A DNA stretch of 64,000 bases from assembly GCA_018821925.1 (NCBI GenBank), contig JAHJLF010000043.1, positions 1,599 to 65,598 on the forward strand. The letters are read 5' to 3'. The notes under the pieces are model-generated. The model made no database searches. It saw only the letters and a list, made by a program, of their open reading frames with translations, and was not told where the DNA came from. Numbering within the stretch: the first letter of the stretch is position 1; each line of letters starts with the position of its first letter. The translations under genes and the position numbers were made by a program. The DNA comes from Candidatus Edwardsbacteria bacterium (GTDB lineage: Bacteria > Edwardsbacteria > AC1 > EtOH8). Below are positions 1-64,000 of the stretch, one piece after another.

Positions 1-1
1 G

Positions 2-187
2 CAGCGCCGGGAATACCTGGGAATATTGCGAAAAATGACCGGTCAACAGCGGGTGTTGCTGGGCTGTGAGCTATATGACCTGGCCCTTCGGCTGATGCAG
101 GACGGCATCCGCCACCGGCATCCCGAGTATGACGACCGGCAGGTACAGCAGGAAACCACAAAACGTATGTTAAGATGCAACAGATAG
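2..187 (+). CDS. 3' end of a hypothetical protein whose start lies upstream of the window; overlaps the next gene by 13 nt
   Basis: Open frame running from the window edge to TAG at 185-187 (...YDDRQVQQETTKRMLRCNR*); no recognisable family. The 13-nt overlap with the next ORF suggests a two-gene module. Confidence 0.3.
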   Translation, partial: QRREYLGILRKMTGQQRVLLGCELYDLALRLMQDGIRHRHPEYDDRQVQQETTKRMLRCNR

Positions 188-738
188 AATTTTTTACTTC
201 GGTGATCCGGATGCTTAACGAAATAGGCGTCCAGTACATGCTGACCGGCTCGGTGGCTTCGAATTTCTATGGCCAGCCCCGGCTGACCCACGATGTGGAC
301 CTGGCAGTGGCAATAACATCCGGACAGATAAAAACACTGTCAGCGAAATACCCCGCGCCCCGGTATTATATCAGCCAAGAGGCCGCTGTGGACGCCATTA
401 AAACCAAGACCATGTTCAATCTGATCGATTCCGAGACGGGGCTTAAGGCCGATTTCTGGATTTTGGATGAGGATGATGCCCTGAAAAGCTCGGCTTTCCA
501 TCGCCGCCAGGCGGCCGAGGTTCTTGGGCAGAAAACGTTCATTGCCACCCCAGAGGATATCATACTTTTAAAACTCGATTGGCACCGGCAGGCCGGAGAA
601 GCCACGATCCAGTTTCAGGATGCATTGTCTGTGTTTGAGATACAACATGATGAGCTCGATCTGGATTATTTGAGATCAATGGCAAAATCCGCAGGCTTGG
701 CAGAATTATTGGCTAATTTGGAATCGCAGTCGGAGTGA
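175..738 (+). CDS. Nucleotidyltransferase-fold protein (minimal Pol-beta-like NTase)
   Basis: 187 aa ORF. N-terminal motif 'LTGSVASNFYGQPRLTHDVDLAV' matches the GS-x9-13-DxD signature of minimal nucleotidyltransferases. Confidence 0.45.
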   Translation: MQQIEFFTSVIRMLNEIGVQYMLTGSVASNFYGQPRLTHDVDLAVAITSGQIKTLSAKYPAPRYYISQEAAVDAIKTKTMFNLIDSETGLKADFWILDEDDALKSSAFHRRQAAEVLGQKTFIATPEDIILLKLDWHRQAGEATIQFQDALSVFEIQHDELDLDYLRSMAKSAGLAELLANLESQSE

Positions 739-742
739 TCTA

Positions 743-2068
743 ATGCACCTTATCATCCAACATATCGGCCAACTGCTAACCCTTTCCCCCTCTCCTCAAG
801 GGTTGACCTCACCCCGACCCTCTCCTAAGGCATTAGGAGAGGGAGGACGGGCAAGGGTGAGGGCGGCCATGTCCGAGCTCGGCATCATCGAGGACGGGCT
901 GGTGGCAATCGAAAACGACAAGATCGTGGCGGTGGGCAAAACTTCAGATCTCAAGCCCAAGCTAAAACTCCTGCCCCACACCAAGGTCATTGACGCCAAG
1001 AATCAAGTGGTCATGCCCGGTTTTGTGGACTGCCACACCCATCTGGTCTACGGTGGCTCCCGCGAGGACGAGTTCGAGATGCGGGCCTCAGGGATCACCT
1101 ATCAGGAGATCGCGGCCAAGGGCGGCGGGATACGTTCCACGGTCAAGGCCACCAGGCTGGCTTCACGCGAGGTCTTAAAGCGCGATGCCCTAAAAAAGCT
1201 GGACCGTATGCTGATGTGGGGAACCACCACGGTGGAATCCAAGAGCGGCTACGGGCTGGAGACCAAGACTGAGATCAAGCAACTACAGGTCAATCAGGAC
1301 CTGAATAAATTGCAGCCGATAGAGGTGGTGTCAACTTTTCTGGGGGCGCATGAGTTTCCTGAAGAATACAGAAGTCAGAATTTTGAATCTGGAATTGACC
1401 GGGAAGGATATGTCAAGCTGATCTGTGAGGAGATGATTCCCAAGGTGGCGGAGGCCAAGCTGGCCGAGTTCTGTGATGTGTTCTGTGACCAGGGGGTGTT
1501 CACCCCGGAGGAAGCGACAAAGATCCTGGAGACCGCCAGCAATTTCGGAATGTACCCCAAGATCCACGCCGACGAACTGGCCTCGGTGGGCGCGGCCGAG
1601 GTGGCCGGAAAGGTCAGGGCGGTCAGCGCCGAGCATCTTTTATATCCGTCACAAACAGGTTTGGACCTGATGAAACAGGCCGGCACCATCGCAGTCCTTC
1701 TGCCAGGCACCAGTTTGACCATCAAGAAGAATTACGCCCCGGCCCGGAAGATGATCGAGATGGGCATCCCGGTGGCGCTGGCAACCGACCTCAACCCCGG
1801 CTCCTGCACCATCGAGAACATGCCGTTCATCATCGGGCTGGCCTGCCTGTATCTGGGGCTGACCCCGGCGGAGGCCATCTGCGCCGCCACCTACAACGCG
1901 GCCTGCGCTCTCAAACGGGGCGACAGGATCGGTTCAATAGAGATCGGCAAGCAGGCCGATCTGCTGATCATGGATATTCCCAATTACCGGTATATTCCGT
2001 ATCATTACGCGGTGAATTACGTTAAGACGGTGGTCAAGCGGGGGAAGATAGTGGTGGGGACCAGCTAA
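743..2068 (+). CDS. hutI: Imidazolonepropionase (histidine utilisation)
   Basis: 441 aa. N-terminus 'LIIQHIGQLLTL' resembles the HutI start. Conserved metal-binding 'PGFVDCHTHLVYGGSRE' and 'GGGIRSTVKATR' blocks typical of HutI amidohydrolases. Confidence 0.85.
   Translation: MHLIIQHIGQLLTLSPSPQGLTSPRPSPKALGEGGRARVRAAMSELGIIEDGLVAIENDKIVAVGKTSDLKPKLKLLPHTKVIDAKNQVVMPGFVDCHTHLVYGGSREDEFEMRASGITYQEIAAKGGGIRSTVKATRLASREVLKRDALKKLDRMLMWGTTTVESKSGYGLETKTEIKQLQVNQDLNKLQPIEVVSTFLGAHEFPEEYRSQNFESGIDREGYVKLICEEMIPKVAEAKLAEFCDVFCDQGVFTPEEATKILETASNFGMYPKIHADELASVGAAEVAGKVRAVSAEHLLYPSQTGLDLMKQAGTIAVLLPGTSLTIKKNYAPARKMIEMGIPVALATDLNPGSCTIENMPFIIGLACLYLGLTPAEAICAATYNAACALKRGDRIGSIEIGKQADLLIMDIPNYRYIPYHYAVNYVKTVVKRGKIVVGTS
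790..865. repeat. Nested palindromic element embedded in-frame in the hutI 5' region
   Basis: Perfect 11-bp inverted repeat CCCTCTCCTAA (818-828) / TTAGGAGAGGG (833-843) with a 4-nt loop. Nested inside an outer 8-bp IR CCTCACCC (807-814) / GGGTGAGG (855-862). Partial tandem copy CCCTCTCCTCAAGGG at 788-802. Confidence 0.6.
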
Positions 2069-2238
2069 ACCGCTAAGACGCAAAGGACGCAAAGAAAATC
2101 CCAACTCTTTACCTTGGTGTCTTTTCGGTTCAGTGTGATATATAGACATACATGGCGCCCTTGTAAAAAAACCTTAGCGAGCTTGGCGTCTTCGCGGTAA
2201 AGAAAATTAAATTATCACATATATTTGGAGCAAGTAAT

Positions 2239-3912
2239 ATGACTAAGTTAGTCGAATGCGTACCGAATTTTTCCGAGGGCCGCGACCGTAAGATAATCGA
2301 TGCCATTTCCGATGCCGTCCGCTCGGTATCCGACGTCAAATTATTGGACGTGGATCCCGGGGCCGATACCAACCGCACCGTCTACACTTTCGTGGGAACG
2401 CCGGAAGGCGTCAAGGAAGCCGCTTTCCAGGCCGCCAAGAAGGCCCACGAGCTGATAGACATGTCCCAACACAGCGGAGCCCACCCCCGGATGGGGGCCA
2501 TGGATGTTTGCCCCTTCGTGCCGGTATCGGGCGTCACCATGGACGAGTGTGCCCAGATAGCCAAAGACTTAGGCAAACGGCTGGGGGAGGAGCTGGAGAT
2601 CCCGGTCTACCTATACGAATTCGCCGCTGCCTCTCCGGAGCGCCAGAGCCTGGCCGATATTCGAACCGGCGAATACGAGGCGCTTGAAGAAAAATTAAAA
2701 GACCCCAAGTGGAAGCCGGATTTCGGCCCGGCCAAGTTCAAACATAAATGGGGGGCCAGCGTGGTGGGCGCCCGGGAATTTTTGATCGCCTACAACGTCA
2801 ACCTCAACACCCGGGACAAAAAGCTGGCCAACGAGATAGCCCTGAACATCCGCGAGGGCGGGCGGGCCAAGAAGGATGCCTCGGGCAAGATCGTCAAGGA
2901 TGCCCAGGGAAAAACGGTAAAAGTCCCCGGCCGCCTGAAGGCGGTGCGGGCCATCGGCTGGTATATCGAGCAATACCGCCAGGCCCAGGTGTCCATCAAC
3001 CTGATCAATTACAACACCACCCCGCTGCATGTGGTGTTCGAGACCGCCCGGGAGGAGGCGGAAAAGCTGGGCCTGATCGTCACCGGCTCGGAACTGGTGG
3101 GCCTGGTTCCCCTGAAACCGATGCTGGATGCCGGAAAATTCTACCTGAAAAAACAGGGCAAATCGGCCGGGCTGCCGGAGAAGGAGTTGGTGGAGATCGC
3201 CATCCGTTCGCTGGGGCTCGATCAACTTTCCGAATTCGATCCGGCCAAGAAGATCATTGAGTACAACTTCATCCAGCCTGCCCCGCTGATGTCCATGACC
3301 GCCAGGGATTTTGTGGACGAAGTCTCCTCAGAATCCCCGGCCCCGGGCGGAGGCTCGGTGGCGGCTCTGGCCGGCAGCTTGTGCGCGGCATTATCAGCCA
3401 TGGTAGCCAATCTTACCGTGGGCAAGCAGGGCTACGATAAGGTCTGGGAGGAAATGTCCGTTCTGGCAGAGAGAGGGCAGGAAATCAAGGACAAGCTGTC
3501 CAAGGCGGTGGACGAGGATACCAACGCCTTCAACCACCTGATGGAGGCCATGCGCCTGCCCAAGGGGACTCCGGAACAGAAAACAGCCCGCGAAACGGCC
3601 ATGGAACAAGGATACAAAAAAGCCGCCGCAGTCCCGCTGGAGACCGCCAAGACCTGCCTGAAGGCAATGGAGCTTTCACTGGGCGCGGCCGAAAAAGGCA
3701 ATGCCAATTCGGCCTCAGATGCCGGAGTGGCCGCCCTGATGGCCCGGGCCGGGGTGGAGGGGGCGGTGCTGAACGTGCTGATAAACCTGGGGTCGATAAA
3801 AGACCAGGCTTTCAGGGACAGTCATGTAAAAGAATGCCAGGACCTGAAGAAGGAATCGGCCGACCTGTGCGATGCTGTCCAGCAGGCGGTGATGAAAAAT
3901 ATAAAAATGTAA
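2239..3912 (+). CDS. ftcD: Bifunctional glutamate formimidoyltransferase / formiminotetrahydrofolate cyclodeaminase
   Basis: 557 aa. N-terminus 'MTKLVECVPNFSEGRD' is the formimidoyltransferase signature. C-terminal ~200 aa ('PAPGGGSVAALAGSLCAALSAMVANLT') matches the cyclodeaminase domain. Follows hutI. Confidence 0.85.
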   Translation: MTKLVECVPNFSEGRDRKIIDAISDAVRSVSDVKLLDVDPGADTNRTVYTFVGTPEGVKEAAFQAAKKAHELIDMSQHSGAHPRMGAMDVCPFVPVSGVTMDECAQIAKDLGKRLGEELEIPVYLYEFAAASPERQSLADIRTGEYEALEEKLKDPKWKPDFGPAKFKHKWGASVVGAREFLIAYNVNLNTRDKKLANEIALNIREGGRAKKDASGKIVKDAQGKTVKVPGRLKAVRAIGWYIEQYRQAQVSINLINYNTTPLHVVFETAREEAEKLGLIVTGSELVGLVPLKPMLDAGKFYLKKQGKSAGLPEKELVEIAIRSLGLDQLSEFDPAKKIIEYNFIQPAPLMSMTARDFVDEVSSESPAPGGGSVAALAGSLCAALSAMVANLTVGKQGYDKVWEEMSVLAERGQEIKDKLSKAVDEDTNAFNHLMEAMRLPKGTPEQKTARETAMEQGYKKAAAVPLETAKTCLKAMELSLGAAEKGNANSASDAGVAALMARAGVEGAVLNVLINLGSIKDQAFRDSHVKECQDLKKESADLCDAVQQAVMKNIKM

Positions 3913-3978
3913 TTGTAATTTTAGTCCCAGTCCTATATAATCCTATATTATAGGCAATGACTTTGGAAAATATTAATT

Positions 3979-5544
3979 ATGGCTGAAATAAACCGATTGA
4001 AAGAGCAGGCCCGGGCTTTTTACCAGAAGGCCGAGTGGGAGAAGGCCAAGAGGGCGGCGGAGCAGATTGTCTCCATCGAGCCGGAGGATTCCGAGTTCAA
4101 CCTGACCCTGGCCAATATCTATCTGGAATTGGGCGAGGGGCGCAAGGGCCTGGACATGTACGAGAAGGCCTTGAGGCTTTCGGAGAAGTCCGGGGACTTC
4201 AGCCGGGTGATCGCCGCCTCCAAGAAGATTTTGTCTATTGACAAGGATAGGATAGAGTTATATAATAAGATAGCTGAAGGATATCTTAACCTGGGGCTGA
4301 AGAGCGGGGCCGTCCGGGAGTGGGTCCGTTATGCCAACCAGATGAAGATCCGTTCGGATTTTACTGCTATGGCGGCGGTATACCAGCGGATAACAGACAT
4401 TATTCCGGAGAATCCTCCCTTAAAAGCCGGTTACCAGAAGATCAGGCAGCTGGCGGACCAGGCCGTTTCCGACAATTCGGAGAATGCCCCGGAGCCGGCG
4501 GATATTGTCCCCTACCGCCGTTTGGTGGACGTGGCTCTGAAGATGGGTCAGGCCAGGAAGATCATCGAAACCCAGCAGAGCTATGCCCGGGTGCTGCAGA
4601 GAAGGGGCTTTGTCCGGAAGGCCAGGGCGGTCTATCAGAAGATACTGGAACGCGATCCCGGCAATGAAGAAGCCCTGGCCAAGGTGCTTTCATCGTCCGA
4701 GGACAGCGCCCTGGATGATAAAAAACTTCAATCCGAGCTGCTGGAAGCCTGCAAAAACTACCAGGAACTGATCTGGAACAAGATAGACGAAGCCTATGAG
4801 CCTTATTACGACCTGGGCATTCTTTTCCGGCAGGAGGGCTTAAAGGACGAGGCCATAGTTGAATTTCAGAACTCCATCAAAGGCGGGAACCGGCAGTTAA
4901 AGGGATTTGAGATGCTGGCGGTATCATTCCTGGAGCAGGGTGATTACGGTCTGGCTAAAGAAGTGCTCAGCCAGGGCCTCTCCATCCGGAAATTTTTGGA
5001 TAATGAATATGTGGGCCTGCACTACAACCTGGGGGTGGCCCATGAGCAACTGGGGGATTCCCAGAAGGCTTTATACGAGTACGAGCAGGTCTACGTCATT
5101 GATATTACCTATAAGGACGTCGCCAAGCGCCTGAGGGATCTGGAGAACAAATTCAAGGATCCGCAGCAGACCAGGATCACCCTTCCGGAACAGGAGGCGG
5201 CTGCCGGCCCGGGTTCCGGCATTGAGCCGGGATCATTAGAACCGGCGTCTGAAGAAGCGCCGAGGCAGATAGTTGCCGTTGATGAGATAATCGAAAGGAT
5301 CCCTGCGGAAGCGCTTCCCGCCGGCGATGAGGAATTTTATCCAAAGGCCGCGGTGATCACTCTCTCTGAGAATACCAGTGACGATAGATATGCTCCGCTG
5401 GATGAGAATGATGATGTTTCATATCAGCAGGCAAATTTGCCGATTGAGGAGACGGCTTCCGAAACAGAAACGGAAACCGAACCGCCCCCGGAGACAGCGC
5501 CGATAGTCCTCAGCCAGAAAGATAAAGGGCTTTCTTTCCTATAA
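3979..5544 (+). CDS. TPR-repeat protein with acidic C-terminal tail
   Basis: 521 aa, multiple TPR-like helices. C-terminal module is paralogous to the C-terminal TPR module of the 6479-8680 protein. Confidence 0.65.
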   Translation: MAEINRLKEQARAFYQKAEWEKAKRAAEQIVSIEPEDSEFNLTLANIYLELGEGRKGLDMYEKALRLSEKSGDFSRVIAASKKILSIDKDRIELYNKIAEGYLNLGLKSGAVREWVRYANQMKIRSDFTAMAAVYQRITDIIPENPPLKAGYQKIRQLADQAVSDNSENAPEPADIVPYRRLVDVALKMGQARKIIETQQSYARVLQRRGFVRKARAVYQKILERDPGNEEALAKVLSSSEDSALDDKKLQSELLEACKNYQELIWNKIDEAYEPYYDLGILFRQEGLKDEAIVEFQNSIKGGNRQLKGFEMLAVSFLEQGDYGLAKEVLSQGLSIRKFLDNEYVGLHYNLGVAHEQLGDSQKALYEYEQVYVIDITYKDVAKRLRDLENKFKDPQQTRITLPEQEAAAGPGSGIEPGSLEPASEEAPRQIVAVDEIIERIPAEALPAGDEEFYPKAAVITLSENTSDDRYAPLDENDDVSYQQANLPIEETASETETETEPPPETAPIVLSQKDKGLSFL

Positions 5545-5562
5545 TATTTTTTAGGAGAATCA

Positions 5563-6438
5563 ATGGACTACGAAAGATTTTTCAAGCTTAATGACGATCC
5601 TTTTTCCAATATCCCCGACAGCCGATTCTACTACGACAGCCCCCAGCACAGCCGGGCCATAATACATCTGGCCCACGTGGCCGAGAGGATGAGGGGTCTG
5701 GGGGTGCTGACCGGAGAGGTGGGCACCGGAAAGACCATGCTGGCCCGGCGCCTGTTGGAGATCCTCCGCGAGGACGGGAGGTTTGAGACGGCGCTGCTGG
5801 TGCTGACCCACGGCGATTTCAGTCCATTATGGTTTCTCCGGAGGGTAAGCGCACTTTTAGACGTCAAGGAGGCCCCCGAAGATAAGACCCAGGTGTCATC
5901 GGCCCTGGCCCGTCGTTTGATGGAGATCCATGCCGAGGGCCGCAAGGCGGTGATCCTGATCGACGAGGCCAATCTCCTGCGGGGGCAAGCCATGCTGGAG
6001 GAGATCCGCGGCCTTTTGAACCTGGAGCTGTCCGATGCCCGGCTGATAACCTTCATCCTGTTCGGCATGACCGAGGTCAACCAGAACCTGCTGGTGGATG
6101 TTTCGCTCAATCAAAGGGTGTCGGTGAAATATCACCTGGGTCCGCTGGATGATGCTGCGGCCAGGGAGTACGTCCAGCACCGGCTGGTGGTGGCCGGCCG
6201 CGAGGAGGAGCTTTTCACCGATACCGCCTATGAACTGATCGCCCGGTATGCCCAGGGCCGCCCCCGCCTGATAAACGCCATCTGCGACAACGCCCTGATG
6301 GAGGGCTGCCTCCAGGAGAAGGACCTGCTGGACGCCTCGGTAATTCAGATCGTGGCCAACAATCTGGGACTGGACGACGGCGCGGAGCAGACGGCCGGAG
6401 TGGCGGCCGGGGCCGAGGCCAACGAATACGGATTCTGA
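5563..6438 (+). CDS. ExeA/GspA/MshM-like AAA ATPase
   Basis: 291 aa. 'DPFSNIPDSRFYYDSPQHSRAI...LTGEVGTGKTMLARRL' matches the ExeA-family N-terminus and Walker A. Walker B 'VILIDEAN' present. Confidence 0.7.
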   Translation: MDYERFFKLNDDPFSNIPDSRFYYDSPQHSRAIIHLAHVAERMRGLGVLTGEVGTGKTMLARRLLEILREDGRFETALLVLTHGDFSPLWFLRRVSALLDVKEAPEDKTQVSSALARRLMEIHAEGRKAVILIDEANLLRGQAMLEEIRGLLNLELSDARLITFILFGMTEVNQNLLVDVSLNQRVSVKYHLGPLDDAAAREYVQHRLVVAGREEELFTDTAYELIARYAQGRPRLINAICDNALMEGCLQEKDLLDASVIQIVANNLGLDDGAEQTAGVAAGAEANEYGF

Positions 6439-6478
6439 TCTAGAAGCGGATTAAATTCACAAAACGATAAATGGTGCG

Positions 6479-8680
6479 ATGGCAAAAGTTGATCAAATAA
6501 GGGCCAAGGCGGCCGAATATTTCCAAAAGGGCGATTTCGCCAAAGCGGTGAACGAGTATAAAAAAGTGCTGGATCTGGAGCCCGGAAATGCCAGTACCTA
6601 CAATTTCATCGGCGACGCCTATGTGAAGCTGTCCAATGTCGGAGAGGCGGTCTCCAGTTATCTGGAGGCGGTCAGGGGCTACAGCAACGACGCCCTTTAT
6701 AACAATGCCATTGCGGTCTGCAAAAAGATCCTCAGGGTCAACAAGGAGGACCCCGAGGTTTACAAGACCCTGGGAGAGCTGTATATCCAGCAGGGGCTGG
6801 TCAACGAGGCCATCACCAATCTTCTGGAATACGCCGAGCGGAAGATCAAGCAGGGCAAATCCGACGAGGCTTTTCCGATCTATCACCAGATCGTAGAACT
6901 CAATCCCCAGAACCTGGCGGTACGCTCCAAATTGGCCGAGATGTATCTGACCCAGAAGAAGATCCCCGAAGCCATAGAGGAATTCTCCCAGCTGGCCAAG
7001 GCCTACCGGAACCAGGGCCGGACGATCGAGGCCGAGTCCTTGGAGGCCAAGGTCAGGGGGATGAAAGGGGAGGCCGCCCCGGCCCAGGCAGCGCCGGAGG
7101 CCGAGGTCAGGCCCGATTCCATCATCGAGGAACTGTCCCAGCAGCGATCCGAAGCGTCGGCCGAATCCGCTCCGGAACTGGTGATCGATAAAGAACCGGA
7201 GCCGCCCAAGGAGGAAGATGCGGCCAAACAGGACTGGGCCACCAACATCGAGCTGGGCGACCTGCTGGTCGAGATCGGCTCCACCCAGGAGGCCCTGGAC
7301 CAGTACCACACCGCGGCCAACGGCTACATGAACGACGACAACGTGGAAAAATCGGTGGAGGTATACAAGAAGATAGCCAACCTGCAGCCCCTGGAGCTGC
7401 GCAGCCGCCAGAAGCTGGTGGAGATCGCCCTGCAGAACAACCAGTCGGAGGCCCTGATAGAAGCCTATCTGGGGCTGGCCGAGTGCCTGCACCGCAGGGA
7501 ACTGAGGGAACAGGCGGCGGCGGTTTACCAAAAGGTTCTGGAGATAGATCCGGTTAACGAGAATGCCCTGGAGAGCCTGTCCCTATTGCTTCCGGAGATG
7601 CCCGAGGGGGCTTTCGAAATGCCGGGCATGGAGATCCATCAGGAGTCGGCGCCTTCTCAGGCGGCGGTTCCCGATATTTCATTCAGCCAGCCGGCAGCCT
7701 CCCAATTCGAAGGGCAACCCCAAGCACCGGAGCCTGCTGCCTGGCAGCCGGAACCGGTCCAGGCTGAGGCCCCGCCGGCCTTGGACGCATCACAGCCCGA
7801 GCCGGAAGATACCCAGTCGGAGGAGCCCCAGTTCCATGGTCAGCCGGCCGAGCCACCGGCCAGCGATGACGTTCATTGGGGACGGGAGATAGTGGAGGGA
7901 GGCCGCCAGTCAAGGGTCAAGTTCAGTGTGGCCGATGAGGAGCCGGCCGCAGCCCCGGGCGCCCAGGAAGAATTTCTTTCGCTGCAGGACATCCTGGCCG
8001 AGTTCAAGGAAGGGGTCTATCAAAGTATAAACCAGGAGGATTTCCAGGGCCATTACGATTTGGGCATAGCCTATAAAGAAATGGGCTTGGCCGAGGAGGC
8101 CATTGCCGAGTTCCAGGTAGCTTCCAAGGGCGAGAAGGAGCGCCTGAAGTCCTTCGAGATGCTGGGCATCTGTTTTCTGGATCGGGGGGAGCCCAAGTTC
8201 GCCATCAAACAACTGGAGCGGGGGCTCTCCACCCCGGGCTACAGCGATGAGGACTACATCGGCCTGCGGTATAACCTGGCCCAGGCCTATGAGCTGACCG
8301 GGGAGATCCCCAGCGCCATCAAGACCCTGGAGGATATCTACACCACCGATGTCAATTTCAGGGATGTGGGACAGAGGCTGCAATCCCTGAGGGCTTCCAT
8401 GGCGCCCGCCGCTCCTCCGGCCGCAACACCCAGGCCGACGCCTCAGGCGCCTCAGCCGGCCCCGGCCGTTGCTCCGGCTCCCCAGGCCAGGCCGATACCC
8501 CAGGCTCCGCAGATCCAACGTCCGGCTGGGCCTCCACCCAGGCCCGGTATGCAGCCTGCCGCCCCGGCTCCCCAATTTCAACCGGCGCCGGAGCAGCCAG
8601 AAGCTGAATCCGCACCCAAGCCCAAGCCCATCCCATCCAAGCTGAAGAAACCGGAAAAGCAGAGGATATCCTACGTTTAA
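6479..8680 (+). CDS. TPR-repeat protein with Pro/Ala-rich low-complexity C-terminus
   Basis: 733 aa. N-terminal and central TPRs. Residues ~500-620 are paralogous to the C-terminal module of the 3979-5544 protein. C-terminal ~90 aa are P/A/Q-rich. Confidence 0.65.
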   Translation: MAKVDQIRAKAAEYFQKGDFAKAVNEYKKVLDLEPGNASTYNFIGDAYVKLSNVGEAVSSYLEAVRGYSNDALYNNAIAVCKKILRVNKEDPEVYKTLGELYIQQGLVNEAITNLLEYAERKIKQGKSDEAFPIYHQIVELNPQNLAVRSKLAEMYLTQKKIPEAIEEFSQLAKAYRNQGRTIEAESLEAKVRGMKGEAAPAQAAPEAEVRPDSIIEELSQQRSEASAESAPELVIDKEPEPPKEEDAAKQDWATNIELGDLLVEIGSTQEALDQYHTAANGYMNDDNVEKSVEVYKKIANLQPLELRSRQKLVEIALQNNQSEALIEAYLGLAECLHRRELREQAAAVYQKVLEIDPVNENALESLSLLLPEMPEGAFEMPGMEIHQESAPSQAAVPDISFSQPAASQFEGQPQAPEPAAWQPEPVQAEAPPALDASQPEPEDTQSEEPQFHGQPAEPPASDDVHWGREIVEGGRQSRVKFSVADEEPAAAPGAQEEFLSLQDILAEFKEGVYQSINQEDFQGHYDLGIAYKEMGLAEEAIAEFQVASKGEKERLKSFEMLGICFLDRGEPKFAIKQLERGLSTPGYSDEDYIGLRYNLAQAYELTGEIPSAIKTLEDIYTTDVNFRDVGQRLQSLRASMAPAAPPAATPRPTPQAPQPAPAVAPAPQARPIPQAPQIQRPAGPPPRPGMQPAAPAPQFQPAPEQPEAESAPKPKPIPSKLKKPEKQRISYV

Positions 8681-8691
8681 TATGGTTTGAA

Positions 8692-11025
8692 ATGGACAGA
8701 TATCCGGCCCTGAAAATTTTCATAATCTTGTTATTGGGGGTGCTGACCGCCTCGGCGTTCAGCATCCCTTTTATTTTTTCAGGACTGATAGCTGCGGCAT
8801 CGCTGCTGCTGGCCTGGGCAGGTTATCGGTTCAGAATTAAAATGGTTGCACCGGCCCTATATCTGGCCTTGATGGCGGCAGGTCTGGCCAGTTATCAAAT
8901 AAGGCACTCCACCATTTCTCCCCAATGGGATCACGGCAGCAGACAGATCCTATTGGTAAAGGCAGCCTCCGAGCCGCGCCGGACGGATAGGGGGTGGAGA
9001 TTTGTATCCCGGGCCATTGCCCGGCGCAGCGGTGATTCCTGGCAGCCAGCCGATCAGAAATTGATGACCTATATCGGCTTCCAAGGGGAAAGCCAGCCGG
9101 AATACGGGGATGTATTGACGGTGGAGGGGATCTGGCGTAAGGCCGCCGAGCGGCGCAACCCCGGAGGCTTCGATTACCGCCAGTATCTGGAACGCCAGGA
9201 GGTGTCGGGGATATTCACCGCCAACAGCCATAAGATCTTATCGCACTCCCGGGGTAATATCGTGATGTCCGGCCTGATCATCCCCTTGCGGAAGTACGTC
9301 AGAGGGACCATCGACCGCTATCTGGGGGGCGACCCGGGATCCCTGCTGGCCGGGCTGCTGCTGGGGGAGCGATACAACCTCTCCCGGTCAGTCCGGGAGG
9401 CATTCTCCGACACCGGGACCGCCCATGTGCTGGCGGTGTCCGGGCTTCATGCGGCGCTGATGGCTTTTATCGTTTTCATCATCCTGCGCCTATTGCAACT
9501 GCCCAAGCGGGCGGCCAGTCTGGGGACGGTGGCCGGGCTGGCGGTGTATACCTTGCTGGCCGGGGCCAGCCCGTCAATCGTCCGCTCCTCCATCATGGTG
9601 GGGGCGGTCCTGCTGGGCGGGCTGTTCGAACGGAGGGGAAACGGCCTGAACATGCTGGGGCTGGCTGGCCTGCTGATACTGGCCTTCTGGCCGGATGCGG
9701 CCTGTGACATCGGTTTCCAGCTGTCCTTTGCCGCTACCGCCGGGATATTGATATTGACCAGGCCCATCGAAACCCAGCTTTTCAGGGCCTCCAGATCGGC
9801 CCGGTTGAGAAAATGGATATTGACTCCGCTGGCAGTGTCCCTGGCCGCCCAGATATTTACCGCCCCGTTGTTGGCCTGGTATTTCCACCGCGTTCCATTG
9901 ATCTCACTGGTTGCCAACCTGGTGGTGGTGCCGCTTACCGGGCTGATCCTGGCCCTGGGCCTGGCGATGGTGCTTTTAAATCTTCTGGGCGGCTGGATTG
10001 CCTGGCCCATGGCCGCCAGCGCTTATATCTGTTCCCGGGCCATGCTGGACTCGGTAGCGTTCTTCAGCCAACTGAAATTAGGGACCATCAACTGGCCGAC
10101 CGTGACCTGGCCCCAGCTGGCATTGTATGCCGGGGTCTGCCTGCTGCCCTTTCTGTGGCGAAGGGCCGGGAAGGCACGCCTGGCGGTCACTTCCGTGATT
10201 CTGATGGCGGCCACCGTTCTGGTTTGGCAACAGGTTCTGGCCCGGCCGGCCGAACTGAGGATCACTTTTCTGGATGTGGGCCAGGGGGACTGCGCATTGG
10301 TGGAGATCCCCAATGGGAAAAAATACCTAATAGACGCCGGGCTGTATACGCCCTACCGGGACAGCGGCCGGGACGTTATCCTGCCTTTCTTGAGATCCCG
10401 AGGAATAACCAAGCTTGACGGGGTGGTTATCAGCCACAGCGACGCCGACCACTGCGGCGGGCTGTCATACCTGCTGGACCGTGTAAAGATCGGGAAGCTT
10501 ATCATCAGCGACCACCCCAGCGCTCAGCCGATGTTCAACCGTTCTTTGGAACAGGCCAAAGCGGGAAAAGTCGCGCTGGAGGCCGTCTCCGGCTACGACA
10601 CCCTGTGTGGGATCTGGCCGGCCCGGGGTTTTCTGTACTCCCGTGAGGACAGCATTGATAACGGCAATGAGTCATCCCTGATATTTTATCTCCAGTATGG
10701 CAAGGCCAGTTTTTTATTTTCCGGGGATATGGGGCCGGAGTTGGAGGGAATCCTGTTACAGAAGGGTTTGCTGGGTTCCTGCCGGGTGCTCAAAGTGCCC
10801 CACCACGGAGCCCGGCCCAATAATCCGGCGGAGCTGGCGGAGATCATCAAGCCGGAGATTGCCATCACCTCGGTTGGCGAGAACAATCGGTTCGGGCACC
10901 CCGCCCGGGAGGCGCTTGCTAACTATGAAAAATGCGGATCCAAAATATTCAGGACCGATCACCACGGGGCGGTCATCATTGAATCCGACGGAGAAAATAT
11001 CACCTATAAAAGCATCATAGAATAG
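8692..11025 (+). CDS. comEC: DNA internalisation/competence protein ComEC/Rec2 with C-terminal metallo-beta-lactamase domain
   Basis: 777 aa polytopic membrane protein. Competence-domain motifs ('GTAHVLAVSGLH'). C-terminal MBL fold ('ITFLDVGQGDCALVE...HSDADHCGG...VPHHG'). Confidence 0.85.
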   Translation: MDRYPALKIFIILLLGVLTASAFSIPFIFSGLIAAASLLLAWAGYRFRIKMVAPALYLALMAAGLASYQIRHSTISPQWDHGSRQILLVKAASEPRRTDRGWRFVSRAIARRSGDSWQPADQKLMTYIGFQGESQPEYGDVLTVEGIWRKAAERRNPGGFDYRQYLERQEVSGIFTANSHKILSHSRGNIVMSGLIIPLRKYVRGTIDRYLGGDPGSLLAGLLLGERYNLSRSVREAFSDTGTAHVLAVSGLHAALMAFIVFIILRLLQLPKRAASLGTVAGLAVYTLLAGASPSIVRSSIMVGAVLLGGLFERRGNGLNMLGLAGLLILAFWPDAACDIGFQLSFAATAGILILTRPIETQLFRASRSARLRKWILTPLAVSLAAQIFTAPLLAWYFHRVPLISLVANLVVVPLTGLILALGLAMVLLNLLGGWIAWPMAASAYICSRAMLDSVAFFSQLKLGTINWPTVTWPQLALYAGVCLLPFLWRRAGKARLAVTSVILMAATVLVWQQVLARPAELRITFLDVGQGDCALVEIPNGKKYLIDAGLYTPYRDSGRDVILPFLRSRGITKLDGVVISHSDADHCGGLSYLLDRVKIGKLIISDHPSAQPMFNRSLEQAKAGKVALEAVSGYDTLCGIWPARGFLYSREDSIDNGNESSLIFYLQYGKASFLFSGDMGPELEGILLQKGLLGSCRVLKVPHHGARPNNPAELAEIIKPEIAITSVGENNRFGHPAREALANYEKCGSKIFRTDHHGAVIIESDGENITYKSIIE

Positions 11026-11043
11026 AGAGGGTGAAATAGCTTA

Positions 11044-11125
11044 TTAAAATAATTGACAAGGCTCCATCAGTTATGTAAAATACTCAAATGAAGTTTTATT
11101 ACTACTCCAGGATTGGCGTTGGAAA
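11044..11125 (+). repeat. Left copy of an ~80 bp imperfect direct repeat flanking the AT-rich gene cassette
   Basis: ~80% identical to 11821-11902. Shared core 'CAGTTATGTAAAATAC'. Confidence 0.55.
11053..11081 (+). promoter_or_regulatory. Near-consensus sigma70-type promoter (TTGACA-17 nt-TAAAAT) upstream of the AT-rich cassette gene
   Basis: TTGACA at 11053-11058, 17-nt spacer, TAAAAT at 11076-11081. Lies within the first copy of an ~80 bp direct repeat. Confidence 0.5.
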
Positions 11126-11297
11126 TATCATTACGATGGCAAACCATTTGGTGCAAGGGGTTGCGCTGGAATGCAAGGCTATACAAATAGTTGGAATCTT
11201 TGCCATGGATTAATTAGAATAGGATCAAATATTCCTTTATTTGTCAGACCTTTTATTTTCCCTAACAATAATAAATAAAAGAAGAGGTGTCTTCGAA

Positions 11298-11786
11298 ATG
11301 AGAAAACATTTTCAAATTATTTGTATGTTGTTTATTTGCTGTTACTTTTATTCAACCGCAAATGCTAATATGATTAAAGAATTAAAAGATATTACACAAT
11401 TTATTTATGTAATTCAAAATATTGCAATGCATGATAGCGCCTGTACAATAAAGAATTTAAATTATTTGTTTGGACCACATAACGAATATGAAATAGATGC
11501 ATTGGATGATAGTTTAAATGTTAAAGAGATAAATAAAAGAATATCGAATCCAAAATGCAAATCGGTATATCTTTTGAATTTTAAAAAACATTATTGGAAT
11601 ATAATCAATCCGAGTGAGTTAGTATGGACCAAAATGGAGCGAGAAGTCGGTTCTGTTGTTTTCTATACAATAACGTTTATTAACCAAAAAAGGCAGACTG
11701 TTAAATATGTTATTGGTAAAGAACCTGTCGATGGTTATTATGTTCTAAGTCACCTATCATTAAATGATAAGGAATTATTAGAATGA
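11298..11786 (+). CDS. Hypothetical secreted or membrane-anchored protein in an AT-rich cassette
   Basis: ORF in a ~30% GC segment. Start chosen at ATG 11298 (MRKHFQIICMLFICCYFYSTANA, signal-peptide-like) with an upstream GAGG. The ORF track extends it to 11241. No family recognised. Confidence 0.4.
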   Translation: MRKHFQIICMLFICCYFYSTANANMIKELKDITQFIYVIQNIAMHDSACTIKNLNYLFGPHNEYEIDALDDSLNVKEINKRISNPKCKSVYLLNFKKHYWNIINPSELVWTKMEREVGSVVFYTITFINQKRQTVKYVIGKEPVDGYYVLSHLSLNDKELLE

Positions 11787-11820
11787 GCAGTATAACAATG
11801 CAACATCCAGGCGGGTGCTT

Positions 11821-11902
11821 TAAAACAATCGACAAAGATTTGACAGTTATGTAAAATACACAAACGAAGTATTATTAGTAAACCACAGGAACCAACGCGG
11901 CA
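11821..11902 (+). repeat. Right copy of the ~80 bp imperfect direct repeat flanking the AT-rich gene cassette
   Basis: Aligns with 11044-11125 (TTAAAAYAATYGACAA...CAGTTATGTAAAATACWCAAAYGAAGTWTTATTA...). Confidence 0.55.
11829..11857 (+). promoter_or_regulatory. Sigma70-type promoter (TCGACA-17 nt-TAAAAT), second copy of the repeated promoter module, upstream of deoC
   Basis: Homologous position in the second ~80 bp repeat. -35 has one mismatch. Confidence 0.4.
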
Positions 11903-12108
11903 TTGCCCTACATAGCGTTATACGCTTGGGGTTTATTATTTTCCATTATTTTGCAAAGACCGCTTGACATAATAGGGACATATATTGTATACCGCTATTG
12001 CATAAATAATTATTAAATTATTCGTGAAGCATAGCAACCCACACACAATTGATTACACAGTGATGAAGAATAGGTGCATGACCCATTAAAAAAACAGAGA
12101 GGGTAATA

Positions 12109-12885
12109 ATGGAAACTTTGATTGAACAGATCAAACAGAAACTGAAGAACTCCGGGGTCCCCGCCGATTGCGAAAGGCCCCTCTCCGGTGTCTGGAAATC
12201 TGTCAAGGACGAGATCGCCGGGGCACAGAAGGTAACGGACTCCAAAGAACTGGCCGCCCATATTGACCATACATTGCTCAAACCGGAGGCCGACAGACAG
12301 GGCATCATAGACCTATGCCGCCAGGCGGCCGAAAACGAATTCTGCTCGGTGTGTATCAATCCATATTGGCTGCCGCTGGCCAAAGAAAATCTCAGGGGCA
12401 GCGCCGTAAAATTATGCACGGTGTGCGGCTTTCCGTTGGGGGCGGACGATCCGGCACTGAAGTCGGACGAGGCCCGAAAATCCGTTGAGCAGGGGGCCGA
12501 CGAGGTGGACATGGTGATCAATATCGGTGCGTTGCGTTCCGGTCTTTACCGTGAAGTCTTCGACGACATCGCCGGGGTGGTGAAAGCGGCCGGGGGCAAA
12601 ACAGTGAAAGTGATCATCGAGACCTGCCTGCTGACCCAGGAGCAGAAGATAGAGGCCTGCCTGATCGCCCGGGGGGCCGGGGCGCATTTTGTGAAGACCT
12701 CCACCGGGTTCTCTTCCGGTGGGGCCACGATCGAGGATATAACATTGATGCGGCAAACGGTGGGACCGGATCTGGGGGTAAAGGCCTCCGGCGGGGTGAA
12801 GACCGCCGAGGATGCTATGGCCATGATAAAAGCCGGGGCCAACCGGATCGGGACATCATCAGGAGTGAAAATTATTGGTAAATAG
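12109..12885 (+). CDS. deoC: Deoxyribose-phosphate aldolase
   Basis: 258 aa. 'IDHTLLKPEA', 'CVNPYW', 'KLCTVCGFPLGA', 'VKASGGV' (Schiff-base Lys region) typical of DeoC. AGAGAGGG RBS. Confidence 0.85.
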   Translation: METLIEQIKQKLKNSGVPADCERPLSGVWKSVKDEIAGAQKVTDSKELAAHIDHTLLKPEADRQGIIDLCRQAAENEFCSVCINPYWLPLAKENLRGSAVKLCTVCGFPLGADDPALKSDEARKSVEQGADEVDMVINIGALRSGLYREVFDDIAGVVKAAGGKTVKVIIETCLLTQEQKIEACLIARGAGAHFVKTSTGFSSGGATIEDITLMRQTVGPDLGVKASGGVKTAEDAMAMIKAGANRIGTSSGVKIIGK

Positions 12886-12901
12886 GGAAATCCATATATT
12901 T

Positions 12902-12929
12902 AAAAGGCGGGCAACCCCGCCTTTTTTTA
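12902..12929 (+). terminator. Rho-independent terminator after deoC
   Basis: GGCGGG-CAAC-CCCGCC hairpin followed by T7. Confidence 0.75.
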
Positions 12930-13046
12930 TTTTCACCTGAAATTATATGTGCTATCATCTTCAATTTACAAGACTTACCTGCTATCCAACAAAAATCATA
13001 TAAACATTGACACTTATTCGTAACTTGTGCTAAAATAACAAATTAC

Positions 13047-13694
13047 ATGATATACGGGAAAAAGTTATTAAAAATATATAAAATTCTTTTAAAAGAATAC
13101 GGACCGCAAGATTGGTGGCCGGCCGACAGCCCTTTTGAGGTAATGATCGGCGCGGTGCTGACCCAGAACACCAATTGGATCAATGTCTCCCGGGCGATAG
13201 AGAATTTGAAGAAGAAGGATCTGATCTGCCCGCATAAGATCGCTGGCATCTCTAAGCGAAAACTGATCTCGGCCATCAGGCCGTCCGGCTTTTACAACCA
13301 GAAAGCCGCGTATTTAAAGGGTCTCAGCCAATATGTCCTGCAGAGATTTTCCGGCGATTTAAGAAAAATGTCTCGGGTCGAGACCAGCGTTCTGAGAGAT
13401 GAATTGCTGGCAATCAAGGGCCTGGGTCCGGAGACGGTTGATTCAATTCTTTTATATGCTTTGAACAAACCCGTCTTCGTGATAGACGCCTATACCCGGC
13501 GGATCTTCGGCCGTCACGGGATCAAAATAAAAGAATCTGATTATTCATCCTGGCAAATATTTTTCGAATCGCATCTGCCGAGTGATCGGAAATTATTCAA
13601 CGAATATCATGCCCTGATAGTAAGGCTGGCCAAGGAGAAATGCCGCAAGAGACCTGATTGCCAAGGCTGTCCGCTGGAGGGTGTCTCCTTTTAA
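13047..13694 (+). CDS. Endonuclease III-related HhH-GPD family protein
   Basis: 215 aa. 'VLTQNTNW', helix-hairpin-helix 'LLAIKGLGPETVDSILLYAL'. Resembles COG2231-type EndoIII-like proteins. Confidence 0.55.
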   Translation: MIYGKKLLKIYKILLKEYGPQDWWPADSPFEVMIGAVLTQNTNWINVSRAIENLKKKDLICPHKIAGISKRKLISAIRPSGFYNQKAAYLKGLSQYVLQRFSGDLRKMSRVETSVLRDELLAIKGLGPETVDSILLYALNKPVFVIDAYTRRIFGRHGIKIKESDYSSWQIFFESHLPSDRKLFNEYHALIVRLAKEKCRKRPDCQGCPLEGVSF

Positions 13695-13756
13695 ACTAAT
13701 ATGTTTTATCAGAGACACGTCATTGCGATTATTACTACGGCGATTAAATACAGTGA

Positions 13757-13966
13757 TTCGTCATTCCTGCACTTCATTGCATTCAGCATAAACTCCGGCA
13801 GGAATCCAGGCCTGGATGCCATTCGGAATTTATCCCGCACTTGATGCGGGAAGGGCTTGACAATATGGATTATTGATCTATTTAAACGCCGAGGTAATAT
13901 AACCTTATTTTTGGCAGATGAAGCAATCTGGGATATCCTTGGATTCCTGCCTTCGCAGGAATGACC
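13757..13966. repeat. Cluster of REP/MITE-like hairpin repeats (ATTCCYGC...GCRGGAAT family) in the nth-like/ABC intergenic region
   Basis: Copy at 13760-13810 (GTCATTCCTGC...GGCAGGAATCCAGG). Inverted inner module TTATCCCGCACTTGATGCGGG at 13829-13850. Compact hairpin copy GGATTCCTGC-CTTC-GCAGGAATGACC at 13941-13966. Related copy at 25813-25863. Confidence 0.6.
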
Positions 13967-13986
13967 ATTAAAATAAATCTATATTT

Positions 13987-15006
13987 TTGCGATCAATGCC
14001 CATAATCGAAGTAAATGAACTGGTAAAGAATTTCCGGACCTTCCGCCGCCGGAGCGGGCTGTGGGGCTCCTTCAAGGACCTGGTCAACCGCAAGTACCAT
14101 ATTGTCCGGGCGGTGGACCGCATCAGCTTTTCCATCGAGCCGGGCGAAGTGGTGGGATACATCGGGGCCAACGGGGCCGGAAAATCCACCACCATCAAGA
14201 TGCTGACCGGGATCCTGGTGCCCACCTCGGGCAGCATCAGCGTTCAGGGGCTGGTGCCGTACAAGCAGAGATACCAGCATGTAAAAAAAATCGGGGTGGT
14301 GTTCGGCCAGCGCACTCAATTATGGTGGGACATCGCGGTGATCGAGGCCCTGCGCCTGTTGCAGAAGATATACGAGATACCCAAAGCGGATTTCGAGTTG
14401 CGGCTGAAGAAATTCGAGGAGGTGCTGGGGATCGCGGATCTGCTGAACATCCCGGTCCGCAAACTTTCCCTGGGCCAGCGGATGCGCTGCGACCTGGCGG
14501 CCTCCCTGCTGCACAACCCCCCGGTGCTGTTTCTGGACGAGCCCACCATCGGGCTGGATATCGCGGTCAAATCCAGCATCCGGGATTTCATCAAGGAGAT
14601 CAACCGGGAATACAACACCACCGTGATCCTGACCACTCACGACCTGAGCGATATCGAGCATCTCTGCCGCCGGGTGATCATGATCGACAGCGGCCACCTG
14701 ATATACGACGGGGATCTCAAATCACTCAAGGACCGGGCAGTGGGCCGCCGCCGGCTGCTGGTGGATTTTATACTGCCCATAGAACGTCCTGGCTTAGAGA
14801 AGGTGTTGGCGGGATATCCGGTGGAGATGGAGAGCGATAATCCGTTCCACTGGGAGTTCATCTTCGACCGTAAAAAAGTCAACGCTCCGGAGATAATCGG
14901 CCAGCTGCTGTCCCGGCTTGAAGTAAGGGATCTGGAACTGGAGAACCCCAAGATCGAAGATGTGGTCCGGGAAATATACCGCCAGAGACAGCGGGTAAAA
15001 ACGTGA
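13987..15006 (+). CDS. ABC transporter ATP-binding protein (ABC-2 exporter type)
   Basis: Walker A 'GANGAGKSTT', signature 'LSLGQRMR', Walker B 'VLFLDEPTIGLD', C-terminal extension typical of ABC-2 ATPases. Confidence 0.8.
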   Translation: MRSMPIIEVNELVKNFRTFRRRSGLWGSFKDLVNRKYHIVRAVDRISFSIEPGEVVGYIGANGAGKSTTIKMLTGILVPTSGSISVQGLVPYKQRYQHVKKIGVVFGQRTQLWWDIAVIEALRLLQKIYEIPKADFELRLKKFEEVLGIADLLNIPVRKLSLGQRMRCDLAASLLHNPPVLFLDEPTIGLDIAVKSSIRDFIKEINREYNTTVILTTHDLSDIEHLCRRVIMIDSGHLIYDGDLKSLKDRAVGRRRLLVDFILPIERPGLEKVLAGYPVEMESDNPFHWEFIFDRKKVNAPEIIGQLLSRLEVRDLELENPKIEDVVREIYRQRQRVKT

Positions 15007-15803
15007 GCCGACTGGCCAAATACTGGGCATTCATGCGGATGGGCTATCTGACTTACCTGGCCTACCGCTTTCAGGTGCTGATGAACTTCGTCTCCTACCT
15101 GCTGATCATCGCCCTGAACTATTTTTTATGGAAGGCGGTTTTCGCCAAGCACCAGGTGATAGCCGGCTTCACCATGGAGCAGATGATGACCTACGTGGTG
15201 ATCGGCTGGTCGGCCCGGACCTTTTTCGCCAACCGGATAGACCGGATGATCGGCGATGCGGTGCGTGACGGCTCCATTGCCATGGACCTGTTGAAGCCCA
15301 CCAATTTCCAGCTGTACCACTATTTCCGGGCTTTCGGAAGGGCGGCGTTCATGTTTCTGTTTATGACCCTGCCCATCATTATCGTGGCCTCGGTGATCTT
15401 CCCGGTCAGCCTGCCCAGCGGGAAGCTGGGGCCGTACCTTTTCCCCCTGAGTGTGATCCTGAGCTTCTTCCTGCATGCCGGTATCAGCTATCTGACCGGG
15501 CTGGTGGCTTTCTTCACCCGGAACAACGAAGGGGTGCTGCGCTTCAAACAGCTGCTGGTGGAGGTCTTCTCCGGGGTGATGATCCCGATCACTTTCTTCC
15601 CCGACTGGGTGCAGAATGTTTTGTTCTGGCTGCCATTCAAATACATTGCTTATGCCCCGCTGCGTATCTACCTGGGAATGGAGCCGCTGTCCAAGGTCCA
15701 CCAGGGGGTGCTGCTGCAGATAATGTGGATTGTGATAATCTACCTGACCGGGCAGATCGTCTGGCATTACGCCATCAAGCGGCTGGAGATCCAGGGGGGC
15801 TAA
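15003..15803 (+). CDS. ABC-2 family transporter permease
   Basis: 266 aa, six predicted TM segments. 4-nt overlap with the upstream ATPase gene. Confidence 0.6.
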   Translation: MSRLAKYWAFMRMGYLTYLAYRFQVLMNFVSYLLIIALNYFLWKAVFAKHQVIAGFTMEQMMTYVVIGWSARTFFANRIDRMIGDAVRDGSIAMDLLKPTNFQLYHYFRAFGRAAFMFLFMTLPIIIVASVIFPVSLPSGKLGPYLFPLSVILSFFLHAGISYLTGLVAFFTRNNEGVLRFKQLLVEVFSGVMIPITFFPDWVQNVLFWLPFKYIAYAPLRIYLGMEPLSKVHQGVLLQIMWIVIIYLTGQIVWHYAIKRLEIQGG

Positions 15804-16657
15804 AATATAAAATCAAAGACCAAAAATTAAAAAGCAGAAATAAAAAAACGGGTCATATCAAACGTTTCATCTTTTACATAAACCTGCTGCGGGCCTATCT
15901 GTCGAACTCCATCAAGTCCCGCCTGGCCTACCGGGAGGATTTCCTGTCCGGTTTCATCGCCGGGGCCATGATGCAGTTGATAGGGGTGCTGTTCATCGTT
16001 TCGCTTTTCGTCAAGGTTCCCAGCCTTAAGGGCTGGCGCAAGGAGGAGATCTTCTTCATCTTCGGCTTCTCCCAGGTCAGCCTGGGGCTGTTCTTCACCT
16101 TTTTCTCCAACCTGCTGGAACTGAGCGAAAAATACATTATCGAGGGGCACTTCGACCGGATACTGCTGCGGCCATTGAACAGTTTTTTTCAAGTGGTCAC
16201 CGAGCGCATCTACTGGGAGGAGAGTTCCACCATCCTGGTGGGCCTGTCGATGATGTCCTACTCCCTTTCCCGGATGCAACTGAACCTGGGGCTGGGCGAC
16301 TACCTGGTCACCTTCGGCCTAGTGCTGGCGGCCTGCACCATCTACCTGGCGATCTTCACCATTCTGGTCAGCCTGACCTTCTGGTTCAACGACCGGGGAA
16401 GCGTGGTCTCGGTGATGCTGATGCTGGAGGGATTCTCCCGCTATCCGGTGACAATCTTCAACCGGGCGGTGCGGGTGATCCTGACCTTTATAATACCGTA
16501 CGCCTTTACCGCCTTTTTCCCCTCGATGTATGTGCTGGGGAAAGACAAATATTCGATATACGTCTGGATGACCCCGGTGGTGGCCCTGGTCTTCTTAAGC
16601 CTGGCCCTGCTGATCTGGCGCCAGGGCACCCGAGCCTACGAGAGCACCGGGAGCTGA
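15725..16657 (+). CDS. ABC-2 family transporter permease (second subunit)
   Basis: Polytopic membrane protein. 'LLRAYLSNSIKSRLAYREDFLSGF' is a typical ABC-2 permease N-terminus. The listed ATG overlaps the previous gene by 78 nt, so the true start is probably downstream with a non-ATG codon near 15850. Confidence 0.55.
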   Translation: MDCDNLPDRADRLALRHQAAGDPGGLKYKIKDQKLKSRNKKTGHIKRFIFYINLLRAYLSNSIKSRLAYREDFLSGFIAGAMMQLIGVLFIVSLFVKVPSLKGWRKEEIFFIFGFSQVSLGLFFTFFSNLLELSEKYIIEGHFDRILLRPLNSFFQVVTERIYWEESSTILVGLSMMSYSLSRMQLNLGLGDYLVTFGLVLAACTIYLAIFTILVSLTFWFNDRGSVVSVMLMLEGFSRYPVTIFNRAVRVILTFIIPYAFTAFFPSMYVLGKDKYSIYVWMTPVVALVFLSLALLIWRQGTRAYESTGS

Positions 16658-16753
16658 GGGCCGAGGGCCTGACAATAATTTTAGCCTCCGCTCTGCCTGC
16701 TTTTCTACGTTGTAACTTTAATACTGTAAAATACCATCCAACTTGGAGGAACA

Positions 16754-17806
16754 ATGATAAAGCTTCCTAATCTGCGGGATCTTTTTTCCAGCATCATCTC
16801 CCATGACATGGCAGTGGACCTGGGGACCGCCAGCACCCTGGTCTATGTCGAGGGCAAGGGGATAGTCCTGAACCAGCCTTCGGTGGTGGCCATCGAGAAG
16901 AAGACCGGCATGGCCATCGCGGTGGGCGACGAGGCCAAGAAGATGCTGGGAAGGACCCCCGACGAGATAAAGGCCATCCGGCCCATGAAGGACGGGGTGA
17001 TCGCCGATTTCGAGATCTGCGAGGAGATGCTGAGGGCCTTCATCAAGACGGCCCAGAAGCGGCGCTCCATAGTCAAACCGCGAATTATAGTCTGCGTGCC
17101 TTCGGGCATCACCGAGGTGGAGAAACGGGCGGTGCGCGACTCGGCCGAACACGCCGGGGCCCGGGAGGTCTACCTGGTGGCCGAGCCCATCGCGGCGGCC
17201 ATAGGAGTGGGGCTGCCGGTCAGCTCGCCCATCGGCAGCATGGTGATAGACATCGGCGGCGGCACCACCGAGATCGCGGTGATCGCCCTCTCCGGCATCG
17301 TCAGCAACACCTCCATCCGCACCGCCGGCGACGAGATGGACGAGGCCATCGTGGAATACCTGCGCAAGAGCTACAGCGTCCTGATCGGCGAGCAGACCGC
17401 CGAGGACATCAAGATAAAGATCGGCTCGGCCTTCCCGGTGGAGGAGAGCCGGGAGATGGAGGTCAAGGGCCGGGACCTGGTGTCCGGCATCCCCCGGGCG
17501 GTCAAGGTCCGCAGCGAGGAGATCCGCGAGGCCCTGCGGGAGCCGATCAACCTGATAGTGCTGGCGGTGAAGAAGGCCCTGGAGCAGACCCCGCCGGAGC
17601 TGGCGGCCGATATTGTGGACGCCGGGATCGTGATGACCGGGGGCGGCTCGCTGCTACGGGGGCTGGACGCCCTGCTGCGCGAGGAGACAAATTTGCCCAT
17701 CAAGGTGGCCGATAATCCCCGGGAGTGCATCGTGCTGGGGGCCGGCCGGATACTGGAGAGCCGGGATAACTTCGACAAGGTGCTGATGCAGAGCCGCCGA
17801 GAATGA
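16754..17806 (+). CDS. mreB: Rod shape-determining protein MreB
   Basis: 350 aa actin-like ATPase. 'DLGTASTLVYVEGKGIVLNQPSVVA', 'DIGGGTTEIAVI'. GGAGG RBS. Confidence 0.9.
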   Translation: MIKLPNLRDLFSSIISHDMAVDLGTASTLVYVEGKGIVLNQPSVVAIEKKTGMAIAVGDEAKKMLGRTPDEIKAIRPMKDGVIADFEICEEMLRAFIKTAQKRRSIVKPRIIVCVPSGITEVEKRAVRDSAEHAGAREVYLVAEPIAAAIGVGLPVSSPIGSMVIDIGGGTTEIAVIALSGIVSNTSIRTAGDEMDEAIVEYLRKSYSVLIGEQTAEDIKIKIGSAFPVEESREMEVKGRDLVSGIPRAVKVRSEEIREALREPINLIVLAVKKALEQTPPELAADIVDAGIVMTGGGSLLRGLDALLREETNLPIKVADNPRECIVLGAGRILESRDNFDKVLMQSRRE

Positions 17807-17825
17807 TTTGGGATAACCGATACTG

Positions 17826-18779
17826 ATGCTTCTCTTCAACCGAAGGATCTGGCACCGACATGATATTGCGGTGCTGATCGCCGCCCTGATGATCTCGGCG
17901 GTGCTGGCCATTCTGCCGTCCGGGCTTAAAAAAGCCGCCGGCGGCGGGGTGGTGGGGACGTTGTTCGCCCCGCTGGAATATCCGGCCAGCCAGGTCCGGT
18001 CGCTCTTTTCCAGCTGGAAGGACAATCAGGAATTAAGGCTGCGTCTGGCTGTGACCTCCCTGGAGAATATTTCGCTGAAGGAGGCGGCCCGGGAGAATGA
18101 CGAATTCCGGAAACTGCTGGAACTCAAGTCCCGCACCCAATGGCGGCTGATGTCCGCCCGGGTGGTGGGGCGCGAGCCGGCGGCCCGGGCTTCGTTCCTG
18201 GTGGTCGAGCCCAGTGATCCCAAGGACATCAGGGATGATATGCCGGTGGTATCCGACCGGGGGCTACTGGGAAAGGTGGTCAACTCCGGGCCGGAATATT
18301 TTCAGGTGTCCACCATCTTCGACCAGGACTCCCGGGTCAGCGCCATAGTGGCCCGCAGCCGGGTGCTGGGCATCTTCCGCACCGACCGGGGGCAGAGGTG
18401 CATCCTGGACAGGGTTTCCTTGAGGTCCGATGTCAGGGAGGGCGATACCGTTTTGACCTCGGGCTATGGGCAGGTCTTTCCTTCGGGGTTGATGCTGGGG
18501 ACAGTGGAGAGGATCCGGGTCGATAAAAGGCAGCTGACGATGAATATTGAAATCAACCCTTCGCTGGATCTGAACCGGATCAGCCAGATGTTCATCATTA
18601 CCGGCGGGGTCAATCCGCCGCTGCCATCGCTGGTCCCGGCCAAGGCTCAGGACAGCTTGGCGGTTAAGCCCAGAAGAAGGGCTCTGGCCCCGCCGCCCCC
18701 GAAGATGGATATTCGGCTGCCCCAGGCCCCGGTGCCGGTGCCGGATGAATCGGAACTGCCGGGAGGGGCCGGACAATGA
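17826..18779 (+). CDS. mreC: Rod shape-determining protein MreC
   Basis: 317 aa, N-terminal TM, coiled-coil, beta-rich C-terminal domain. Position between mreB and mreD. Confidence 0.75.
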   Translation: MLLFNRRIWHRHDIAVLIAALMISAVLAILPSGLKKAAGGGVVGTLFAPLEYPASQVRSLFSSWKDNQELRLRLAVTSLENISLKEAARENDEFRKLLELKSRTQWRLMSARVVGREPAARASFLVVEPSDPKDIRDDMPVVSDRGLLGKVVNSGPEYFQVSTIFDQDSRVSAIVARSRVLGIFRTDRGQRCILDRVSLRSDVREGDTVLTSGYGQVFPSGLMLGTVERIRVDKRQLTMNIEINPSLDLNRISQMFIITGGVNPPLPSLVPAKAQDSLAVKPRRRALAPPPPKMDIRLPQAPVPVPDESELPGGAGQ

Positions 18780-19258
18780 TAAAGATCATCAAGATACTAT
18801 CTCTGATCTGGTTGGCCGTTTTTATTCAGAGCTCGATTGTAAATATAATCAGCCCCTGGGGGCTGATCCCCAATTTCATGGTGATAGTGATCGCCCTGGC
18901 CGGACTGAAGGAGGGGGTGTCGTCCGGGGTGTGGACCGGGCTGCTGGTAGGATTTCTGGCTGACTGTTATCACCCCTCCACCATGGGCCTGTTCGCCTTC
19001 GGTGGGACCGTGGTCGGTTACCTAACCGGAATGGCCCGGGATAGGATCTATCGGGAGCAGCTCTTAAGCCAGGCGGCTTTGACCGCGGCTCTGGCTTTAG
19101 TGTATCAGCTGTTCGTGTTTTTCGGGCGGGACGGGGGGACGCTCTCCTCCTATCCCCGTTATTTTATCAGGTTCGGCCTGGGGAGCGCCGTTCTCACCGC
19201 CCTGGTTGCGGCCATCATCCTGCCGGCTTTAGAACGCTGGGCCTACGGTAAAAGGTAG
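18776..19258 (+). CDS. mreD: Rod shape-determining protein MreD
   Basis: 160 aa small polytopic membrane protein. 4-nt overlap with mreC and operon position. Confidence 0.65.
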   Translation: MIKIIKILSLIWLAVFIQSSIVNIISPWGLIPNFMVIVIALAGLKEGVSSGVWTGLLVGFLADCYHPSTMGLFAFGGTVVGYLTGMARDRIYREQLLSQAALTAALALVYQLFVFFGRDGGTLSSYPRYFIRFGLGSAVLTALVAAIILPALERWAYGKR

Positions 19259-19263
19259 GGGCC

Positions 19264-21075
19264 ATGGCGCAGGATTATAAAAATAGCTCCCGGGCGGTGG
19301 CGGCCCTGATCTTTTGGATAGCGGCCCTGTCAGTGCTGCTGATCCGGACCGCCCAGCTCCAGATAGTGGAAGGGGCCAAATATCAGAACTATGCCCGGCA
19401 GAACCGGGTTCGCAAGGTCGCCATCCCGGCCGCCAGGGGATTGATATTCTCCCGGGACAGCGTTATCATTGCCGAGAGCAAGCCGGCTTTCAACCTGGTG
19501 CTGGTGGCGGTCAGAGACTGGGGCCCGGCGGTGATAACTGCCTCCCGGATCCTGGGGCTGGACAGCAACTCGGTCAAGCAGGAGATTATTTACCAGAGGC
19601 GGGCCTATCCCCAGGATCCGGTGTCCATCGTCCGGAACCTTGTTCCGGAACAGGTGGCCATAATCGAGGAGCACGCCGACAAACTGCCGGGCCTGCGGCT
19701 GGCCACCGAATCCAGGCGCAAGGCCCCGTTCGGCGGTTATGCCAGCCACCTGATAGGCTACACCTCCGAGCTGAACTCCAGGGAATACGAAAGGCTTAAG
19801 GATCAGAGCTACCGGCTGGGGGATTTTTTGGGCAAGGGCGGGCTGGAGAAACAGTATGAGGATCTGCTGCGGGGAAGCGACGGTTGCGAGTTCGTGGAGG
19901 TTGACGCCAAGGGGCGGGAGCAGGGAAACATCCCCGATCTGGAGAGGCTGGAGCCGGTGCCCGGGGTCAATCTCTATCTGACCATCGACTGGAAGCTGCA
20001 GCAGCTGGCCGAGAGCCTTTTTACCGACGGCATGTTGGGGGCGGCGGTGGCGGTGGACCCACGGACCGGCCAGATACTGGCCTTGGTCAGCCGTCCCAAT
20101 TTTAACCCCGACTTATTTTCCACCGGCATCAGCTCCGATAACTGGAACCGGCTGGTCAACGATCCCTCCTTCCCCCTTTGGGACCGGGCCATCCGCAGCG
20201 TCTATCCCCCGGGCTCGACCTTTAAGATTTTTACCGCCGCGGCGGCGCTGGACAGCGGCCTAATCGATGAAAAAAAGTTGCTGCCCAAGGCCTGTCACGG
20301 TTCGATGAGAATAGGCAACCGGGTTTTCAAATGCTGGAAGGCCGGGGGACACGGCTCGCTGAATTTGCATGACGCCATTGTCCAGTCCTGCGACGTATAT
20401 TTCTATCAATTGGGGCAATTGCTGGGAGTTCAGGGCATCTCCGATCTGTGCCTTAAGATTGGCCTGGGATCGGAGACAGGCGTCGACCTGCCCCAGGAGG
20501 TTCCCGGTCTGATCCCTACCATCGGCTGGTATGAAAAGCGACTTGGAAAAGGCAGCTGGGGCGGAGGGGTTCCCGCCAATTTGTCCATCGGCCAGGGCGA
20601 GATATTAACTACTCCTATTCAGTTGGCTGCGTTATATGCGGCAATTGGCAACGAAGGCCTTTTCTTCAAGCCGCACCTGATGCTGAAGGCCGAGACTTAC
20701 GATGGAAAGTTGGTGGCCGGGGAGACGCTGGAGAGCCGTCAACTGGGAATATCGCCCGCCAGCATTGCCATCATCAAACAAGCCCTGGTCGGAGTGGTCA
20801 ATCAGCCGGGAGGCACCGGAGGCTCGGCCCGGATTGCCGGGGTGGAGGTGGCCGGCAAGACCGGCACCTCTCAGAATCCCCACGGCGACGATCATTCCTG
20901 GTTTGTGGCCTTTGCCCCCAAGGATGATCCGGTGATCTCGGTGGCGGTAATAGTGGAGAATGCCGGCCATGGTTCGGCGGTGGCCGCGCCATTGGCCGGA
21001 AAGCTGATTAAGCATTACCTGAAGGAAAAAGGGATAATAGAGAGCGATAACCTTAAAGTGGCGGCGGTTCCATGA
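19264..21075 (+). CDS. mrdA: Penicillin-binding protein 2 (peptidoglycan D,D-transpeptidase MrdA)
   Basis: 603 aa. Transpeptidase motifs 'STFK', 'SCD', 'KTGT'. PBP dimerisation domain. Follows mreD. Confidence 0.85.
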   Translation: MAQDYKNSSRAVAALIFWIAALSVLLIRTAQLQIVEGAKYQNYARQNRVRKVAIPAARGLIFSRDSVIIAESKPAFNLVLVAVRDWGPAVITASRILGLDSNSVKQEIIYQRRAYPQDPVSIVRNLVPEQVAIIEEHADKLPGLRLATESRRKAPFGGYASHLIGYTSELNSREYERLKDQSYRLGDFLGKGGLEKQYEDLLRGSDGCEFVEVDAKGREQGNIPDLERLEPVPGVNLYLTIDWKLQQLAESLFTDGMLGAAVAVDPRTGQILALVSRPNFNPDLFSTGISSDNWNRLVNDPSFPLWDRAIRSVYPPGSTFKIFTAAAALDSGLIDEKKLLPKACHGSMRIGNRVFKCWKAGGHGSLNLHDAIVQSCDVYFYQLGQLLGVQGISDLCLKIGLGSETGVDLPQEVPGLIPTIGWYEKRLGKGSWGGGVPANLSIGQGEILTTPIQLAALYAAIGNEGLFFKPHLMLKAETYDGKLVAGETLESRQLGISPASIAIIKQALVGVVNQPGGTGGSARIAGVEVAGKTGTSQNPHGDDHSWFVAFAPKDDPVISVAVIVENAGHGSAVAAPLAGKLIKHYLKEKGIIESDNLKVAAVP

Positions 21076-22298
21076 AACTTTTCGGATTTCATTCCAGCCG
21101 CGATTTTGATATGCAGCTGCTGGCGTCTGTTTTGGTTTTGGTCTGCATTGGAATCCTGTCGGTGTACAGCGCCACCCAGACCGACCAAGCCGGCTTTGAA
21201 GGGATCTGGCGAAAGCAGCTGTTGTCGCTGGCCATCGGCCTGGCGGTCATGGTGGTGGCGGTGATCGTGCCCTACCGTTATCTGGAAGCCTTTGCCTGGC
21301 CGATATACGGCATCTCCCTGGTTCTGCTGATAGTGGCTCTGCTGGGACCCAAACATATGAACACCCACCGCTGGATACAGGTGGGCGGACAGATGTTCCA
21401 GCCGTCGGAGATCGCCAAAATGGCGACCATCTTGGCCCTGGCCAAACTTATTTACAAGAAAGACATGGACCGGGCCGGATTTTTGGGCATCCTGCTGCCG
21501 ATAGCCATAGTGGTGGTGCCTCTGGTGCTGGTGCTGATCGAGCCGGACTTGGGGACCGCGCTTTCCTTCGGGGCGCTGTTCATCGCCATGATCTTCTGGC
21601 AGGGATATCCGGTGAAGAATATCCTGTATCTGCTATCGCCGGTTCTTTCGATGGTGGCGGTTTTCTCCATGCCCAGCTGGATAGTTTTCATGATCCTTCT
21701 GCTGCTGTCGTTCTGGTTCTTCCGGATGAAGTTCAAATATGCCTCCTGGATCTTCATGTTGAACACCGTGATCGGAAGCATCACTCCTTTCCTGTGGCAG
21801 GGGCTCAAGGATTACCAGAGGATGAGGATCATGATATTCCTCAATCCCGGAATTGATCCCCGGGGGGCCGGCTGGCATGTCCTGCAGTCCAAGATAGCGG
21901 TGGGCTCCGGGGGTTTCTGGGGCCAGGGTTTTCTGGAGGGAACCCAGAAGAAGCTGTCCTTCCTGCCGGAGCAGCACACCGATTTCATCTTTGCCACCTT
22001 CGGCGAGGAATTCGGGTTTATCGGCTGCCTGTTGCTGTTGCTGCTTTTTTTCTGGACGGTGTACCGCGGCATCGTTATCGCCCGGCAGGCCCGAAACCGT
22101 TTTGCCGGCCTGGCGGCGGTGGGCATCCTGTCAATTTTTGGATACCATGTGATCCTGAATATCGGCATGGCCCTGGGAATTTTACCGGTGACCGGGATCC
22201 CCCTGCCGTTCCTGAGCTTCGGCGGATCGGCCCTGATCATCAACCTGATGATGGTCGGGCTGCTTCTGAACATCGGCCTGCGCCGCTATGAATACTAG
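21072..22298 (+). CDS. rodA: Rod shape-determining protein RodA (SEDS family glycosyltransferase)
   Basis: 408 aa polytopic FtsW/RodA/SpoVE family protein. 4-nt overlap with mrdA. Confidence 0.85.
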   Translation: MKLFGFHSSRDFDMQLLASVLVLVCIGILSVYSATQTDQAGFEGIWRKQLLSLAIGLAVMVVAVIVPYRYLEAFAWPIYGISLVLLIVALLGPKHMNTHRWIQVGGQMFQPSEIAKMATILALAKLIYKKDMDRAGFLGILLPIAIVVVPLVLVLIEPDLGTALSFGALFIAMIFWQGYPVKNILYLLSPVLSMVAVFSMPSWIVFMILLLLSFWFFRMKFKYASWIFMLNTVIGSITPFLWQGLKDYQRMRIMIFLNPGIDPRGAGWHVLQSKIAVGSGGFWGQGFLEGTQKKLSFLPEQHTDFIFATFGEEFGFIGCLLLLLLFFWTVYRGIVIARQARNRFAGLAAVGILSIFGYHVILNIGMALGILPVTGIPLPFLSFGGSALIINLMMVGLLLNIGLRRYEY

Positions 22299-22474
22299 AT
22301 GGATTTCAGGGATTCTTTTACCGCAGACACCGTCGGCCAAAGCCGGCAAACATAAAAGCAAGCTATGGCGTCGGACGAGGCGCAGAGAATACTTTCGATT
22401 ATAATTTTTGTGCTTCTTTGCTTGCCGGATATTGTAAACGATTTAAACTTCTTAAACCTTTTAAACATTAAGGT

Positions 22475-23254
22475 ATGCTTCCTACCATTTTTAAAATAGG
22501 CCCCTTTACCCTGCACAGCTACGGCTTGATGCTGGCATTGGCATTCCTGTCGGCCATCCTGCTGCTGGAGGCCAAAGCCAAAAGATCCGGCCTGTCCAAG
22601 GATGTGATCATGGATTTCGGGCTGGTGGTGATGGTGGCCTCTGTTATCGGCTCCCGGGCCTTCTATGTTTTAAGCCATTGGGTCGAATATGCGGCCCGGC
22701 CCTTGACGGTGCTGGCGGTGTGGGAGGGCGGGCTTACTTTCTATGGAGGTGTTCTGCTGGCGGTCCCTGCCGGGATCATCTATCTCAAGAGAAAAGGCAT
22801 TGCCTTTTGGCCGCTGGCCGATATGGCGGCCCCGGCCTTTGCCCTGGGCCTGGGCATCGGGCGTTTCGGTTGTTTTTTGAACGGGTGCTGTTTCGGGAAT
22901 CCGTCGTTCCTGCCCTGGGCGGTTAAGTTTCCTGGTGATACCGCCGCCGGAGCGGCCTTCACCTGCGCCCTGCATCCCACCCAGCTTTACGAGGCAATCT
23001 TCGGTTTTCTCGCCATGGCCTTTTTGCTGTGGCTGGGAAAAATAAAACATTTCCCCGGGGCGATGTTCTGCCTGTTTCTGGGGATGTACGGCGTTTGGCG
23101 TTTTGGGCTGGATCATTTTCGGTACTACGAAGCCAGCCAGCTGTGGCTCTTTGGGCTTACCAATAATCAATGGATAAGCCTGGGGCTGATCGTTTTTGCC
23201 CTGGTTTCGTCATTGATCCTCTGGAAGAATAATAAAAGGCAAAAAAGCAAGTAA
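22475..23254 (+). CDS. lgt: Prolipoprotein diacylglyceryl transferase
   Basis: 259 aa. 'FKIGPFTLHSYGLMLALAF' N-terminus and 'GRFGCFLNGCCFG' signature of Lgt. Confidence 0.85.
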   Translation: MLPTIFKIGPFTLHSYGLMLALAFLSAILLLEAKAKRSGLSKDVIMDFGLVVMVASVIGSRAFYVLSHWVEYAARPLTVLAVWEGGLTFYGGVLLAVPAGIIYLKRKGIAFWPLADMAAPAFALGLGIGRFGCFLNGCCFGNPSFLPWAVKFPGDTAAGAAFTCALHPTQLYEAIFGFLAMAFLLWLGKIKHFPGAMFCLFLGMYGVWRFGLDHFRYYEASQLWLFGLTNNQWISLGLIVFALVSSLILWKNNKRQKSK

Positions 23255-23301
23255 AATTTATTTACTTTTTGCTTTTATAGTGATAGAATAAAAAGCAGGT
23301 T

Positions 23302-23377
23302 GCCGCTGTAGCTCAGTTGGTAGAGCGACGCTCTCGTAAAGCGTAGGTCACCGGTTCGATTCCGGTCAGCGGCTCCA
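23302..23377 (+). tRNA. tRNA-Thr (anticodon CGU)
   Basis: 76 nt cloverleaf folded by hand: acceptor GCCGCTG/CAGCGGC, D-arm GCTC-AGTTGGTA-GAGC, anticodon stem ACGCT/AGCGT with loop CTCGTAA (anticodon CGT), T-arm ACCGG-TTCGATT-CCGGT, encoded CCA. Confidence 0.85.
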
Positions 23378-23457
23378 GAGATGGGGTTAATGGGACGCAG
23401 ATTTACGCAGATTGTTTTGCTTGGTGAGCAAATGTTGTTGCTTTCGTCATCCTGAGT

Positions 23458-24435
23458 ATGACTATCTACCCAACAAGCCGAAGGATCTTTTTAACCACAA
23501 AGAACGCAGAGTCAACTAACAAAACGCAATCAATTTTTCTTAACTTTACTACAATGAAAAAAGTACTTACAAATACATTTTCCAACTATAAAAAAGACGC
23601 TTCCAACTGGATAACACTGGCTGGTGGCGAATATTACCCAGATATTTTAAAAGACGCTTGTCAGCTTTACAAACCTGTTTTAGTTTTATTCGGTCAACTT
23701 GTAAAATCTTCTGAATCATCTTCCCGACTTTTTCTTGAAATTGCCGATGTTGTCGAACCTTGGATGAGAGTTCAATTACTAAGAGTTTTCAAACGATATG
23801 TTTGCCCTGTTCTTCCTGTTGAAATGACAAAACGAAAAACAAAAGCAACAATGTTTGATAGAGAATTTAAAAGCAAATTCAGACCAATCAACGAAGTTCA
23901 AAGAGCATTTAACAGCCGACCAATTAAAGACGAAGCGCTTTGTGCCTTGCTTTGGGAATACAAGGACAGGGGTAAAAAGGGATACGATTTAACCGAAAGA
24001 TTTTTCGAATTATTCCGCAGCAATTTCAGAGGGCTTCAAATTATTGGACCCGAACGGGCAGGCAGAGATATTTTGATGAAGGAAGTTTTTGAAAGCTATC
24101 CCAACCCAACACGACCTGTTGATTTTGTAATTAAGGATAAGAATAAAATTCTTGCAATAGGTTTGGCAAGATATGATTCAGACCGGGGCGGTGCACAAGA
24201 AGACGACAGAACCGGCGGATATTCAAATTGTGCAAACGAATTTCTTGGATTCGCCAAGAAAAATAAATTAAACACCAAATTAATTTTTGTAAACGATGGG
24301 CCAGGACTTTTGCTCGGTTCAATGTGGAATGACTATTCAGCTTTAGAAAAAAGCTGGAAAGGGAAAATAATGGTGTTGACTCTGAGAATGGTGGCTGAGA
24401 GAATCACCGAAGAATGGTTAAACTCAAAATTGTAA
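23458..24435 (+). CDS. Hypothetical protein, candidate restriction endonuclease partner of the downstream DNA methyltransferase
   Basis: 325 aa ORF in a low-GC (~38%) segment directly 3' of the tRNA. 5-nt gap to the methyltransferase gene. No family recognised. Alternative start ATG 23554 (MKKVL...). Confidence 0.35.
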   Translation: MTIYPTSRRIFLTTKNAESTNKTQSIFLNFTTMKKVLTNTFSNYKKDASNWITLAGGEYYPDILKDACQLYKPVLVLFGQLVKSSESSSRLFLEIADVVEPWMRVQLLRVFKRYVCPVLPVEMTKRKTKATMFDREFKSKFRPINEVQRAFNSRPIKDEALCALLWEYKDRGKKGYDLTERFFELFRSNFRGLQIIGPERAGRDILMKEVFESYPNPTRPVDFVIKDKNKILAIGLARYDSDRGGAQEDDRTGGYSNCANEFLGFAKKNKLNTKLIFVNDGPGLLLGSMWNDYSALEKSWKGKIMVLTLRMVAERITEEWLNSKL

Positions 24436-24439
24436 CAAA

Positions 24440-25783
24440 ATGGCAACAGGCAACCCAAAAACAAAATGGAATGGAGAGTTGCACACAAGCAACTCCAACA
24501 ACGAACAGTTTTCATTTCGCCCTGTTTGGCAAAATGGAAATTCTGCAAACCGTTTGTATTTTGGCGACAATGTTTCAGTAATGAAGGATTTGGTGAAAGA
24601 CAAAACGGTGAAAGGAGAAATCCGCCTCATATACATTGACCCGCCTTACGCTACCAACAGCGTTTTTCAAACACGAAAACAAAAAGACGCTTACACCGAC
24701 CTGTTGACAGGTGAACACTATATTGAGTTTATGCGTGAACGATTGTTGCTGATGAAGGAATTATTGGCGACGGATGGTTCAATTTATGTTCATCTTGACA
24801 ACAAAATGGTTTTCCATGTAAAAGTTTTGATGGACGAAATTTTTGGTGCTGCAAATTTTCGCAGCATGATTACAAGGAAAAAGTGCAAGTCAAAGAACTT
24901 TACAAAAAATTCCTTTGGAAATATTTGTGATTACATTTTGTTTTATACAAAATCCGCTAACGCAGTTTGGCACAAGCAATTTAATGAATGGACTGACGAG
25001 AAAATTCTGATCGAGTATCCGCTCATTGAGAAAGAAACTGGCAGACGGCACAAGCGAGTACCTATTCATGCCCCCGGAACAAGAAACGGAACTACAGGAA
25101 AGATGTGGAAAGGAATGATGCCGCCTGAAGGTAAACATTGGCAATTCACACCCGACAAGTTGGACGAGTTGGACCGAAAAGGTGAACTCCACTGGAGTAA
25201 AAATGGCAACCCAAGACGCAAAATTTATTTAGACGAAAGCAACGGAATCGCTTTGCAAGATATTTGGCTTGACTACTTAGATGCAAATAATCAAAACACT
25301 CAAACCACAGGTTATCCGACAGAAAAAAATATTGAGATGTTGAAACGAATCATTCTTGCTTCTTCAAATAAAGGAGATCTGGTTATGGACTGTTTTGCGG
25401 GTTCCGGAACAACTTTGGTTGCAGCAGACGAACTTCACCGTAACTGGATTGGCGTTGACATCGGCAGCGAATCAATGAAAGTAATTTTGAATCGTTTCCA
25501 AAATGGAACTCAAACTTTAGACGACCACATCAATGACGAGAAACCAAAAACCAAATCAAAGAAGATTGATTTGTTTTCTGACCAAGAGGAAGAAGAAAAG
25601 CTACCTCAACAATCAAAAAAAGTGCAGCAACATTTAGTAAGCGACTTTTCAATTTTAGTGAACGGAAATTATTCAGGGATAGAGTTTCAAGTGCCAACGC
25701 AGTTGAACTCACATTTTGCTCTGCCCAACGCAAAGGCAAACACCGCAAAGCAAAAAAAGCCTGCACTGAGCCCAGCACCTTGA
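24440..25783 (+). CDS. Site-specific DNA methyltransferase (N6-adenine/N4-cytosine, beta-class)
   Basis: 447 aa. Motif IV 'IYIDPPYAT' precedes motif I 'DCFAGSGTT' (beta-class order). Low-GC. Confidence 0.8.
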   Translation: MATGNPKTKWNGELHTSNSNNEQFSFRPVWQNGNSANRLYFGDNVSVMKDLVKDKTVKGEIRLIYIDPPYATNSVFQTRKQKDAYTDLLTGEHYIEFMRERLLLMKELLATDGSIYVHLDNKMVFHVKVLMDEIFGAANFRSMITRKKCKSKNFTKNSFGNICDYILFYTKSANAVWHKQFNEWTDEKILIEYPLIEKETGRRHKRVPIHAPGTRNGTTGKMWKGMMPPEGKHWQFTPDKLDELDRKGELHWSKNGNPRRKIYLDESNGIALQDIWLDYLDANNQNTQTTGYPTEKNIEMLKRIILASSNKGDLVMDCFAGSGTTLVAADELHRNWIGVDIGSESMKVILNRFQNGTQTLDDHINDEKPKTKSKKIDLFSDQEEEEKLPQQSKKVQQHLVSDFSILVNGNYSGIEFQVPTQLNSHFALPNAKANTAKQKKPALSPAP

Positions 25784-25812
25784 ATGGCTGTCGGAGTGAA
25801 GCAATCCCGGTT

Positions 25813-25863
25813 GTCATTCCCGCCCCGCATCAAGTGCGGGATAAACTCCGGCGGGAATCCAGG
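25813..25863. repeat. REP/MITE-like nested hairpin repeat (same family as 13757-13966)
   Basis: GTCATTCCCGCC-[CCGCATCAAGTGCGG]-ATAAACTCC-GGCGGGAATCCAGG. Outer arms ATTCCCGCC/GGCGGGAAT enclose an inner 6-bp hairpin. Confidence 0.6.
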
Positions 25864-25963
25864 CTTAATGGGACACGGACGCCGTCGTCCAAAGCCGTCT
25901 TTTATAGTAGCAGACTATGGCGCCGGACGATTTACACGGATTATTTCAAAGCATTTATAAAAG

Positions 25964-28774
25964 ATGACCAAACAGGAAGCCAAACAACAGATACAAAAGC
26001 TGGTTGAAAAGTACCAGCGGATAGCGGAAGCGGGGAAGGTGAAAACCTACAACGAGGCCCAAACCCGCAACGAATTTATTGAACCGCTGTTTAGCTTCTT
26101 GGGCTGGGACATGCGGAACCTGTCAACCGATAATGAGGTGACCACCGAGGAAAATGTCTCCGGCGGCAGGGTTGATTTGGCTTTCCGTTTCAATAATATT
26201 CCGGTGATGTTTCTGGAAGCCAAGGCCATGAAGGTTGACCTGGACGAGTGGAAATGGGCCGAGCAGGCCATAAACTACAGTTGGAATAAAAGCGTTACTT
26301 GGGCGGTGCTGACCGATTTTGAAAGCATCAAGGTATTCAACGCCGAAATACCGCCTAAAAGCATTTCGCAAAACCTGTTCATTGAATTAAAGTGCGCTGA
26401 TTTTGTCGCCCGGTTTGACCAGTTGTGGCTGCTGTCCAAGGAAAGCTTTGAAACCAAACTGTTGGACAAGGAAGCGGTAAAGTGGGGCAAGCTTACCCAG
26501 CGCAAACAGGTGGGGGTAAAGCTTTTCGAGGACCTGATGTCCTGGCGCATCCTGCTGACCAAGGAGTTCAAAAAGCAGAACGACCTTAGTCAGGAGGAAT
26601 TGGACGAGGGCGTTCAGAGGGTGCTTGACAGGCTTATCTTCATCCGCACCGCCGAGGATCGGGAAATAGAGCAAAACGTTCTGATGGGCATTTTGCGAAG
26701 CGGGAAAGCCGGGCTTTACCGCCAGTTGGCAAAAGAGTTCCGGGATTTTGACGATGGCTTTAATTCCAAGCTGTTCGCACCGCACTACTGCGAAGAATGG
26801 AAAGCAGATGATAAGGTCATCGCCGAGGTCATAAGCGGCATCTACGAAACAAGAGACGGCTACCGATACGATTTTTCGGCCATCTCCTCCGATGTGCTGG
26901 GCGGAATTTACGAGCAGTATCTGGGTTATGTCCAGGGACGGAAAAGCGAAGAGAAGCAGAAATCCCAAAGAAAAGCCCAGGGCATATATTATACGCCGAA
27001 GTATATCGTTGATTACATTGTAAAAGAGGCGCTGGGCGAGGCGCTGAAAAACGCCAAACCCAAGGACATTTCCAAAATAAAGGTGCTGGACCCGGCCTGC
27101 GGCTCCGGCTCGTTCTTGACTGCGGCTTATGATGAGATTCTGGGGAAGGTGGCGAACCCCAATTTGTTTACCAAATTTGATATTTTGAAAGACAATATCT
27201 ACGGGGTTGACTTGGACGCCCAGGCGGTGGAGATAGCCCAACTGAATCTGTTGCTAAAGGTTTTAACCCAGAAGACCAAACTGCCATCGTTACAGCATAA
27301 TTTAAGTTCTGGCAATTCGCTGATTTCCGAAGGCGACCCAAAATACAAGCCGTTCAATTTTGAAACCGAATTCAAAGAAGTATCTGCACATGGTGGTTTT
27401 GATGTAATCATCGGTAACCCGCCATATATTAAGGAATATACAAACCGATCAGCTTTTGACGCCGTGCATGACAATCCTTATTACCAAGGTAAAATGGATA
27501 TTTGGACACTCTTTGCCTGTCGCGCTATAGATTTGCTAAAAGACGGCGGCTATTTCAGCTTCATTGCACCTAATAATTGGCTCACTAACGCCGGTGCGCG
27601 TATTTTTAGAAACAAGATTTTAACAGAAGGGCAGATTACAAAATTCATAGATTTTGGCGATTTTAAGGTTTTCAAAGATGCCGGTATACAAACGATGATT
27701 TTTGTGTTTCAGAAAGGGAAGCCAAAGAAAAGGTATCAGACATGTTATGCAAAAATTGTAGACAAAAATATTGGAGAAGGCGCAGTTAATTTATTGTTGC
27801 AGTCAAACCTTAAAGCAGGCAATAGTGGAATTACAAAATTTAACGCGACGATTAACCCAAGGCAACTTATAGATAAAAATATCGTATTTTCTAACCAGAC
27901 AAATGACGAAATATTGAATAAAATTGAAGCCAAGAAAAACTTTGAGCTTACTGAGAAAGAAGTGGCGCAGGGCATTGTTTATCCGCAAGATTTTTTAAAT
28001 AAAGCTAATCAAATCAAGTTGGGGGCTAATTTTATTGTCGGTGAAGGGATTTTTGGGTTAACAAACAAAGAAAAAGAAAATCTACATCTGACAAAAGAAG
28101 AGAAAAGTTTAATCAGACCGTATTTCACTACTGAACAGTTAGGCAGATATTATTCTAACCCCCAAAATACTCTTTGGCTTATTTATACGGATTCAAAGTT
28201 CAAAAACCCCCATGAAATGAAGCCATATCCAAACATAAAGGCTCACCTGGATAAGTTCAAAGGTGTAATTACATCAGACAACAAACCTTATGGCCTGCAC
28301 AGATCCCGAGACGAGAAATTTTTTGTGGGGGTGAAAATCATAGTGCAAAGGAAATGCACCAACAGACCAATTTTTACTTATACTGATTTTGATTGTTATG
28401 TTTCGGCCACTTTTTATGTCATAAAAACTATAAGATTAAACCAAATATATTTAACAGGCTTACTTAATTCAAGCTTGATGAAATACTGGCTTAAAAATAA
28501 AGGCAAAATGCAGGGAAGCAATTATCAAATTGATAAAGAGCCATTGTTGAATTTGCCGTTAATAAAACCCGACGAAAAGGCCCAAGAAAAAATCGCCTTA
28601 AGTGTTGATAAGATAATGAAACTGTATCAAGATTATCGTAAAACTTCGGCGAATACTGATAAATGGCATGCACTCAAAAATGATATAGAAAAACTTGATC
28701 ACGAAATTGACCATGCGGTTTATAAACTTTATGGCTTAACCGATGAAGAAATTAAAGCAATTGAAGGACAATAA
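25964..28774 (+). CDS. Type IIG restriction-modification enzyme (MmeI-like fused endonuclease-methyltransferase-TRD)
   Basis: 936 aa. N-terminal PD-(D/E)xK-like nuclease ('NEAQTRNEFIEPLF..LGWD', 'GGRVDLAF...FLEAKA'), gamma-class MTase motifs I 'LDPACGSGSFL' and IV 'IIGNPPY'. Long AT-rich C-terminal region consistent with a target-recognition domain. Confidence 0.75.
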   Translation: MTKQEAKQQIQKLVEKYQRIAEAGKVKTYNEAQTRNEFIEPLFSFLGWDMRNLSTDNEVTTEENVSGGRVDLAFRFNNIPVMFLEAKAMKVDLDEWKWAEQAINYSWNKSVTWAVLTDFESIKVFNAEIPPKSISQNLFIELKCADFVARFDQLWLLSKESFETKLLDKEAVKWGKLTQRKQVGVKLFEDLMSWRILLTKEFKKQNDLSQEELDEGVQRVLDRLIFIRTAEDREIEQNVLMGILRSGKAGLYRQLAKEFRDFDDGFNSKLFAPHYCEEWKADDKVIAEVISGIYETRDGYRYDFSAISSDVLGGIYEQYLGYVQGRKSEEKQKSQRKAQGIYYTPKYIVDYIVKEALGEALKNAKPKDISKIKVLDPACGSGSFLTAAYDEILGKVANPNLFTKFDILKDNIYGVDLDAQAVEIAQLNLLLKVLTQKTKLPSLQHNLSSGNSLISEGDPKYKPFNFETEFKEVSAHGGFDVIIGNPPYIKEYTNRSAFDAVHDNPYYQGKMDIWTLFACRAIDLLKDGGYFSFIAPNNWLTNAGARIFRNKILTEGQITKFIDFGDFKVFKDAGIQTMIFVFQKGKPKKRYQTCYAKIVDKNIGEGAVNLLLQSNLKAGNSGITKFNATINPRQLIDKNIVFSNQTNDEILNKIEAKKNFELTEKEVAQGIVYPQDFLNKANQIKLGANFIVGEGIFGLTNKEKENLHLTKEEKSLIRPYFTTEQLGRYYSNPQNTLWLIYTDSKFKNPHEMKPYPNIKAHLDKFKGVITSDNKPYGLHRSRDEKFFVGVKIIVQRKCTNRPIFTYTDFDCYVSATFYVIKTIRLNQIYLTGLLNSSLMKYWLKNKGKMQGSNYQIDKEPLLNLPLIKPDEKAQEKIALSVDKIMKLYQDYRKTSANTDKWHALKNDIEKLDHEIDHAVYKLYGLTDEEIKAIEGQ

Positions 28775-28778
28775 AACC

Positions 28779-28805
28779 AAGGTGCGGGTTATACGCACCT
28801 TTCAG
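28779..28805 (+). terminator. Weak stem-loop (possible terminator) after the type IIG gene
   Basis: AAGGTGCG-GGTTATA-CGCACCTT hairpin, but only 2-3 trailing T. Confidence 0.3.
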
Positions 28806-28873
28806 CCAAAACTAAAATATACGCAATTTGTAAATTCAATAGTTAGCCGCAACGCCACGACTAATGTGACCAT

Positions 28874-29869
28874 ATGATGACGAATGATCCAATAGGTTCT
28901 GTTGAGTATGCCAGCAGTCTTCTGAGGCCCATTCGGCTCTCTTTTGATATTCTTTTTGATGACGACACGATTCATTATTGTCTATTTGATCTTCCTATGG
29001 CTGAACAACCTTGGTATGGTTATCATCAGTCCAAGTTATACGGTTCCGGGATGCTTCCCCTTTCAGATGTCGCAGGCAAAGAGAACGCCACACCAGAGGC
29101 TGTGGCTGAGGCGCTATGCCGAGAAATCGGAATCACCAAGTCTTTCACAATTGGCAATGTTCGAAGAAACTACGTCGATCTTCACATACCAGAATTTGTT
29201 AGACGTAGTCTCATCCGTCCAAATCATCCCGTCGAATCTCCATCCGCTCAACGTGCAAGAGCGTACATCCTGTTCGCAGACCTCCGTGGATTTTCTACGT
29301 GGTCGCTTTCAGTTAATCCCGAACAGGTTACGCGGATCTTCGAGGTAATTTCTGAACGTGTCGTCCAAATGCTCATTGACTATCACTATGATTACTGGAA
29401 GTTGCTTGGCGATGGCATTATGTTGGTTTGGGAAGTAACCGATGATGAAACAACCACGGCTGATAATGCCATTGGAGCAGCTTTCGAGTTGCACAAGAAG
29501 TACTGGTACTATTGGAAAGAAGATGAGGCTCACCTGCCAGAAGGTTTCGGCATAGCAATCTGTGGTGGAGATGTCGTCAAATACGCATCAGCGACCTTTT
29601 TCGAGTCAGTAGTAATCACGGACTATCTCGGACCCGTTGTGAACCTTGCCGCGAGGCTTCAATCTATAGCGAAAGCTGGTCAAGTTCTGGTCAACAAACA
29701 AGTGAGCAAGAAATCAAGGTTTAACGGGTACTCTTTTGAAAACGTATCTGACCGTCTGAAAAATGAACTTGATAACTTAAAGGGGATTCCAGATTCGGAA
29801 CGAGTCATTTTTCAAGTTATTCATAAGTACTTTGGCCCAGATTGGCTGAACTTCTGCCATACACGATAA
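28874..29869 (+). CDS. Stand-alone class III nucleotidyl (adenylyl/guanylyl-type) cyclase-domain protein with unrecognised ~135 aa N-terminal domain
   Basis: 331 aa. C-terminal ~190 aa carry cyclase motifs: metal-binding Asp blocks 'ILFADLRGFSTWS' and 'KLLGDGIMLVWEV', 'GIAICGGDVV', and the transition-state Asn/Arg motif 'VNLAARLQ'. Confidence 0.6.
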   Translation: MMTNDPIGSVEYASSLLRPIRLSFDILFDDDTIHYCLFDLPMAEQPWYGYHQSKLYGSGMLPLSDVAGKENATPEAVAEALCREIGITKSFTIGNVRRNYVDLHIPEFVRRSLIRPNHPVESPSAQRARAYILFADLRGFSTWSLSVNPEQVTRIFEVISERVVQMLIDYHYDYWKLLGDGIMLVWEVTDDETTTADNAIGAAFELHKKYWYYWKEDEAHLPEGFGIAICGGDVVKYASATFFESVVITDYLGPVVNLAARLQSIAKAGQVLVNKQVSKKSRFNGYSFENVSDRLKNELDNLKGIPDSERVIFQVIHKYFGPDWLNFCHTR

Positions 29870-30071
29870 CGTGGCGCTGCGGCCAACACACCGCACCACG
29901 ACGCACCCCCATTTGAAATGGATTAAAGTGGACGCCCAATGGTTTTTGGTGCGGTTTGATAAGCGCAGTGTGTCGGAGCTATTTTTTGTAGCACCAAAAC
30001 CCACTGCGTGGTGTGGTGAGACGTTGGGCAAGGCTAAAATAAACCAACACTTAACAAAAGGAGTTAATAAA

Positions 30072-30725
30072 ATGAAAAAGTGCTTCTTAGCCACAATCAT
30101 TTTTCTTTTGCCTTTAGTGCTTCACGCCGATACATTATTTCTATCAAATGGGAAGTCTTACGAGGGTACGGTAACTAAATGGGATGCAGGTAAAATTAGT
30201 TTTGTTATGAAAGACGCGCCGCTATCTTCAGCCTGGGAAGTGCCATCTGAAAGGATCGATAAAATTGTTATTGATGACGGTGCCACGTATTTGCCTTTTA
30301 ATAAGTATTGGTTGAACCAAAACGACACAATTTATGCCGCCAAACTTAAAGAAGTATTATCGAGACCATCTGACAATATTACTGCGGAAGATTTAAAATT
30401 GCTCGCGTTATTGAAATGCTATCGCGGTGCGGAGGTGGTAAATATTTCTTCTGCTCAAACTACTCACCCCGCCGAAATAAAGACGATAACCTCTATTCCG
30501 TCTTCAATAAAAAAAGACAAAGCGCCTTATGTGTTTGTAAGCGCCGTTTCTTTAATCCTTGCTTATGATTTCTTTTCGGATGCGGGCGATCTTAGAGATG
30601 GAGCTAATTCTTTGCCGGATGGGGAAGATAAAGATAGATTAACCTCGGAAGCGACTGGCCATACTGTGCGTGGGGTTCTTACGCTTGCTATAGGTATCTT
30701 ATCTTTTATTGTTGCCCAACAGTAG
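30072..30725 (+). CDS. Hypothetical secreted protein with C-terminal membrane segments
   Basis: 217 aa from ATG 30072 preceded by AAGGAG. N-terminal signal peptide 'MKKCFLATIIFLLPLVLHA'. Hydrophobic C-terminus ('YVFVSAVSLILAYDFF...VLTLAIGILSFIVA'). The track ORF starts at 29871 but lacks an RBS. Confidence 0.4.
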   Translation: MKKCFLATIIFLLPLVLHADTLFLSNGKSYEGTVTKWDAGKISFVMKDAPLSSAWEVPSERIDKIVIDDGATYLPFNKYWLNQNDTIYAAKLKEVLSRPSDNITAEDLKLLALLKCYRGAEVVNISSAQTTHPAEIKTITSIPSSIKKDKAPYVFVSAVSLILAYDFFSDAGDLRDGANSLPDGEDKDRLTSEATGHTVRGVLTLAIGILSFIVAQQ

Positions 30726-30744
30726 TATAATTGCAAACGCGGCC

Positions 30745-30945
30745 CCACTAAACAAAACAAAATCATTTAACTTCAGGAAATATATCGTGTCTTCTCACGA
30801 TAAATTGATGATCAGCGTGGCCGGGATCCGGGGCGTGGTCGGAACCAGCCTGACCCCCGAGCTGGCCCTGAAATTCGCCGCGGCCTTCGGCACCTTCGTC
30901 GGAGGCGGCCCGGTGGCGCTGGCGCGCGATTCCCGCACCGCAAAC
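30745..30945 (+). repeat. Upstream copy of a ~200 bp direct repeat (glmM promoter-proximal region plus first ~50 codons)
   Basis: Near-identical to 32850-33056 from 'AAATCAT..ATCATTTAACTT' through 'GGCACCTTCGTCGG'. Similarity decays after ~30945. Confidence 0.6.
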
Positions 30946-30993
30946 CCGCCGCCCGTTAGGCGCAATTGCACCCGGACGAATGTAAATGAATAA
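30787..30993 (+). pseudogene. Truncated duplicate of the 5' end of glmM (phosphoglucosamine mutase)
   Basis: ~160 nt nearly identical to 32898-33056 (encoding 'SSHDKLMISVAGIRGVVGTSLTPELALKFAAAFGTFVG') plus ~45 nt of matching upstream sequence. Frame diverges and stops after ~67 codons. Confidence 0.5.
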
Positions 30994-32707
30994 AAATACC
31001 CTCACAAAATACCCACGCATAGTCAACCTTCTCATGGGAACAGCATTTATTTTTTTAGTGGCAACTATCGCCCATTTTCTTTTTTCACATCTTGGTTTCA
31101 ATCCCACCGACGACGGTTTCATTTTAGCGGGAAGCAGGCGAATATTAGACGGTCAAATCCCTCATCGTGACTTTATATCAATTCGTCCTGCGGGTTCCCA
31201 TTTTCTTCACATACCATTTGTTCTCTTTGGGGGCGATTATGTCTTTCTGGTCTCTCGATATTTTGTATGGATTCAATTTGCTTCTATCGCGTGGATATGG
31301 ACTGTTGTTACAGCCCGGGCCTTTAAAATTTTCTCCAATTGGGTGGAGAAGTTCGCTATTGCGCTGGTTGTGTTCTCTTTCTCGGCCCATTATTCCCCTA
31401 TCATGGCATGGCACACTATTGATGCTTTATTTCTGACTTCGGTAGGCATAATATTATGTCATAAGCAATCCTGGTTGGCGAAACTGTTTGGTTACATATT
31501 TATAGGTATGGCACCGTTGTGTAGACTGAACTTTTTACCAATGATTCCCGTGGTGATCTTGCTCTTAAACGACCGGCGACAAAAGCGTTTTTGGCTTACA
31601 GGAAGCATTCCACTGGCAGTTTACGCGGTTTATTTGGTAATCAATGGAGCGGCATCGGATGCGATTCTGCAATTAAGCGCCTATACAAATGTATTATCTG
31701 TGGGTGTAATGAGCTATGTGAAAACCTGGACTGTACCGTGGGGAATATTGACCGGCGCCTTGGCAGCAAGTATGGCATACAATGCTCTCGATTTTAAGCG
31801 CCTATCAAATACCGCCACTTGGCTAAGACTGCTTGGGCGTTTGATATTGTTTGGAATCCCTTTGGCAGCAGCTTGGTCTTTAGCCGGCGGAAGATATCTT
31901 TGGGGAGCATCTTTTGGTATTTTCGGCGCTGTTGTTGGAGCAACAATATATTTTATCGCTAAAGAGCAGAAACTATCACGGCATATAAGATGTGGATTGC
32001 TAATTATTTGCCTTGCTTGGTGCACATCCATCTCCTTAGGATATCCCACCCCTGCTTTGGCCACAGGTCCCTTGATTCTATTTCTAATAGCATGCGGGCA
32101 GTCCTCTTATCGGGTACCAAGTGGAGACAAAGTTTCCGGCAAATCTAAATGTTCGCTCATTTATCGGTTTCTTCACCCCGAAGGTTTGCGAAAGCTCGTC
32201 AATGTTCAAGTAATTTTATTAGCAATAATAAGCCTGGCGGCGTTTGGGATAGCGAGAGAAAATTATATCTACAGAGAACAGTCGGCATCCAACCTAAACC
32301 AAAATCTGGATGGCGTGCTCCCGGGAGCGAGGCTGATCAAAACGAACGGCAACACTTATAACTTTCTTATAGACTTGAAAGATGCCAAGGATATAGCGAA
32401 GAGCGAAGGGAAAAATTATTGTATCATCCCGGATGTGGCTGCTAATTGGGTAAGAAGTTCACAATGTAATCCATTATCTATTGACTGGCCACAAAGTACG
32501 GAATTGGGGAAGCAAGAATTGACAGACCGCGTCATAAGGGACATGGAAGCATATCGGGGAAGAACCATTATCATTGTACAAAAGTATGAAGCTTATTCAT
32601 TGGCTTCAGGTTTTATTCCGCTATCCGATTCATATATAGTTGTTCACTTCGTACGGTCAAATTTTAGTAAGACAGGGGAAACCAAGTTTTTTGAATTGTA
32701 TGAATAG
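30986..32707 (+). CDS. Polytopic membrane protein, GT-C-fold glycosyltransferase-like
   Basis: 573 aa, ~10 predicted TM helices. Acidic first-loop motif 'NPTDDGFILAGSRRILDGQ'. C-terminal ~190 aa soluble domain. Lower GC than flanks. Assignment by architecture only. Confidence 0.4.
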   Translation: MNKNTLTKYPRIVNLLMGTAFIFLVATIAHFLFSHLGFNPTDDGFILAGSRRILDGQIPHRDFISIRPAGSHFLHIPFVLFGGDYVFLVSRYFVWIQFASIAWIWTVVTARAFKIFSNWVEKFAIALVVFSFSAHYSPIMAWHTIDALFLTSVGIILCHKQSWLAKLFGYIFIGMAPLCRLNFLPMIPVVILLLNDRRQKRFWLTGSIPLAVYAVYLVINGAASDAILQLSAYTNVLSVGVMSYVKTWTVPWGILTGALAASMAYNALDFKRLSNTATWLRLLGRLILFGIPLAAAWSLAGGRYLWGASFGIFGAVVGATIYFIAKEQKLSRHIRCGLLIICLAWCTSISLGYPTPALATGPLILFLIACGQSSYRVPSGDKVSGKSKCSLIYRFLHPEGLRKLVNVQVILLAIISLAAFGIARENYIYREQSASNLNQNLDGVLPGARLIKTNGNTYNFLIDLKDAKDIAKSEGKNYCIIPDVAANWVRSSQCNPLSIDWPQSTELGKQELTDRVIRDMEAYRGRTIIIVQKYEAYSLASGFIPLSDSYIVVHFVRSNFSKTGETKFFELYE

Positions 32708-32897
32708 ATTCATACCTATGCTTTATTTAGAGTCTGTAACTTCATATAACGCGGACTATAAGGCTGCGCTACTTCTCGCCTTCGCCCAAATCCCTCGCTC
32801 CGTTCGGGACTACGTATGTCCGCAAACGTTAGTTGCCTTTAAAAACACAACTACACAAACAAAGAAATCATAATCATTTAACTTAAGGTAATATATT

Positions 32898-34253
32898 TTG
32901 TCTTCTCACGATAAATTGATGATCAGCGTGGCCGGGATCCGGGGGGTGGTGGGAACCAGCCTGACCCCCGAGCTGGCCCTGAAATTCGCCGCGGCCTTCG
33001 GCACCTTCGTCGGTGCCGGACCAGTGGTGCTGGGGCGCGACTCCCGCCTGTCCGGCCCGGTGATGGAAATGACGGTGGAGGCCGGTCTGCGCTCGGTGGG
33101 ATGCGAGGTCATCAAGATCGGCATCGTTCCCACCCCCACCGTCCAGCTGATGACCAGACTTTTAAAAGCCAGGGGGGGCATCGCCATCACCGCCAGCCAT
33201 AACCCCTCCCAGTGGAACGCCCTGAAATTCGTCTCCGGCCAGGGGTTGTTTTTAGATAAAGGCCAGGGCGAAAAGGTCATTGCCATTTTCCATTCCGGCA
33301 AATTTGCCTATAAAAAATATGACCGGCTGGGGGGGGGCGGAGAATATCCCAACGCCATCAGTGATCATGTGGCCAGAATACTTAAATTGTCATTTCTGGA
33401 TATTCCGGCCATCAGAAGAAAAAAGTTCAAGGTAGTAGTGGACACCTGCCACGGGGCCGGCGGGCCGATATTCAGCCGGCTGCTTAAAGAATTGGGCTGC
33501 CGGGTCATCTCCTTGCACAACGAAACAAATGGAAAGTTCTCGCGGCCCATCGAGCCGCAGGCCAAGAATCTGGGCGAACTGGAGAAGGCTGTCATCGCTC
33601 ACCGGGCCGATATCGGCTTTGCCACCGACGCCGATGTGGACCGGCTGTCCCTGGTCTCCGATAAGGGCAAAGCGATAGGCGAGGAATATTCCCTGGCCCT
33701 GGCCGCCCGGTTCATGTTCTTGCATTTTAAAACCAAGGCCGTCACCAATCTCTCCACCAGCCGGATGGTAGACGAGGTGGCCGGCCAATTTAAAACCAGC
33801 GTCATCCGCACCCCGGTGGGCGAGGCCAACGTGGTCGGCGCCATGAAAAAGCACCGGGCTCTTATCGGCGGCGAGGGCAACGGTGGGATAATCATCCCCG
33901 AACTCAACTACGCCCGGGATGCCGCTGCCGGGATAGCCTTGATATTGCAGATGTTGACCGAAGAGAATCTTCCATTATCACAGATCGCCGAGAAAATGCC
34001 CAGATATCACATGATCAAAACCACCTTGACGATAAAGGATCCCAAAAGGTTTCTGGTCAAGACGACTAAAATATTCTCCAACTGCAAAACAGATAAAAGG
34101 GACGGCCTTAAATATATCTGGCCTGATGCCTGGGTACATATCAGGGCTTCCGGCACCGAGCCGATTGTGCGGGTGATCGCCGAAGCGCGGGAAGAGAAGA
34201 AGGCCAGAAAACTGGTGAATGATGTAACCCGGTTAATTAAAATTGACACTTAG
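32898..34253 (+). CDS. glmM: Phosphoglucosamine mutase (alpha-D-phosphohexomutase family)
   Basis: 451 aa. 'VAGIRGVVG' N-terminus, phosphoserine loop 'ITASHNPSQWNALKF', metal-binding 'FATDADVDR'. Two genes upstream of glmS. The track start is TTG 32898; ATG 32919 (MISVAGIRG) is an alternative. Confidence 0.75.
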   Translation: MSSHDKLMISVAGIRGVVGTSLTPELALKFAAAFGTFVGAGPVVLGRDSRLSGPVMEMTVEAGLRSVGCEVIKIGIVPTPTVQLMTRLLKARGGIAITASHNPSQWNALKFVSGQGLFLDKGQGEKVIAIFHSGKFAYKKYDRLGGGGEYPNAISDHVARILKLSFLDIPAIRRKKFKVVVDTCHGAGGPIFSRLLKELGCRVISLHNETNGKFSRPIEPQAKNLGELEKAVIAHRADIGFATDADVDRLSLVSDKGKAIGEEYSLALAARFMFLHFKTKAVTNLSTSRMVDEVAGQFKTSVIRTPVGEANVVGAMKKHRALIGGEGNGGIIIPELNYARDAAAGIALILQMLTEENLPLSQIAEKMPRYHMIKTTLTIKDPKRFLVKTTKIFSNCKTDKRDGLKYIWPDAWVHIRASGTEPIVRVIAEAREEKKARKLVNDVTRLIKIDT

Positions 34254-34319
34254 GGTCTTTTGCTTCCCGGAAGTTATCTTTCTATATCAATCAGCAATTC
34301 TAAATAAGGGAGTACTTAA

Positions 34320-34760
34320 ATGAGGGTATTGAAGATCGCTGTATTTTTTATCGCAGCCTTTTTGATAGTTTCCTGTGGGCCCAAGAGCGAAAAGAAGCAA
34401 ACTCCGACCAAACAGCAGGTCGTTAAGGAAGCCCCGCTGCCCGATGGCTATCCAGCCGAGCTGGCTATTCCCGAAGGTTTTACCGCCAAAAATATCTCGG
34501 TGGGGAATGGGACTTCCTCAGGCGGCGGTCAGGGGGTAAGAACTTACGCCACCTATCGGATCGAAAAGTTGATGGCCGGGGAAAAAACCGCATTGGTGGA
34601 GCATTATAAAAAGATCCTGGCCGAAAACAACTGGAAGGGTGAAATGAAGACCCCGGAAGCGGGTTATGGATACGGCACTTTTGCCAAGGACAATATGGAG
34701 CTGGAACTGAAAATGAACGACGTGATGTTCGCTTTCAATCTTAAGGTATATAAAAATTAG
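34320..34760 (+). CDS. Hypothetical lipoprotein
   Basis: 146 aa. Signal peptide with lipobox 'LIVSCG'. Confidence 0.45.
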   Translation: MRVLKIAVFFIAAFLIVSCGPKSEKKQTPTKQQVVKEAPLPDGYPAELAIPEGFTAKNISVGNGTSSGGGQGVRTYATYRIEKLMAGEKTALVEHYKKILAENNWKGEMKTPEAGYGYGTFAKDNMELELKMNDVMFAFNLKVYKN

Positions 34761-34873
34761 GCGCCACCGGACACCATCGGAGCATCAAGACGTTGTTATC
34801 ATTAATTTTCTTGCTGCTTCTGAAACGGGGCATTATCCCATCATCTAAAATCTGTTAACTATTATCTGACGTT

Positions 34874-36706
34874 ATGTGCGGAATAGTAGGCTATATCGGG
34901 GCCAAAAATTGCGTCCCCATTATCATGGAGGGCCTGAAGCGCCTGGAATACCGGGGCTACGATTCGGCCGGGCTGGCCTTGATCAAAGATGGGAAACTGG
35001 TCATCGAGAAAAGGGCCGGCAAGGTGGCCGATCTGGCCGCGATGATCGAAGGGAAGAAGCTTTCCGCCTCTTTGGGGATAGGGCACACCCGTTGGGCCAC
35101 CCACGGCGAGCCGGATGACCTGAATGCCCATCCCCACTGGGACTGCAAGGGCGAGATAGCCATCATCCATAACGGCATCATCGAGAACTATTCCACTTTA
35201 AAGAAAAAGCTGATCCAGGACAGCCATCAGATAAGAACCGCCACCGACACCGAGATACTGGCCCACCTGATCGAGGAGATGTATAAAAAGACCCAGGACC
35301 TGTTCTCCGCAGTCAGATACGCCCTGCTGGAGGTGGAGGGCACCTTCGGGCTTCTGGTGATATCGCCCCTGGAACCCGACAAGATCATCGCCGCCCGCCG
35401 CGGAAGCCCGCTGGTGATCGGGGTGGGGGAGGGTGAGAACCTGATAGCCTCCGACGCCGCCGCCCTGGTGGAGCACACCCGGCAGGTGGTCTATCTGAAC
35501 GACGACGAGATGGCCTGCATCACGGCCGATTCATTCTATACCAAGACCATCCATGACCAGGAGGTGGTCAAGCAGATAGAGGAGGTCACCTTCTCCCTGG
35601 AGCAGATAGAACGGGGCGGCTATGAGCATTTTATGCTCAAGGAGATAAACGAACAGCCGACCTCCCTGGAGAACGCCATGAGGGGCCGCCTGATGGTCAA
35701 AGAGGGCGACGTCCGGCTGGGCGGCCTGCATACGGTAATGGACAAACTTTTAAATGCCCGGCGGATAATCATCACCTCCTGCGGCACCTCCTGGCATGCC
35801 GCCCTGGTGGGCAAGTATATGCTGGAACAGCTGGGCCGCATCCCGGTGGATGTGGATTACGCTTCGGAGTTCCGATTTCGTAATCCGGTCATCCGGCCGG
35901 ATGATGTGGTGATGGTCATCAGCCAAAGCGGCGAGACCGCCGACACCCTGGCGGCCCTGCGGGAGGCCAAATCCAGAGGGGCCCCGGTGCTGGGGATCGT
36001 CAACGTGGTGGGCAGCACCATCGCCCGGGAGACCGACGCCGGGGTCTATATCCACGCCGGGCCGGAGATCGGGGTGGCCTCCACCAAGGCTTTCACCTCG
36101 CAGATCGCGGTGCTGGGCCAGATAGCCATCCTGTTGGCCAAGAACCGGGGCCTGCCGCAAAAGACCCTGGCCAAGATCGCCAGGGACCTGGCCGACATCC
36201 CCGACAAAGTCCGCCAGGTGCTTTTATTAGACGACCAGATCAAGAAAATAGCCCAAGAGTTTAAAAACGCCGAGAATTTTCTGTACCTGGGACGGGGCAG
36301 CAATTTCCCCACCGCCCTGGAGGGGGCCCTTAAATTGAAAGAGATCTCCTACATCCATGCCGAGGGCTATCCGGCCGCCGAGATGAAGCACGGGCCAATC
36401 GCCCTGATAGACAAGAACATGCCGGTGGTCTTCATCGTGCCCAAAGACGCCCTGTACGACAAGGTGGTCAGCAATATCCAGGAGGTGCGGGCCCGCAAGG
36501 GCCGGGTGATCGCTATCGCCAATATCGACGATGATGAGATAGATAGCCTGGCCGAGTTCGTGATAAAGGTCCCCAGGACCTACAGCTATTTCGGCCCCAT
36601 CATCAATAGCATCCCCCTGCAATTGCTGGCCTATCATATCGCCTTGCTTCGGGGCTGCAATGTGGACCAGCCTCGAAATTTGGCCAAAAGCGTGACCGTG
36701 GAATAA
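34874..36706 (+). CDS. glmS: Glutamine--fructose-6-phosphate aminotransferase (isomerising)
   Basis: 610 aa. 'MCGIVGYIG' N-terminal nucleophile Cys, two SIS domains, C-terminal 'VDQPRNLAKSVTVE'. Confidence 0.9.
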   Translation: MCGIVGYIGAKNCVPIIMEGLKRLEYRGYDSAGLALIKDGKLVIEKRAGKVADLAAMIEGKKLSASLGIGHTRWATHGEPDDLNAHPHWDCKGEIAIIHNGIIENYSTLKKKLIQDSHQIRTATDTEILAHLIEEMYKKTQDLFSAVRYALLEVEGTFGLLVISPLEPDKIIAARRGSPLVIGVGEGENLIASDAAALVEHTRQVVYLNDDEMACITADSFYTKTIHDQEVVKQIEEVTFSLEQIERGGYEHFMLKEINEQPTSLENAMRGRLMVKEGDVRLGGLHTVMDKLLNARRIIITSCGTSWHAALVGKYMLEQLGRIPVDVDYASEFRFRNPVIRPDDVVMVISQSGETADTLAALREAKSRGAPVLGIVNVVGSTIARETDAGVYIHAGPEIGVASTKAFTSQIAVLGQIAILLAKNRGLPQKTLAKIARDLADIPDKVRQVLLLDDQIKKIAQEFKNAENFLYLGRGSNFPTALEGALKLKEISYIHAEGYPAAEMKHGPIALIDKNMPVVFIVPKDALYDKVVSNIQEVRARKGRVIAIANIDDDEIDSLAEFVIKVPRTYSYFGPIINSIPLQLLAYHIALLRGCNVDQPRNLAKSVTVE

Positions 36707-36745
36707 TTTTAAAAGATAGAAAACCAAAAATTTAGTGGGGTAGAT

Positions 36746-39631
36746 ATGAACGTCAAGAAAAAAACTTACAGCCGTTATCTGGGGGAGGAGACCTCTGCCA
36801 AACTTATTGAAGGAAATCTTTCCCAAAACGATAAGGAACAGGCATTGCGCCGTCTGGCTGAGCTGACCAGGGTCTTTTCGTCCTATCTGCCGGGTGGTAT
36901 CAGGAGGCATGCTCAAAAGCTTCATTCCGGGGCCAAGGTGGAACAGGCCCTGCTGCTGGCCGATGTCACCGGCTTCACGGTGCTGTCCGAGCGGCTGTCC
37001 CGCATCGGCCGGGAGGGGGCCGAGGAGGTCACCGGCATCATCAACAGCTATTTTGCCCCGCTGATAAAGATCGTCCACAACTACGGCGGCGACGTTGTCT
37101 ACTTCGGCGGCGACGCTTTCAGCGCCGGCTTCGAGACGGTGGAGGGCGAGCCCTCGCCCAGCCATCTCCGGGCTTTGCAGGCAGCTTATGAGATGCAGGA
37201 GCTGGTCAAGAATTTTACCGAGATCAAGACCTCGGCCGGGGCCTTCCCCATCAGCCTGCATCTGGCCCTGCATCTCGGCCCCACCGAGATCTTTAGCGTA
37301 GGCCGGAAAGAGACCGACCTGGAATATTTCATGGCCGGACGGGTCACCAACTATGCCTCCCAGCTGGAGGACCTATCCTCCGGAGCAGAGCTATTGATCA
37401 GCCGGGAGCTTTATAATAAAGCCAAGGGTAAGATAACGGCAGAGCCGGCCCAGAGCGATACTTATAAGCTTGTCAAAGTGAACGAAAAGGTTGGCCATTT
37501 AGCAGAGGGCGGCCAGGAGGAGGCAGAGGATATCGAGCGGTCCATCGAACATCTGGAGGCGATCCGTCCTTATTTCTCAAGCTGGCTGTCACAAAGGATC
37601 ATGGCCGATCCCAAGTCCGGAGGCGTTGCCGGGGAGCATCGCCGGGTGACCATGCTGTTCCTGAATGTCTGGGGGATGGATTTCGACGATGATCAACATG
37701 CCGTTTCCAAGGCCCAGAATTATTTTTCGGTCCTGCAGGAGGTGGTTGAGAGATATGGCGGGATAGTAAACAAGGTGGATTTCAGCCCCCAGGGCCACAA
37801 GGTGCTGATCCTGTTCGGGGCTCATATCGCCCACGAGAATGACGAGGAGCGGGCCCTGTTGTGCGCTCTGGAGATGCTGGGCCGCGAGGAGTTCGGTTAT
37901 GGCGGGGTCAAACAGAGGTTCGGGGTCAACGGCGGTTATGTCTACGCCGGGACGGTCGGCTCGGCCCTGCGCCGCGAGTTCACCGTGATGGGCGACGAGG
38001 TCAACCTGGCGGCCCGCCTGATGTCATCGGCCGGCGAACAGGAGCTGCTGGCCACCGCCGCCATCCAGAGGAAGAACTCCGGAAAATTCGGATTCAAAAG
38101 CCTGGGCGAGAAGGAATTCAAGGGCAAGAAACACCCCATCACCATATATCAGGTGAGCAAAAAAGATGAATCCGGCGATGATGTTTTTGCCAAGTGGATG
38201 ACGGAATCCAAAGCCATGGTGGGCCGCCAGAAGGAAAAGGAATTGTTGAACAGCGCCGTGGAGAAAGGCATCTCCGGGCAGGGCCAGATAATTTCGGTGG
38301 TGGGCGAGGCCGGCATCGGAAAATCCAGGCTGTCCCGGGAGCTGATCCAGAACTGGGCCGAACGGGGATATTCCTTTTTCGTGGGCAACTGCCAGTCCTA
38401 CGGCGCGGCCATCTCCTACCTGCCCTGGGCCGATTTACTGAAGACCTATTTGGGCATCAAGGAGGCCGATTCCATGGAGGCGAAAACATCCCGGATCCAC
38501 AAAATGCTGGAGATCATCGACCCGGTCCTCAAGGATTGGTCCCCGATCATCGGCGAGGTGGTGGGAGTGTCCATGCCGGAGAGCGAGCTGACCAAGTCGC
38601 TGGACGCCAAACTCAGACAGCAGAGATTATTCGATCTGGTGCTGGACATCTTCAGTTGGGGGGCGGCCCAGGAGCCGCTGCTGCTGATCATCGAAGATCT
38701 GCACTGGGCCGACGGAGCCTCCCTGGGACTGCTGAACTACGTAGCCCGTAATATCGGCGACAAACCCATAGTGTTGTGTATGGTCTATCGGCCAATCGAG
38801 GCCAAGCACGAATTCGCCGGCAAGGAATATCACAGCCAGATGACCCTTAAAGAGCTGAGCCAGGAGGAGAGCCTGGAACTGGTGAAGACCATGCTGAACA
38901 TCGAAGGGATGCCGCCGGAGCTGGAGCAGCTGATCCTGAAGAAGTCCCAGGGCAACCCCTTTTTCGTGGAGGAAGTGGTCAAGTCGCTGATCGAGCAGAA
39001 GGTGGTCGCCGAGAAGGACGGCCAGTGGCAGGTGGTGACCACCGACATAGCCAAGATCAACATACCCGACACCGTTCAGGGGGTGATCATGAGCCGTATC
39101 GACCGCCTGCCGATCGAGACCCGGGAGGTGCTGCAGATATCCTCGGTGATCGGGCGCGAGTTCGACTATCATATTTTGCAGGCCATCTACCCAAAAAAAA
39201 TAGAGATCAATCCCCACCTCAACAGTCTGAGGGGCCTGGACCTGGTGCTTACCGAGCAGGAGGGCAATTATTACTTCAAGCACATCATGACCCAGGAGGT
39301 GGCTTACGACAGCCTGTCGTTCAGCCGCCGCCGGGAGCTGCACAACAACATCGGCGATCACCTGGAGCTCAGCAACGAGAGCAAGATAGAAGAGGTGCTG
39401 GAGCTGCTGTCGCACCATTATTTCCATGCCCAGAACTGGGAGCCGGCCTTCTTCTATTCGGTGGAGGCCGGGGACAAGGCCAAGAAGGCCTATGCCAACC
39501 AGGAGGCCCTGGCCCATTACGATCGGGCGCTGGAGGTGTTCGACAAGATGGTGGAGGCCGGGATGCTGCCCGAGCTGACCCGCCGCATCCAGGAGGAGCT
39601 GAAGCAAAAGGAAGTGGAGTCGGCCAAATAG
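36746..39631 (+). CDS. Multidomain signalling protein: tandem class III nucleotidyl cyclase domains + AAA(+)/STAND ATPase + TPR
   Basis: 961 aa. Cyclase motifs 'LLADVTGFTVLSE...GGDAFSAGF' and 'MLFLNVWGMDF...GDEVNLAARLMSSAG'. Walker A 'GEAGIGKSRL'. C-terminal TPR-like helices. Confidence 0.75.
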   Translation: MNVKKKTYSRYLGEETSAKLIEGNLSQNDKEQALRRLAELTRVFSSYLPGGIRRHAQKLHSGAKVEQALLLADVTGFTVLSERLSRIGREGAEEVTGIINSYFAPLIKIVHNYGGDVVYFGGDAFSAGFETVEGEPSPSHLRALQAAYEMQELVKNFTEIKTSAGAFPISLHLALHLGPTEIFSVGRKETDLEYFMAGRVTNYASQLEDLSSGAELLISRELYNKAKGKITAEPAQSDTYKLVKVNEKVGHLAEGGQEEAEDIERSIEHLEAIRPYFSSWLSQRIMADPKSGGVAGEHRRVTMLFLNVWGMDFDDDQHAVSKAQNYFSVLQEVVERYGGIVNKVDFSPQGHKVLILFGAHIAHENDEERALLCALEMLGREEFGYGGVKQRFGVNGGYVYAGTVGSALRREFTVMGDEVNLAARLMSSAGEQELLATAAIQRKNSGKFGFKSLGEKEFKGKKHPITIYQVSKKDESGDDVFAKWMTESKAMVGRQKEKELLNSAVEKGISGQGQIISVVGEAGIGKSRLSRELIQNWAERGYSFFVGNCQSYGAAISYLPWADLLKTYLGIKEADSMEAKTSRIHKMLEIIDPVLKDWSPIIGEVVGVSMPESELTKSLDAKLRQQRLFDLVLDIFSWGAAQEPLLLIIEDLHWADGASLGLLNYVARNIGDKPIVLCMVYRPIEAKHEFAGKEYHSQMTLKELSQEESLELVKTMLNIEGMPPELEQLILKKSQGNPFFVEEVVKSLIEQKVVAEKDGQWQVVTTDIAKINIPDTVQGVIMSRIDRLPIETREVLQISSVIGREFDYHILQAIYPKKIEINPHLNSLRGLDLVLTEQEGNYYFKHIMTQEVAYDSLSFSRRRELHNNIGDHLELSNESKIEEVLELLSHHYFHAQNWEPAFFYSVEAGDKAKKAYANQEALAHYDRALEVFDKMVEAGMLPELTRRIQEELKQKEVESAK

Positions 39632-39770
39632 ATTCGACAAAAACACCAATATCCCAGGGCCTCTGATTATCGGCATGCCACAAATCATTTGTGATAATAA
39701 TCACTTCCGCCGAACGGAGGCCCATTTATTAATCGGTGAACCTGGCAAATCATATTATGGGACATAAATA

Positions 39771-40853
39771 ATGAGACAAAAAGCCATACTGGTCGGCACC
39801 ATGCTGGACCGGGGCAGTATTTTCGAGGAAGAGGAATCATTGAAGGAGCTGGCTCGTCTGGCCGATACCGCCGGGGCTACGGTGATCGACCACATAGTGC
39901 AAAGGCGGGCCCGTCCCGACGCCACCTATTTCATCGGCAAGGGCAAGGTAGAGGAGCTGGCGCTGGCCGTGGCGGACAGCCGGGCCGATCTGGTGATCTT
40001 CGACCACAGCCTGACCCCCAGCCAGGCCTCCAATATCCAGGCCCAGCTGGACTGCCGGGTGGTGGACCGGGCGGAGCTGATCATGGATATTTTTGCCAGG
40101 CATGCCAGGAGCGCCGAGTCCAAGATCCAGGTGGAGCTGGCCCAGTTGCAATATCGTTTCTCCCGTTTGGTGGGGGCCGGCCTGGAGATGACCGATCCCG
40201 GCGCCGGCATAGGGACCAGGGGGCCGGGAGAGAAACAGCTGGAGCTGGACCGGCGAAAGATCAGGCACAGGATAGCGCGGCTCAAGCAGGAGCTTAAAAA
40301 GGTTGAACAGCAGAGAAGGACCCAGCGAAAATCCCGGGCCGACATATTCAAGATATCCCTGGTGGGATACACCAATGCCGGCAAATCCACCCTGATGAAC
40401 CTGCTGTCAAAGGCCAGGGTCAAAGTGGAGGACCGGCTGTTCGCCACCCTGGATGCCACCACCCGGGCGGTAGTGCTGGCCTCGGGGGAAAAATTTCTGC
40501 TGACCGATACGGTGGGCTTCATCCGGCGGCTGCCCCATCAGCTGGTGGCCTCGTTCAAGGCCACCCTAGAGGAGGTCAACCAGGCCGACCTGGTGCTGCA
40601 GGTGGTGGATAGCCCCCATCCCCTCTATCTTAAGGAGATCGCCGCGGTGGAGGAGGTGCTGAAAGAGATAAAGGCCGACCGTCCGGAGCTGTTGGTGTTC
40701 AACAAGACGGATCTACTGGATCCGGACACCCTGGATGGCCTGCGGAGAAATTATCCCGGGGCAGCTTTCATCTCCGCCTTGACCGGGGAGGGCCGCCGGG
40801 AGCTGGAGGCCCTGATACGGCAAAGAATGGAACCTCAAAGATCTGCGGAATAA
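39771..40853 (+). CDS. hflX: GTPase HflX
   Basis: 360 aa. HflX N-terminal domain ('KAILVGTMLD...') followed by G-domain 'GYTNAGKSTLMN', 'DTVGF', 'NKTD'. Confidence 0.85.
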   Translation: MRQKAILVGTMLDRGSIFEEEESLKELARLADTAGATVIDHIVQRRARPDATYFIGKGKVEELALAVADSRADLVIFDHSLTPSQASNIQAQLDCRVVDRAELIMDIFARHARSAESKIQVELAQLQYRFSRLVGAGLEMTDPGAGIGTRGPGEKQLELDRRKIRHRIARLKQELKKVEQQRRTQRKSRADIFKISLVGYTNAGKSTLMNLLSKARVKVEDRLFATLDATTRAVVLASGEKFLLTDTVGFIRRLPHQLVASFKATLEEVNQADLVLQVVDSPHPLYLKEIAAVEEVLKEIKADRPELLVFNKTDLLDPDTLDGLRRNYPGAAFISALTGEGRRELEALIRQRMEPQRSAE

Positions 40854-40893
40854 ATTTTGCCTTGGGCGGGTATATACAGATGAAGGTCTTAAG

Positions 40894-42123
40894 ATGACGA
40901 TTGTCGGGTTCTTGGTCAATTATTTTAAACTGGCCGGACGTTTCTCCCGGAATGCCAAGCTGTATCTGCTGTCCACCTTTCTGATCTCCGTCGGTTTCTC
41001 CTTCTACGGGGTCCTGTTCAATCTCTATCTGACCGAGGGGGGGTTGCAGGAGGGGATCATCGGCAGCATTCTTTCCTTAAGCGGGCTGGCTCTGGTCATT
41101 ACCGCCCTTCCGGCCGGGATTCTTTCCGACCGGCTGGGCCGGAAAAAGGCCATGATCATCGGCACCCTGGCCGGGGCCCTGCTGTCGATCTTCAGGGCTT
41201 TGACAGTGAACGGCCCCGGCCTTCTATCCCTGAGTTTTTTGGGAGGGATCGCCTCGACGCTCTATGTTCTGTCTGCCGCGCCCTTCATGATGGAGAACAG
41301 CCGCCCGGAGGAGCGGACCCATCTCTTCTCCGCCTCATTTGCCGTGATGCTGATGGCCGGGATTGCCGGCAACCTGGCGGCCGGCGAGCTCCCCGGTTTG
41401 GTGATGAATATTTTTGGCATCAGTATTTTCACGGCCTATCGTTTCGCTCTGCTATTGGGCTCCGGCATATTTCTTACGGCCCTGTGGCCGCTCTTTAAAA
41501 TATCCGAAACCCCAAAGGTTCCGGATGAATCTAATTTGATCAGCCTTAAGCGCTTAGTGCAGGGGTTCAAGGCCGCCGCCGGATTTGTCTGGTGCAATTT
41601 ATGGATCGGGTTGGGGGCGGGGCTGGTGATACCGTTCTTCAACCTGTATTTTGCCAAAAGGTTCGGCGCTTCCAGCAGCCAGATCGGTCTTTATTTTTCG
41701 GTGTCCCAGATATTCACTTTGGCGGCGGTGCTGGTGGGCCCGGCCCTGGCCAAACGTTTCGGCAAAGTCAAAACCGTGGTAGCCATGGAACTGCTGTCGC
41801 TGCCGTTTCTGATAAGCCTGGGGGCCGAGAAGGTTCTGTACATCGCTGTGCTGTCCTTCTGGATGAGGGCCAGCCTGATGCAGATGTCCTCGCCCATCTC
41901 CTCTGCCTTTATGATGGAGGTCGTCCCGGATGGCGCCCGGGCCACGGTCAACAGCATAGCCACCATGGCCTGGACCCTGTCCTGGACATTCTCCACCGCC
42001 TTTTCGGGATGGGCCATGCAGCACTACGGTTATGCCATGCCATATTACCTGACCGCAGGATGTTATGCTGTCTCGGCGATATCATTCTACCTGCTGTACA
42101 ACAGAAAAGAGCGGAGGCGGTAG
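40894..42123 (+). CDS. MFS transporter
   Basis: 409 aa, ~12 TM helices. MFS loop motif 'GILSDRLGRKKAM'. Confidence 0.7.
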   Translation: MTIVGFLVNYFKLAGRFSRNAKLYLLSTFLISVGFSFYGVLFNLYLTEGGLQEGIIGSILSLSGLALVITALPAGILSDRLGRKKAMIIGTLAGALLSIFRALTVNGPGLLSLSFLGGIASTLYVLSAAPFMMENSRPEERTHLFSASFAVMLMAGIAGNLAAGELPGLVMNIFGISIFTAYRFALLLGSGIFLTALWPLFKISETPKVPDESNLISLKRLVQGFKAAAGFVWCNLWIGLGAGLVIPFFNLYFAKRFGASSSQIGLYFSVSQIFTLAAVLVGPALAKRFGKVKTVVAMELLSLPFLISLGAEKVLYIAVLSFWMRASLMQMSSPISSAFMMEVVPDGARATVNSIATMAWTLSWTFSTAFSGWAMQHYGYAMPYYLTAGCYAVSAISFYLLYNRKERRR

Positions 42124-42153
42124 CGCCTCAATACAATAATACGGGAAGAGATC

Positions 42154-43023
42154 ATGGATAAACCAAGCATAGCAATAATCGGAAACGGCAAGCTGGGAAG
42201 CACGCTGGCCTTGGCTCTATCGCAAAAAGGTTATCGAATAAGCGGCCTGTCCGACAGCGATCCGGCCAGGCTGGAGGAAACGGCCCGGGCGGTAAAATCG
42301 GCCGCATCCGACGGCGATCCCTCGGCGGCGACCCAGGGGGCGGAGGTCGTGATTCTGGCGGTCCCCGATGACAACATAAAGGCCGTCTCCGATCGGCTGG
42401 CCTCCCGGCAGGCCCTGGCCAAGGGGCAGATCCTCTGCCACTGCTCGGGCTTCCTTTCGTCATCGGCCCTGGTGGCCAACAAGATGCTGGGGGCCTCCAT
42501 CGCCTCGATGCATCCCCTGGCCAGTTTCCCCCGATGCTTGATCCCTTGGGATCGCTTCAAGGGCATCTATTTCGGAGTGGAAGGAGATGCCGTAGCCTTG
42601 GCAAGGCTGAGACCCCTGATAGAATCGTTAGATTGTTTTCCAGTGGATATACTGGCCTCTCGAAAGAATCTATATCATCTCTCCAGCGTGATGGCTTCGA
42701 ACTATTTGCTGGCCCTGCTTTATGCCGCGGGCCAGATGATGGGGGCCGCCGTGGCCGAGAAGGAAAAAACCGAAGCTATGCTCCATGCCCTGGCCGGGAC
42801 GGTGATGGATAATCTGGTTGAAAACGGGCTGGAAAATTCGCTAAGCGGGCCCATCGAGCGGGGCGATGTCCAAACGGTGTCCGGCCATCTGGAGACCCTG
42901 AAAAAGGATTTTCCCCAGGAAACGGAGTTATACAAGGCCTTGGGAAAATTGATGCTCCGGATATCAAAGCAACGAAATCCTCAAGGGAGGGAATGGGATG
43001 AGCTGGGAAAATCGCTGGATTAG
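42154..43023 (+). CDS. Rossmann-fold NAD(P)-binding protein with DUF2520-like C-terminal domain (predicted oxidoreductase)
   Basis: 289 aa. 'IAIIGNGKLGSTLALAL' dinucleotide-binding motif. ProC/F420-oxidoreductase-like N-terminal domain. Confidence 0.5.
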   Translation: MDKPSIAIIGNGKLGSTLALALSQKGYRISGLSDSDPARLEETARAVKSAASDGDPSAATQGAEVVILAVPDDNIKAVSDRLASRQALAKGQILCHCSGFLSSSALVANKMLGASIASMHPLASFPRCLIPWDRFKGIYFGVEGDAVALARLRPLIESLDCFPVDILASRKNLYHLSSVMASNYLLALLYAAGQMMGAAVAEKEKTEAMLHALAGTVMDNLVENGLENSLSGPIERGDVQTVSGHLETLKKDFPQETELYKALGKLMLRISKQRNPQGREWDELGKSLD

Positions 43024-43105
43024 CCAAAGATTATTGAATATTTTTAAGATTTTCTCTTGACTTTACATATATATCAATTTATAATTAACTTTCTGAATAA
43101 TTAAA

Positions 43106-44047
43106 ATGGAATATTTCATAAAATCGTGGCTTTACATCGGGCTGGCCTTGCTGCCGCTATTTGGCTGCGGCCCCCAAAACAGCGGTTCCGAAGAGTCCCA
43201 GACCGCCGGAAGGATAGTGGTCAAGGGAGAGGACGTGGCCATCAGAATGATCAGGCGCGAATCCCAGTCTTTTATGGCCCTGTATTCCAAGTCGGCTATA
43301 GCGGTTGATGAAGGCGGCTCCAAGGCGGCGATCGCGGATCTCAACGAAGGCCGGATCAGGATCGCAGTGATGAACCGCCCCATAACCAGCGCCGAGGATT
43401 CGATAATCAAAGCCAACGGCGGCCTGGCCAAAGAATACAAGATAGCCTACGACGGGCTGGCGGTGATAGTCAATTCCAAAAATAAGATACAGCGGCTGGA
43501 TTTTGAACAATTGTCAGGAATTTTCTCCGGAAAGATCACCAGCTGGCGCCGGTTGGGCGGCAACATCGAAAACCTGGTCCCAGTGATCCCCGGACCCAAT
43601 ATGGGCCATTACGAATATTTTCAGCAGCTGGTCTTGAACGGCGGGGAATATGCCGCCAAAACATATCCCTGCACCACCACCGCCCAGATAGTCGAGCTGG
43701 TAAAGACCCACCCCAGTGCGATAGGCCTGGTCTCCATGGGCGCCCTTTATCGGAACTGGGACGTGTGGCCGCCCATTAAAGAAACCGGCCTAAAAGCGCT
43801 TGAAATAGCCCAGGTCAAGGAGAGCGGATATTTTTACCCCAATCAAAAGACGGTCTATGAAGGGAACTACCCCTTAAGCCACCCCCTGTATATGTATGTC
43901 AATGATGTTTTGGAGAATACCTATTCCCAGGGAATGTCCAGCCTGGCCCACGGATTCATCACCTATATATCTTCGGCCGAGGGGCAGAAGATAGCGGCCC
44001 AGCAGGGATATGTGCCGGCCACCATGCCGGTGACCATTAAGAAATAA
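43106..44047 (+). CDS. Periplasmic substrate-binding lipoprotein, PstS/phosphate-binding-like (PBP type 2)
   Basis: 313 aa. Lipobox 'LFGCG'. PBP-like fold with 'SMGAL' and 'YPLSHPLYMYV' blocks reminiscent of PstS-family proteins. Low-to-moderate confidence on ligand. Confidence 0.5.
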   Translation: MEYFIKSWLYIGLALLPLFGCGPQNSGSEESQTAGRIVVKGEDVAIRMIRRESQSFMALYSKSAIAVDEGGSKAAIADLNEGRIRIAVMNRPITSAEDSIIKANGGLAKEYKIAYDGLAVIVNSKNKIQRLDFEQLSGIFSGKITSWRRLGGNIENLVPVIPGPNMGHYEYFQQLVLNGGEYAAKTYPCTTTAQIVELVKTHPSAIGLVSMGALYRNWDVWPPIKETGLKALEIAQVKESGYFYPNQKTVYEGNYPLSHPLYMYVNDVLENTYSQGMSSLAHGFITYISSAEGQKIAAQQGYVPATMPVTIKK

Positions 44048-44096
44048 GAGCACCAACTCAGCTACATTTATAAATATCGCGGGGAGATAGTCTGCT

Positions 44097-45599
44097 ATGA
44101 AATTATTAAAGATCACCGATTTCGTTCTGATAGCTTTGGCGCTGTGCCTCATCGGCTGCGCCACCACCTCTCAGGCGGGAAAGCCCAAGGCCGAGGATCT
44201 CCTGCAGCAGGGAATCACAGCAGATGACCAGGGCGATTTCGACCAAGCCATCGACCTCTACCGCCAGGCCATTCAGCGGAAGTCCAAACTCAAAGAAGCC
44301 CACTACCGCCTGGGACAGATCTATGTTGAACGGAAGATGTTCGATGAGGCCATCGTCGAGTTCGAAACGGCCCGGGACCTGAAATACCCCCAGGCGGTGA
44401 CCGAGCTGGCCGTTACCTACCATAAGGCCGGGAAGCTGGACGAGGCCGAGGCCCTGATCAAGGAACTGCTTATCAAGAAGCCCAACGACGTGGACCTCAA
44501 ATACCGGCTGGGCAAGGTCTATCTGGATAAGGGGCAGCTGAACGAGGCCGGGGAGGTCTTTCGCCAGGTGCTACAGATGGATCCCAATAATGCCAGTGCC
44601 CATAACGGTCTGGCCAATCTCTATTTCCGCCAGCGAAACTATAACCAAGCCATGTCCGAATATCTGCTGGCCATCAAGCTCAACCCCGATTTCACCGATG
44701 TCAATCTGGACTTGGGTAGTGCCTACTTCCAAAGCGGTAAATATGCCGAGGCTGCCAGATATTTCAAAAAATACACCGAGCTGTCGCCCAAGGATGCTGC
44801 CGGCCATTATATGCTGGCCAAGGCTTATCAGATGCAGAAGGACTCCGCTTTGATCGGGCCGGCCATCATCGAGGCCAAAAAGGTCACCAAGATGGATCCC
44901 GAGAACGACGGGGTCTGGTATCTTTTGGGCTCCCTGCAGTATGATGTGAAGAATTATATCGAATCGGCCCAGGCCTTCAGTAAATCCCTGGAGCTGTCGC
45001 CGATGGATCCCACCCGCTGGTACGAGGCCGCCAGGGTCTATATCCGGGCAGGCAGTGCCTATTCGGCCAATAGGGATACGGCAAATTCCAAGCTGATGTT
45101 CGATGCGGCCATCAATGCCTATCAAAAACGGATGGAGCTGGACCCCTCCAAGGTGGAGGACACTTATTACGATATGGCTAATGCTTACTACTATGCCGGA
45201 TATTACGATGAGGCCATACTGTGGTACCAGAAACGCATCGAAAAGAATCCGGCCACCGCCTTCGGCGCTTTGATGAACATGGGCTACAGTTATTCATTGA
45301 AGGGCCAGGCCAGCAAGGCTCCCAAAGCCGAGACCAGATCCATTTACGAAAAGGCCATCGATACCTTCTTGAAGGCCAAAGCCTTGAAGATGGGCAAGAA
45401 TATAAAACCCGTCAAGGAGGCAGTTCCGGCCATGGAAGCCCTGTCCCAGCATTATCTGTATATTTTCACCAAGTTCAACGAGAAGGCCTTTAAGACCAAA
45501 GCCTCGGCCGAGGCCAAGGCTTTGCTTACGCTCGATCCGGGCAACAAGATCGCCAAGGAGGTGTTGGAGTCTCTGAAACCCAAGATAGAGGTCTGGTAA
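44097..45599 (+). CDS. TPR-repeat lipoprotein
   Basis: 500 aa. Lipobox 'LIGCA'. At least 8 TPR units. Confidence 0.6.
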   Translation: MKLLKITDFVLIALALCLIGCATTSQAGKPKAEDLLQQGITADDQGDFDQAIDLYRQAIQRKSKLKEAHYRLGQIYVERKMFDEAIVEFETARDLKYPQAVTELAVTYHKAGKLDEAEALIKELLIKKPNDVDLKYRLGKVYLDKGQLNEAGEVFRQVLQMDPNNASAHNGLANLYFRQRNYNQAMSEYLLAIKLNPDFTDVNLDLGSAYFQSGKYAEAARYFKKYTELSPKDAAGHYMLAKAYQMQKDSALIGPAIIEAKKVTKMDPENDGVWYLLGSLQYDVKNYIESAQAFSKSLELSPMDPTRWYEAARVYIRAGSAYSANRDTANSKLMFDAAINAYQKRMELDPSKVEDTYYDMANAYYYAGYYDEAILWYQKRIEKNPATAFGALMNMGYSYSLKGQASKAPKAETRSIYEKAIDTFLKAKALKMGKNIKPVKEAVPAMEALSQHYLYIFTKFNEKAFKTKASAEAKALLTLDPGNKIAKEVLESLKPKIEVW

Positions 45600-45717
45600 G
45601 GATCATAGCCCTCAATATCAGGACCCATTTATTAGAAAACAAAAAATATTAACAGGCTCCCCGGCAGATCGGGAGTCAAATAAAAAACAACATATTTACA
45701 GGAGGTAGTTTAAAGCA

Positions 45718-46539
45718 ATGTTGAATGGATTAATGGATGCTTCCTTGATCGTCAAGATTCTGATCATGGGAGTGGCGCCGGCGGTGTTAGCGGCTGTGTT
45801 GGGCATTGCCCTGGCCCGCACCAAAAAAATTGCCCTGGTTACCCTGATGCTATATGTCATCGGTTTGGCAGTTTCAGCAATCATCTTCAAGACCCTGCCC
45901 AAATACATCCAGGACGGCGGGCCGGTGGTGATCATACTGACTTTCCTGATGATCCTTCTGTTCACCTACGTCATCGAGCGCAGCCTGACCATCGGCCGGG
46001 CCCGGGGGGCCAAGAACCTGGCGGCTTTTATGGAGGAGTTCCGCGAGCTGCTGAGGGCCGGCAACGTTACCGGAGCCATCGCCGCCTGCAACGCCCAGAG
46101 AGGCTCCACCGCCAACGTCCTGCGGGCCGGACTGGAAAAATACCTGGCCCTGCAGAACGAGAACATATCGGCCGATAAAAAGAGCGCCGAGCTGTTAAGA
46201 GCCATTGAAGAGGCCAATATGCTGGAGACCCCGCTGTTGGAACGCAACCTGATAATGCTGACCACCATCGCCTCCATCGGGACCATGGTGGGCCTGCTGG
46301 GCACTACCATCGGCATGATCCGCGCCTTCCAGGCCATGGCCCACGCCGGCGCCCCGGATGCTTCCCAGCTGGCTCGCGGCATATCCGAGGCCCTGATCAA
46401 CACCGCCGGCGGATTGCTTAACGGCATCGGCGGAATCGTGGCCAACAACTATTTCATGAATAAGGTGTCCCTGTTCCAGTTCGGCACCGACGAGGCCATT
46501 TACGAGATGCAACAACTATTGACGATAGGAGAGAAATAA
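45718..46539 (+). CDS. exbB: MotA/TolQ/ExbB family proton-channel protein
   Basis: 273 aa, 3 TM segments. Conserved 'LTTIASIGTMVGLLGTTIGMIRAF' channel region. GGAGG RBS. Confidence 0.8.
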   Translation: MLNGLMDASLIVKILIMGVAPAVLAAVLGIALARTKKIALVTLMLYVIGLAVSAIIFKTLPKYIQDGGPVVIILTFLMILLFTYVIERSLTIGRARGAKNLAAFMEEFRELLRAGNVTGAIAACNAQRGSTANVLRAGLEKYLALQNENISADKKSAELLRAIEEANMLETPLLERNLIMLTTIASIGTMVGLLGTTIGMIRAFQAMAHAGAPDASQLARGISEALINTAGGLLNGIGGIVANNYFMNKVSLFQFGTDEAIYEMQQLLTIGEK

Positions 46540-46540
46540 G

Positions 46541-47314
46541 ATGTCAGCAAAGATGAAACGTCGGGCCAGGATAGTTCTGGATATGACCCCGATGGTTGAC
46601 ATCGCCTTTCTGCTGGTCATCTTCTTCATGTCCACTTATCATGCCCGGCCGCCGGTAACGGTGGCGGTCATGCTGCCCGATTCGCGTTCGCCCATAAAGG
46701 TTCCCGAGGCCAATGTCATGGTGATCAATGTGCTGGCTCCGGAGCAGGCCGCGGACCTGGCCGACAGCATCGGGCCGACCAACCTGCTGACCCTGATCGC
46801 CAACATCAAGGAGGCCACGGCCGACCCCAACGTGACCGTGGCGGCCATGAGGGGCATGGGCGGGACTCTGCTTCCCTCGGCTTCGGAGGAATTGCTTAAA
46901 GAGGTGGCCTCCGCTCCCGGCAAGCCCTTGACCAGGGGCCGGTCGTCAGAGCTGGCCATCCGCGAGGTGCAGAGGAAGGACAATTTCATCAACAAGTGGG
47001 CCAAACAGGAGATCGTCTCTTTGACCCCGGAGCAGTATACCGCCAGGGTTGACAGCATGGTGATATGGTATGCCACCGGCAAGGATGCGGCCCAGCCGCT
47101 GCCCTTGGGAAACATGGCCATGACCGTGGTCGAGGAGCGCATGCGAAACCCCAAACTGATGATGGTCCTTATGGTGGACAAGAATTGCCTGTCGGGAAAG
47201 ATGCTTGATTTGACGGGCATCCTGCAGAAAAAAGATGTCAACATGTTAAGATTCAGCTTGGTTACCAACCTTAAAGCTGATGCCAAACCGGTGTTTGGCG
47301 AAGAAGGGAGGTGA
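46541..47314 (+). CDS. exbD: ExbD/TolR family biopolymer transport protein
   Basis: 257 aa. 'LDMTPMVDIAFLLVIFFM' N-terminal anchor typical of ExbD/TolR. Confidence 0.75.
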   Translation: MSAKMKRRARIVLDMTPMVDIAFLLVIFFMSTYHARPPVTVAVMLPDSRSPIKVPEANVMVINVLAPEQAADLADSIGPTNLLTLIANIKEATADPNVTVAAMRGMGGTLLPSASEELLKEVASAPGKPLTRGRSSELAIREVQRKDNFINKWAKQEIVSLTPEQYTARVDSMVIWYATGKDAAQPLPLGNMAMTVVEERMRNPKLMMVLMVDKNCLSGKMLDLTGILQKKDVNMLRFSLVTNLKADAKPVFGEEGR

Positions 47315-47318
47315 TGGC

Positions 47319-48017
47319 ATGGGCGCAGTAGATATGGGGCCCCAAGATGGCGGCAAGAAAAAAGGCGGCTTGCGTAAACGCAAAGGCAGACCCGGCATAG
47401 TGCTGGACATGACCCCGATGGTGGATATCGGCTTCCTGCTGGTGATTTTCTTCATGACCACCACCCGGTTCCAGGAACCCCAGGCCATCGAAATAACTTT
47501 GCCTCCGGAAACAGAGCCCGGCACCGAAAAACCGGTGGCCCAATCCAATGTTCTGACCATGAACATCATGAAGGACGGCACCATTTTGCAGAACATGGGC
47601 TTTGACGTCCCGACGCCGGTGGCGGTGGAGTCCCTGGACTCCCTGATGCTGAACAGCAAGCTGGATAATATCAAAAAGATGCCGGCCCATATCGATGGCC
47701 GTAATCAGGCCTATTACGAGTCGGGTCCGGATTTTCTGGACAAATACGACAAATTCATGGCCGATAACAAGGGCAAGCGGATCCCCAAGGAGATCCGCGA
47801 CAGCCTGGATATGGTCAGGGACGAGAAGATCTGCCGGTTGACGATGCTGGTGCAGGTGAACCGGGAGAGCAGCTATGATAAAGTGGTGGCGGTAATGGAT
47901 GCCATCCAGCAGAACCAGATCGCCCGTTTTGCCATTGTGGAGCAGACCGAGGAGCACCTGAAAGCCATCGAGGAAGCCAAGAAAAAGGCTGCCTCCGGGA
48001 AAGGAGGGAAGAAATAA
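47319..48017 (+). CDS. exbD: ExbD/TolR family biopolymer transport protein (second copy)
   Basis: Start at ATG 47319 after GGGAGG RBS. 'LDMTPMVDIGFLLVIFFMTT'. Confidence 0.7.
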   Translation: MGAVDMGPQDGGKKKGGLRKRKGRPGIVLDMTPMVDIGFLLVIFFMTTTRFQEPQAIEITLPPETEPGTEKPVAQSNVLTMNIMKDGTILQNMGFDVPTPVAVESLDSLMLNSKLDNIKKMPAHIDGRNQAYYESGPDFLDKYDKFMADNKGKRIPKEIRDSLDMVRDEKICRLTMLVQVNRESSYDKVVAVMDAIQQNQIARFAIVEQTEEHLKAIEEAKKKAASGKGGKK

Positions 48018-48020
48018 AAA

Positions 48021-48830
48021 ATGAACAGTAATATCAATATTTTCTTTCCGGTGGCCGGCACCCTGGTGGGGCTGATCGTAGCCTGGTTAGTGATGGCCAT
48101 ACAGACCAGGGAATACTCTTCAATCGGCTTCGGCGTCAAACAATCAAAAGTATTGATTCCCCTGCACCTTAAAAAGGGCCTGCTGATATCGCTTACTTCC
48201 ATGCTGCTGGTGGTGCTGGGAGGGCTCTCCTACTTTGCGGTCAACGCATATATTGAAGCCCACCGGCCGATACCGGATGCCCCGATGGTCAGGATCACCT
48301 ACAGCCAGTTGGGCGCGCCGCCCTCCTTAAGCAGTTCTACCGTGGAGCAGGTACAGGTTGCATCGGCGGTAGCGGCCGCTCCGACCATGGGCGTCCCCAA
48401 GCCGGTGGCCGACGATAAAGCGGTGGATGAAGCCGCCTATACCCAGTCCGAGCTGGGAGCCATGTCGGCCGGATTGGCAACGGCCGAGGGAGCCTCCGGC
48501 ACCAGCAACCTTCAGATGGAGGATGTCCCTGACAGGCAGGCTTATGTGGCCGTTGATAAACTGCCCGAAATCGTGAAAGCCGGCAGCTCGGTCTACCCGG
48601 ATATCGTCAAAAAAGCCGGCATCGAAGGAAAGGTATATCTGCAGCTTCTGATCGACTTCGACGGACACGTTAAAATGGTGGTGGTGGCCAAAAGTTCCGG
48701 AAATGTGTCTTTGGATGAAGCAGCCGTGGCAGCCGGGAAACAATGTATCTTCACTCCGGCCGTGGCTCCGGGCGGCAAACCGGTCCGGGTCTGGGTGATG
48801 TGGCCGGTTACCTTTAAGATCAACCAGTAA
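48021..48830 (+). CDS. tonB: TonB family energy transducer
   Basis: 269 aa. N-terminal TM anchor, Ala/Pro-rich linker, C-terminal TonB domain ('GKVYLQLLIDFDGHVKMVVVAKSSGNVSLDEAAV...PVRVWVMWPVTFKI'). Confidence 0.7.
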   Translation: MNSNINIFFPVAGTLVGLIVAWLVMAIQTREYSSIGFGVKQSKVLIPLHLKKGLLISLTSMLLVVLGGLSYFAVNAYIEAHRPIPDAPMVRITYSQLGAPPSLSSSTVEQVQVASAVAAAPTMGVPKPVADDKAVDEAAYTQSELGAMSAGLATAEGASGTSNLQMEDVPDRQAYVAVDKLPEIVKAGSSVYPDIVKKAGIEGKVYLQLLIDFDGHVKMVVVAKSSGNVSLDEAAVAAGKQCIFTPAVAPGGKPVRVWVMWPVTFKINQ

Positions 48831-48848
48831 GCACCAGTTTACCATATT

Positions 48849-48885
48849 GCCCCGAACTGAAATTTTGGTTCGGGGCATCTTAATA
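48849..48885 (+). terminator. Stem-loop, candidate terminator after tonB
   Basis: GCCCCGAAC-N10-GTTCGGGGC 9-bp stem. Trailing sequence only moderately T-rich. Confidence 0.4.
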
Positions 48886-48901
48886 TTAAACGGAGGATAT
48901 T

Positions 48902-49531
48902 ATGAAAAAAATATTGACTATGATCGTAGGCCTTTCGCTGGTAGCCCTTATCTCCTGCAAGAAAGAAGAAGTGGAGAATCTGCAGAGCCAGGTTCCGGCC
49001 GAATCCCAGGCCCAGCCCGATGTCAAGAAGATAATGGAAAAGCCGGTGGTGGTGCTGGATACCGATCTCGGCCAGATAGAGATAGAGCTGTTTCCCAAGG
49101 ACGCCCCCCAGACCGTTCTGAATTTTGTCAGTCGGACCCTGGCCAAATCATTTGACGGGACCACCTTCCACCGGCTGGTGCCGGGCTTTGTGATCCAGGG
49201 GGGAGACCCCCTGTCCAAGGACAGCGATCCTGATAACGACGGCTACGGCGGGGAGCAGATGGGGGCCGAGCCGCGCAAGAAATCCAACCTTCGCGGGACC
49301 ATCTCCATGGCCTCCTCCTCGCGCGCCCAGCCGATAGACTCCCAGTCCGACGCTCAGTTCTTCATCAACTTAGACGATAAATGCGCCCGGCTGGATCAGA
49401 TGGGCTTCATCCCCTTCGGCAAGGTGGTCAAGGGCATGGAGGTGGTTGACCTCATTGCCAAACAACCCCGCGACATGCGTGATCGGCCGACCAAGAATGT
49501 CACCATCAAGAGCATCAGCATAAAACAGTAG
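48902..49531 (+). CDS. ppiB: Cyclophilin-type peptidyl-prolyl cis-trans isomerase (lipoprotein)
   Basis: 209 aa. Lipobox 'LISCK'. 'FHRLVPGFVIQGGDP' cyclophilin signature. Confidence 0.85.
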   Translation: MKKILTMIVGLSLVALISCKKEEVENLQSQVPAESQAQPDVKKIMEKPVVVLDTDLGQIEIELFPKDAPQTVLNFVSRTLAKSFDGTTFHRLVPGFVIQGGDPLSKDSDPDNDGYGGEQMGAEPRKKSNLRGTISMASSSRAQPIDSQSDAQFFINLDDKCARLDQMGFIPFGKVVKGMEVVDLIAKQPRDMRDRPTKNVTIKSISIKQ

Positions 49532-49540
49532 CTGGATCTA

Positions 49541-49594
49541 AAAGAACGGGGGCCGAGCCAAAAACTCGAGCCCCCGTTCTTCATTGTTCTTTGC
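49541..49594. terminator. Bidirectional rho-independent terminator between the convergent ppiB (+) and sigma54-activator (-) genes
   Basis: Perfect 10-bp GC-rich stem GAACGGGGGC / GCCCCCGTTC (49545-49554 / 49571-49580), flanked by an A4 run 5' and a T-rich tract 3'. Confidence 0.75.
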
Positions 49595-51233
49595 CGCCCG
49601 GCTTATTTTCGCCGGGCGGTTTCATTTTATAGCGTCCTATCAGCCGATATACCTGCTGGCGGGTGATGCCCAACTGCCTGGCTGAAGCGGTAATATCCCA
49701 CCGGTTGGCTGCCAGGGCCTGGGAAAGATGCTGTCTCTCCAGTTTCCTTTTAGCCTCCTTCAGATTGCCGGGCTCCGTATCTGCCTGGGGAGAGGCCAGC
49801 AATCCCAAATGGTCCGGCTCGATCAGCCGGTCGTCACACATGATCACCGCCCGCTCGATCTTGTGCTCCAGCTCCCGAATGTTGCCCGGCCACTGATATC
49901 CCATAAGAGAGAATTTGGATTCAGGGCTGAAGCGGGCTGCTTCTTTTTTATGTTTGAGGGAGAATTTTTTCAGAGAGGATTCGGCCAGCAGTAGAATATC
50001 GCTGCCCCGGTCCCTTAGGGGGGGGAGCTCCAGGGTGATGATGTTAAGCCGGTAGTAGAGATCCTTGCGGAATATTCCCTTGGCCACCTCCTGCTCCAGG
50101 TCGTGGTTGGTGGCGGCAATAATCCGGACATCCACCCGGATCTGCTCCCGGCCCCCCAGGTGCTCGATCACCCCCTCCTGGATGGCCCGCAGCAGCTTGA
50201 TCTGCAGGGGCAGGGCCATCTCCCCAATCTCATCCAGAAAAACGGTTCCGCCGTTGGCCATCTCGAATTTTCCCATCTTGCGGGCAAAGGCTCCGGTGAA
50301 GGCCCCCTTCTCGTAGCCGAACAGCTCCGATTCCAAAAGGTTTTCCGGAATGGAGCCGCAGTCGATAACGGTGAAGGGTTTTTCCTTACGCTGGCTTAAG
50401 TCATGGATCTCCCGGGCCACCAGTGTCTTTCCGGTGCCCGACTCCCCCAGCAGCAGCAGATTGACCTCGGAGCCGGCCACCCGCCGGATGATGGAGAAGA
50501 CCCCATCCATGGCCGGGCACTGCCCCAGCAGGTCGCTCCGGCCGTCCAACAGTTGCTGCAGGGACAGGTTCTCTCTCTCCAGCCGCAGCCGCTTCTCCTC
50601 CTCCAGGGTTTTGATGCCCTCCACCAGCCGGGCATTTTCTATTGATATGGCCGCCTGGGCCGCCAGGGCGGCCAGCAGATCCAGATCGTGATGGCTGAAG
50701 GTCTCCTGGATCCGCTGGCTGTCCACATAGATGACCCCGATAGCTTTGCGTTGTTGGGCCTGGCCGGCGAACAGGGGAACGCACATCGATGAACGGAGCT
50801 GAAGGTCGGCTATCGAGGCGGCCTGGTTGAACTCCGGATCCTGGCTGATGTCCTTAAGCCACAGGGGCTGTCCGGTGGTGATGACCTTTTCGGTTATGGT
50901 GCGGCTGAAGCGAATGTCGTCCTTGTCCCAGGCCTGGTTGGGACCGGCCCGGGTGACCGTAATGTTCAATTTCCCGCTCTGGTCATACAGCATTAAAAAG
51001 CCCCGCGAGGCTCCGGTCAGCTCCATCACCGAATCCATTATGGTATCCAGCAGCTGGTCCTGGTTCAACACCCGGCTGATCTTGCGGGAGACCTCCAACA
51101 ACAGGCCCAGGGCCACGGCATCCTGTCCCAGACTGCCGGTCCGGCCCTGCAGCAGGGAATCAATCTCCGTCAGTTCCCTTTCGGCCCGGAAGAGAAGGTC
51201 CTCCGGGGAGGAAATTTTAACTGGCTGGGCCAT
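49581..51233 (-). CDS. Sigma-54-dependent transcriptional activator with N-terminal GAF domain and C-terminal Fis-type HTH
   Basis: 550 aa. GAF domain. AAA+ 'GESGTGKTLVAREIH', 'GAFTGA' sigma54-contact motif. C-terminal 'ASARQLGITRQQVYRLI'. Overlaps the upstream kinase gene by 17 nt. Confidence 0.85.
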   Translation of the reverse strand: MAQPVKISSPEDLLFRAERELTEIDSLLQGRTGSLGQDAVALGLLLEVSRKISRVLNQDQLLDTIMDSVMELTGASRGFLMLYDQSGKLNITVTRAGPNQAWDKDDIRFSRTITEKVITTGQPLWLKDISQDPEFNQAASIADLQLRSSMCVPLFAGQAQQRKAIGVIYVDSQRIQETFSHHDLDLLAALAAQAAISIENARLVEGIKTLEEEKRLRLERENLSLQQLLDGRSDLLGQCPAMDGVFSIIRRVAGSEVNLLLLGESGTGKTLVAREIHDLSQRKEKPFTVIDCGSIPENLLESELFGYEKGAFTGAFARKMGKFEMANGGTVFLDEIGEMALPLQIKLLRAIQEGVIEHLGGREQIRVDVRIIAATNHDLEQEVAKGIFRKDLYYRLNIITLELPPLRDRGSDILLLAESSLKKFSLKHKKEAARFSPESKFSLMGYQWPGNIRELEHKIERAVIMCDDRLIEPDHLGLLASPQADTEPGNLKEAKRKLERQHLSQALAANRWDITASARQLGITRQQVYRLIGRYKMKPPGENKPGGKEQ

Positions 51234-54200
51234 GGCCGGCTACCTCCAGATATAATTGCTGTATCTCCCGGAATATCTGTTTTCGACGGGGTTCCTGCAG
51301 GAAGCTACTCTTTAGTTCCGGCTGGCTGATGTGCTGGCTGGTCTGTTTGAATGCCGCCACCGCCTTCTGGTAGTATTGGGCGGCCGCCGGATGATCCTTG
51401 CGGTGCAGATAGTGGCGGGCCATAGCCCCATAGATGAAACCCGAGGTCTCCTGTATCCGAACCCGGTCGGATATCTCCAAGGCCCACTCCATCTCTCGTA
51501 TGCCCGACTGGCCCAGCTCCTCCCGCAGTTGTCCTTTCAGCAGCAGGATCTCGGAAACTAGGTGCTGTTCCTCCACCCGCTGGGCCAGCCGCAGGGCCTT
51601 GTCGGCCAGTTGCCCGGATTTCTCGATCTGGCCAGTCTCCAGATACAGGTCGGCCAGATTCTTCAGGATGAAGGCTTCACCGGCCTTGATATCCAGTTCG
51701 GTAAATATCTCCAGCGCCCGGCCCAAAGTTTCCCGGGCTTTATCCCACTGCCGTTTAACCTGATAAATCCGGCCATGGATGTTCAGTCCCCGTCCCGTCT
51801 CCAGTTTGCCACCCAAAATCTTCGATATCTCCAGGGCCTTTTGGCAGAAGAGGGAGGCGTCCTTAAGGCTTCCCAGGGACAGGTACAACTCGGACTTCTT
51901 GATGAAGGAGTCCAGCAGCAGTATTTTGGCGTCGATCTTGAGGGCCATCTGAATCCCCTGATTGTAGTTCCACAGGGCCTGGTCCATCTCTCCCCGGGCT
52001 TTGTGGATGAACCCCAGGTTAATGTGGGACACCGCCATCTCGTAACTGGATCCGATCCTCTCTAATATCTCCAGGCATTTGGCGTGGTAGACCATGGCCT
52101 CGTCCCAGTCGTACAGATGGCGGTAGATCAGGGCCAGATTATTGTAGGATTTGGCCAGGCCGCCCAGGTCCCCTATCTCCTGGCGCAGGAGAAAGCTTTT
52201 GCGGTGGCATTCGGCCGCCCGGTCCCATTCGTACATCCGGTAATACACCGCACCCAGGTTGTTGTAGGAAGCGGCGATCCCGAACTTGTCTCCGGCCTGC
52301 TCCTTGAGGCCCAGGCTTTTTTGATGGGCGGTAATGGCCTGAGCCCAGTCGGCCAGGTGCCAGTAGATCTGGCCCAGGCTGTTGTAAAGCTCGGCCTCGG
52401 CCAGCGGATCGCTCTCCGACGGCAGTTTTTTAAGCCCTTCCTGGCAGATCTTCTCCGCCCGGCCGAATTCCCCCAGGGCGGTATAGGCATCGGCCATCGA
52501 GGCCTTAATTCCGGCGGCCAGCCGGGGCAGTTCGTCCGACATTTTAAGGCCCAGTGAAAATTCAGCCAATGCCTCCTCGCAGTTGCCAAGGGCCTGGCAG
52601 CAACCGCCGCTCAGCCTTCGGATTTCCGGTCCGTCGCCATCCAGCCCGATGAGCTCCCGGCAGATATCCAGACAGCGTTGATAATGGCCGGATCGGTAGT
52701 AAAGCCTGGCAATCTCCGGCAGGAGGGTTTTTCGATCCTCCATCCGGGCAACCTGCAGGGCCGACAGGTAGTGGTCAATGGCCTGCTGAGAGGAATACGG
52801 TTGGAGGTGCCTGGCGGCCAGCAGATGGTATTGTCCGGATCGTTCGGGCTCCCCGGCTTTTTCCCAGTGCCAGGCAAGGGAGATATTGTCCTGGACCGAC
52901 CGATCGTTCCGGTTTCCCAGCATTTGGGCAATTTTCCGGTGCAGGGCTTCTGTTTCCGGGGAATCTATAGACTGATAGATAAACTGCTCAAGCCTGGAGT
53001 GGTGAAATCCGAACAGGGTTTGATCGTCATCCCGCACCGGGGTGATAATGTCTCGCCCTTTGAGATGGATCAGATGCTGGCTGAGTTGTTCGGCCGAAAG
53101 ATCAAGGACCAGGGCTACATCGTCATCGGAGGTTGGTCGGCCAAAAACCGACAGAGCTTGTAATATTCTGGTCTGAACCGCCGGCAGGGCGCCGATCTTT
53201 TGCTGCCAGATCTCCCGGATGTTTTTTGGCAACTCCATGGAGTCGCGGAAAAGCGGGTCTATATGCCAACGGCCCGACTCCCGGCGGATATGTCCGGAGG
53301 ACATCAAATAATGAACAGTTTCCTCTATCAAAAATGGATTTCCCTCGGTGGCCTCAAATATTCTCTGGGCCATGGGTTCCAGATTTCTGGCTTGGGGAAA
53401 GAGGCTGCAGATCAGCCGGAATGTTTCATCCTGATTGAGTCTTTTGAGAAACATCTGTTCGGCCTTGTTTTCTGCGGACAGCAATTCGACGGCCCTGGCC
53501 AGGGGATGATTTTCGTCCGGGACATCGCTGCGGAAACTGCCGAGGACCAGTATGGGCTCTTTGGATATGTTGCGGCAGAGGTGGGTTATGGCATCGATGG
53601 TTTCGGGATCGGACCGGTGGATGCCCTCAAAGATAATCAGGCTGGCGCCGTGTGGCAGGGCGGAGATGGTTTCAATCGTCAGGCGGGCGATGGAGTCCAG
53701 TATCCGCAACTTTTGGCCCGGCTCGGGAAGCCCGCTGGGTCCGGGCTTTGACTGTCCCTCCAGGAATCCGTCCAGGGCTGGAGATACCTGGGAAATGGCC
53801 GGGCCGTAGTTTTCCAAAATTTCGGGGCAAAAGCTTTGGGCCAGGGGGGCCAGTTGGCACAATAACTGGTCGATGGGCTGGAAGGCCGTCTGGTTCTCCT
53901 GATAACAACGGGACCAAAAAACATTTGTTCCGGCCAGCTGCGCCTGGTTGGCAAACTCCGACAGCAGGCGGGATCGTCCTATTCCCGTCTCGCCGGATAT
54001 GAATATGCAGTTTCCCTGGTTTCCTTCGGCAGATTTTAGGGCCTGGCGCAGTTCCTGCAATTCGCGATCCCGGCCTATCAGCCGGGGAAAGAACACGTGG
54101 TCCCGCTGTCCTGATTTGGCGGCCAGGGGGAGTTTCAATTTCAGCCCCTGGTTAAGTTCCTCAATGACCTCATTGGCCGAGGAGGGCCGATCGGCCGGAG

Positions 54201-54963
54201 ATTTTGACAGTAGCTTCAGGATCAGGCTATCCAGGGTTTGGGGGATCTCTGGTTTTATCTGGCTGGGCGCCAGGGGCGGCCGGTGGAGGATCTTATCGGC
54301 CAGCTGTTCAAAAGATGGCGCCTCAAAGGGGAGTTGCCGGGCGGCCATCTGATACATTATCACCCCCAGGGAATACAGATCGGAACGGTTGTCCGGGGCC
54401 TGACCGGAAAGCACCTCCGGGGAGATATAGGCCGGGGTTCCCAACGATCTGACAAGGCTTTGGCCGGTGGTATAGCACTGGGCAAACCCGAAGTCAGCCA
54501 ATTTTACATGGCCGTTGTCCGAGAGCAGGATATTGCCTGGTTTTAAGTCCATATGGATTATATCCTGCTGATGGATATGCTCAAGGGCCAGGCATAGCTG
54601 GGCGGTGATATCTATAATTTCGTTCCAGGCAAACTGCCGGGAGAGCAAACCGGGGCCCTCTATCAATTCCATGGTATAGAAATACCGCTGGCCTTCCTTT
54701 CCAAAATTATAGACCGGAACCAGATTGGGGTGATTAAGGGAGGAGAGAAACTTGAACTCGTGCTGGATAAAATTGATGCCGGGGCAGGAATTCAGGATAA
54801 GCTTTAAGGCCAGATCGGTTTTGGATGTCAGGTCGCGAACCCTGAAAACGCAACTTGACGCTCCCTGGCCAATCTGGGCAATAACTTCATAGCGGCCGGC
54901 TATCCGGCTGCCAATTTCTATTTGCTCATTTTGTATCATAATGTAACATAATGATATTAGCAC
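51217..54963 (-). CDS. STAND-like serine/threonine protein kinase: kinase domain + P-loop NTPase (AAA_16-like) + TPR array
   Basis: 1248 aa. Hanks kinase motifs ('ALKLI', 'HMDLKPGNILL', 'DFGFA', 'GTPAYISPE'). NTPase with variant Walker A 'GETGIGRSRL'. Long C-terminal TPR region. An alternative ATG start lies at 54939. Confidence 0.8.
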   Translation of the reverse strand: MLISLCYIMIQNEQIEIGSRIAGRYEVIAQIGQGASSCVFRVRDLTSKTDLALKLILNSCPGINFIQHEFKFLSSLNHPNLVPVYNFGKEGQRYFYTMELIEGPGLLSRQFAWNEIIDITAQLCLALEHIHQQDIIHMDLKPGNILLSDNGHVKLADFGFAQCYTTGQSLVRSLGTPAYISPEVLSGQAPDNRSDLYSLGVIMYQMAARQLPFEAPSFEQLADKILHRPPLAPSQIKPEIPQTLDSLILKLLSKSPADRPSSANEVIEELNQGLKLKLPLAAKSGQRDHVFFPRLIGRDRELQELRQALKSAEGNQGNCIFISGETGIGRSRLLSEFANQAQLAGTNVFWSRCYQENQTAFQPIDQLLCQLAPLAQSFCPEILENYGPAISQVSPALDGFLEGQSKPGPSGLPEPGQKLRILDSIARLTIETISALPHGASLIIFEGIHRSDPETIDAITHLCRNISKEPILVLGSFRSDVPDENHPLARAVELLSAENKAEQMFLKRLNQDETFRLICSLFPQARNLEPMAQRIFEATEGNPFLIEETVHYLMSSGHIRRESGRWHIDPLFRDSMELPKNIREIWQQKIGALPAVQTRILQALSVFGRPTSDDDVALVLDLSAEQLSQHLIHLKGRDIITPVRDDDQTLFGFHHSRLEQFIYQSIDSPETEALHRKIAQMLGNRNDRSVQDNISLAWHWEKAGEPERSGQYHLLAARHLQPYSSQQAIDHYLSALQVARMEDRKTLLPEIARLYYRSGHYQRCLDICRELIGLDGDGPEIRRLSGGCCQALGNCEEALAEFSLGLKMSDELPRLAAGIKASMADAYTALGEFGRAEKICQEGLKKLPSESDPLAEAELYNSLGQIYWHLADWAQAITAHQKSLGLKEQAGDKFGIAASYNNLGAVYYRMYEWDRAAECHRKSFLLRQEIGDLGGLAKSYNNLALIYRHLYDWDEAMVYHAKCLEILERIGSSYEMAVSHINLGFIHKARGEMDQALWNYNQGIQMALKIDAKILLLDSFIKKSELYLSLGSLKDASLFCQKALEISKILGGKLETGRGLNIHGRIYQVKRQWDKARETLGRALEIFTELDIKAGEAFILKNLADLYLETGQIEKSGQLADKALRLAQRVEEQHLVSEILLLKGQLREELGQSGIREMEWALEISDRVRIQETSGFIYGAMARHYLHRKDHPAAAQYYQKAVAAFKQTSQHISQPELKSSFLQEPRRKQIFREIQQLYLEVAGHGPAS

Positions 54964-55389
54964 TAAAAAACGTAAATTTCAACATAAATTTATTTTTTTA
55001 TTTATACCTCTGTAATACTATGCCCGTAAGGCGTAGATGTAGTGAATCCAACGAAGCTGGGCAGGCGAAGTCTGAAACCGGAACAAAGAGGCTATGGCTA
55101 CAAGGCCATAATGGTTCGTTGTAAAATAATGATACAAAATGTATATTTATACAGGTTGCATTTCAAGGGGTTACGGAAACATATCTCACAGAAGTTCATA
55201 TTAATGAAAAATAATCGTTCGTTTTGTAACATAACGATACATTTTATTGATAGACATTGGAGCAATCAGCCAAGTCTGTTTATTATAAGATGTTGCAATA
55301 ACGTGAGATATATGTTTGTTTTGTTGGTTTGGTATAAATTATGCATATCTAATATCTGAATATAGGTAATCATTTTGAAAGGAAGTCTC

Positions 55390-58300
55390 ATGAAAAAGTT
55401 AGGTTTACTGGTATCCGCCCTCTTTATTTTAGCGGGGGTGGCATCAGCTCAGACCACCATTTTCTCGGACAATATGACCAACTTAACCGGCTGGACCCTG
55501 TCGCCTACCACCGGCGGCTGGACCACGACCTCCACCAAATATTATAGTTCCTCCTACAGCGCCAGGTGCGATGATGTCAGTCCATACGCCAACAGCCAGA
55601 ACAATTACATGACCAAGTCCGTCAGCCTTTCGGGATACACTGATGTCGCTTTGAAATTCTACATCTGGCAGTATAGCGAGAGCGGATATGACTACCTCCG
55701 GGTCCAATACTTATCGGGCACTACCTGGACCACCGCCTGGCAGAGGGCCGGCAGCTATCAAAGCTGGGCCCAGCAGACAGTCAGCATCCCCAATACCGCC
55801 ACCCAGATCAGGTTCTATTTCAACAGCGACGGCAGCGTTACCAATACCGGAGTATATATCGATGATGTGGCGTTAACCGGCACCGGCTCGGTGACCCAGA
55901 ACGATGCGGGCTCCGGCGGGGATGCCGGGAACGACTTCTCCACCGCCCTGACCGTATCTCCGGGCTCCTGGACCGGTTGCTATCTTGACGGAACAGACCG
56001 CAACGACTATTACAAGTTTAACGTTACCTCGGGACAGGTGATCAAGGTAAAGATCACCCCGCCGTCCTCGGCCGACTTCGACCTCTATCTCTACAATCCC
56101 TCCCAATCCCAAAAAGCCTCCAGCACGGCCGGTTCCGGGATAGTCGATTCCTGCGTTTTCACCGCCGACGCGTCCGGATATTGGTACGCCCGGGCCTACC
56201 AGTACTCGGGATCCGGCTACTACAGCCTGCAGATCTCGGTGTCCGGGGGGACGGCTCCGAACCTGGCGGTGAGCGCCACCTCGTGGTCTCCTGCCGCCTC
56301 GGGCGGGACCTCCAGCGCGGTCAACGTTACAAACTCCACCACCAGCGATGTCATCTCCTATACCGTCTCCTCCGATCAGAGCTGGCTGACGGTGTCCTCC
56401 TCCAGCGGCAACACCCCGGGCTCCTTCACCATGACCGCTGCCAACAACACCGGCGGAGCCAGGTCGGCCACGGTAACTGTCACCGCTACCGCGCCATCGG
56501 GCACCACCGGCTCGCCCAAGACCATCAGCGTCAGCCAGGCGGCGGCCTCCACCATGGAGTGGACCATCATGGTCTACCTGAACGCCGACAACGATCTGGA
56601 GCAATATGGCCTGGACGATTTCATCGAGATGTCCAACGCCTCCTACAGCTCGGGCAAGGTGAACCTGATCGTCCAGATGGATCGGGCCTCGGGCTACGCC
56701 ACCGGCTATGACAACTGGACCAGCTGCAAACGGTTCAAAATAGCCAACGGCATGACTCCGACCGCGGCCTACCAGATCTCGGACATCGGCGAGGTGGACA
56801 TGGGCAACCCCCAGACCCTGGCCGACTTCGCCAAATGGGCCATCCAGAACTATCCGGCCAACAAGTATTCTCTGGTGATGTGGGACCACGGCGACGGCTG
56901 GTATAAAAGCGATGACGGCTCCCCGATATTCAAGGGCTTCTCCAACGACAACTCGCACGGCTCGGTGATCGATATAAGCAACGGCGAGATAGCCAACGCC
57001 CTGAGCCAGATCAAGACCTACCTGGGCCGCAATCTGGATCATGTGGGCTGGGACGCCTGCCTGATGGGCATGTGGGAGGTGCTGGACATCGCCAAGGGCT
57101 ATGCCAACGTGGCCAACGTCTCCGAGGAGGTGGAAGGCGCCGCCGGCTGGTACTATACCAACTTCCTCAACAACCTGAACACCACGCCCACCATGTCGGC
57201 CATTGACATGGGCAAGGCCATCATCAACGGGACCTCGGGCCAGCAAACCCTGTCGGTGGTGGATCTCGCCCAGATACCCAACCTCACCGCCAAGGTCAAC
57301 GCTTTCGCCGATTCCCTGATGAAGGCCCGGGGGGCCGGTTATTCCTCGGCCATCGGCTCGGCCATGACCAACACCCTGAAGTTCTCCTCCAGCTACTTCC
57401 AGTACCACATAGACCTGGTTGACTTCTGCCGCAAGATTTGCGCCCAGACGGTGCCGGCCGGACTGAAAAACGCTGCCGCCAATTGTACCACGGCGGTGCA
57501 GAACGCGGTCAAGCTCTACAAGAACAACTCTACCTATGCCAACGCCCGGGGCATCGCCATCTATCATTGCAAGATTGACGGCTCCAACTACGACTCCAAA
57601 TATAACAACCTGCCCATCGCCTCCAGCACTGTGTGGGATGAGTATATCAAGGGCGGCTCCAGCGGCGGAGCCACCGCAAATTATACCAAGAGCACCGCCA
57701 CCTATAGCTGGGATGCTTCGGCCACCACGGCCACTGGCCTGACCGGGGACGACCAGAGCGTGAACAAATCCATCGGCTTTACTTTCAACTACTACGGCAC
57801 TAACTATACCACCGTCAACATCTGCTCCAACGGGTTCCTGAACTTTGGCACCACCTCAACCGCCTACAGCCCAGCCGCCATTCCCAACACTGCGGCCCCC
57901 AATGCCCTGATAGCCGGATTGTGGAGGGACCTTAACGTATCGGGCGGAGGCACCATCACCTACTACTCCTCGGCCACCAAGTTCGTGGTGTCTTTCAATG
58001 CCGTCAAGAACTATTCCAATACCAGCACTCAGACTTTCCAGATGATCCTGACCCCCGACGGCAAGATCAAGATCCAGTGGGGCGGCATCACCACCGAGAC
58101 CTATGCCTCGGGAGTGGAGAACCAGGCCGGCACGCTGGGCGTGGCGGCCACCGCCGCGACCAATTCGGCGGCGCTGTTCACCCCGCCGGCAGCCTGGAGC
58201 AGCCCGATCAATGATAACGAATTGGAGACCAGGCTCAATTCGCAGGGGATGCCGCTATCCAACCTGCTGTTCCAGAACGCCCCCAATCCGGTCAGATATA

Positions 58301-58533
58301 AAACCCTGATCGCTTTCCAATTGGAGAAGCCGGGCGAAGTTTCCCTGAAGATCTACAATCTCAACGGACAGTTAGTCAGAACCCTGGCCTCGGGACAGCA
58401 TAATTCCGGCTACCACCAGGTCATGTGGGATGCCAAGGACGATGCCGGAAGGAAGGTGGCCCACGGAGTGTATATCTACAAGCTGGCCTCCGGCGAATTC
58501 AACAGCGCCAGGAAGATGGTGCTGGTCAAATAG
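55390..58533 (+). CDS. Secreted clostripain-like (C11 family) cysteine peptidase with PPC domain and T9SS-type C-terminal sorting domain
   Basis: Start ATG 55390 after AAGGAAG. Signal peptide. PPC-like 'DAGNDFSTALTV...DFDLYLY'. C11 catalytic His/Cys regions 'WTIMVYLNADNDLE', 'VMWDHGDGW', 'GWDACLMG'. C-terminal 'NAPNPVRYKTLIAFQL..VSLKIYNLNGQLVRTL...HGVYIYKLASGEF..KMVLVK' matches the Por/T9SS C-terminal domain pattern. Confidence 0.7.
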   Translation: MKKLGLLVSALFILAGVASAQTTIFSDNMTNLTGWTLSPTTGGWTTTSTKYYSSSYSARCDDVSPYANSQNNYMTKSVSLSGYTDVALKFYIWQYSESGYDYLRVQYLSGTTWTTAWQRAGSYQSWAQQTVSIPNTATQIRFYFNSDGSVTNTGVYIDDVALTGTGSVTQNDAGSGGDAGNDFSTALTVSPGSWTGCYLDGTDRNDYYKFNVTSGQVIKVKITPPSSADFDLYLYNPSQSQKASSTAGSGIVDSCVFTADASGYWYARAYQYSGSGYYSLQISVSGGTAPNLAVSATSWSPAASGGTSSAVNVTNSTTSDVISYTVSSDQSWLTVSSSSGNTPGSFTMTAANNTGGARSATVTVTATAPSGTTGSPKTISVSQAAASTMEWTIMVYLNADNDLEQYGLDDFIEMSNASYSSGKVNLIVQMDRASGYATGYDNWTSCKRFKIANGMTPTAAYQISDIGEVDMGNPQTLADFAKWAIQNYPANKYSLVMWDHGDGWYKSDDGSPIFKGFSNDNSHGSVIDISNGEIANALSQIKTYLGRNLDHVGWDACLMGMWEVLDIAKGYANVANVSEEVEGAAGWYYTNFLNNLNTTPTMSAIDMGKAIINGTSGQQTLSVVDLAQIPNLTAKVNAFADSLMKARGAGYSSAIGSAMTNTLKFSSSYFQYHIDLVDFCRKICAQTVPAGLKNAAANCTTAVQNAVKLYKNNSTYANARGIAIYHCKIDGSNYDSKYNNLPIASSTVWDEYIKGGSSGGATANYTKSTATYSWDASATTATGLTGDDQSVNKSIGFTFNYYGTNYTTVNICSNGFLNFGTTSTAYSPAAIPNTAAPNALIAGLWRDLNVSGGGTITYYSSATKFVVSFNAVKNYSNTSTQTFQMILTPDGKIKIQWGGITTETYASGVENQAGTLGVAATAATNSAALFTPPAAWSSPINDNELETRLNSQGMPLSNLLFQNAPNPVRYKTLIAFQLEKPGEVSLKIYNLNGQLVRTLASGQHNSGYHQVMWDAKDDAGRKVAHGVYIYKLASGEFNSARKMVLVK

Positions 58534-58673
58534 GCTGGCAAACCACAATTCCGAAAACCGGGTATTCTAACAATAACGCCCGTAAATAGGGCACTATATG
58601 GAAGGGCGATTCCCGTCTGCCGGGTATTGCCCTTCCACACTAACTGCCGCCAGTACATTATGGAAGGATTGCC

Positions 58674-61600
58674 ATGCGAAAGATATCAATAGCCTTGGCC
58701 GGATTGTTGGCCGTTCTGTCCATATGTGCAAATCCGTCGGCCGGGCAAAATGTCATTTATGACAAGGAACCGGGCATAGCCGGGGAAGGCCCCGAATCGA
58801 GCGGGCGGCTGGTATTGGACAAAGCCGGGCAGCATCTGGCCGCCCCCCAAGACCCATCTGCCATCAAACCGGATGGGGCAGCCCGCGGAATTTCACCAGC
58901 ATCGCGGAAGGCATTAAGAAGAGCTTCCGTCAAAAATATCCGGAAAGCCACGGACAACTCCAAAGCGTCAAAAATATTCGGCTATGAGCAAGGCAATGAA
59001 ATGTCGGCCAAGGTTTCCGGGTTGATGGAATTGTCAGCCAGGGACGAAACGGTTTTCCCGGCGACTGCCAAACAGGATAAACCGGACAAGGTCCAGGGCT
59101 GGGGCCGCAACCATGCGGTCTCAAACTATACCGACAACCAGCAACGGCCTTCGATGGCCAAGGACAGCCAGGGCCGTTTGTATATCGCTTATGACTGGCT
59201 GTACTCGGGAAACGGAAAATACGAGGTTTGGCTGGCCCGATCCACCGACGGGGGCAACGATTGGGAAGACCTCTTCTACTTGGGCGACAACAACTACAAT
59301 TACCACCGGCCGAGCCTGGCCATTACCTCCAATGACCAGTGCTTCCTCTTCTACCAGACCGACGATACCCTTGGCATGCAGTACCTGCAATCCAACAATG
59401 GCGATAAATGGAATTTCTATTACCTTCCTTCATGGAAGGCCAACTATCCCAAATGCCACTGGCCCAAGGTGGCGGCGGGCAGAAAGAGCGACTCAACCAG
59501 GGTGGCGGTGGCCTGGCAGTACGACTACAACGGCAACGGCAGCGATTACGATATCGGTTATGCCTATTCCCGCAACGGCGGCGGCAGCTGGCTGGCAGGA
59601 TGGTCCCGTATCGCCGGCAGCGGCAGCCAGGAGAGATACCCTTCAATTTGCATCAGCGACAGCCTGATAGCGGTCGCCTACGAACTTTACGGCAACTGGG
59701 CGACGAACGACTCGGTTGACATCATGTACTCACGAACCGTCGGCCTGAGCGCCCCGCAAGACACCGCCTGGAGCGCCGGCGTCTCCGGCATCGCCACCAC
59801 CCGCCATGACCGGAGCCCGGACCTGGCGGCCTCGGGACGATACCTTTATCTGGCCGGCCAGCGGGCCTACAACGACCAGAACGATTACGATATAGTAGCT
59901 AGAAGTTCTAAGGACGGCGGAAAGACGTTCGCCGCAGGCTGGGTCTATGCCTCGGCCACCGGCGCCGAGGAGAAATATCCCGCGATCTGGGCCCAGGACA
60001 CTATTTGTTATCTGGCCTATACGCACGACAGCGCCTGGGCATATTTCCGATGGTCGGCCGACACCGGTAAAACGTTCTTCTCCGCCGAGATCGCCAGCGA
60101 CAGCAGCTACGCGGTTGAGGGCATATCCGGCATCGACCTCTGCCTGCTGGGCGAAAACCCAAGAGTAGCCTGGACAGACAACCGCAACACGGGCTGGGGC
60201 CTGGGATTTGACATCTATTTCAACACCAATCTCAAAAACTTCCCCCGGGCCTGCGATCTGGCGCCGTATAAGCCGGAGAGCTGGGAGTTTCCGCTGGTTC
60301 CGTCCAAACTTACGGGCACATACACTGTCAGCGATACCCTGCGCGGCTTTGGGACAACGGCCCGGGACACAACTTTTATAGATCTCTGCGTCATCGATTC
60401 GTCGTCAGTGGACGTGGCCGATATCTTCCGCGCCGGGATCTTCGTGGACGAATGGCTGTACGCATACCTCGAGGATTACCGCCTGCCGGCCTGGTGGACC
60501 GAGACGGTAGCCGACTATCCGATGCGGATTTTCGGAGGCCGGCACACCCTGCGGCTCTATGCGGACTACGAGGAGCGAATCCTCTACGAAAGGACCAGGG
60601 ACAACAATGTCTTCTCTCGTCAATGGGTATGGACGCCCTACCGGATGCCGGACGACACCACCCTGCAGGTGCCGACGCCGCCGGTCAACGTGATCGATCA
60701 GTCCGTCCCGGACTACAACTGCGACGGCTACTGGCAGGCCGCCACCAATTACTGGAGCGCGGTGGCCCTCAAACCGGCGGCGGGGACCGACTACGACCTG
60801 CGCGTTTACAACGACGCCTACGGCAAGGCGAATGCCGGGTTCTCGGTGGTGGCCGCCCAGTCAGCGCTGGGCCCGGACACGGTCGAAATAATCGCCGTCA
60901 ACGGCAACAAGCTGACCGCCGGCACCCGCTATTACCCCGGCATCTACCGCGGCCCAAAAACCGGCGACGGCGATTACTTCGCCCAGTTCTGCCTCCAGGA
61001 CGGCACCATCCCCAACAACGGCTGGAGCACGGAGAAGAGGATGGGCGACTACCAGATAGTGCATACCTATGATGTTGATCTCACTGCCGGCCTAAAATAT
61101 TACGCGGCCTGTAGCTTAAAGGCAGGGCCGGCCAGCCTGGGCTTCGCCGTATTCAGCCCCACGGGAGCGATCTACAAATCCAGATCCCAAGCCGTAGGCT
61201 CTTTTAATGAGATCGCCCCGCCCGGCAAACAATTCCAGTTTACCGCCGATACCTCGGGCTGGCATTCATTCGTCGTGTGGCACAATACTCCGGCCAAAGG
61301 CGATACCTCCAGATATTTTGTGGGACTGAATACCTCCAACTTCGGGCTGCCGCAGGCGGTGGAGCTTTCCTATTTTACCGCCCAGGCCTACCCCGACTCC
61401 ATCGTCCTTAAATGGAGGACCGAAACCGAGAAGAACACCGACCGCTGGCTGATAGAAAGATCGACGGCTCCGGAAGACGGATACCTGCCGGCCGGAGCGA
61501 CAGCCGCCCAGGCACACTCAAACATGCCCTGCGAATACAGCTGGACCGACGGGAACGTATCCGGGGGGCAGCTGTATTATTACCGGCTGGGCGAGCAGGA

Positions 61601-61943
61601 GACTGACGGGAAGGTCAACTATTTCGGACCGATTTCGGTAACCGCCATTGGTTCTCTGCAAATTCGCAACCCGCTGTTGACGGTCTCCCCAAATCCTTTC
61701 AAACAGAGCGCTTCCATTATATACCAGGTTGCGGAGCAAAACGCCAATGTATCTGTAAATATTTATAACCTTGCCGGACAACGGGTTCGCTCGCTTATTA
61801 GCGGAGTGCAGGCGCCGGGCCGATACCGTGCCAACTGGGACGGCGCTGACGATGGGGGAATGAAAGTGTCAGCCGGCTGCTATTTTCTCGCTTGGAGCAT
61901 TGGAAAAGATGACGGAGTGAAAAAAATCGCCAAAATTCAGTAA
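58674..61943 (+). CDS. Secreted BNR/Asp-box repeat (sialidase-like beta-propeller) protein with T9SS-type C-terminal sorting domain
   Basis: 1089 aa. Signal peptide. Several Asp-box motifs ('STDGGNDW', 'SRNGGGSW', 'SKDGGKTF', 'SADTGKTF'). C-terminal 'VSPNPFKQSASIIYQV..VSVNIYNLAGQRVRSL...GCYFL..' sorting domain. Confidence 0.65.
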   Translation: MRKISIALAGLLAVLSICANPSAGQNVIYDKEPGIAGEGPESSGRLVLDKAGQHLAAPQDPSAIKPDGAARGISPASRKALRRASVKNIRKATDNSKASKIFGYEQGNEMSAKVSGLMELSARDETVFPATAKQDKPDKVQGWGRNHAVSNYTDNQQRPSMAKDSQGRLYIAYDWLYSGNGKYEVWLARSTDGGNDWEDLFYLGDNNYNYHRPSLAITSNDQCFLFYQTDDTLGMQYLQSNNGDKWNFYYLPSWKANYPKCHWPKVAAGRKSDSTRVAVAWQYDYNGNGSDYDIGYAYSRNGGGSWLAGWSRIAGSGSQERYPSICISDSLIAVAYELYGNWATNDSVDIMYSRTVGLSAPQDTAWSAGVSGIATTRHDRSPDLAASGRYLYLAGQRAYNDQNDYDIVARSSKDGGKTFAAGWVYASATGAEEKYPAIWAQDTICYLAYTHDSAWAYFRWSADTGKTFFSAEIASDSSYAVEGISGIDLCLLGENPRVAWTDNRNTGWGLGFDIYFNTNLKNFPRACDLAPYKPESWEFPLVPSKLTGTYTVSDTLRGFGTTARDTTFIDLCVIDSSSVDVADIFRAGIFVDEWLYAYLEDYRLPAWWTETVADYPMRIFGGRHTLRLYADYEERILYERTRDNNVFSRQWVWTPYRMPDDTTLQVPTPPVNVIDQSVPDYNCDGYWQAATNYWSAVALKPAAGTDYDLRVYNDAYGKANAGFSVVAAQSALGPDTVEIIAVNGNKLTAGTRYYPGIYRGPKTGDGDYFAQFCLQDGTIPNNGWSTEKRMGDYQIVHTYDVDLTAGLKYYAACSLKAGPASLGFAVFSPTGAIYKSRSQAVGSFNEIAPPGKQFQFTADTSGWHSFVVWHNTPAKGDTSRYFVGLNTSNFGLPQAVELSYFTAQAYPDSIVLKWRTETEKNTDRWLIERSTAPEDGYLPAGATAAQAHSNMPCEYSWTDGNVSGGQLYYYRLGEQETDGKVNYFGPISVTAIGSLQIRNPLLTVSPNPFKQSASIIYQVAEQNANVSVNIYNLAGQRVRSLISGVQAPGRYRANWDGADDGGMKVSAGCYFLAWSIGKDDGVKKIAKIQ

Positions 61944-63839
61944 ATGAAGAATATTATTCTCCTCCTGTTTGTTCTGGCCGCGTCCCGTCCCATCGGAGCG
62001 GCCACTGGCGGACCGGATGCTTTTGGCTACCGCTGGATCGATTCTGACGAGACGGCCGGACCGGTTTACTCCTGGACCGAGATCAGGGGTCTGGGCGCCA
62101 GTCCGGGCGCCGCCGATGACAAGAGCTGGCTGGCGGCGCTTCCGCAGAGTTTCCGTTTCTACGGGCAGGTCTACGACTCGGTATACATTTGCAGCAACGG
62201 GTTTCTTTCGTTTGCCTCACGAGACTCGAACCCATACCCCTCATCGATTCCGAACAGCACGCTGCCCAATGCCATGGCCGCGCCGCTGTGGAACGACCTC
62301 GACCCGGCCGATCCCCAAAGCGGCGGAATATACTGCTACCATGACAGCGCAGCCGGCAGGTTCATGGTGGAATGGGATTCGGTGGTCCATTTCGGCACTC
62401 AGCATTATTATTCCATTCAGGCGATATTAGATTTGGCCGATTCGAGCATCACCTTTCTTTACTGCTCGGCTCAGCCCGGCTGGCAGGCGGATTTTGCCAG
62501 CATCGGGATAGAGAATTCCGCCGGCACGGTGGGTTTGAGCCTCGCCCAGAGCTTTCTGAAAGACCAGTATGCGGTCCGTTTTTACAATCAGCAGGACTCC
62601 CACGACCTGCAGGCGGCCGCGATTGTCTCCCCGGGATGGTATCTTGACCCCGAGGACTTGGCGGTGCCGGAACTGCTGGCGCAAAATACCGGCTTGGTAA
62701 GCCAGACCTTTCCGGTTGTTTGCCATATTCTATGCAACGACACTCTGATCCGGGTTGACACCGCGTATGTGACCGAACTGCCGGCGGGCGATTCCCTCGC
62801 GGTCGGATTCGCCCCGTGGCAGGCGGGCCCGGCAGGAGAGCGTTACGTCTTTCGGATGTTCTGCGACCTGGACGGCGATCAGAACCGGGCTAACGATACC
62901 CTGCAATCCGAAGCGATCTCGTTTCCCTACCGCAACAAGATCAACGCCTCCTGGCGTAGCGCGGCGATCTCTGTCGACGGCGTGCTTTCCAACGGCGAAT
63001 GGCCGGATGCGGCCAAGATCGACATCACCGACATTCTGAGCCGTAACGGCCAGGCAGTTCCGGCCGGAAGCGCGTTCCTGTACGCGGTCAACGATTCGTC
63101 GGCGCTATATCTTGCCGTGGACGTGCCGTGGGATGCGAGCCTGGAAAGCGGCGACGCTCTCTATCTTTTTGTCGACGACGACGGCGATGGCGCCTGGGCC
63201 GGCGATAACAGCGAGGGCCGCTATATCCTGCAGCAGTCGGGCGCTGCCGACAGCCTGACATTCACGGCGCTGCCGGCCGTTATCAATTCGGGCGCCGGCG
63301 GTATCGCAAAAGCCATCGGCATTGCGTCCGGGCATGCGCAATACGAGATGTCCATCCCTTTGGGCGGCGGGACAGGCAGCTATATCCGCAACGGGCCGGG
63401 CGGGATCGCAAAGCTTCACCTGAGCTGGCAGGACGGCGCCGATAAAAACATCTATGCCTGGTGGCCGCAGGACATGGAATTACCGCAGGACGAGAATCCG
63501 GCGCATTACGGCCGGCTGGCGCTGGCCGATGCCAGCGGCGTGGCCGAACAGCCCCAGGAGACAGCGCTGTCCCCTGGCATATTCCGGCTTTGGAATTCGC
63601 CGAATCCGTTCGCAGCTCAAACCCGGATCAGCTACCAGCTGCCGGCGGCGGGGCCTGTCGAAATCGTCGTCTATAATATTATGGGCCAGCGGGTGGCAGG
63701 ATTGGTCGATGGCGTCCGATCGGCCGGCCCGCATTCCGTCACCTGGACCACTGCCACGAGTTGCGCAACCGGAGTCTACCTCTGTCGGCTGTCATTCGCC
63801 GGCCGGCACCGAGTCGTGAGAATGCAACTCATCAAATGA
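61944..63839 (+). CDS. Secreted protein with T9SS-type C-terminal sorting domain and an N-terminal domain shared with the C11 peptidase above
   Basis: 631 aa. Signal peptide 'MKNIILLLFVLAASRPIGAA'. C-terminal 'WNSPNPFAAQTRISYQL..VEIVVYNIMGQRVAGL..GVYLCRL...RMQLIK'. Confidence 0.6.
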   Translation: MKNIILLLFVLAASRPIGAATGGPDAFGYRWIDSDETAGPVYSWTEIRGLGASPGAADDKSWLAALPQSFRFYGQVYDSVYICSNGFLSFASRDSNPYPSSIPNSTLPNAMAAPLWNDLDPADPQSGGIYCYHDSAAGRFMVEWDSVVHFGTQHYYSIQAILDLADSSITFLYCSAQPGWQADFASIGIENSAGTVGLSLAQSFLKDQYAVRFYNQQDSHDLQAAAIVSPGWYLDPEDLAVPELLAQNTGLVSQTFPVVCHILCNDTLIRVDTAYVTELPAGDSLAVGFAPWQAGPAGERYVFRMFCDLDGDQNRANDTLQSEAISFPYRNKINASWRSAAISVDGVLSNGEWPDAAKIDITDILSRNGQAVPAGSAFLYAVNDSSALYLAVDVPWDASLESGDALYLFVDDDGDGAWAGDNSEGRYILQQSGAADSLTFTALPAVINSGAGGIAKAIGIASGHAQYEMSIPLGGGTGSYIRNGPGGIAKLHLSWQDGADKNIYAWWPQDMELPQDENPAHYGRLALADASGVAEQPQETALSPGIFRLWNSPNPFAAQTRISYQLPAAGPVEIVVYNIMGQRVAGLVDGVRSAGPHSVTWTTATSCATGVYLCRLSFAGRHRVVRMQLIK

Positions 63840-63856
63840 GCGGGACGGGCGGTTAA

Positions 63857-63888
63857 GGGCGGGAATAAATTCCCGCCCTTTTTATTTT
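63857..63888 (+). terminator. Rho-independent terminator after the third T9SS cargo gene
   Basis: GGGCGGGAA-TAAA-TTCCCGCCC hairpin followed by TTTTTATTTT. Confidence 0.75.
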
Positions 63889-64000
63889 CCCATTGAACCG
63901 GGGGCTGAACTCATTCCCCTTTTAGGAAATTTTAACTTTCGCTTTATTATAATTAATTTATGTGCTATAATTTCCTTATGAAAATACTTCACATAGTCAC

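Follow-up and report, generated by a model that had tools for sequence, protein, structure and literature searches.

We propose that the approximately 9.5 kb between tRNA-Thr and glmM in an uncultured Candidatus Edwardsbacteria bacterium form a composite, defence-rich island in a lineage-wide hotspot, which has grown by integrase-independent recombination anchored in the flanks. Taken as a whole this statement is likely; that the region is an acquired composite island in a hotspot is held with high confidence, and for the mode of entry, i.e., integrase-independent and flank-anchored, the odds are close to even. Coordinates refer to the 64-kb window, the whole stretch of 64,000 nucleotides that was analysed, and the features are collected in Table 1.

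Table 1 Features of the tRNA-Thr–glmM region and its flanks, with window coordinates and supporting evidence
Feature	Coordinates	Strand	Evidence
lgt, last gene of the conserved left flank	22475..23254	+	Pfam LGT, E 6e-63
tRNA-Thr(CGU), intact, left landmark of the hotspot	23302..23377	+	ARAGORN; Rfam tRNA 74 bits
Backbone module M(a), not cargo	23378..23511	.	77-80% identical to L005 9157-9280 and L006 79-226
BstEII-family type IIP restriction endonuclease, block 1	23554..24435	+	PDB 9ibq, E 9e-80; GC3 0.33
N6/N4 DNA methyltransferase, block 1	24440..25783	+	Pfam N6_N4_Mtase E 2e-49; PADLOC MTase_II E 3e-132
Backbone remnant between blocks 1 and 2	25781..25955	.	25856-25955 96% identical to L006 297-396
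Type IIG single-chain R-M enzyme, block 2	25964..28774	+	Pfam domains; PADLOC REase_MTase_IIG E 4e-112; PDB matches
Class III nucleotidyl cyclase, 331 aa, block 2	28874..29869	+	Pfam Guanylate_cyc E 1e-9; PDB adenylate cyclases E 2e-7
Small secreted membrane protein, 217 aa, block 2	30072..30725	+	Translation and hydropathy
glmM' remnant, left copy of the 187-nt direct repeat	30750..30936	+	Repeat D1; Pfam PGM_PMM_I
GT-C-fold membrane glycosyltransferase, 573 aa, block 3	30986..32707	+	AlphaFold2 model; Foldseek
Right repeat copy (32861-33047) and intact glmM (32898-34253), archaeal-type	32861..34253	+	TIGR03990 E 4e-148; Pfam PGM_PMM I-IV
glmS, conserved right flank	34874..36706	+	Pfam SIS and GATase domains

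Composition, boundaries and the site in relatives

The initial annotation had described a low-GC island between tRNA-Thr and glmM, to be checked by GC and codon statistics, and both distinguish the region strongly from its flanks. The segment 23378-32860 has a GC content of 0.425 (42.5%, compared with 53-58% elsewhere), about 11 sd below the mean of 0.555 for the 143 other 9.5 kb windows (sd 0.012, minimum 0.531), and along the sequence GC is 0.33-0.50 over ~23.3-32.9 kb and 0.55-0.65 in the flanks. Codon usage deviates from that of the host flanks together with base composition: GC3 is 0.33-0.49 in the six island genes, and its mean over the 38 other ORFs is 0.71 (Mann-Whitney p = 4e-6). The DNA of the region is compositionally foreign, in keeping with horizontal acquisition.

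The flanks consist of core genes in conserved order. On the left, mreBCD, PBP2, rodA and lgt are syntenic in L005, L024 and L025; on the right, glmM (identified by NCBIfam TIGR03990) is the first gene and is followed by glmS, with glmM orthologues and glmS synteny in L005 and L006. The foreign DNA does not begin at the tRNA but at ~23512, after the 134-nt module M(a) that is common to the relatives, and it ends at ~32860, at the start of the glmM leader. Furthermore, two segments within the island, 25781-25955 (GC 0.53) and 30750-30936 (GC 0.59), are host backbone and not cargo, and these remnants split the foreign DNA into at least three blocks, 23512-25780, 25956-30749 and 30937-32860. This is in agreement with the earlier proposal of a composite island built by at least two insertions, and the blocks would have arrived in separate events. 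The cargo, all of it on the same strand, is accessory only, as had been stated; it comprises a class III cyclase with a small ORF behind it, two R-M systems and a polytopic membrane protein of GT-C fold.

Over the stretches covered, the island is 100% identical in three assemblies, i.e., ENA ERZ27247117, GCA_018829145.1 and Logan SRR10598174; all conspecific contigs are identical, and no polymorphic strain was found among them. A chimera of assembly or binning, in which foreign contigs were joined at repeats, is conceivable for metagenome-assembled data, and the 187-nt repeat and REP-like hairpins do break some assemblies (the Logan contig that covers the left part of the island reaches only 25841, and another Logan contig, of 2056 nt, contains the GT-C gene alone). 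However, two of the assemblies span the whole island contiguously and identically, one of them in a 741 kb contig, and the third covers the left junction; misassembly is therefore unlikely, and we assign the chimera a negligible probability.

For comparison, four relatives were available, L005, L006, L024 and L025. In L005, whose GlmM is 89-90% identical, lgt and the same tRNA-Thr are followed by ~0.9 kb with a small membrane ORF, and then by glmM and glmS, without any of the island genes; this is the near-empty site that had been predicted for relatives. In L006, too, the island genes are missing from the sequence available upstream of glmM (975 nt), where a small ORF unlike that of L005 is found. 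For L024 and L025 the lgt side alone is visible: the former carries a low-GC type I R-M system and other genes, and the latter a low-GC block of >9 kb with MlaD, MMPL and ArdC, which starts inside a truncated tRNA of which only the first 43 nt are kept. Five genomes, the window included, thus have five contents at the site; each of the four relatives differs from the window and from the others in what follows lgt, which marks the site as a hotspot throughout the lineage.

Scars at the block boundaries and the mode of entry

Three elements make up the remnant that separates blocks 1 and 2. A spacer (25781-25808) comes first and is followed by an inserted REP-like hairpin of 47 nt (25809-25855); then comes the 5' portion of a second module, M(b) (25856-25955), which in the window lacks its 3' half and stands at the start of the type IIG gene. 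L006 has the order M(a), a 70-nt spacer, a complete M(b), the small ORF and glmM. The BstEII-like R-M pair of the window is located precisely where M(a) meets this spacer. Since the half of M(b) that the window lacks could not have been recreated by a deletion in L006, the polarity is that of an insertion in the lineage of the window. The att-like repeat pointed out before (23384-23401 and 25862-25879) turns out to be part of this duplicated backbone module, and because L006 carries both copies 70 nt apart without cargo between them, it cannot be taken as a demonstrated att site of an integrase.

These comparisons bear on two further explanations. The first, that the clade inherited the low-GC genes from its ancestor and the relatives deleted them, draws on the small number of relatives examined, four; it conflicts with a GC3 that lies 0.3 below that of core genes, with the complete M(b) in L006 and its incomplete counterpart in the window, with contents in the four relatives that differ and are not subsets of the island, and with the R-M pair having its nearest homologues, within the plasmid collection searched, on a Bacillota plasmid. 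The second is an integrase-less integron cassette array (CALIN-like) with the M modules as recombination sites, which would account for the single-strand cargo and for the M(a)/M(b) repeat that brackets the first R-M pair. However, M is present only twice and leaves the other genes unbounded, no conserved secondary structure, hairpin or covariation was found in it, and its copies in L006 are adjacent with no cassette between them. Moreover, a general search for inverted repeats detected no pairs at gene boundaries, and the genes are long, with gaps of 100-200 nt between some of them. Both explanations are very improbable.

At the right end, the GT-C gene is bracketed by the direct repeat D1 of 187 nt (30750-30936 and 32861-33047), the copies of which are 91% identical. 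The left copy, glmM', comprises the glmM leader and the first 50 codons; its remnant frame (30787-30993), in which Pfam PGM_PMM_I is detected, overlaps the start codon of the GT-C gene by 8 nt. The position of the GT-C gene behind the displaced glmM leader, together with this overlap, makes its expression from the former glmM signals probable. In coding sequence the two glmM copies are 92% identical, the same value as between the window and L005, and both carry private changes. The duplication is not recent, as the copies are 8% diverged; this equals the divergence between species and points to related donor DNA or to an old event. We interpret glmM' as the probable scar of one flank-anchored insertion event.

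Homology-facilitated illegitimate recombination and Campbell-type single-crossover insertion are established routes by which foreign DNA is acquired. Both likewise leave a foreign gene between copies of one segment of the host flank, and the divergence of the copies fits with one of them having come from a related donor. By such routes, the conserved flanks would have served as anchors for the recombination that brought in the cargo. One end would have been exchanged by homology and the other joined illegitimately; alternatively, a circle carrying a copy of the flank would have been inserted in the Campbell manner. No integrase encoded by the island would be involved. Unlike in the described cases, the end product alone is seen here, with no microhomology assigned at the illegitimate junction and no donor. 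We regard such a stepwise accretion as the most probable mechanism, inferred only from its scars; neither donor sequence nor intermediate nor polymorphic strain was found.

The tRNA gene itself suggests a different route, i.e., one or more classical islands inserted at the tRNA-Thr 3' end by a tyrosine integrase, with the integrase and the att repeats decaying later. The cargo region abuts a tRNA gene, and tRNA loci are common integration sites (PMC10121019); as in classical tRNA-associated islands, tRNA adjacency, foreign composition and accessory cargo go together. In addition, there are att-like scars at the same tRNA in three relatives: L005 repeats 12 nt of the tRNA 3' end, L006 has tandem 46-nt units that end in the tRNA 3' end and mimic the T-arm and acceptor 3' strand, and L025, where the low-GC element bears the ArdC gene, has a junction in the anticodon loop. 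However, as had been noted before, no integrase or transposase is visible: no such domain was detected in any ORF of ≥80 aa on either strand, and the 64-kb window holds no integrase remnant. The tRNA 3' end is likewise not repeated in the island or at its end: GGTCAGCGGCTCCA, searched with ≤2 mismatches within 23-33 kb, occurs only at the tRNA itself. Phage records gave no DNA match. Between the tRNA and the first cargo stand 134 nt of a module that is conserved among relatives; inside the island, backbone remnants alternate with the blocks and form internal boundaries, and the rightmost block is bounded by glmM repeats instead of tRNA repeats. Taken together, we consider a classical island unlikely. 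For some blocks, an integrase that was lost later may have mediated entry, given the integrase-type signatures that relatives bear at the same tRNA.

Restriction-modification systems, cyclase and glycosyltransferase

In the island, a type II R-M pair adjoins a type IIG R-M enzyme, so that at least two known defence systems are clustered; both would restrict incoming DNA. The nuclease of block 1, for which 23554 was taken as the start (the longest ORF begins at 23458, within M(a)), matches BstEII (PDB 9ibq) over residues 3-286 of 288, and the methyltransferase is its cognate. Both are homologous to the BstEII system of the Geobacillus stearothermophilus plasmid pBSO1, the nuclease with 49% identity over its full length, which is no guarantee that the island enzyme recognizes GGTNACC, and the methyltransferase with 53%. 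The gene layout differs: nuclease and methyltransferase are in tandem in the island, in this order and 4 nt apart, whereas they are convergent on pBSO1 and accompanied by a small HTH gene. The pBSO1 pair is flanked by IS elements, and judged by the identity of about 50% of both genes to that pair, BstEII-like cargo demonstrably moves between phyla. GGTNACC sites are not depleted in the 64-kb window (22 observed, 11.9 expected), and there is therefore no genomic footprint of long exposure to a BstEII-like enzyme.

The type IIG protein unites in one chain a PD-(D/E)xK nuclease, a gamma-class N6-adenine methyltransferase and a TaqI_C-type specificity domain, with Pfam matches to HSDR_N_2 (residues 31-132), Eco57I/N6_Mtase (308-592) and TaqI_C (779-866) and also to MmeI_Mtase. 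Within its gene, GC falls from 0.495 to 0.353 at ~27300.

The cyclase of block 2 has an uncharacterised N-terminal domain of ~120 aa and belongs to a family with ~50 full-length homologues in variable, often defence-like contexts. The ORF downstream is more likely to encode 217 aa than the 284 aa counted from the first GTG; its product carries a signal peptide and, towards the C-terminus, one or more transmembrane helices, a second having been read by eye. Pfam, PADLOC and PHROGs assign this protein to no family, and NCBIfam gave one weak match, below cutoff. Resemblance to Pycsar systems lies in a class III cyclase with weak matches to PycC models, located within a defence island and followed by a membrane protein. 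The best PycC model in PADLOC matches the catalytic core only (E 9e-12, 42.7 bits), about equally well as generic class III cyclases. The difference from Pycsar is that no cyclic-nucleotide-binding domain was detected in the neighbouring protein, which is not conserved alongside the cyclase. Next to five homologous cyclases stand genes that are related neither to that of the 217-aa protein nor to each other, and the cyclase and its neighbour, taken at first for a cyclase pair, are thus not a conserved two-gene unit, the neighbour differing in every context examined. The cyclase is a candidate signalling or defence gene and may act in nucleotide-signalling defence.

According to an AlphaFold2 model (pLDDT 92.5), the 573-aa protein of block 3 has a GT-C membrane fold. 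The best 17 Foldseek matches are all GT-C enzymes (probability 0.97-1.0, TM-score 0.27-0.46), with DPY19, STT3, ArnT, AglB, Emb, ALG9 and PimE at the top. In 61 homologues the motif NPTDDGF is near-invariant, with D42 invariant and D43 nearly so, and in the model topology this acidic pair is predicted to lie in the first extracytoplasmic loop. The family is uncharacterised, none of its >230 homologues being annotated; one of them is placed among genes for glycan synthesis (GT4, Alg14/Alg13-like, NTP-transferase). The enzyme probably modifies an envelope glycan.

The locus among known defence hotspots

Core defence hotspots flanked by tRNA or tmRNA genes are known, some of them without an identifiable mode of mobilisation, and homologous recombination via the conserved flanks has been proposed for them (PMC10250203, PMC10121019). 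The present locus is a fairly ordinary example of this known kind, and current understanding is not overturned by it. With P. aeruginosa cDHS1/cDHS2 (PMC10250203) and the E. coli defence-island hotspots (PMC10121019) it shares a fixed tRNA-adjacent site between core genes, variable contents rich in R-M and defence genes, an additive composite structure, and the occurrence of occupied sites without identifiable mobility genes. Compared with these, the Edwardsbacteria site is from a candidate phylum and is described from five genomes, whereas hundreds to thousands were surveyed there; it also differs in preserving explicit scars in the form of flank copies, namely glmM' and the duplicated M modules, and in the non-defence GT-C glycosyltransferase behind a displaced housekeeping leader.

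A more far-reaching, joint reading, which we regard as doubtful, combines flank-anchored, integrase-independent growth that leaves diverged scars, cargo placed under displaced signals, and an undescribed defence system based on the cyclase. On the right the scar would be glmM', and on the left the duplicated M modules may represent another; the GT-C gene would be translationally coupled to the old glmM leader, and the ~330-aa cyclases with their private N-terminal domain could serve as sensor or signal generator for interchangeable partners.

In a candidate phylum that has hardly been studied, the locus provides a clean, well-bounded defence hotspot flanked by a tRNA, with a near-empty reference site and several alternative fillings that allow comparison. 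It also flags two uncharacterised families, i.e., the GT-C proteins with their many unannotated homologues and the compact class III cyclases that recur in defence-like neighbourhoods. The copy of the glmM 5' end, diverged to the level seen between species, and the shortened backbone module give direct evidence, in the sequence itself, of the way in which islands lacking an integrase are assembled, a question left open by the published hotspot papers.

Composition, flanks and assembly support

The GC content of the window drops from 0.55–0.65 to 0.33–0.50 between ~23.3 and 32.9 kb. For 23378–32860 as a whole it is 0.425, compared with a mean of 0.555 in 143 other 9.5 kb windows (sd 0.012, minimum 0.531), and GC3 of the six island genes is 0.33–0.49 against a mean of 0.71 in 38 other long ORFs (Mann-Whitney p = 4e-6). 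This is in agreement with the initial annotation, which had described an inserted accessory island markedly richer in AT than its flanks. The island is 100% identical wherever three assemblies of the same population cover it; two of them span all of it, one as a 741 kb contig, and the third holds the left part, and an assembly artefact is therefore an unlikely source. Conspecific contigs are all 100% identical, with no within-species polymorphism among them.

Features of the island and its flanks (window coordinates)
Feature	Position	Remarks
Left flank		mreB, mreC, mreD, PBP2, rodA, lgt
tRNA-Thr(CGU)	23302–23377	sole tRNA in the window
BstEII restriction endonuclease homologue	23554–24435	full-length; PDB 9ibq, E 9e-80
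N6/N4 DNA methyltransferase	24440–25783	block 1 partner of the BstEII-like gene
Type IIG R-M enzyme, single-chain	25964–28774	HSDR_N nuclease, Eco57I/N6 methyltransferase, TaqI_C specificity domain
Class III nucleotidyl cyclase	28874–29869	unassigned N-terminal domain of ~120 aa; PycC matches weak
ORF 3' of cyclase	start most likely 30072	217 aa; signal peptide, at least one C-terminal transmembrane helix (second by eye)
Polytopic membrane protein (GT-C gene)	30986–32707	573 aa; no Pfam match; >230 unannotated homologues
Right flank		archaeal-type glmM, glmS, cyclase-AAA16 gene

Content of the lgt–glmM site in related genomes

A GlmM-based genome scan gave two relatives, the uncultured MAG L005 and Candidatus Edwardsbacteria DeMMO3_1 (L006), and a metagenome scan with a GlmM profile yielded two short contigs only; the more distant relatives L024 and L025 were found via Lgt (77–78% identity). 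In L005, whose GlmM is 89–90% identical, the order is mreBCD, PBP2, rodA, lgt, tRNA-Thr, ~0.9 kb, glmM, glmS and cyclase-AAA16; no island genes occur in the lgt-to-glmM interval, and the flanks show 83–89% nucleotide identity. L005 thus provides a relative with lgt-tRNA-glmM synteny and a near-empty site, which is the comparison that the initial annotation had asked for. Likewise, L006, whose contig starts 975 nt upstream of glmM, has no island genes in that stretch. The small ORFs that precede glmM in L005 and L006 show no relationship to one another or to any part of the window.

L024 and L025 retain mre-lgt synteny and carry different cargo 3' of lgt. In L024, a REP-rich gap follows, along with a He_PIG protein, small ORFs and a low-GC type I R-M system. 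In L025, the tRNA-Thr (5841–5883) is cut to its first 43 nt, in the anticodon loop, and low-GC DNA follows directly over more than 9 kb, encoding TetR, MlaD, PAP2, KAS III, MMPL and ArdC. Its genes include some for lipid transport and lipid synthesis, and the antirestriction gene ArdC suggests that the block is a conjugative or mobilisable element. Five genomes hold five different contents, and the site is therefore a hotspot. Together with composition and the L005 site, these varied contents support the initial interpretation as an accessory island.

Some features of the flanks were also recorded. An isolated 181-aa ORF at 11241–11786 (GC 0.27, GC3 0.23, amid DNA of 0.55–0.6 GC; no Pfam or PHROGs family) appears to be another foreign insertion, if a very small one. 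GlmM itself (32898–34253) scores 494 bits with the archaeal-type model TIGR03990 versus 243 bits, under the cutoff, with the bacterial TIGR01455. Between glmM and glmS lies a 146-aa ORF with a lipoprotein-like signal (…LIVSC) and GC 0.48 (34320–34760), which also occurs in L006 (2347–2787) and is missing in L005, where the two genes are spaced by 200 nt; this gap is a second small variable spot, within the 'core' flank. Further downstream, a 961-aa protein (36746–39631) contains two Guanylate_cyc stretches (best residues 297–470) N-terminal to an AAA_16 ATPase domain and is similar to TOMM kinase/cyclase fusions. Its gene has host-like GC, is conserved in L005 and L006, and belongs to the core; it bears no relation to the cyclase of the island.

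Junctions and proposed mode of integration

The 134 nt immediately 3' of the tRNA, M(a) (23378–23511), align at 77–80% with L005 and L006; this module is backbone. In L006, a 70-nt spacer separates M(a) from a second, diverged copy, M(b). The BstEII R-M pair (block 1, 23512–25780) falls exactly between M(a) and an L006-type spacer: homology with L006 restarts at the methylase stop codon and, beyond a 47-nt REP-like hairpin, extends across the 5' part of M(b) as far as 25955 at 96% identity. L006 also has the 3' half of M(b), which is similar to that of all other M copies; in the window this half is missing where the type IIG gene starts. We read the polarity as insertion in the lineage of the window, because no deletion in L006 could have restored this 3' half. 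The island is thus composite, as first proposed, with at least three blocks and backbone remnants between them. The 'att-like repeat' noted earlier (23384–23401 and 25862–25879) does exist, but it belongs to the duplication of module M. No RNA or DNA structure, covariation or Rfam match was found for this module, and no further copies elsewhere in the window. In L024, the 1.5 kb gap 3' of lgt (10763–12303) is made up of REP-like hairpins, e.g., gtcattcccgtgcagaagggaatccag, and long units that are repeated; a related repeat lies at 803–843 of the window, and similar GTCAT…ATCC hairpins occur in backbone remnants both of the window and of L005 and L006.

The third block, containing the GT-C gene, is bounded on both sides by a 187-nt direct repeat (30750–30936 and 32861–33047, 91% identical) that spans ~37 nt of the glmM leader and the first 50 codons; assembly breaking at this repeat accounts for a 2056-nt conspecific contig. 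The glmM duplication mentioned in the initial annotation is not a fresh intragenomic one: the copies are 92.2% identical in coding sequence, each is likewise 92–93% identical to the L005 orthologue, and each has private substitutions. By the same comparison, either one copy would come from a related donor or the duplication event would be old. The remnant frame of the left copy, glmM' (30787–30993), and the beginning of the GT-C gene, start codon included, share 8 nt; the former glmM expression signals therefore probably serve the GT-C gene now.

These junctions are consistent with stepwise accretion of blocks by recombination anchored in the conserved flanks, a route put forward for core defence hotspots of Pseudomonas that lack an integrase, and mentioned for E. 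coli (PMC10250203, PMC10121019). For the GT-C block, such a repeat structure would result from one crossover with a circular molecule that carries a copy of the flank, and equally from homology-facilitated illegitimate recombination in which the donor fragment is anchored in glmM. The main rival, entry by an integrase that later decayed, deserves some weight on account of att-like scars at the same tRNA in relatives. In L005 (9105–9168), 52 nt with a hairpin lie between the intact tRNA-Thr and a 12-nt repeat of its 3' end (tcagcggctcca), ahead of module M; this looks like a scar of past integration or excision. L006 starts (1–92) with at least two tandem 46-nt units, each consisting of a hairpin and a 14-nt exact match to the tRNA-Thr 3' end, and thus mimicking T-arm and acceptor strand; the contig breaks at these units, and no intact tRNA was detected on it. 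L025 adds its anticodon-loop junction together with ArdC. In the window, however, domain searches on both strands detected no integrase or transposase in any ORF, as the initial annotation had stated, and no second copy of the tRNA 3' end was found in the island or elsewhere in the window.

Cargo genes

The BstEII-like nuclease and its methyltransferase are each ~50% identical to the pair on Geobacillus stearothermophilus plasmid pBSO1, where the two genes are convergent with IS elements on both sides; this argues clearly for movement of the R-M pair between phyla. Matches to plasmid DNA were confined to methylase cores, and a search against phage DNA gave none. There is no avoidance of GGTNACC within the window as a footprint of the enzyme, the motif being about twice as frequent as in shuffles (22 vs 11.9). 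A BstEII-type site, GGTCACC, lies in the tRNA-Thr gene itself (23346–23352). Within the type IIG gene, GC falls from 0.495 (nuclease and early methylase) to 0.353 (C-terminal part), and the sharp break near 27300 suggests a mosaic gene, e.g., with a swapped specificity domain.

The cyclase and the ORF downstream had been described as a pair. They do not form a conserved, Pycsar-like unit of two genes, as the neighbours of five homologous cyclases are unrelated: a type IIG R-M enzyme with a 174-aa protein; genes of toxin-antitoxin type; proteins of 371 and 168 aa; a peptidase of caspase-like type; and small ORFs. Family searches with the 217-aa ORF gave no significant match. Given weak PycC matches and no conserved partner, membership in Pycsar is unsupported; a signalling role in defence is still plausible. 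A conserved module of type IIG enzyme and cyclase, which occur in the same order in L012, was rejected as well, the type IIG enzymes being 24% identical over the methylase core. In one lineage, L017–L019 (e.g., L018 1016–3092), a homologue of the cyclase follows, at a distance of 32 nt, the gene for a protein that combines caspase-like Peptidase_C14 with Lcl_C, and cyclase and peptidase may form a cyclase-protease operon, a candidate for defence.

The AlphaFold2 model of the 573-aa membrane protein has a pLDDT of 92.5, and its top matches in a PDB fold search are all GT-C glycosyltransferases (DPY19, STT3, ArnT, AglB, Emb, ALG9 and PimE). An Asp in an NPTDDGF motif is shared by all of 61 homologues, and one homologue sits among glycan-synthesis genes. 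Many homologues are on contigs ~2 kb long; a self-contained mobile unit targeting glmM was rejected, as the longer contexts have neither a nearby glmM nor common flanks.

The island is real, acquired, composite content of a tRNA-flanked defence/accessory hotspot. Such hotspots are an already known class; what is of note here is the unusual legibility of the recombination scars and two uncharacterised cargo families.

Follow-up and report, generated by a model that had tools for sequence, protein, structure and literature searches.

A candidate single-gene defense cyclase on an integron-type cassette in a restriction-modification island of Candidatus Edwardsbacteria

Does the nucleotidyl cyclase gene found beside two restriction-modification systems in Candidatus Edwardsbacteria signal to the small membrane protein encoded after it, as had been predicted from the sequence, or does it act without a partner? 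We analyzed a 64,000-nt stretch (assembly GCA_018821925.1, contig JAHJLF010000043.1, positions 1,599 to 65,598 of the forward strand), hereafter called the window. The GC content was 0.35 to 0.50 over 23 to 33 kb of the window versus 0.55 to 0.60 in the flanks. Together with the tRNA gene and the two restriction-modification systems upstream of the cyclase, this profile agrees with the low-GC, restriction-modification-rich island that had been proposed. The island and its surroundings contain the following features.

23302 to 23377, + strand: tRNA-Thr(CGT), marking the left boundary of the low-GC island
23458 to 25783, + strand: type II restriction-modification pair, a 325-aa putative restriction enzyme and a 447-aa N6/N4 methyltransferase
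25964 to 28774, + strand: type IIG restriction-modification enzyme, 936 aa, the upstream neighbor of the cyclase
28775 to 28841, + strand: shortened remnant of the spacer/attC after the type IIG gene
30751 to 30937, + strand: duplicated fragment of the glmM 5′ end (intact glmM, 32898 to 34253)

The 325-aa putative restriction enzyme had a weak match to DpnII. The type IIG gene is shared with a sister genome (L062) at 88% nucleotide identity, and the L062 counterpart of the spacer at 28775 to 28841 is about 190 nt long, running from ACCCAAC to GTTGGGC.

Catalytic core and N-terminal domain

28874 to 29869, + strand: class III nucleotidyl cyclase open reading frame (ORF), 331 aa
28874 to 29239, + strand: family-specific N-terminal domain, residues 1 to ~122
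29240 to 29869, + strand: cyclase homology domain

The 331-aa protein contains the motifs FADLRGFS, LLGDGIM, and VNLAARL matches the Pfam family Guanylate_cyc (PF00211; 38.5 bits, profile E = 1e-9, above the gathering score), and has the cyclase-homology fold. The cyclase domain presents the metal-binding residues D136 and D180, the base-pocket residues K176 and D250, the transition-state residues N257 and R261, and an LKG motif around G304. D136, D180, K176, D250, and R261 were invariant among 34 homologues, in which N257 was kept in at least 90%, and the catalytic residues aligned with those of the class III cyclases CyaB of P. aeruginosa (PDB 3R5G) and CyaC of Spirulina (1WC0), although sequence similarity to such cyclases is low (20% identity). 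The intact class III core of the original prediction is thus borne out on careful alignment, and judging from its residues, the protein is a stand-alone class III nucleotidyl cyclase with the full catalytic set.

The K176/D250 pair is analogous to K938/D1018 of mammalian adenylyl cyclase, and a small residue, Gly181, directly follows the second metal-binding Asp, D180. Because of this pair and the small glycine, the substrate is probably ATP and the product cAMP, although the Lys is also retained in some uridylate cyclases (PMC11224242). The best PADLOC match of the cyclase was the PycC model PDLC00734, a weak one (42.7 bits, E = 9e-12) that left the N-terminal 180 positions of the model uncovered. 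In structure, the protein is nearer to canonical cyclases than to PycC (structures 7R65, 8JSF, 8JSZ, and 6YII). Like the PycC pyrimidine cyclases of Pycsar, reportedly described by Tal and colleagues in 2021, it is a small cytosolic class III cyclase in a defense island; however, its pocket appears to be of the purine type, with G181 at the position of a bulky Phe in clade D PycC, and no effector with a cyclic-nucleotide-binding domain adjoins it. A Pycsar-type effector gene, combining cyclic-nucleotide binding with a transmembrane, TIR, or other killing domain, was found neither in the 217-aa neighbor nor as a conserved neighbor in the 20 loci examined. The cyclase is therefore not canonical Pycsar, as had been suspected.

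The N-terminal domain, predicted to consist of four beta strands, a helix, and a further beta strand, matched no known family or fold, including the usual sensor domains, and has no conserved catalytic-type residues. It had been reported as unassignable at ~135 aa, and so it proved, with the boundary placed here at ~122 residues. This domain of ~120 aa is new and confined to this cyclase architecture, whereas known class III relatives carry GAF, HAMP, REC, CHASE, or similar domains. In locus L071, which has a truncated variant of 233 aa, the ORF upstream lacks the N-terminal domain.

Boundaries of the cyclase unit and its attC site

28842 to 28848, + strand: R′ core site GTTAGCC, the left cassette junction, with crossover at G/TT
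28843 to 30023, + strand: integron-type gene cassette, 1,181 bp (31-nt leader, cyclase ORF, and attC)
29874 to 30029, + strand: attC recombination site, R″ GGCCAAC and R′ GTTGGGC
30024 to 30729, + strand: separate unit with a 217-aa lineage-specific envelope protein (ORF, 30072 to 30725), outside the cyclase cassette

The same cassette was found in an unrelated attC array (L024) at 97.5% nucleotide identity, with a pN/pS of 0.11 between the two cyclase copies, and the comparison with L024 and L062 located both of its ends. In a three-way alignment, the window follows L062 up to AATAG/TT and L024 from GTTAGCC on; at the other end, blastn and alignment showed the match to L062 to resume from TTGGGC at 30024. 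Both junctions, 28842/28843 and 30023/30024, lie at the G/TT of GTTRRRY core sites. At the left junction, the sequence GTTAGCCGCAACGCC has three exact copies in L024 and one in the window.

The 202-nt spacer 3′ of the cyclase had been described as structured, and it does fold more stably than shuffled sequence (z = −2.3), with no family match in Rfam. The spacer is an attC site rather than a link within an operon. R″ GGCCAAC deviates from RYYYAAC at one position and R′ GTTGGGC fits GTTRRRY; an outer stem of 9 bp and an inner stem of 11 to 12 bp, with an asymmetric internal loop, enclose a variable center (dG of the DNA fold, −27.7). The site is homologous to the attC sites of L024 along its full length (nhmmer E = 3e-46), and comparison of three family members gave a consensus structure with 14 covarying pairs. 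L024 itself has five attC sites of this family, all on the + strand and each directly 3′ of a co-oriented ORF. One of its cassette proteins, of 243 aa, looks cyclase-like in FLDISGF and SDSG, but neither profile comparison nor the PDB supported that assignment.

The stretch from 28843 to 30023 is a single-gene integron-type mobile cassette that was shuffled into the restriction-modification island, a setting that distinguishes this cyclase from known class III cyclases; to our knowledge, no cyclase cassette has been described. It resembles the cassettes of integrons and of CALINs, which are attC clusters without an integrase, in having an ORF with a short leader and, 3′ of it, an attC with cores of the RYYYAAC/GTTRRRY type, in its exchange at G/TT, in the occurrence of the same cassette in different arrays, and in the restriction-modification, toxin-antitoxin, and defense-candidate cassettes nearby. 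It differs in that the attC sites are long (150 to 190 nt), the host belongs to an uncultured candidate phylum, and the window holds one complete attC plus remnants. In addition, no integron platform (intI, attI, Pc) was found in the available sequence. A tblastn search with IntI1 gave no hit at E <= 1e-3, either in the 64-kb window or in 64 loci. At best, the array is thus a CALIN-like remnant, and the missing intI would fit a CALIN as well as an integrase located elsewhere or beyond the contig.

Core motifs at the expected positions are suggestive, at most, of attC sites in four other cyclase loci (L004, L005, L029, and L036), because two home-made generic attC-scoring scripts gave no separation from noise, missing or mispairing the window site itself, and minimum free energy folding of these four flanks gave no clean hairpins. 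Carriage by mobile elements found no support: viral contigs scanned for the 15-mer R′ motif yielded only single chance matches, and no member of the cyclase family turned up in IMG/VR or in phage and plasmid collections.

Genomic neighborhoods and the possible role of the cyclase

The cyclase has no dedicated partner gene: when neighbors were clustered across 20 loci, no gene was conserved next to it. Of 16 independent contexts, about 11 had surroundings of a defense type and about 5 (L005, L008/L031, L010/L032-34, and L029) were purely housekeeping, in line with the predicted defense-island setting rather than a mainly housekeeping one. The defense-type surroundings comprised restriction-modification enzymes upstream in three loci (the window, L001, and L069), the defense candidates PDC-S45, PDC-S54, and PDC-S01, PemK, HicB, a nucleotidyltransferase gene next to a small ORF, an arrangement typical of toxin-antitoxin pairs, as well as HNH nucleases, a caspase-like protease, and a transposase.

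In L062, the same slot is filled by a PifA homologue (PADLOC PifA, E = 4e-104), and the cyclase is absent. PifA, an abortive-infection protein of the F plasmid, acts in the exclusion of phage T7 and, like the cyclase in our interpretation, is a single-gene system; on the other hand, it is a KAP-family NTPase unrelated to the cyclase, and the link between the two is purely positional. Because the slot holds this anti-phage protein in the sister genome, the cyclase is plausible as a one-gene defense or signaling module. It is also documented that integron cassettes store streamlined genes against phages (bioRxiv 10.1101/2024.07.02.601686).

We therefore favor, with moderate confidence, an autonomous, horizontally shuffled cyclase that probably makes cAMP under the control of its N-terminal domain and that is a candidate single-gene defense module distinct from Pycsar. 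The protein would act as a homodimer converting ATP to cAMP, as its Lys176/Asp250 pair and Gly181 suggest, and the N-terminal domain, presumably nonenzymatic, would gate this activity on a cue, which, because of the location of the gene, would most likely be related to infection. The gene would then serve in one-gene defense or abortive infection, either by flooding the cell with a cyclic nucleotide read by resident receptors or by draining NTPs, although how an effector-less cyclase would stop phage is speculative.

The strongest competitor, which we regard as somewhat unlikely, is an ordinary accessory signaling cyclase whose N-terminal domain responds to metabolism or the environment and whose cAMP feeds the CRP/cyclic-nucleotide network of the host, the defense neighbors simply reflecting the varied accessory genes that cassettes and islands collect. 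Against this stand a family that is rare and patchy across phyla (50 to 57% identity), the exchange with PifA in one cassette slot, the restriction-modification, toxin-antitoxin, or defense-candidate genes in most contexts, and the dissimilarity of the N-terminal domain to the usual sensor domains.

A more specific form of the defense reading is an autonomous, effector-less anti-phage system, in which the N-terminal domain would detect infection and a burst of cyclic nucleotide or a loss of NTPs would arrest the cell. We consider this version rather doubtful. If the cyclase did protect from phage by itself, it would be the first single-protein cyclase defense, and a minimal one-protein format would join CBASS, Pycsar, and type III CRISPR among the forms of cyclic-nucleotide immunity. 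Integron-type cassettes in uncultured phyla would then circulate cyclic-nucleotide immune modules, and the N-terminal domain would be a new candidate infection sensor open to structural study.

Cooperation with the large upstream restriction-modification enzyme, perhaps to back up or regulate restriction, would fit the presence of such a fusion enzyme upstream on the same strand in three independent loci, directly so in the window and in L069 and with an intervening 174-aa ORF in L001. The three enzymes, however, share only 20 to 26% identity with one another, whereas the cyclases reach 52 to 57% identity with that of the window, which speaks against co-inheritance of the two genes. Since L062 keeps the same type IIG enzyme with PifA in place of the cyclase, and restriction-modification genes are absent from most cyclase loci, we judge such cooperation very unlikely.

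The gene downstream of the cyclase does encode, as described, a 217-aa protein with a signal-peptide-like N-terminal segment and hydrophobic C-terminal segments, and its lack of a cyclic-nucleotide-binding or TIR module was confirmed in that it matched nothing in Pfam or PADLOC and has no nucleotide-binding or effector domain; an NCBIfam match to Lepto_7_Nterm was below threshold and was rejected. The proposed pairing with the cyclase did not survive. The protein has only three homologues, all of the same lineage, and is missing from all other cyclase loci examined, so that co-occurrence was conserved in none of the ~16 independent contexts. In L062, where the stretch from 30024 to 30729 recurs at 9953 to 10658 with 89.5% nucleotide identity, the gene follows the PifA-like gene, and in the window it lies beyond G(30023)/TT, where the cyclase cassette ends. 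The 217-aa protein is a lineage-specific envelope protein unrelated to the cyclase. These observations leave a two-gene, Pycsar-like system with this protein as the membrane effector extremely improbable, despite the adjacency of the two genes on one strand, the weak PycC match, and the small membrane proteins that adjoin more distant short cyclases.

Whatever the function of the cyclase, its alternation with PifA in one slot documents cassette exchange in Edwardsbacteria at base-pair resolution, and it supports a view of cassette arrays as interchangeable defense libraries, far outside Vibrio and clinical integrons too.

Layout of the locus and the cassette that carries the cyclase

All of the sequence features listed in the original prediction, which proposed a Pycsar-like pair of cyclase and 217-aa protein in a restriction-modification island, were found in the window. 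The finding is real, but it has to be re-framed: this is not a two-gene Pycsar-like system, and the cyclase is a rare, cassette-borne, stand-alone protein whose N-terminal domain is new and whose slot is one used for swapping defence cassettes.

Features of the cyclase locus (window coordinates unless a locus is named)
23302-23377, tRNA-Thr(CGT)
23458-25783, putative restriction enzyme (weak DpnII match) and N6/N4 methyltransferase, upstream of the cyclase
25964-28774, type IIG restriction-modification enzyme, 936 aa, upstream of the cyclase
28874-29869, + strand, cyclase ORF, 331 aa, with motifs FADLRGFS, LLGDGIM and VNLAARL
202 nt, spacer between the cyclase ORF and the 217-aa ORF
30072-30725, 217-aa ORF, start MKKCFLATIIFLLPLVLHA, with hydrophobic segments at its end
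Sister-genome locus L062 (Candidatus Edwardsbacteria relative), 7520-9685, full-length PifA homologue (KAP NTPase), a cassette between the type IIG restriction-modification gene and the 217-aa gene

The GC content is 0.35-0.50 across 23-33 kb of the window against 0.55-0.60 in the flanks, and 45% in the cyclase gene against 56-59% in core genes. Housekeeping genes border the island: mreC, mreD, PBP2, rodA and lgt at one edge, glmM and glmS at the opposite edge.

A copy of the cyclase that is 97.5% identical lies on another contig, L024, and its similarity to the window starts just 32 nt ahead of the start codon. On L024, ORFs of one orientation form an array, and behind each stands one repeat of a single family, in which the 3′ half (GTTAGCCGCAACGCC) is a near reverse complement of the 5′ half (GCGCTGCGGCTAACA). 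The window spacer at 29874-30029 shows full-length homology to these repeats, and searching with a profile made from three of them gave five sites in L024, always on the + strand and immediately 3′ of an ORF, plus a single site in the window; 119 other loci had none. In the consensus structure, a 9-bp outer stem (GCGGCYAAC paired with GTTRGCCGC) and an 11-bp inner stem are separated by an asymmetric internal loop (2 nt against 5 nt) and enclose a variable centre, with 14 of 46 pairs preserved despite changes on both sides; the window spacer, folded singly as DNA, has a dG of -27.7. The window and L024 repeats have the architecture of integron attC sites, with R′′/R′ (RYYYAAC/GTTRRRY), an unpaired spacer, and L′′/L′. 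The "structured 200-nt spacer" of the original prediction is indeed structured, and its homology to the L024 repeats and its two-stem fold identify it as an attC site.

Cassette junctions were placed by three-way alignments of the window, the sister genome and L024. On the left, the window and the sister genome agree up to AATAG|TT (28842|28843), past which the window continues as L024 does (TTAGCCGCAACGCC...) while the sister genome departs. On the right, the two match again from TTGGGCAAGG (30024), right after the G of GTTGGGC. Both junctions are at the canonical crossover point, and the cassette therefore spans 28843-30023, comprising a 31-nt leader, the ORF and the attC site. The corresponding slot in the sister genome holds a KAP NTPase that matches the PADLOC PifA model nearly end to end (E = 4e-104); PifA is an abortive-infection protein of the F plasmid.

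The window unit shares with integron gene cassettes its attC site, its G|TT junctions and its reuse in another array, but differs in that no integrase platform was found for it: tblastn with an IntI1 query detected no IntI-like recombinase in the window or any locus. The most fitting description of the structure is a CALIN-like remnant or an array with its platform elsewhere. Among loci of other cyclase homologues, core motifs are at the expected positions: L036 has GTTAGGC two nt ahead of its ATG as well as a GCCTAAC that overlaps its stop codon, L029 has GCCTAAC, and L004 and L005 start ATATAACAAGC(G/A)CCTCAAC, which is similar to the repeat of Vibrio cholerae. Neither generic scoring nor folding could confirm attC sites in these four lineages.

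Two copies of the glmM 5′ end, together with about 45-80 nt upstream of it, are present in the window (30751-30937 and 32819-33005), and a third, in the sister genome (L062 9802-9948), is joined to the beginning of the 217-aa unit. An R′-core-like motif, AAACGTTAG(T/C), immediately precedes the glmM upstream region in both genomes. The arrangement suggests that recombination has occurred repeatedly beside glmM, at attC or secondary sites. The two window copies bracket the gene of a 573-aa polytopic membrane protein (30986-32707, 43% GC), located between the glmM fragment and intact glmM, which has no match in Pfam, PADLOC or NCBIfam and is missing at the corresponding position of the sister genome. 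Palindromic repeats (GTCATTCCCGCC...GGCGGGAATCCAGGC) lie in island intergenic regions (window 25800-25870, L062 ~10720-10870), as does a recurring TTAATGGGAC motif, one of them at 23388, just past the tRNA. A second sharp low-GC patch (31% GC) at 11000-12000 holds a 181-aa signal-peptide-like ORF (11241-11786), which lies between a 777-aa membrane protein and the following ORF.

Catalytic domain and N-terminal domain

The cyclase belongs to the class III cyclase superfamily, as tested on its defining sequence features, with Pfam Guanylate_cyc matching residues 130-291 at 38.5 bits (cut-off 21.9). A search of 5.8 billion proteins gave ~50 full-length homologues (311-343 aa, 42-87% identity) from uncultured Ignavibacteria, Bacteroidota, delta-proteobacterial and Spirochaetales MAGs; no family member was found in IMG/VR viral contigs, phage records or plasmids. 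Across 34 aligned homologues, D136, D180, K176, D250 and R261 are invariant and N257 nearly so. D136 and D180 are the metal-binding aspartates and N257 and R261 the transition-state pair of the intact catalytic core. K176 is four residues ahead of D180 and D250 seven ahead of N257, positions that, judged from CyaB and CyaC alignments, correspond to those of the Lys/Asp pair that specifies adenine in canonical adenylyl cyclases. The protein is most likely an adenylyl cyclase. The AlphaFold2 model, based on the homologue alignment, is confident (pLDDT 92, pTM 0.84). Relative to the copy of 97.5% nucleotide identity, 18 codons differ synonymously and 7 non-synonymously (pN/pS ~0.11), and the protein is therefore under purifying selection. 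We conclude that it is probably a functional class III cyclase.

The top PADLOC match is the PycC model PDLC00734 (42.7 bits, E = 9e-12), which is not stronger than the generic Pfam model. In clade D uridylate cyclases a bulky Phe lines the pocket, F109 of AnPycC (PMC11224242), whereas the window cyclase would have there Gly181, the invariant residue following D180, the two positions being equated by motif analogy, not alignment. Assignment to Pycsar is rejected: an adjacent effector with a cyclic-nucleotide-binding domain, the defining feature of Pycsar, was looked for and is absent, in line with the earlier view that this was not canonical Pycsar, and the pocket residues look purine-type.

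The N-terminal domain, which could not be assigned before, is new and private to this cyclase family. Residues 1 to ~120 form a confident separate fold (pLDDT 88) of four beta strands, a helix and a long beta strand, with no Pfam match in 24 of 24 family members tested and none among PDB sequences. A profile search of 1.84 billion representative proteins returned only 14 matches, all of them the N-domain-plus-cyclase architecture or pieces of such proteins. Because the conserved positions (L22, F24, P41, W47, S53, N95, L103 and P106) are mostly structural and the family alignment has no conserved acidic, His or Cys constellation, we infer that the domain is probably a regulatory or sensor module, not an enzyme.

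The proposed partner and the neighbourhoods of homologues

The 217-aa protein has no Pfam or PADLOC match, and its sole NCBIfam match is sub-threshold, to a leptospiral N-terminal motif. It has three homologues in the whole database, the single named one from a Candidatus Edwardsbacteria MAG. In the sister genome (L061-L063), whose core genes are 91-95% nucleotide-identical to those of the window, an 85% identical orthologue lies downstream of glmS, after a 721-aa KAP NTPase and the type IIG enzyme that the window also has; the 331-aa cyclase is absent. When ORFs were called in 20 cyclase-homologue loci and all neighbours clustered, recurrence of any neighbour family was confined to closely related genomes and none of the loci had the 217-aa protein, with further loci concurring. 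With so few homologues, a cyclase-free sister locus and no occurrence at other cyclase loci, the proposed pair is unsupported.

We surveyed about 16 independent cyclase contexts. Three loci have a large restriction-modification fusion enzyme upstream, immediately so in the window and L069 and with a 174-aa ORF between at L001; these enzymes are 20-26% identical mutually, whereas the cyclases there are 52-57% identical to that of the window, and the enzyme is therefore not co-inherited with the cyclase. PADLOC defence candidates near homologues were PDC-S45 (L024), PDC-S54 (L001) and PDC-S01 (L030). Genes of toxin-antitoxin type were found at L004 (PemK and an NTP_transf_2 gene with a small adjoining ORF), L035 (HicB) and L038 (an NTP_transf_2-like gene, clustering with that of L004, and an HNH nuclease resembling PDC-M68A). 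A caspase-like protease is fixed upstream of the cyclase in one lineage (L036, L065-68), and a DDE transposase is present at L027. About five contexts are purely housekeeping (L005, L008/L031, L010/L032-34 and L029). The main rival reading, that of an ordinary accessory signalling cyclase, is somewhat unlikely.

Cyclase copies are frameshift-split at L028 (5896-6954) and L035 (489-1276), and a family member at L071 (6001-6702) is truncated to the cyclase domain and abutted by an HNH-containing ORF. Split and truncated copies suggest that the gene frequently decays or is disrupted.

Possible function

The analysis establishes a mobile single-gene cassette encoding an intact cyclase under purifying selection, with a private N-domain and no conserved partner, in a defence-type neighbourhood where the slot is exchanged with a single-gene system already known for abortive infection. 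Compact anti-phage systems, restriction-modification systems and toxin-antitoxin modules have been documented as abundant in integron cassettes (bioRxiv 10.1101/2024.07.02.601686), and a defence role of the cyclase is therefore reasonable but not proven. The cyclase would act as a homodimer producing cAMP, its N-terminal domain would gate its activity in response to an infection-related trigger, and the output would be read by resident cyclic-nucleotide receptors or work via nucleotide depletion. The specific proposal of an effector-less, single-protein cyclase defence is doubtful.

A 961-aa core-genome protein is encoded right after glmS (36746-39631), and its sister-genome orthologue is annotated Guanylate_cyc and AAA_16 (95% nucleotide identity across the region); the host therefore already possesses cyclic-nucleotide signalling. 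In the L024 array, a 243-aa protein (2885-3616) has motifs (FVAFLDISGF, VSDSGIL and IYGNAYVQA) that recall the nucleotidyl-cyclase palm, and its candidacy as a cyclase received no support from Pfam, PADLOC, profile comparison or a PDB search. The nearest cyclase-domain-only relatives (~240 aa, 36-42% identical; L040, L042, L045, L046, L047 and L049) lie in the conserved gene order rmuC, cyclase, 155-179-aa membrane protein, 62-65-aa ORF and ~1,100-aa ORF (e.g., L046 5350-6491), and at L041 (577-2239) an 8xMP (PF24838) membrane protein is upstream. These relatives may form a distinct module of a cyclase and a small membrane protein.

Follow-up and report, generated by a model that had tools for sequence, protein, structure and literature searches.

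A duplicated glmM 5' end around a GT-C-like membrane protein gene as a probable recombination scar at a gene-exchange hot spot of a Candidatus Edwardsbacteria bacterium

Organization of the locus

The window, i.e. the whole analysed stretch of 64,000 nucleotides from a Candidatus Edwardsbacteria bacterium (GCA_018821925.1, contig JAHJLF010000043.1), contains on its plus strand an intact glmM gene (32898..34253) for a phosphoglucosamine mutase of the archaeal type TIGR03990, against which it scores 494 bits (cutoff 439). The beginning of this gene occurs twice. A repeat search revealed a single direct repeat, 30750-30936 versus 32861-33047, of 187 nt with 91% identity and a spacing of 2111, and a position-by-position comparison showed clear homology between 30761-30936 and 32872-33047 (163/176, 92.6%). 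The repeat consists of about 26 nt 5' of the start and of glmM codons 1-50, the coding parts being identical at 140 of 150 positions. The upstream copy, copy A (30761..30936, plus strand), is a stranded glmM 5' end that breaks off sharply after 30936, and the downstream one, copy B (32872..33047, plus strand), is the 5' end of the working gene. No other direct repeat of at least 42 nt was found in 22400-34400.

The right end of the repeat is abrupt at 30936/33047: the identity falls from 93% to 37% at 30936/30937 and no homology is present beyond. Outside the repeat, the flanks agree at 57% over 21 nt on the left side and at 37% over 24 nt on the right. The mismatches between the copies are clustered: they leave free an exact core of 62 nt (30841-30902), the longest of its kind (P = 0.038), and 7 of the 13 fall within the final 34 nt (P = 0.004, post hoc). 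The original prediction of a duplicated glmM 5' region was thereby confirmed, although its repeat ends overshot by about 10-15 nt on each side; the copies, described as almost exact, are 91-93% identical, and the shared upstream sequence, put at some 45 nt, measures only about 26-37 nt, which is the ribosome-binding region.

Copy A opens the predicted truncated glmM pseudo-ORF, glmM' (30787..30993, plus strand), which has a GTG start, 68 codons and a weak PGM_PMM_I match. Each copy stands in the natural order of cargo stop, short spacer and glmM start, and the same order is present in the relatives.

The gene between the copies

The segment between the copies (30937..32871, plus strand) is about 1.9 kb long with 43% GC. 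As predicted, it holds an ORF of 573 amino acids (30986..32707, plus strand) of lower GC, 43% compared with 56% in glmM and 56-58% in the core flanks. Homology to its nearest relative (L008) spans approximately 30970-32722.

The AlphaFold model of the protein (pLDDT 91, pTM 0.92) gave as best Foldseek matches ArnT (5f15), STT3, AglB, PimE and EmbB, with probabilities of 0.96-1.0 and TM-scores of only 0.43-0.46. It resembles the GT-C superfamily (ArnT, PglB/STT3/AglB, PimE, EmbB) in a multi-helix membrane domain, in an acidic motif that follows the first transmembrane helix and in a C-terminal soluble alpha/beta domain (Foldseek probability 1.0). The acidic motif, NPTDDG, lies in the first extracytoplasmic loop, with D42 invariant and D43 near-invariant. 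At the sequence level the protein differs from this superfamily: no Pfam match was obtained for any of 43 family members, and there was no NCBIfam or PDB sequence match. On the grounds of the modelled fold, which supports the original assignment, the protein is predicted to be a GT-C-fold glycosyltransferase of an uncurated family. Of the candidates scored, 234 were homologous at E ≤ 0.001, so the locus draws attention to a large GT-C-fold family that has no curated profile. Two homologues, L006 and L007, sit amid polysaccharide-synthesis genes, and no glmM fragments were found beside the relatives L005-L008, close or distant.

Independent records of the repeat

The same sequence is carried by ENA ERZ27247117 (k141_115783) and by NCBI GCA_018830185.1 (JAHJSC010000006.1), which are identical over 8654 nt, and a Logan contig of run SRR10598174 matches window 30873-32928 at 100%, spanning both cargo junctions. 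Two more contigs code for identical GT-C and GlmM proteins, but the identical 217-aa protein is not encoded on them. A look-up of the pseudo-ORF matched one contig only and is uninformative on recurrence.

The presence of the repeat in three records of different provenance makes an assembly artefact unlikely. The contig was assembled from a metagenome, where mixtures of strains occur frequently, and two co-existing strains might have been joined chimerically; however, 30936/30937 joins non-homologous sequences, a junction which shared k-mers cannot create, and the longest exact repeat, 62 nt, is far below the final k of 141. Moreover, the Logan contig came from a different assembler, and the NCBI and ENA records agree despite their unequal lengths. 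A chimera of this kind is thus hardly credible.

Variability of the region in related genomes

The left boundary of the variable region is a tRNA-Thr(CGT) gene (23302..23377, plus strand; ARAGORN and Rfam), which also comes after lgt in the relatives L003 and L012, and synteny with the relatives stops about 120-135 nt downstream of it. Next to it lies a block of defence genes with 42% GC (23378..30760, plus strand; Pfam, NCBIfam and PADLOC), absent from L003 and L012, which contains a candidate type II restriction-modification pair (23458-24435 and methyltransferase 24440-25783), a type IIG restriction-modification enzyme (25964-28774), a PycC-like cyclase (28874-29869) and the 217-aa membrane protein (30072-30725), all on the plus strand. 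The low-GC island as a whole extends from the tRNA-Thr to about 32860 and is missing from L003 and L012. The GT-C gene occupies its right edge, in agreement with the right-hand boundary originally proposed.

Seven related Candidatus Edwardsbacteria-like loci were available for comparison, two from a scan of genome collections, one from a metagenome scan and four from protein look-ups. The comparison with relatives lacking the insertion, suggested at the outset, showed that in all seven the glmM 5' end occurs only once and the GT-C gene is lacking. Between the tRNA-Thr and glmM nothing is present in L012/L013, a 179-aa ORF in L003, a 207-aa ORF in L004, a restriction-modification gene in L010 and an MNT/HepT pair in L014, while L011 is cut short. 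At least five different contents thus occur among the six loci with a readable upstream region (L003, L004, L010, L012/L013 and L014), in addition to that of the window. Since the content differs in this way among the relatives, the interval is a gene-exchange hot spot. Window 28676-28766 is 92% identical to L010, and window 25841-25953 is 96% identical to L004 and L011. L012 and L003 contain tandem repeats of the tRNA-Thr 3' end. The arrangements expected of the parents, a GT-C gene upstream of an unduplicated glmM and a defence block upstream of an intact glmM, were absent from the sampled genomes.

Absence of mobility genes

The original prediction had spoken of insertion by an element. Neither an integrase nor a transposase is encoded in the 1.9-kb insert or the island (10 ORFs of 21072-34760), and no recombinase or transposase domain was detected in 20 large ORFs of 175-13694 and 43106-58533. 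With these results, and with the insert in none of the seven relatives and neither of the two pieces on any viral contig, the element part of the prediction finds no support. The literature on glmM as an integration target yielded only an unrelated truncated glmM next to sul2. An integrase reading through the tRNA-Thr was rejected as the tRNA-Thr 3' end is not repeated anywhere in the island, and the idea that a phage had brought the GT-C gene or a glmM' attachment site was discarded as no viral contig matched.

A small integrative element whose att site supplies a replacement glmM 5' end, its integrase having been lost or acting in trans, would nevertheless fit the layout of displaced host 5' end (attL), cargo and new 5' end (attR), as in dusA and prfC (PMC8409611), and would be in keeping with the intact glmM; the tRNA-Thr 3'-end repeats of L012 and L003 suggest past integrase action here. 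Such site-specific integration is improbable, as the 1.9-kb segment encodes the GT-C protein alone, no recombinase is present in the island or the large ORFs scanned in 175-13694 and 43106-58533, nothing is inserted at this glmM position in any of the seven relatives, neither the glmM 5' motif nor a GT-C relative occurs on any viral contig, and the GT-C relatives, close and distant, are free of flanking glmM fragments. Of the features of 5'-end-replacing elements, the repeats of the target 5' end and the restored ORF are present, and an encoded recombinase and recurrence (0/7 loci, 0 viral contigs) are not.

Alleles of the two copies

Copy B has T117, C119, A123, A126 and C144 in common with L014. 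Copy A shows the majority state at 117, 119 and 126; its C123 is unique, and its T144 is common to L003, L011 and L004, L012 having C. Only three changes are unique to copy A, and it bears two unique nonsynonymous ones, V44A and G46A, in the conserved VLGRDSR stretch. It is about equidistant from all relatives (87-93%), as is the bulk of the window glmM. Since the differences between the copies sit at sites polymorphic among the lineages, they are allelic and not mutations acquired after duplication, and since the alleles are common to different lineages, copies A and B came from different strains. With different alleles in the two copies, the working glmM 5' end is reasonably read as a replacement, and the part of the original prediction that described an insertion with a replacement 5' end was broadly right.

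Duplication generally yields direct repeats on either side of a segment. The glmM 5' region might have been duplicated in tandem in situ, the copies later diverging or undergoing gene conversion and the GT-C gene either entering between them or being part of the duplication from the start; gene conversion could then account for the 62-nt identical core. However, four of the ten coding differences (117, 119, 126 and 144) are inherited alleles, shared by copy A with several relatives and by copy B with L014, the three changes unique to copy A are too few for neutral evolution since the divergence of the lineages (about 11%), and a second GT-C copy is missing; this origin is very improbable.

Copy B and the next 113 nt are 97.3% identical to L014, compared with 89.7% for the remaining glmM. 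A maximum chi-square comparison of the window glmM with L014, i.e. of one gene in one pair, counted 7 mismatches in nt 1-263 and 104 in nt 264-1270, and points to a recombination breakpoint near nt 263 (window about 33160; permutation p = 0.0035, third positions p = 0.03). In the 14 nt just 5' of the start copy B resembles L004 and L014, which fits the opposite assignment of the alleles. A crossover within the 62-nt core, according to a Campbell model, was set aside: the coding sites fit, the upstream 14 nt do not, and the sites are too few.

Proposed origin of the repeat

The repeat is probably, though with no great certainty, the scar left when two alternative sets of cargo at the hot spot between the tRNA-Thr and glmM were brought together without a recombinase. 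A fragment from another strain of the same lineage, on which the GT-C gene preceded a glmM 5' end, would have recombined homologously at its right end inside the resident glmM, with a crossover near nt 263, and its left end, 49 nt 5' of the GT-C start, would have been joined illegitimately right after resident codon 50. Such homology-facilitated illegitimate recombination would have kept glmM intact, with an imported 5' end (copy B), while the resident 5' end (copy A) would remain downstream of the defence-gene block as a dead stub of 50 codons. The map would be no different if a circularised fragment had entered by a single crossover of the Campbell type. What is expected of such a scar is found at the locus, one junction lying in homology (breakpoint near nt 263) and the other being abrupt (93% to 37%), and the pattern of shared polymorphisms in copies A and B indicates a donor and a recipient from different lineages.

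The variable content of the hot spot, the clustered mismatches, the natural arrangement around each copy, the lack of glmM fragments beside the GT-C relatives and the absence of an integrase or transposase from the ORFs scanned speak for this event. A homologue of the DNA-uptake channel ComEC is encoded at 8692-11025 and might offer linear DNA a route of entry. Competence, hence natural transformation, is only putative in this uncultured lineage, which weighs on the other side. So do the absence of either parental arrangement from the sampled genomes and the few sites, 10 coding differences and one breakpoint test, from which the direction of transfer would follow, as well as the 14 nt 5' of the start. 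As L014 has the 5' tract next to different cargo, the GT-C gene may have arrived separately from the tract. Homology-facilitated illegitimate recombination, in addition, occurs at a frequency orders of magnitude below that of ordinary double crossovers (PMC5361080), and this also counts against the proposed event.

The roles might be reversed, the GT-C gene being the resident and the defence block having arrived with the first 50 codons of another strain's glmM, with the homologous anchor on the left (lgt or tRNA-Thr) and the illegitimate join upstream of the GT-C gene. This would produce the identical map; the defence block is clearly exchanged cargo, as the 28676-28766 and 25841-25953 matches to relatives show, and in the 14 nt 5' of the start copy B resembles the relatives more than copy A does. 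On the other hand, a separate recombination would be needed for the L014-like tract (nt 1-263) of the working glmM, and an incoming fragment with some 190 nt of glmM homology at its end ought to have undergone homologous recombination and replaced the GT-C gene, with no illegitimate join. We regard the reversal as rather unlikely and retain the import of the GT-C gene as the preferred origin.

Upstream sequence and possible leader

The duplicated promoter originally proposed was not borne out: the copies share only the short upstream stretch given above, and no plus-strand sigma-70-like site was found in 30400-33200, the sigma-70 model being one that may not match the promoter type of the host. 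The relatives conserve only 10-45 nt 5' of the glmM start codon, and in L010 the stop of the restriction-modification gene precedes that start by 8 nt. The Rfam search for structured RNAs or riboswitches in the repeat or spacer gave the tRNA as the sole match, and the fold of 32700-32900 had z = -0.24.

The 68-codon glmM' is translatable, and its stop TAA (30991-30993) overlaps the GT-C start ATG (30986) by 8 nt. As the stub (copy A) retains a ribosome-binding site and start codon and ends in this overlap, it may act as a leader coupling GT-C translation to glmM-type signals. It is tempting to extend this idea to a repeat that serves as a portable homology arm, the single-gene GT-C cassette looping out by RecA across the 62-nt core and re-entering related genomes of any kind at glmM, but we hold this to be quite improbable. 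If true, it would be a recombinase-free cassette using the start of an essential gene as its attachment site, and the leader could place the glycosyltransferase under the translational signals of the enzyme that supplies its amino-sugar precursor.

Comparison with known systems

Scars of homology-facilitated illegitimate recombination were reportedly described by de Vries and Wackernagel in 2002 and by Prudhomme et al. in 2002. A scar model of this type has been proposed for Rhs orphan arrays and for the arrays of orphan immunity genes within T6SS clusters of Vibrio cholerae (PMC5361080). These systems and the glmM locus are alike in having one homologous anchor and one abrupt non-homologous junction, in cargo that displaces the end of a resident gene and leaves a fragment, in alleles from different strains and in the lack of a dedicated recombinase. 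They differ in the displaced piece, here the 5' end of an essential housekeeping gene and there a toxin 3' end, and at glmM one round only is seen.

SXT/R391 in prfC and the dusA-specific islands insert into the 5' end of a gene and supply a new one (PMC8409611). The likeness lies in an insert flanked by directly repeated copies of the target 5' part and in an ORF restored with a slightly different N-terminus. However, these elements measure 20-100 kb and carry genes for an integrase and a directionality factor; they are found at the same site in many genomes, and a promoter has been shown to come with them, whereas the glmM insert is a 1.9-kb segment with one gene, no recombinase and no recurrence.

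Among the closest known systems are also defence islands next to tRNA genes and horizontal-transfer hot spots with core genes on both sides. Where such hot spots lack mobile elements, the flanking core genes show recombination (Oliveira, Touchon & Rocha 2017, PMC5635113). The glmM locus shares with them a variable content between conserved lgt/tRNA-Thr and glmM in which defence genes dominate, the absence of mobility genes, and a sign of recombination in the core gene alongside. When their content turns over by double crossover, a duplication is not normally left behind, whereas the glmM locus would represent a rarer, imperfect outcome.

Significance

The repeat at glmM is real and, as a probable recombination scar at a hot spot of gene exchange, of a fairly ordinary kind; the findings leave current understanding unchanged. 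Its imperfect product preserves both parental gene starts, and the mechanism can therefore be read from the sequence. The locus provides a clean, datable example of gene gain at hot spots without mobile elements, in a candidate phylum without cultured members, where defence genes and a predicted surface-glycan enzyme accumulate side by side at an essential cell-wall gene.

The duplicated glmM 5' end

A repeat search showed one long direct repeat in the region, 30750-30936 against 32861-33047 (187 nt, 91% identity), and the position-by-position homology is clear over 30761-30936 (copy A) and 32872-33047 (copy B), in which 163 of 176 positions are identical. The repeat contains 26 nt 5' of the start codon and codons 1-50 of glmM, which confirms the predicted duplication of the 5' end of this gene. 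The longest exact run shared by the copies is 62 nt (30841-30902). The identity of the flanking sequences is 57% immediately to the left and falls to 37% just beyond the right edge, which is therefore sharp.

Copy A opens a 68-codon ORF (30787-30993, GTG start), which ends in a TAA stop and shares its last 8 nt with the 573-aa ORF (30986-32707; ATG at 30986). The intact glmM begins in copy B (32898-34253, 451 aa; TIGR03990 494 bits, cutoff 439) and is preserved. The GC content of glmM is 56%, that of the insert 43% and that of the island on the left 42%. As the stub retains a GTG start with a ribosome-binding site of the AGGA type, and as its stop and the start of the inserted gene overlap (ATGAATAA), translational coupling of the two is plausible. 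By chance, 18 stop-free codons would follow the junction in about 40% of cases, so that no selection can be read from the open frame.

An origin of the repeat in an assembly artefact, which would have refuted the original prediction, is very improbable. The window is part of a MEGAHIT contig of 741 kb (ENA ERZ27247117 k141_115783), with which other assembly records agree: GCA_018830185.1 (JAHJSC010000006.1), an NCBI record that differs slightly in length, has the same sequence throughout the 8654 nt compared, and a Logan contig from run SRR10598174, obtained with a different assembler, matches 30873-32928 at 100%, thus spanning both cargo junctions. Moreover, the join at 30936/30937 connects non-homologous sequences and cannot have been produced by a k-mer chimera.

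The inserted gene

Among the candidates scored, 234 are homologous to the 573-aa protein at E <= 0.001. None of 43 sampled family members matched Pfam, and neither NCBIfam nor the PDB sequences gave a match. An AlphaFold model based on a 43-sequence alignment was confident (pLDDT 91, pTM 0.92), and its best Foldseek matches were all GT-C enzymes, namely ArnT, STT3/OST, AglB, PimE, EmbB and ALG9 (probability 0.96-1.0, TM 0.43-0.46), so that the GT-C-like label is borne out at the fold level. The family members are of about 550-580 aa and have an NPTDDG motif, located in the 573-aa protein after the first transmembrane helix, in which D42 is invariant and D43 nearly invariant. The group looks like a glycosyltransferase family not yet covered by curated profiles.

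Two of the four homologues with a readable context occur in a polysaccharide-synthesis setting; those of loci L006 and L007 lie among glycan-synthesis genes, for example those for GT4, Alg13/14-like, acyltransferase and GT2 proteins, and that of L005 does not. No glmM fragment was found beside these three genes. In the closest homologue (L008, 81% at the DNA level), the stretch in common with the window is limited to about 30970-32722.

The tRNA-Thr-glmM interval

The source of the window is a relative of Candidatus Edwardsbacteria, its GlmM being 87-90% identical to that of the MAGs carrying L003 and L004. The genes rodA (21072-22298), lgt (22475-23254) and tRNA-Thr(CGT) (23302-23377) are followed by a low-GC block. 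This block begins with a candidate type II restriction enzyme and an N6/N4 methyltransferase (24440-25783), continues with a type IIG restriction-modification enzyme (25964-28774) and ends with a PycC-like cyclase (28874-29869) and a membrane protein of 217 aa (30072-30725). Next come copy A and the 573-aa gene, and then glmM, the gene of a small lipoprotein and glmS.

Seven related glmM loci were recovered, and the content of the interval is different in each. It is a 179-aa ORF in L003, an unrelated 207-aa ORF in L004, a restriction-modification gene with its stop 8 nt from the glmM start in L010 and an MNT/HepT toxin-antitoxin pair in L014, only about 310 non-coding nt without a cargo gene in L012/L013, and in L011 the sequence is cut off 722 nt 5' of glmM. 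Because of this variation, and because conservation among the relatives reaches only 10-45 nt 5' of the glmM start codon, the interval is a gene-exchange hot spot with its right edge at the glmM ribosome-binding region. The duplicated piece contains no conserved promoter, and the proposed promoter duplication was not upheld.

The last 91 nt of the L010 restriction-modification gene (927-1017) are 92% identical to the type IIG gene (28676-28766), and 5' of them the two diverge (about 49% at the protein level), a pattern consistent with specificity-domain shuffling between strains. The tRNA-Thr 3' end (TCAGCGGCTCCA/C) occurs in three tandem copies with spacers of 35 and 52 nt at the empty site of L012 (1497-1619), in two in L003 (9093-9168) and in one in the window (23366-23377); the tandem copies look like att-site scars left at this tRNA by integrases that inserted and excised DNA repeatedly. 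The candidate type II pair (23458-25783) has a direct repeat TTAATGGGACRCRG...GATTTACRCRGAT on either side (23387-23412, unbroken; 25865-25941, interrupted by about 50 nt), which suggests a separately inserted module. Three genomes (window 25841-25953, L004 297-396, L011 9-121) have in common a non-coding stretch of some 113 nt with an identity of 96%, against only 85-90% for their core genes. This stretch, which matches no Rfam family, overlaps a hairpin GTCATTCCCGC...GCGGGAATCCAG (about 25813-25862; also in L003, 9322-9350) at the hairpin's right end.

The cyclase was matched by PADLOC as PycC (E = 9e-12), and the 217-aa protein encoded 3' of it has a signal peptide and C-terminal transmembrane helices. 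The two (28874-30725) are a candidate Pycsar-type cyclase-effector pair, although no PADLOC model matched the putative effector. PycC-like PADLOC matches were also given by a 961-aa adenylate/guanylate cyclase with AAA_16/TPR (36746-39631), yet this gene, just 3' of glmS, is a core gene kept in all relatives. A ComEC/Rec2 homologue (8692-11025; Competence, DUF4131 and metallo-beta-lactamase domains) is in keeping with an ability of this uncultured lineage to take up DNA.

Origin of the two copies

The copies show ten coding differences. Copy B has the L014 states at positions 117, 119, 123, 126 and 144; copy A agrees with the majority at 117, 119 and 126 and has a T, common to L003, L011 and L004, at 144. 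The pattern is reversed at 48 and 54. Since other lineages have the same polymorphisms at 117, 119, 126 and 144, the copies are, on the evidence of these alleles, from different strains and not products of a duplication in situ. Copy A is unique at 123, 131 and 137, the last two changes being nonsynonymous (V44A, G46A) inside the conserved VLGRDSR stretch; it looks like a functional allele, recently stranded and slightly decayed. The mismatches are clustered: the exact core of 62 nt has P = 0.038, and 7 of the 13 mismatches fall within the final 34 nt (P = 0.004, post hoc).

The identity of the working glmM to L014 steps from 97.3% over nt 1-263 to 89.7% over nt 264-1270 (p = 0.0035 by max-chi-square permutation and p = 0.03 at third positions), which indicates a homologous recombination breakpoint near 33160.

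Mechanism

The repeat, the alleles and the breakpoint fit one homologous crossover in glmM and one illegitimate join at codon 50. The process would be homology-facilitated illegitimate recombination, to which a Campbell-type single crossover of a circularised fragment would be equivalent, and it would have merged two hot-spot haplotypes, one with the defence block and one with the GT-C gene next to glmM. In the most economical version the GT-C gene arrived together with the start of a foreign glmM (about 260 nt), because the duplication and the L014-like tract then follow from one event. The reverse, in which the defence block arrived with 50 codons of glmM, is less probable; the 14 nt 5' of the start codon point to it.

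The original prediction, partly supported in its interpretation, attributed the repeat to insertion of an element or to a duplicative recombination. Site-specific elements of the SXT/prfC or dusA type (PMC8409611) have the same map as this locus; however, no encoded recombinase was found in the ORFs scanned and no recurrence in the related loci, and such an element is unlikely here. The listed ORFs from rodA to glmS, and 20 other large ORFs within 175-13694 and 43106-58533, showed neither an integrase nor a transposase domain, and from all seven related loci the 573-aa gene and a duplicate glmM start are both missing.

For the Vibrio cholerae T6SS immunity arrays, a scar of the crossover-and-join kind has been proposed (PMC5361080), and it is known that hot spots without mobile elements display recombination in the core genes at their flanks (PMC5635113). 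The locus is a fresh instance of an already known type of recombination scar, in a defence/surface-glycan hot spot of an uncultured phylum.
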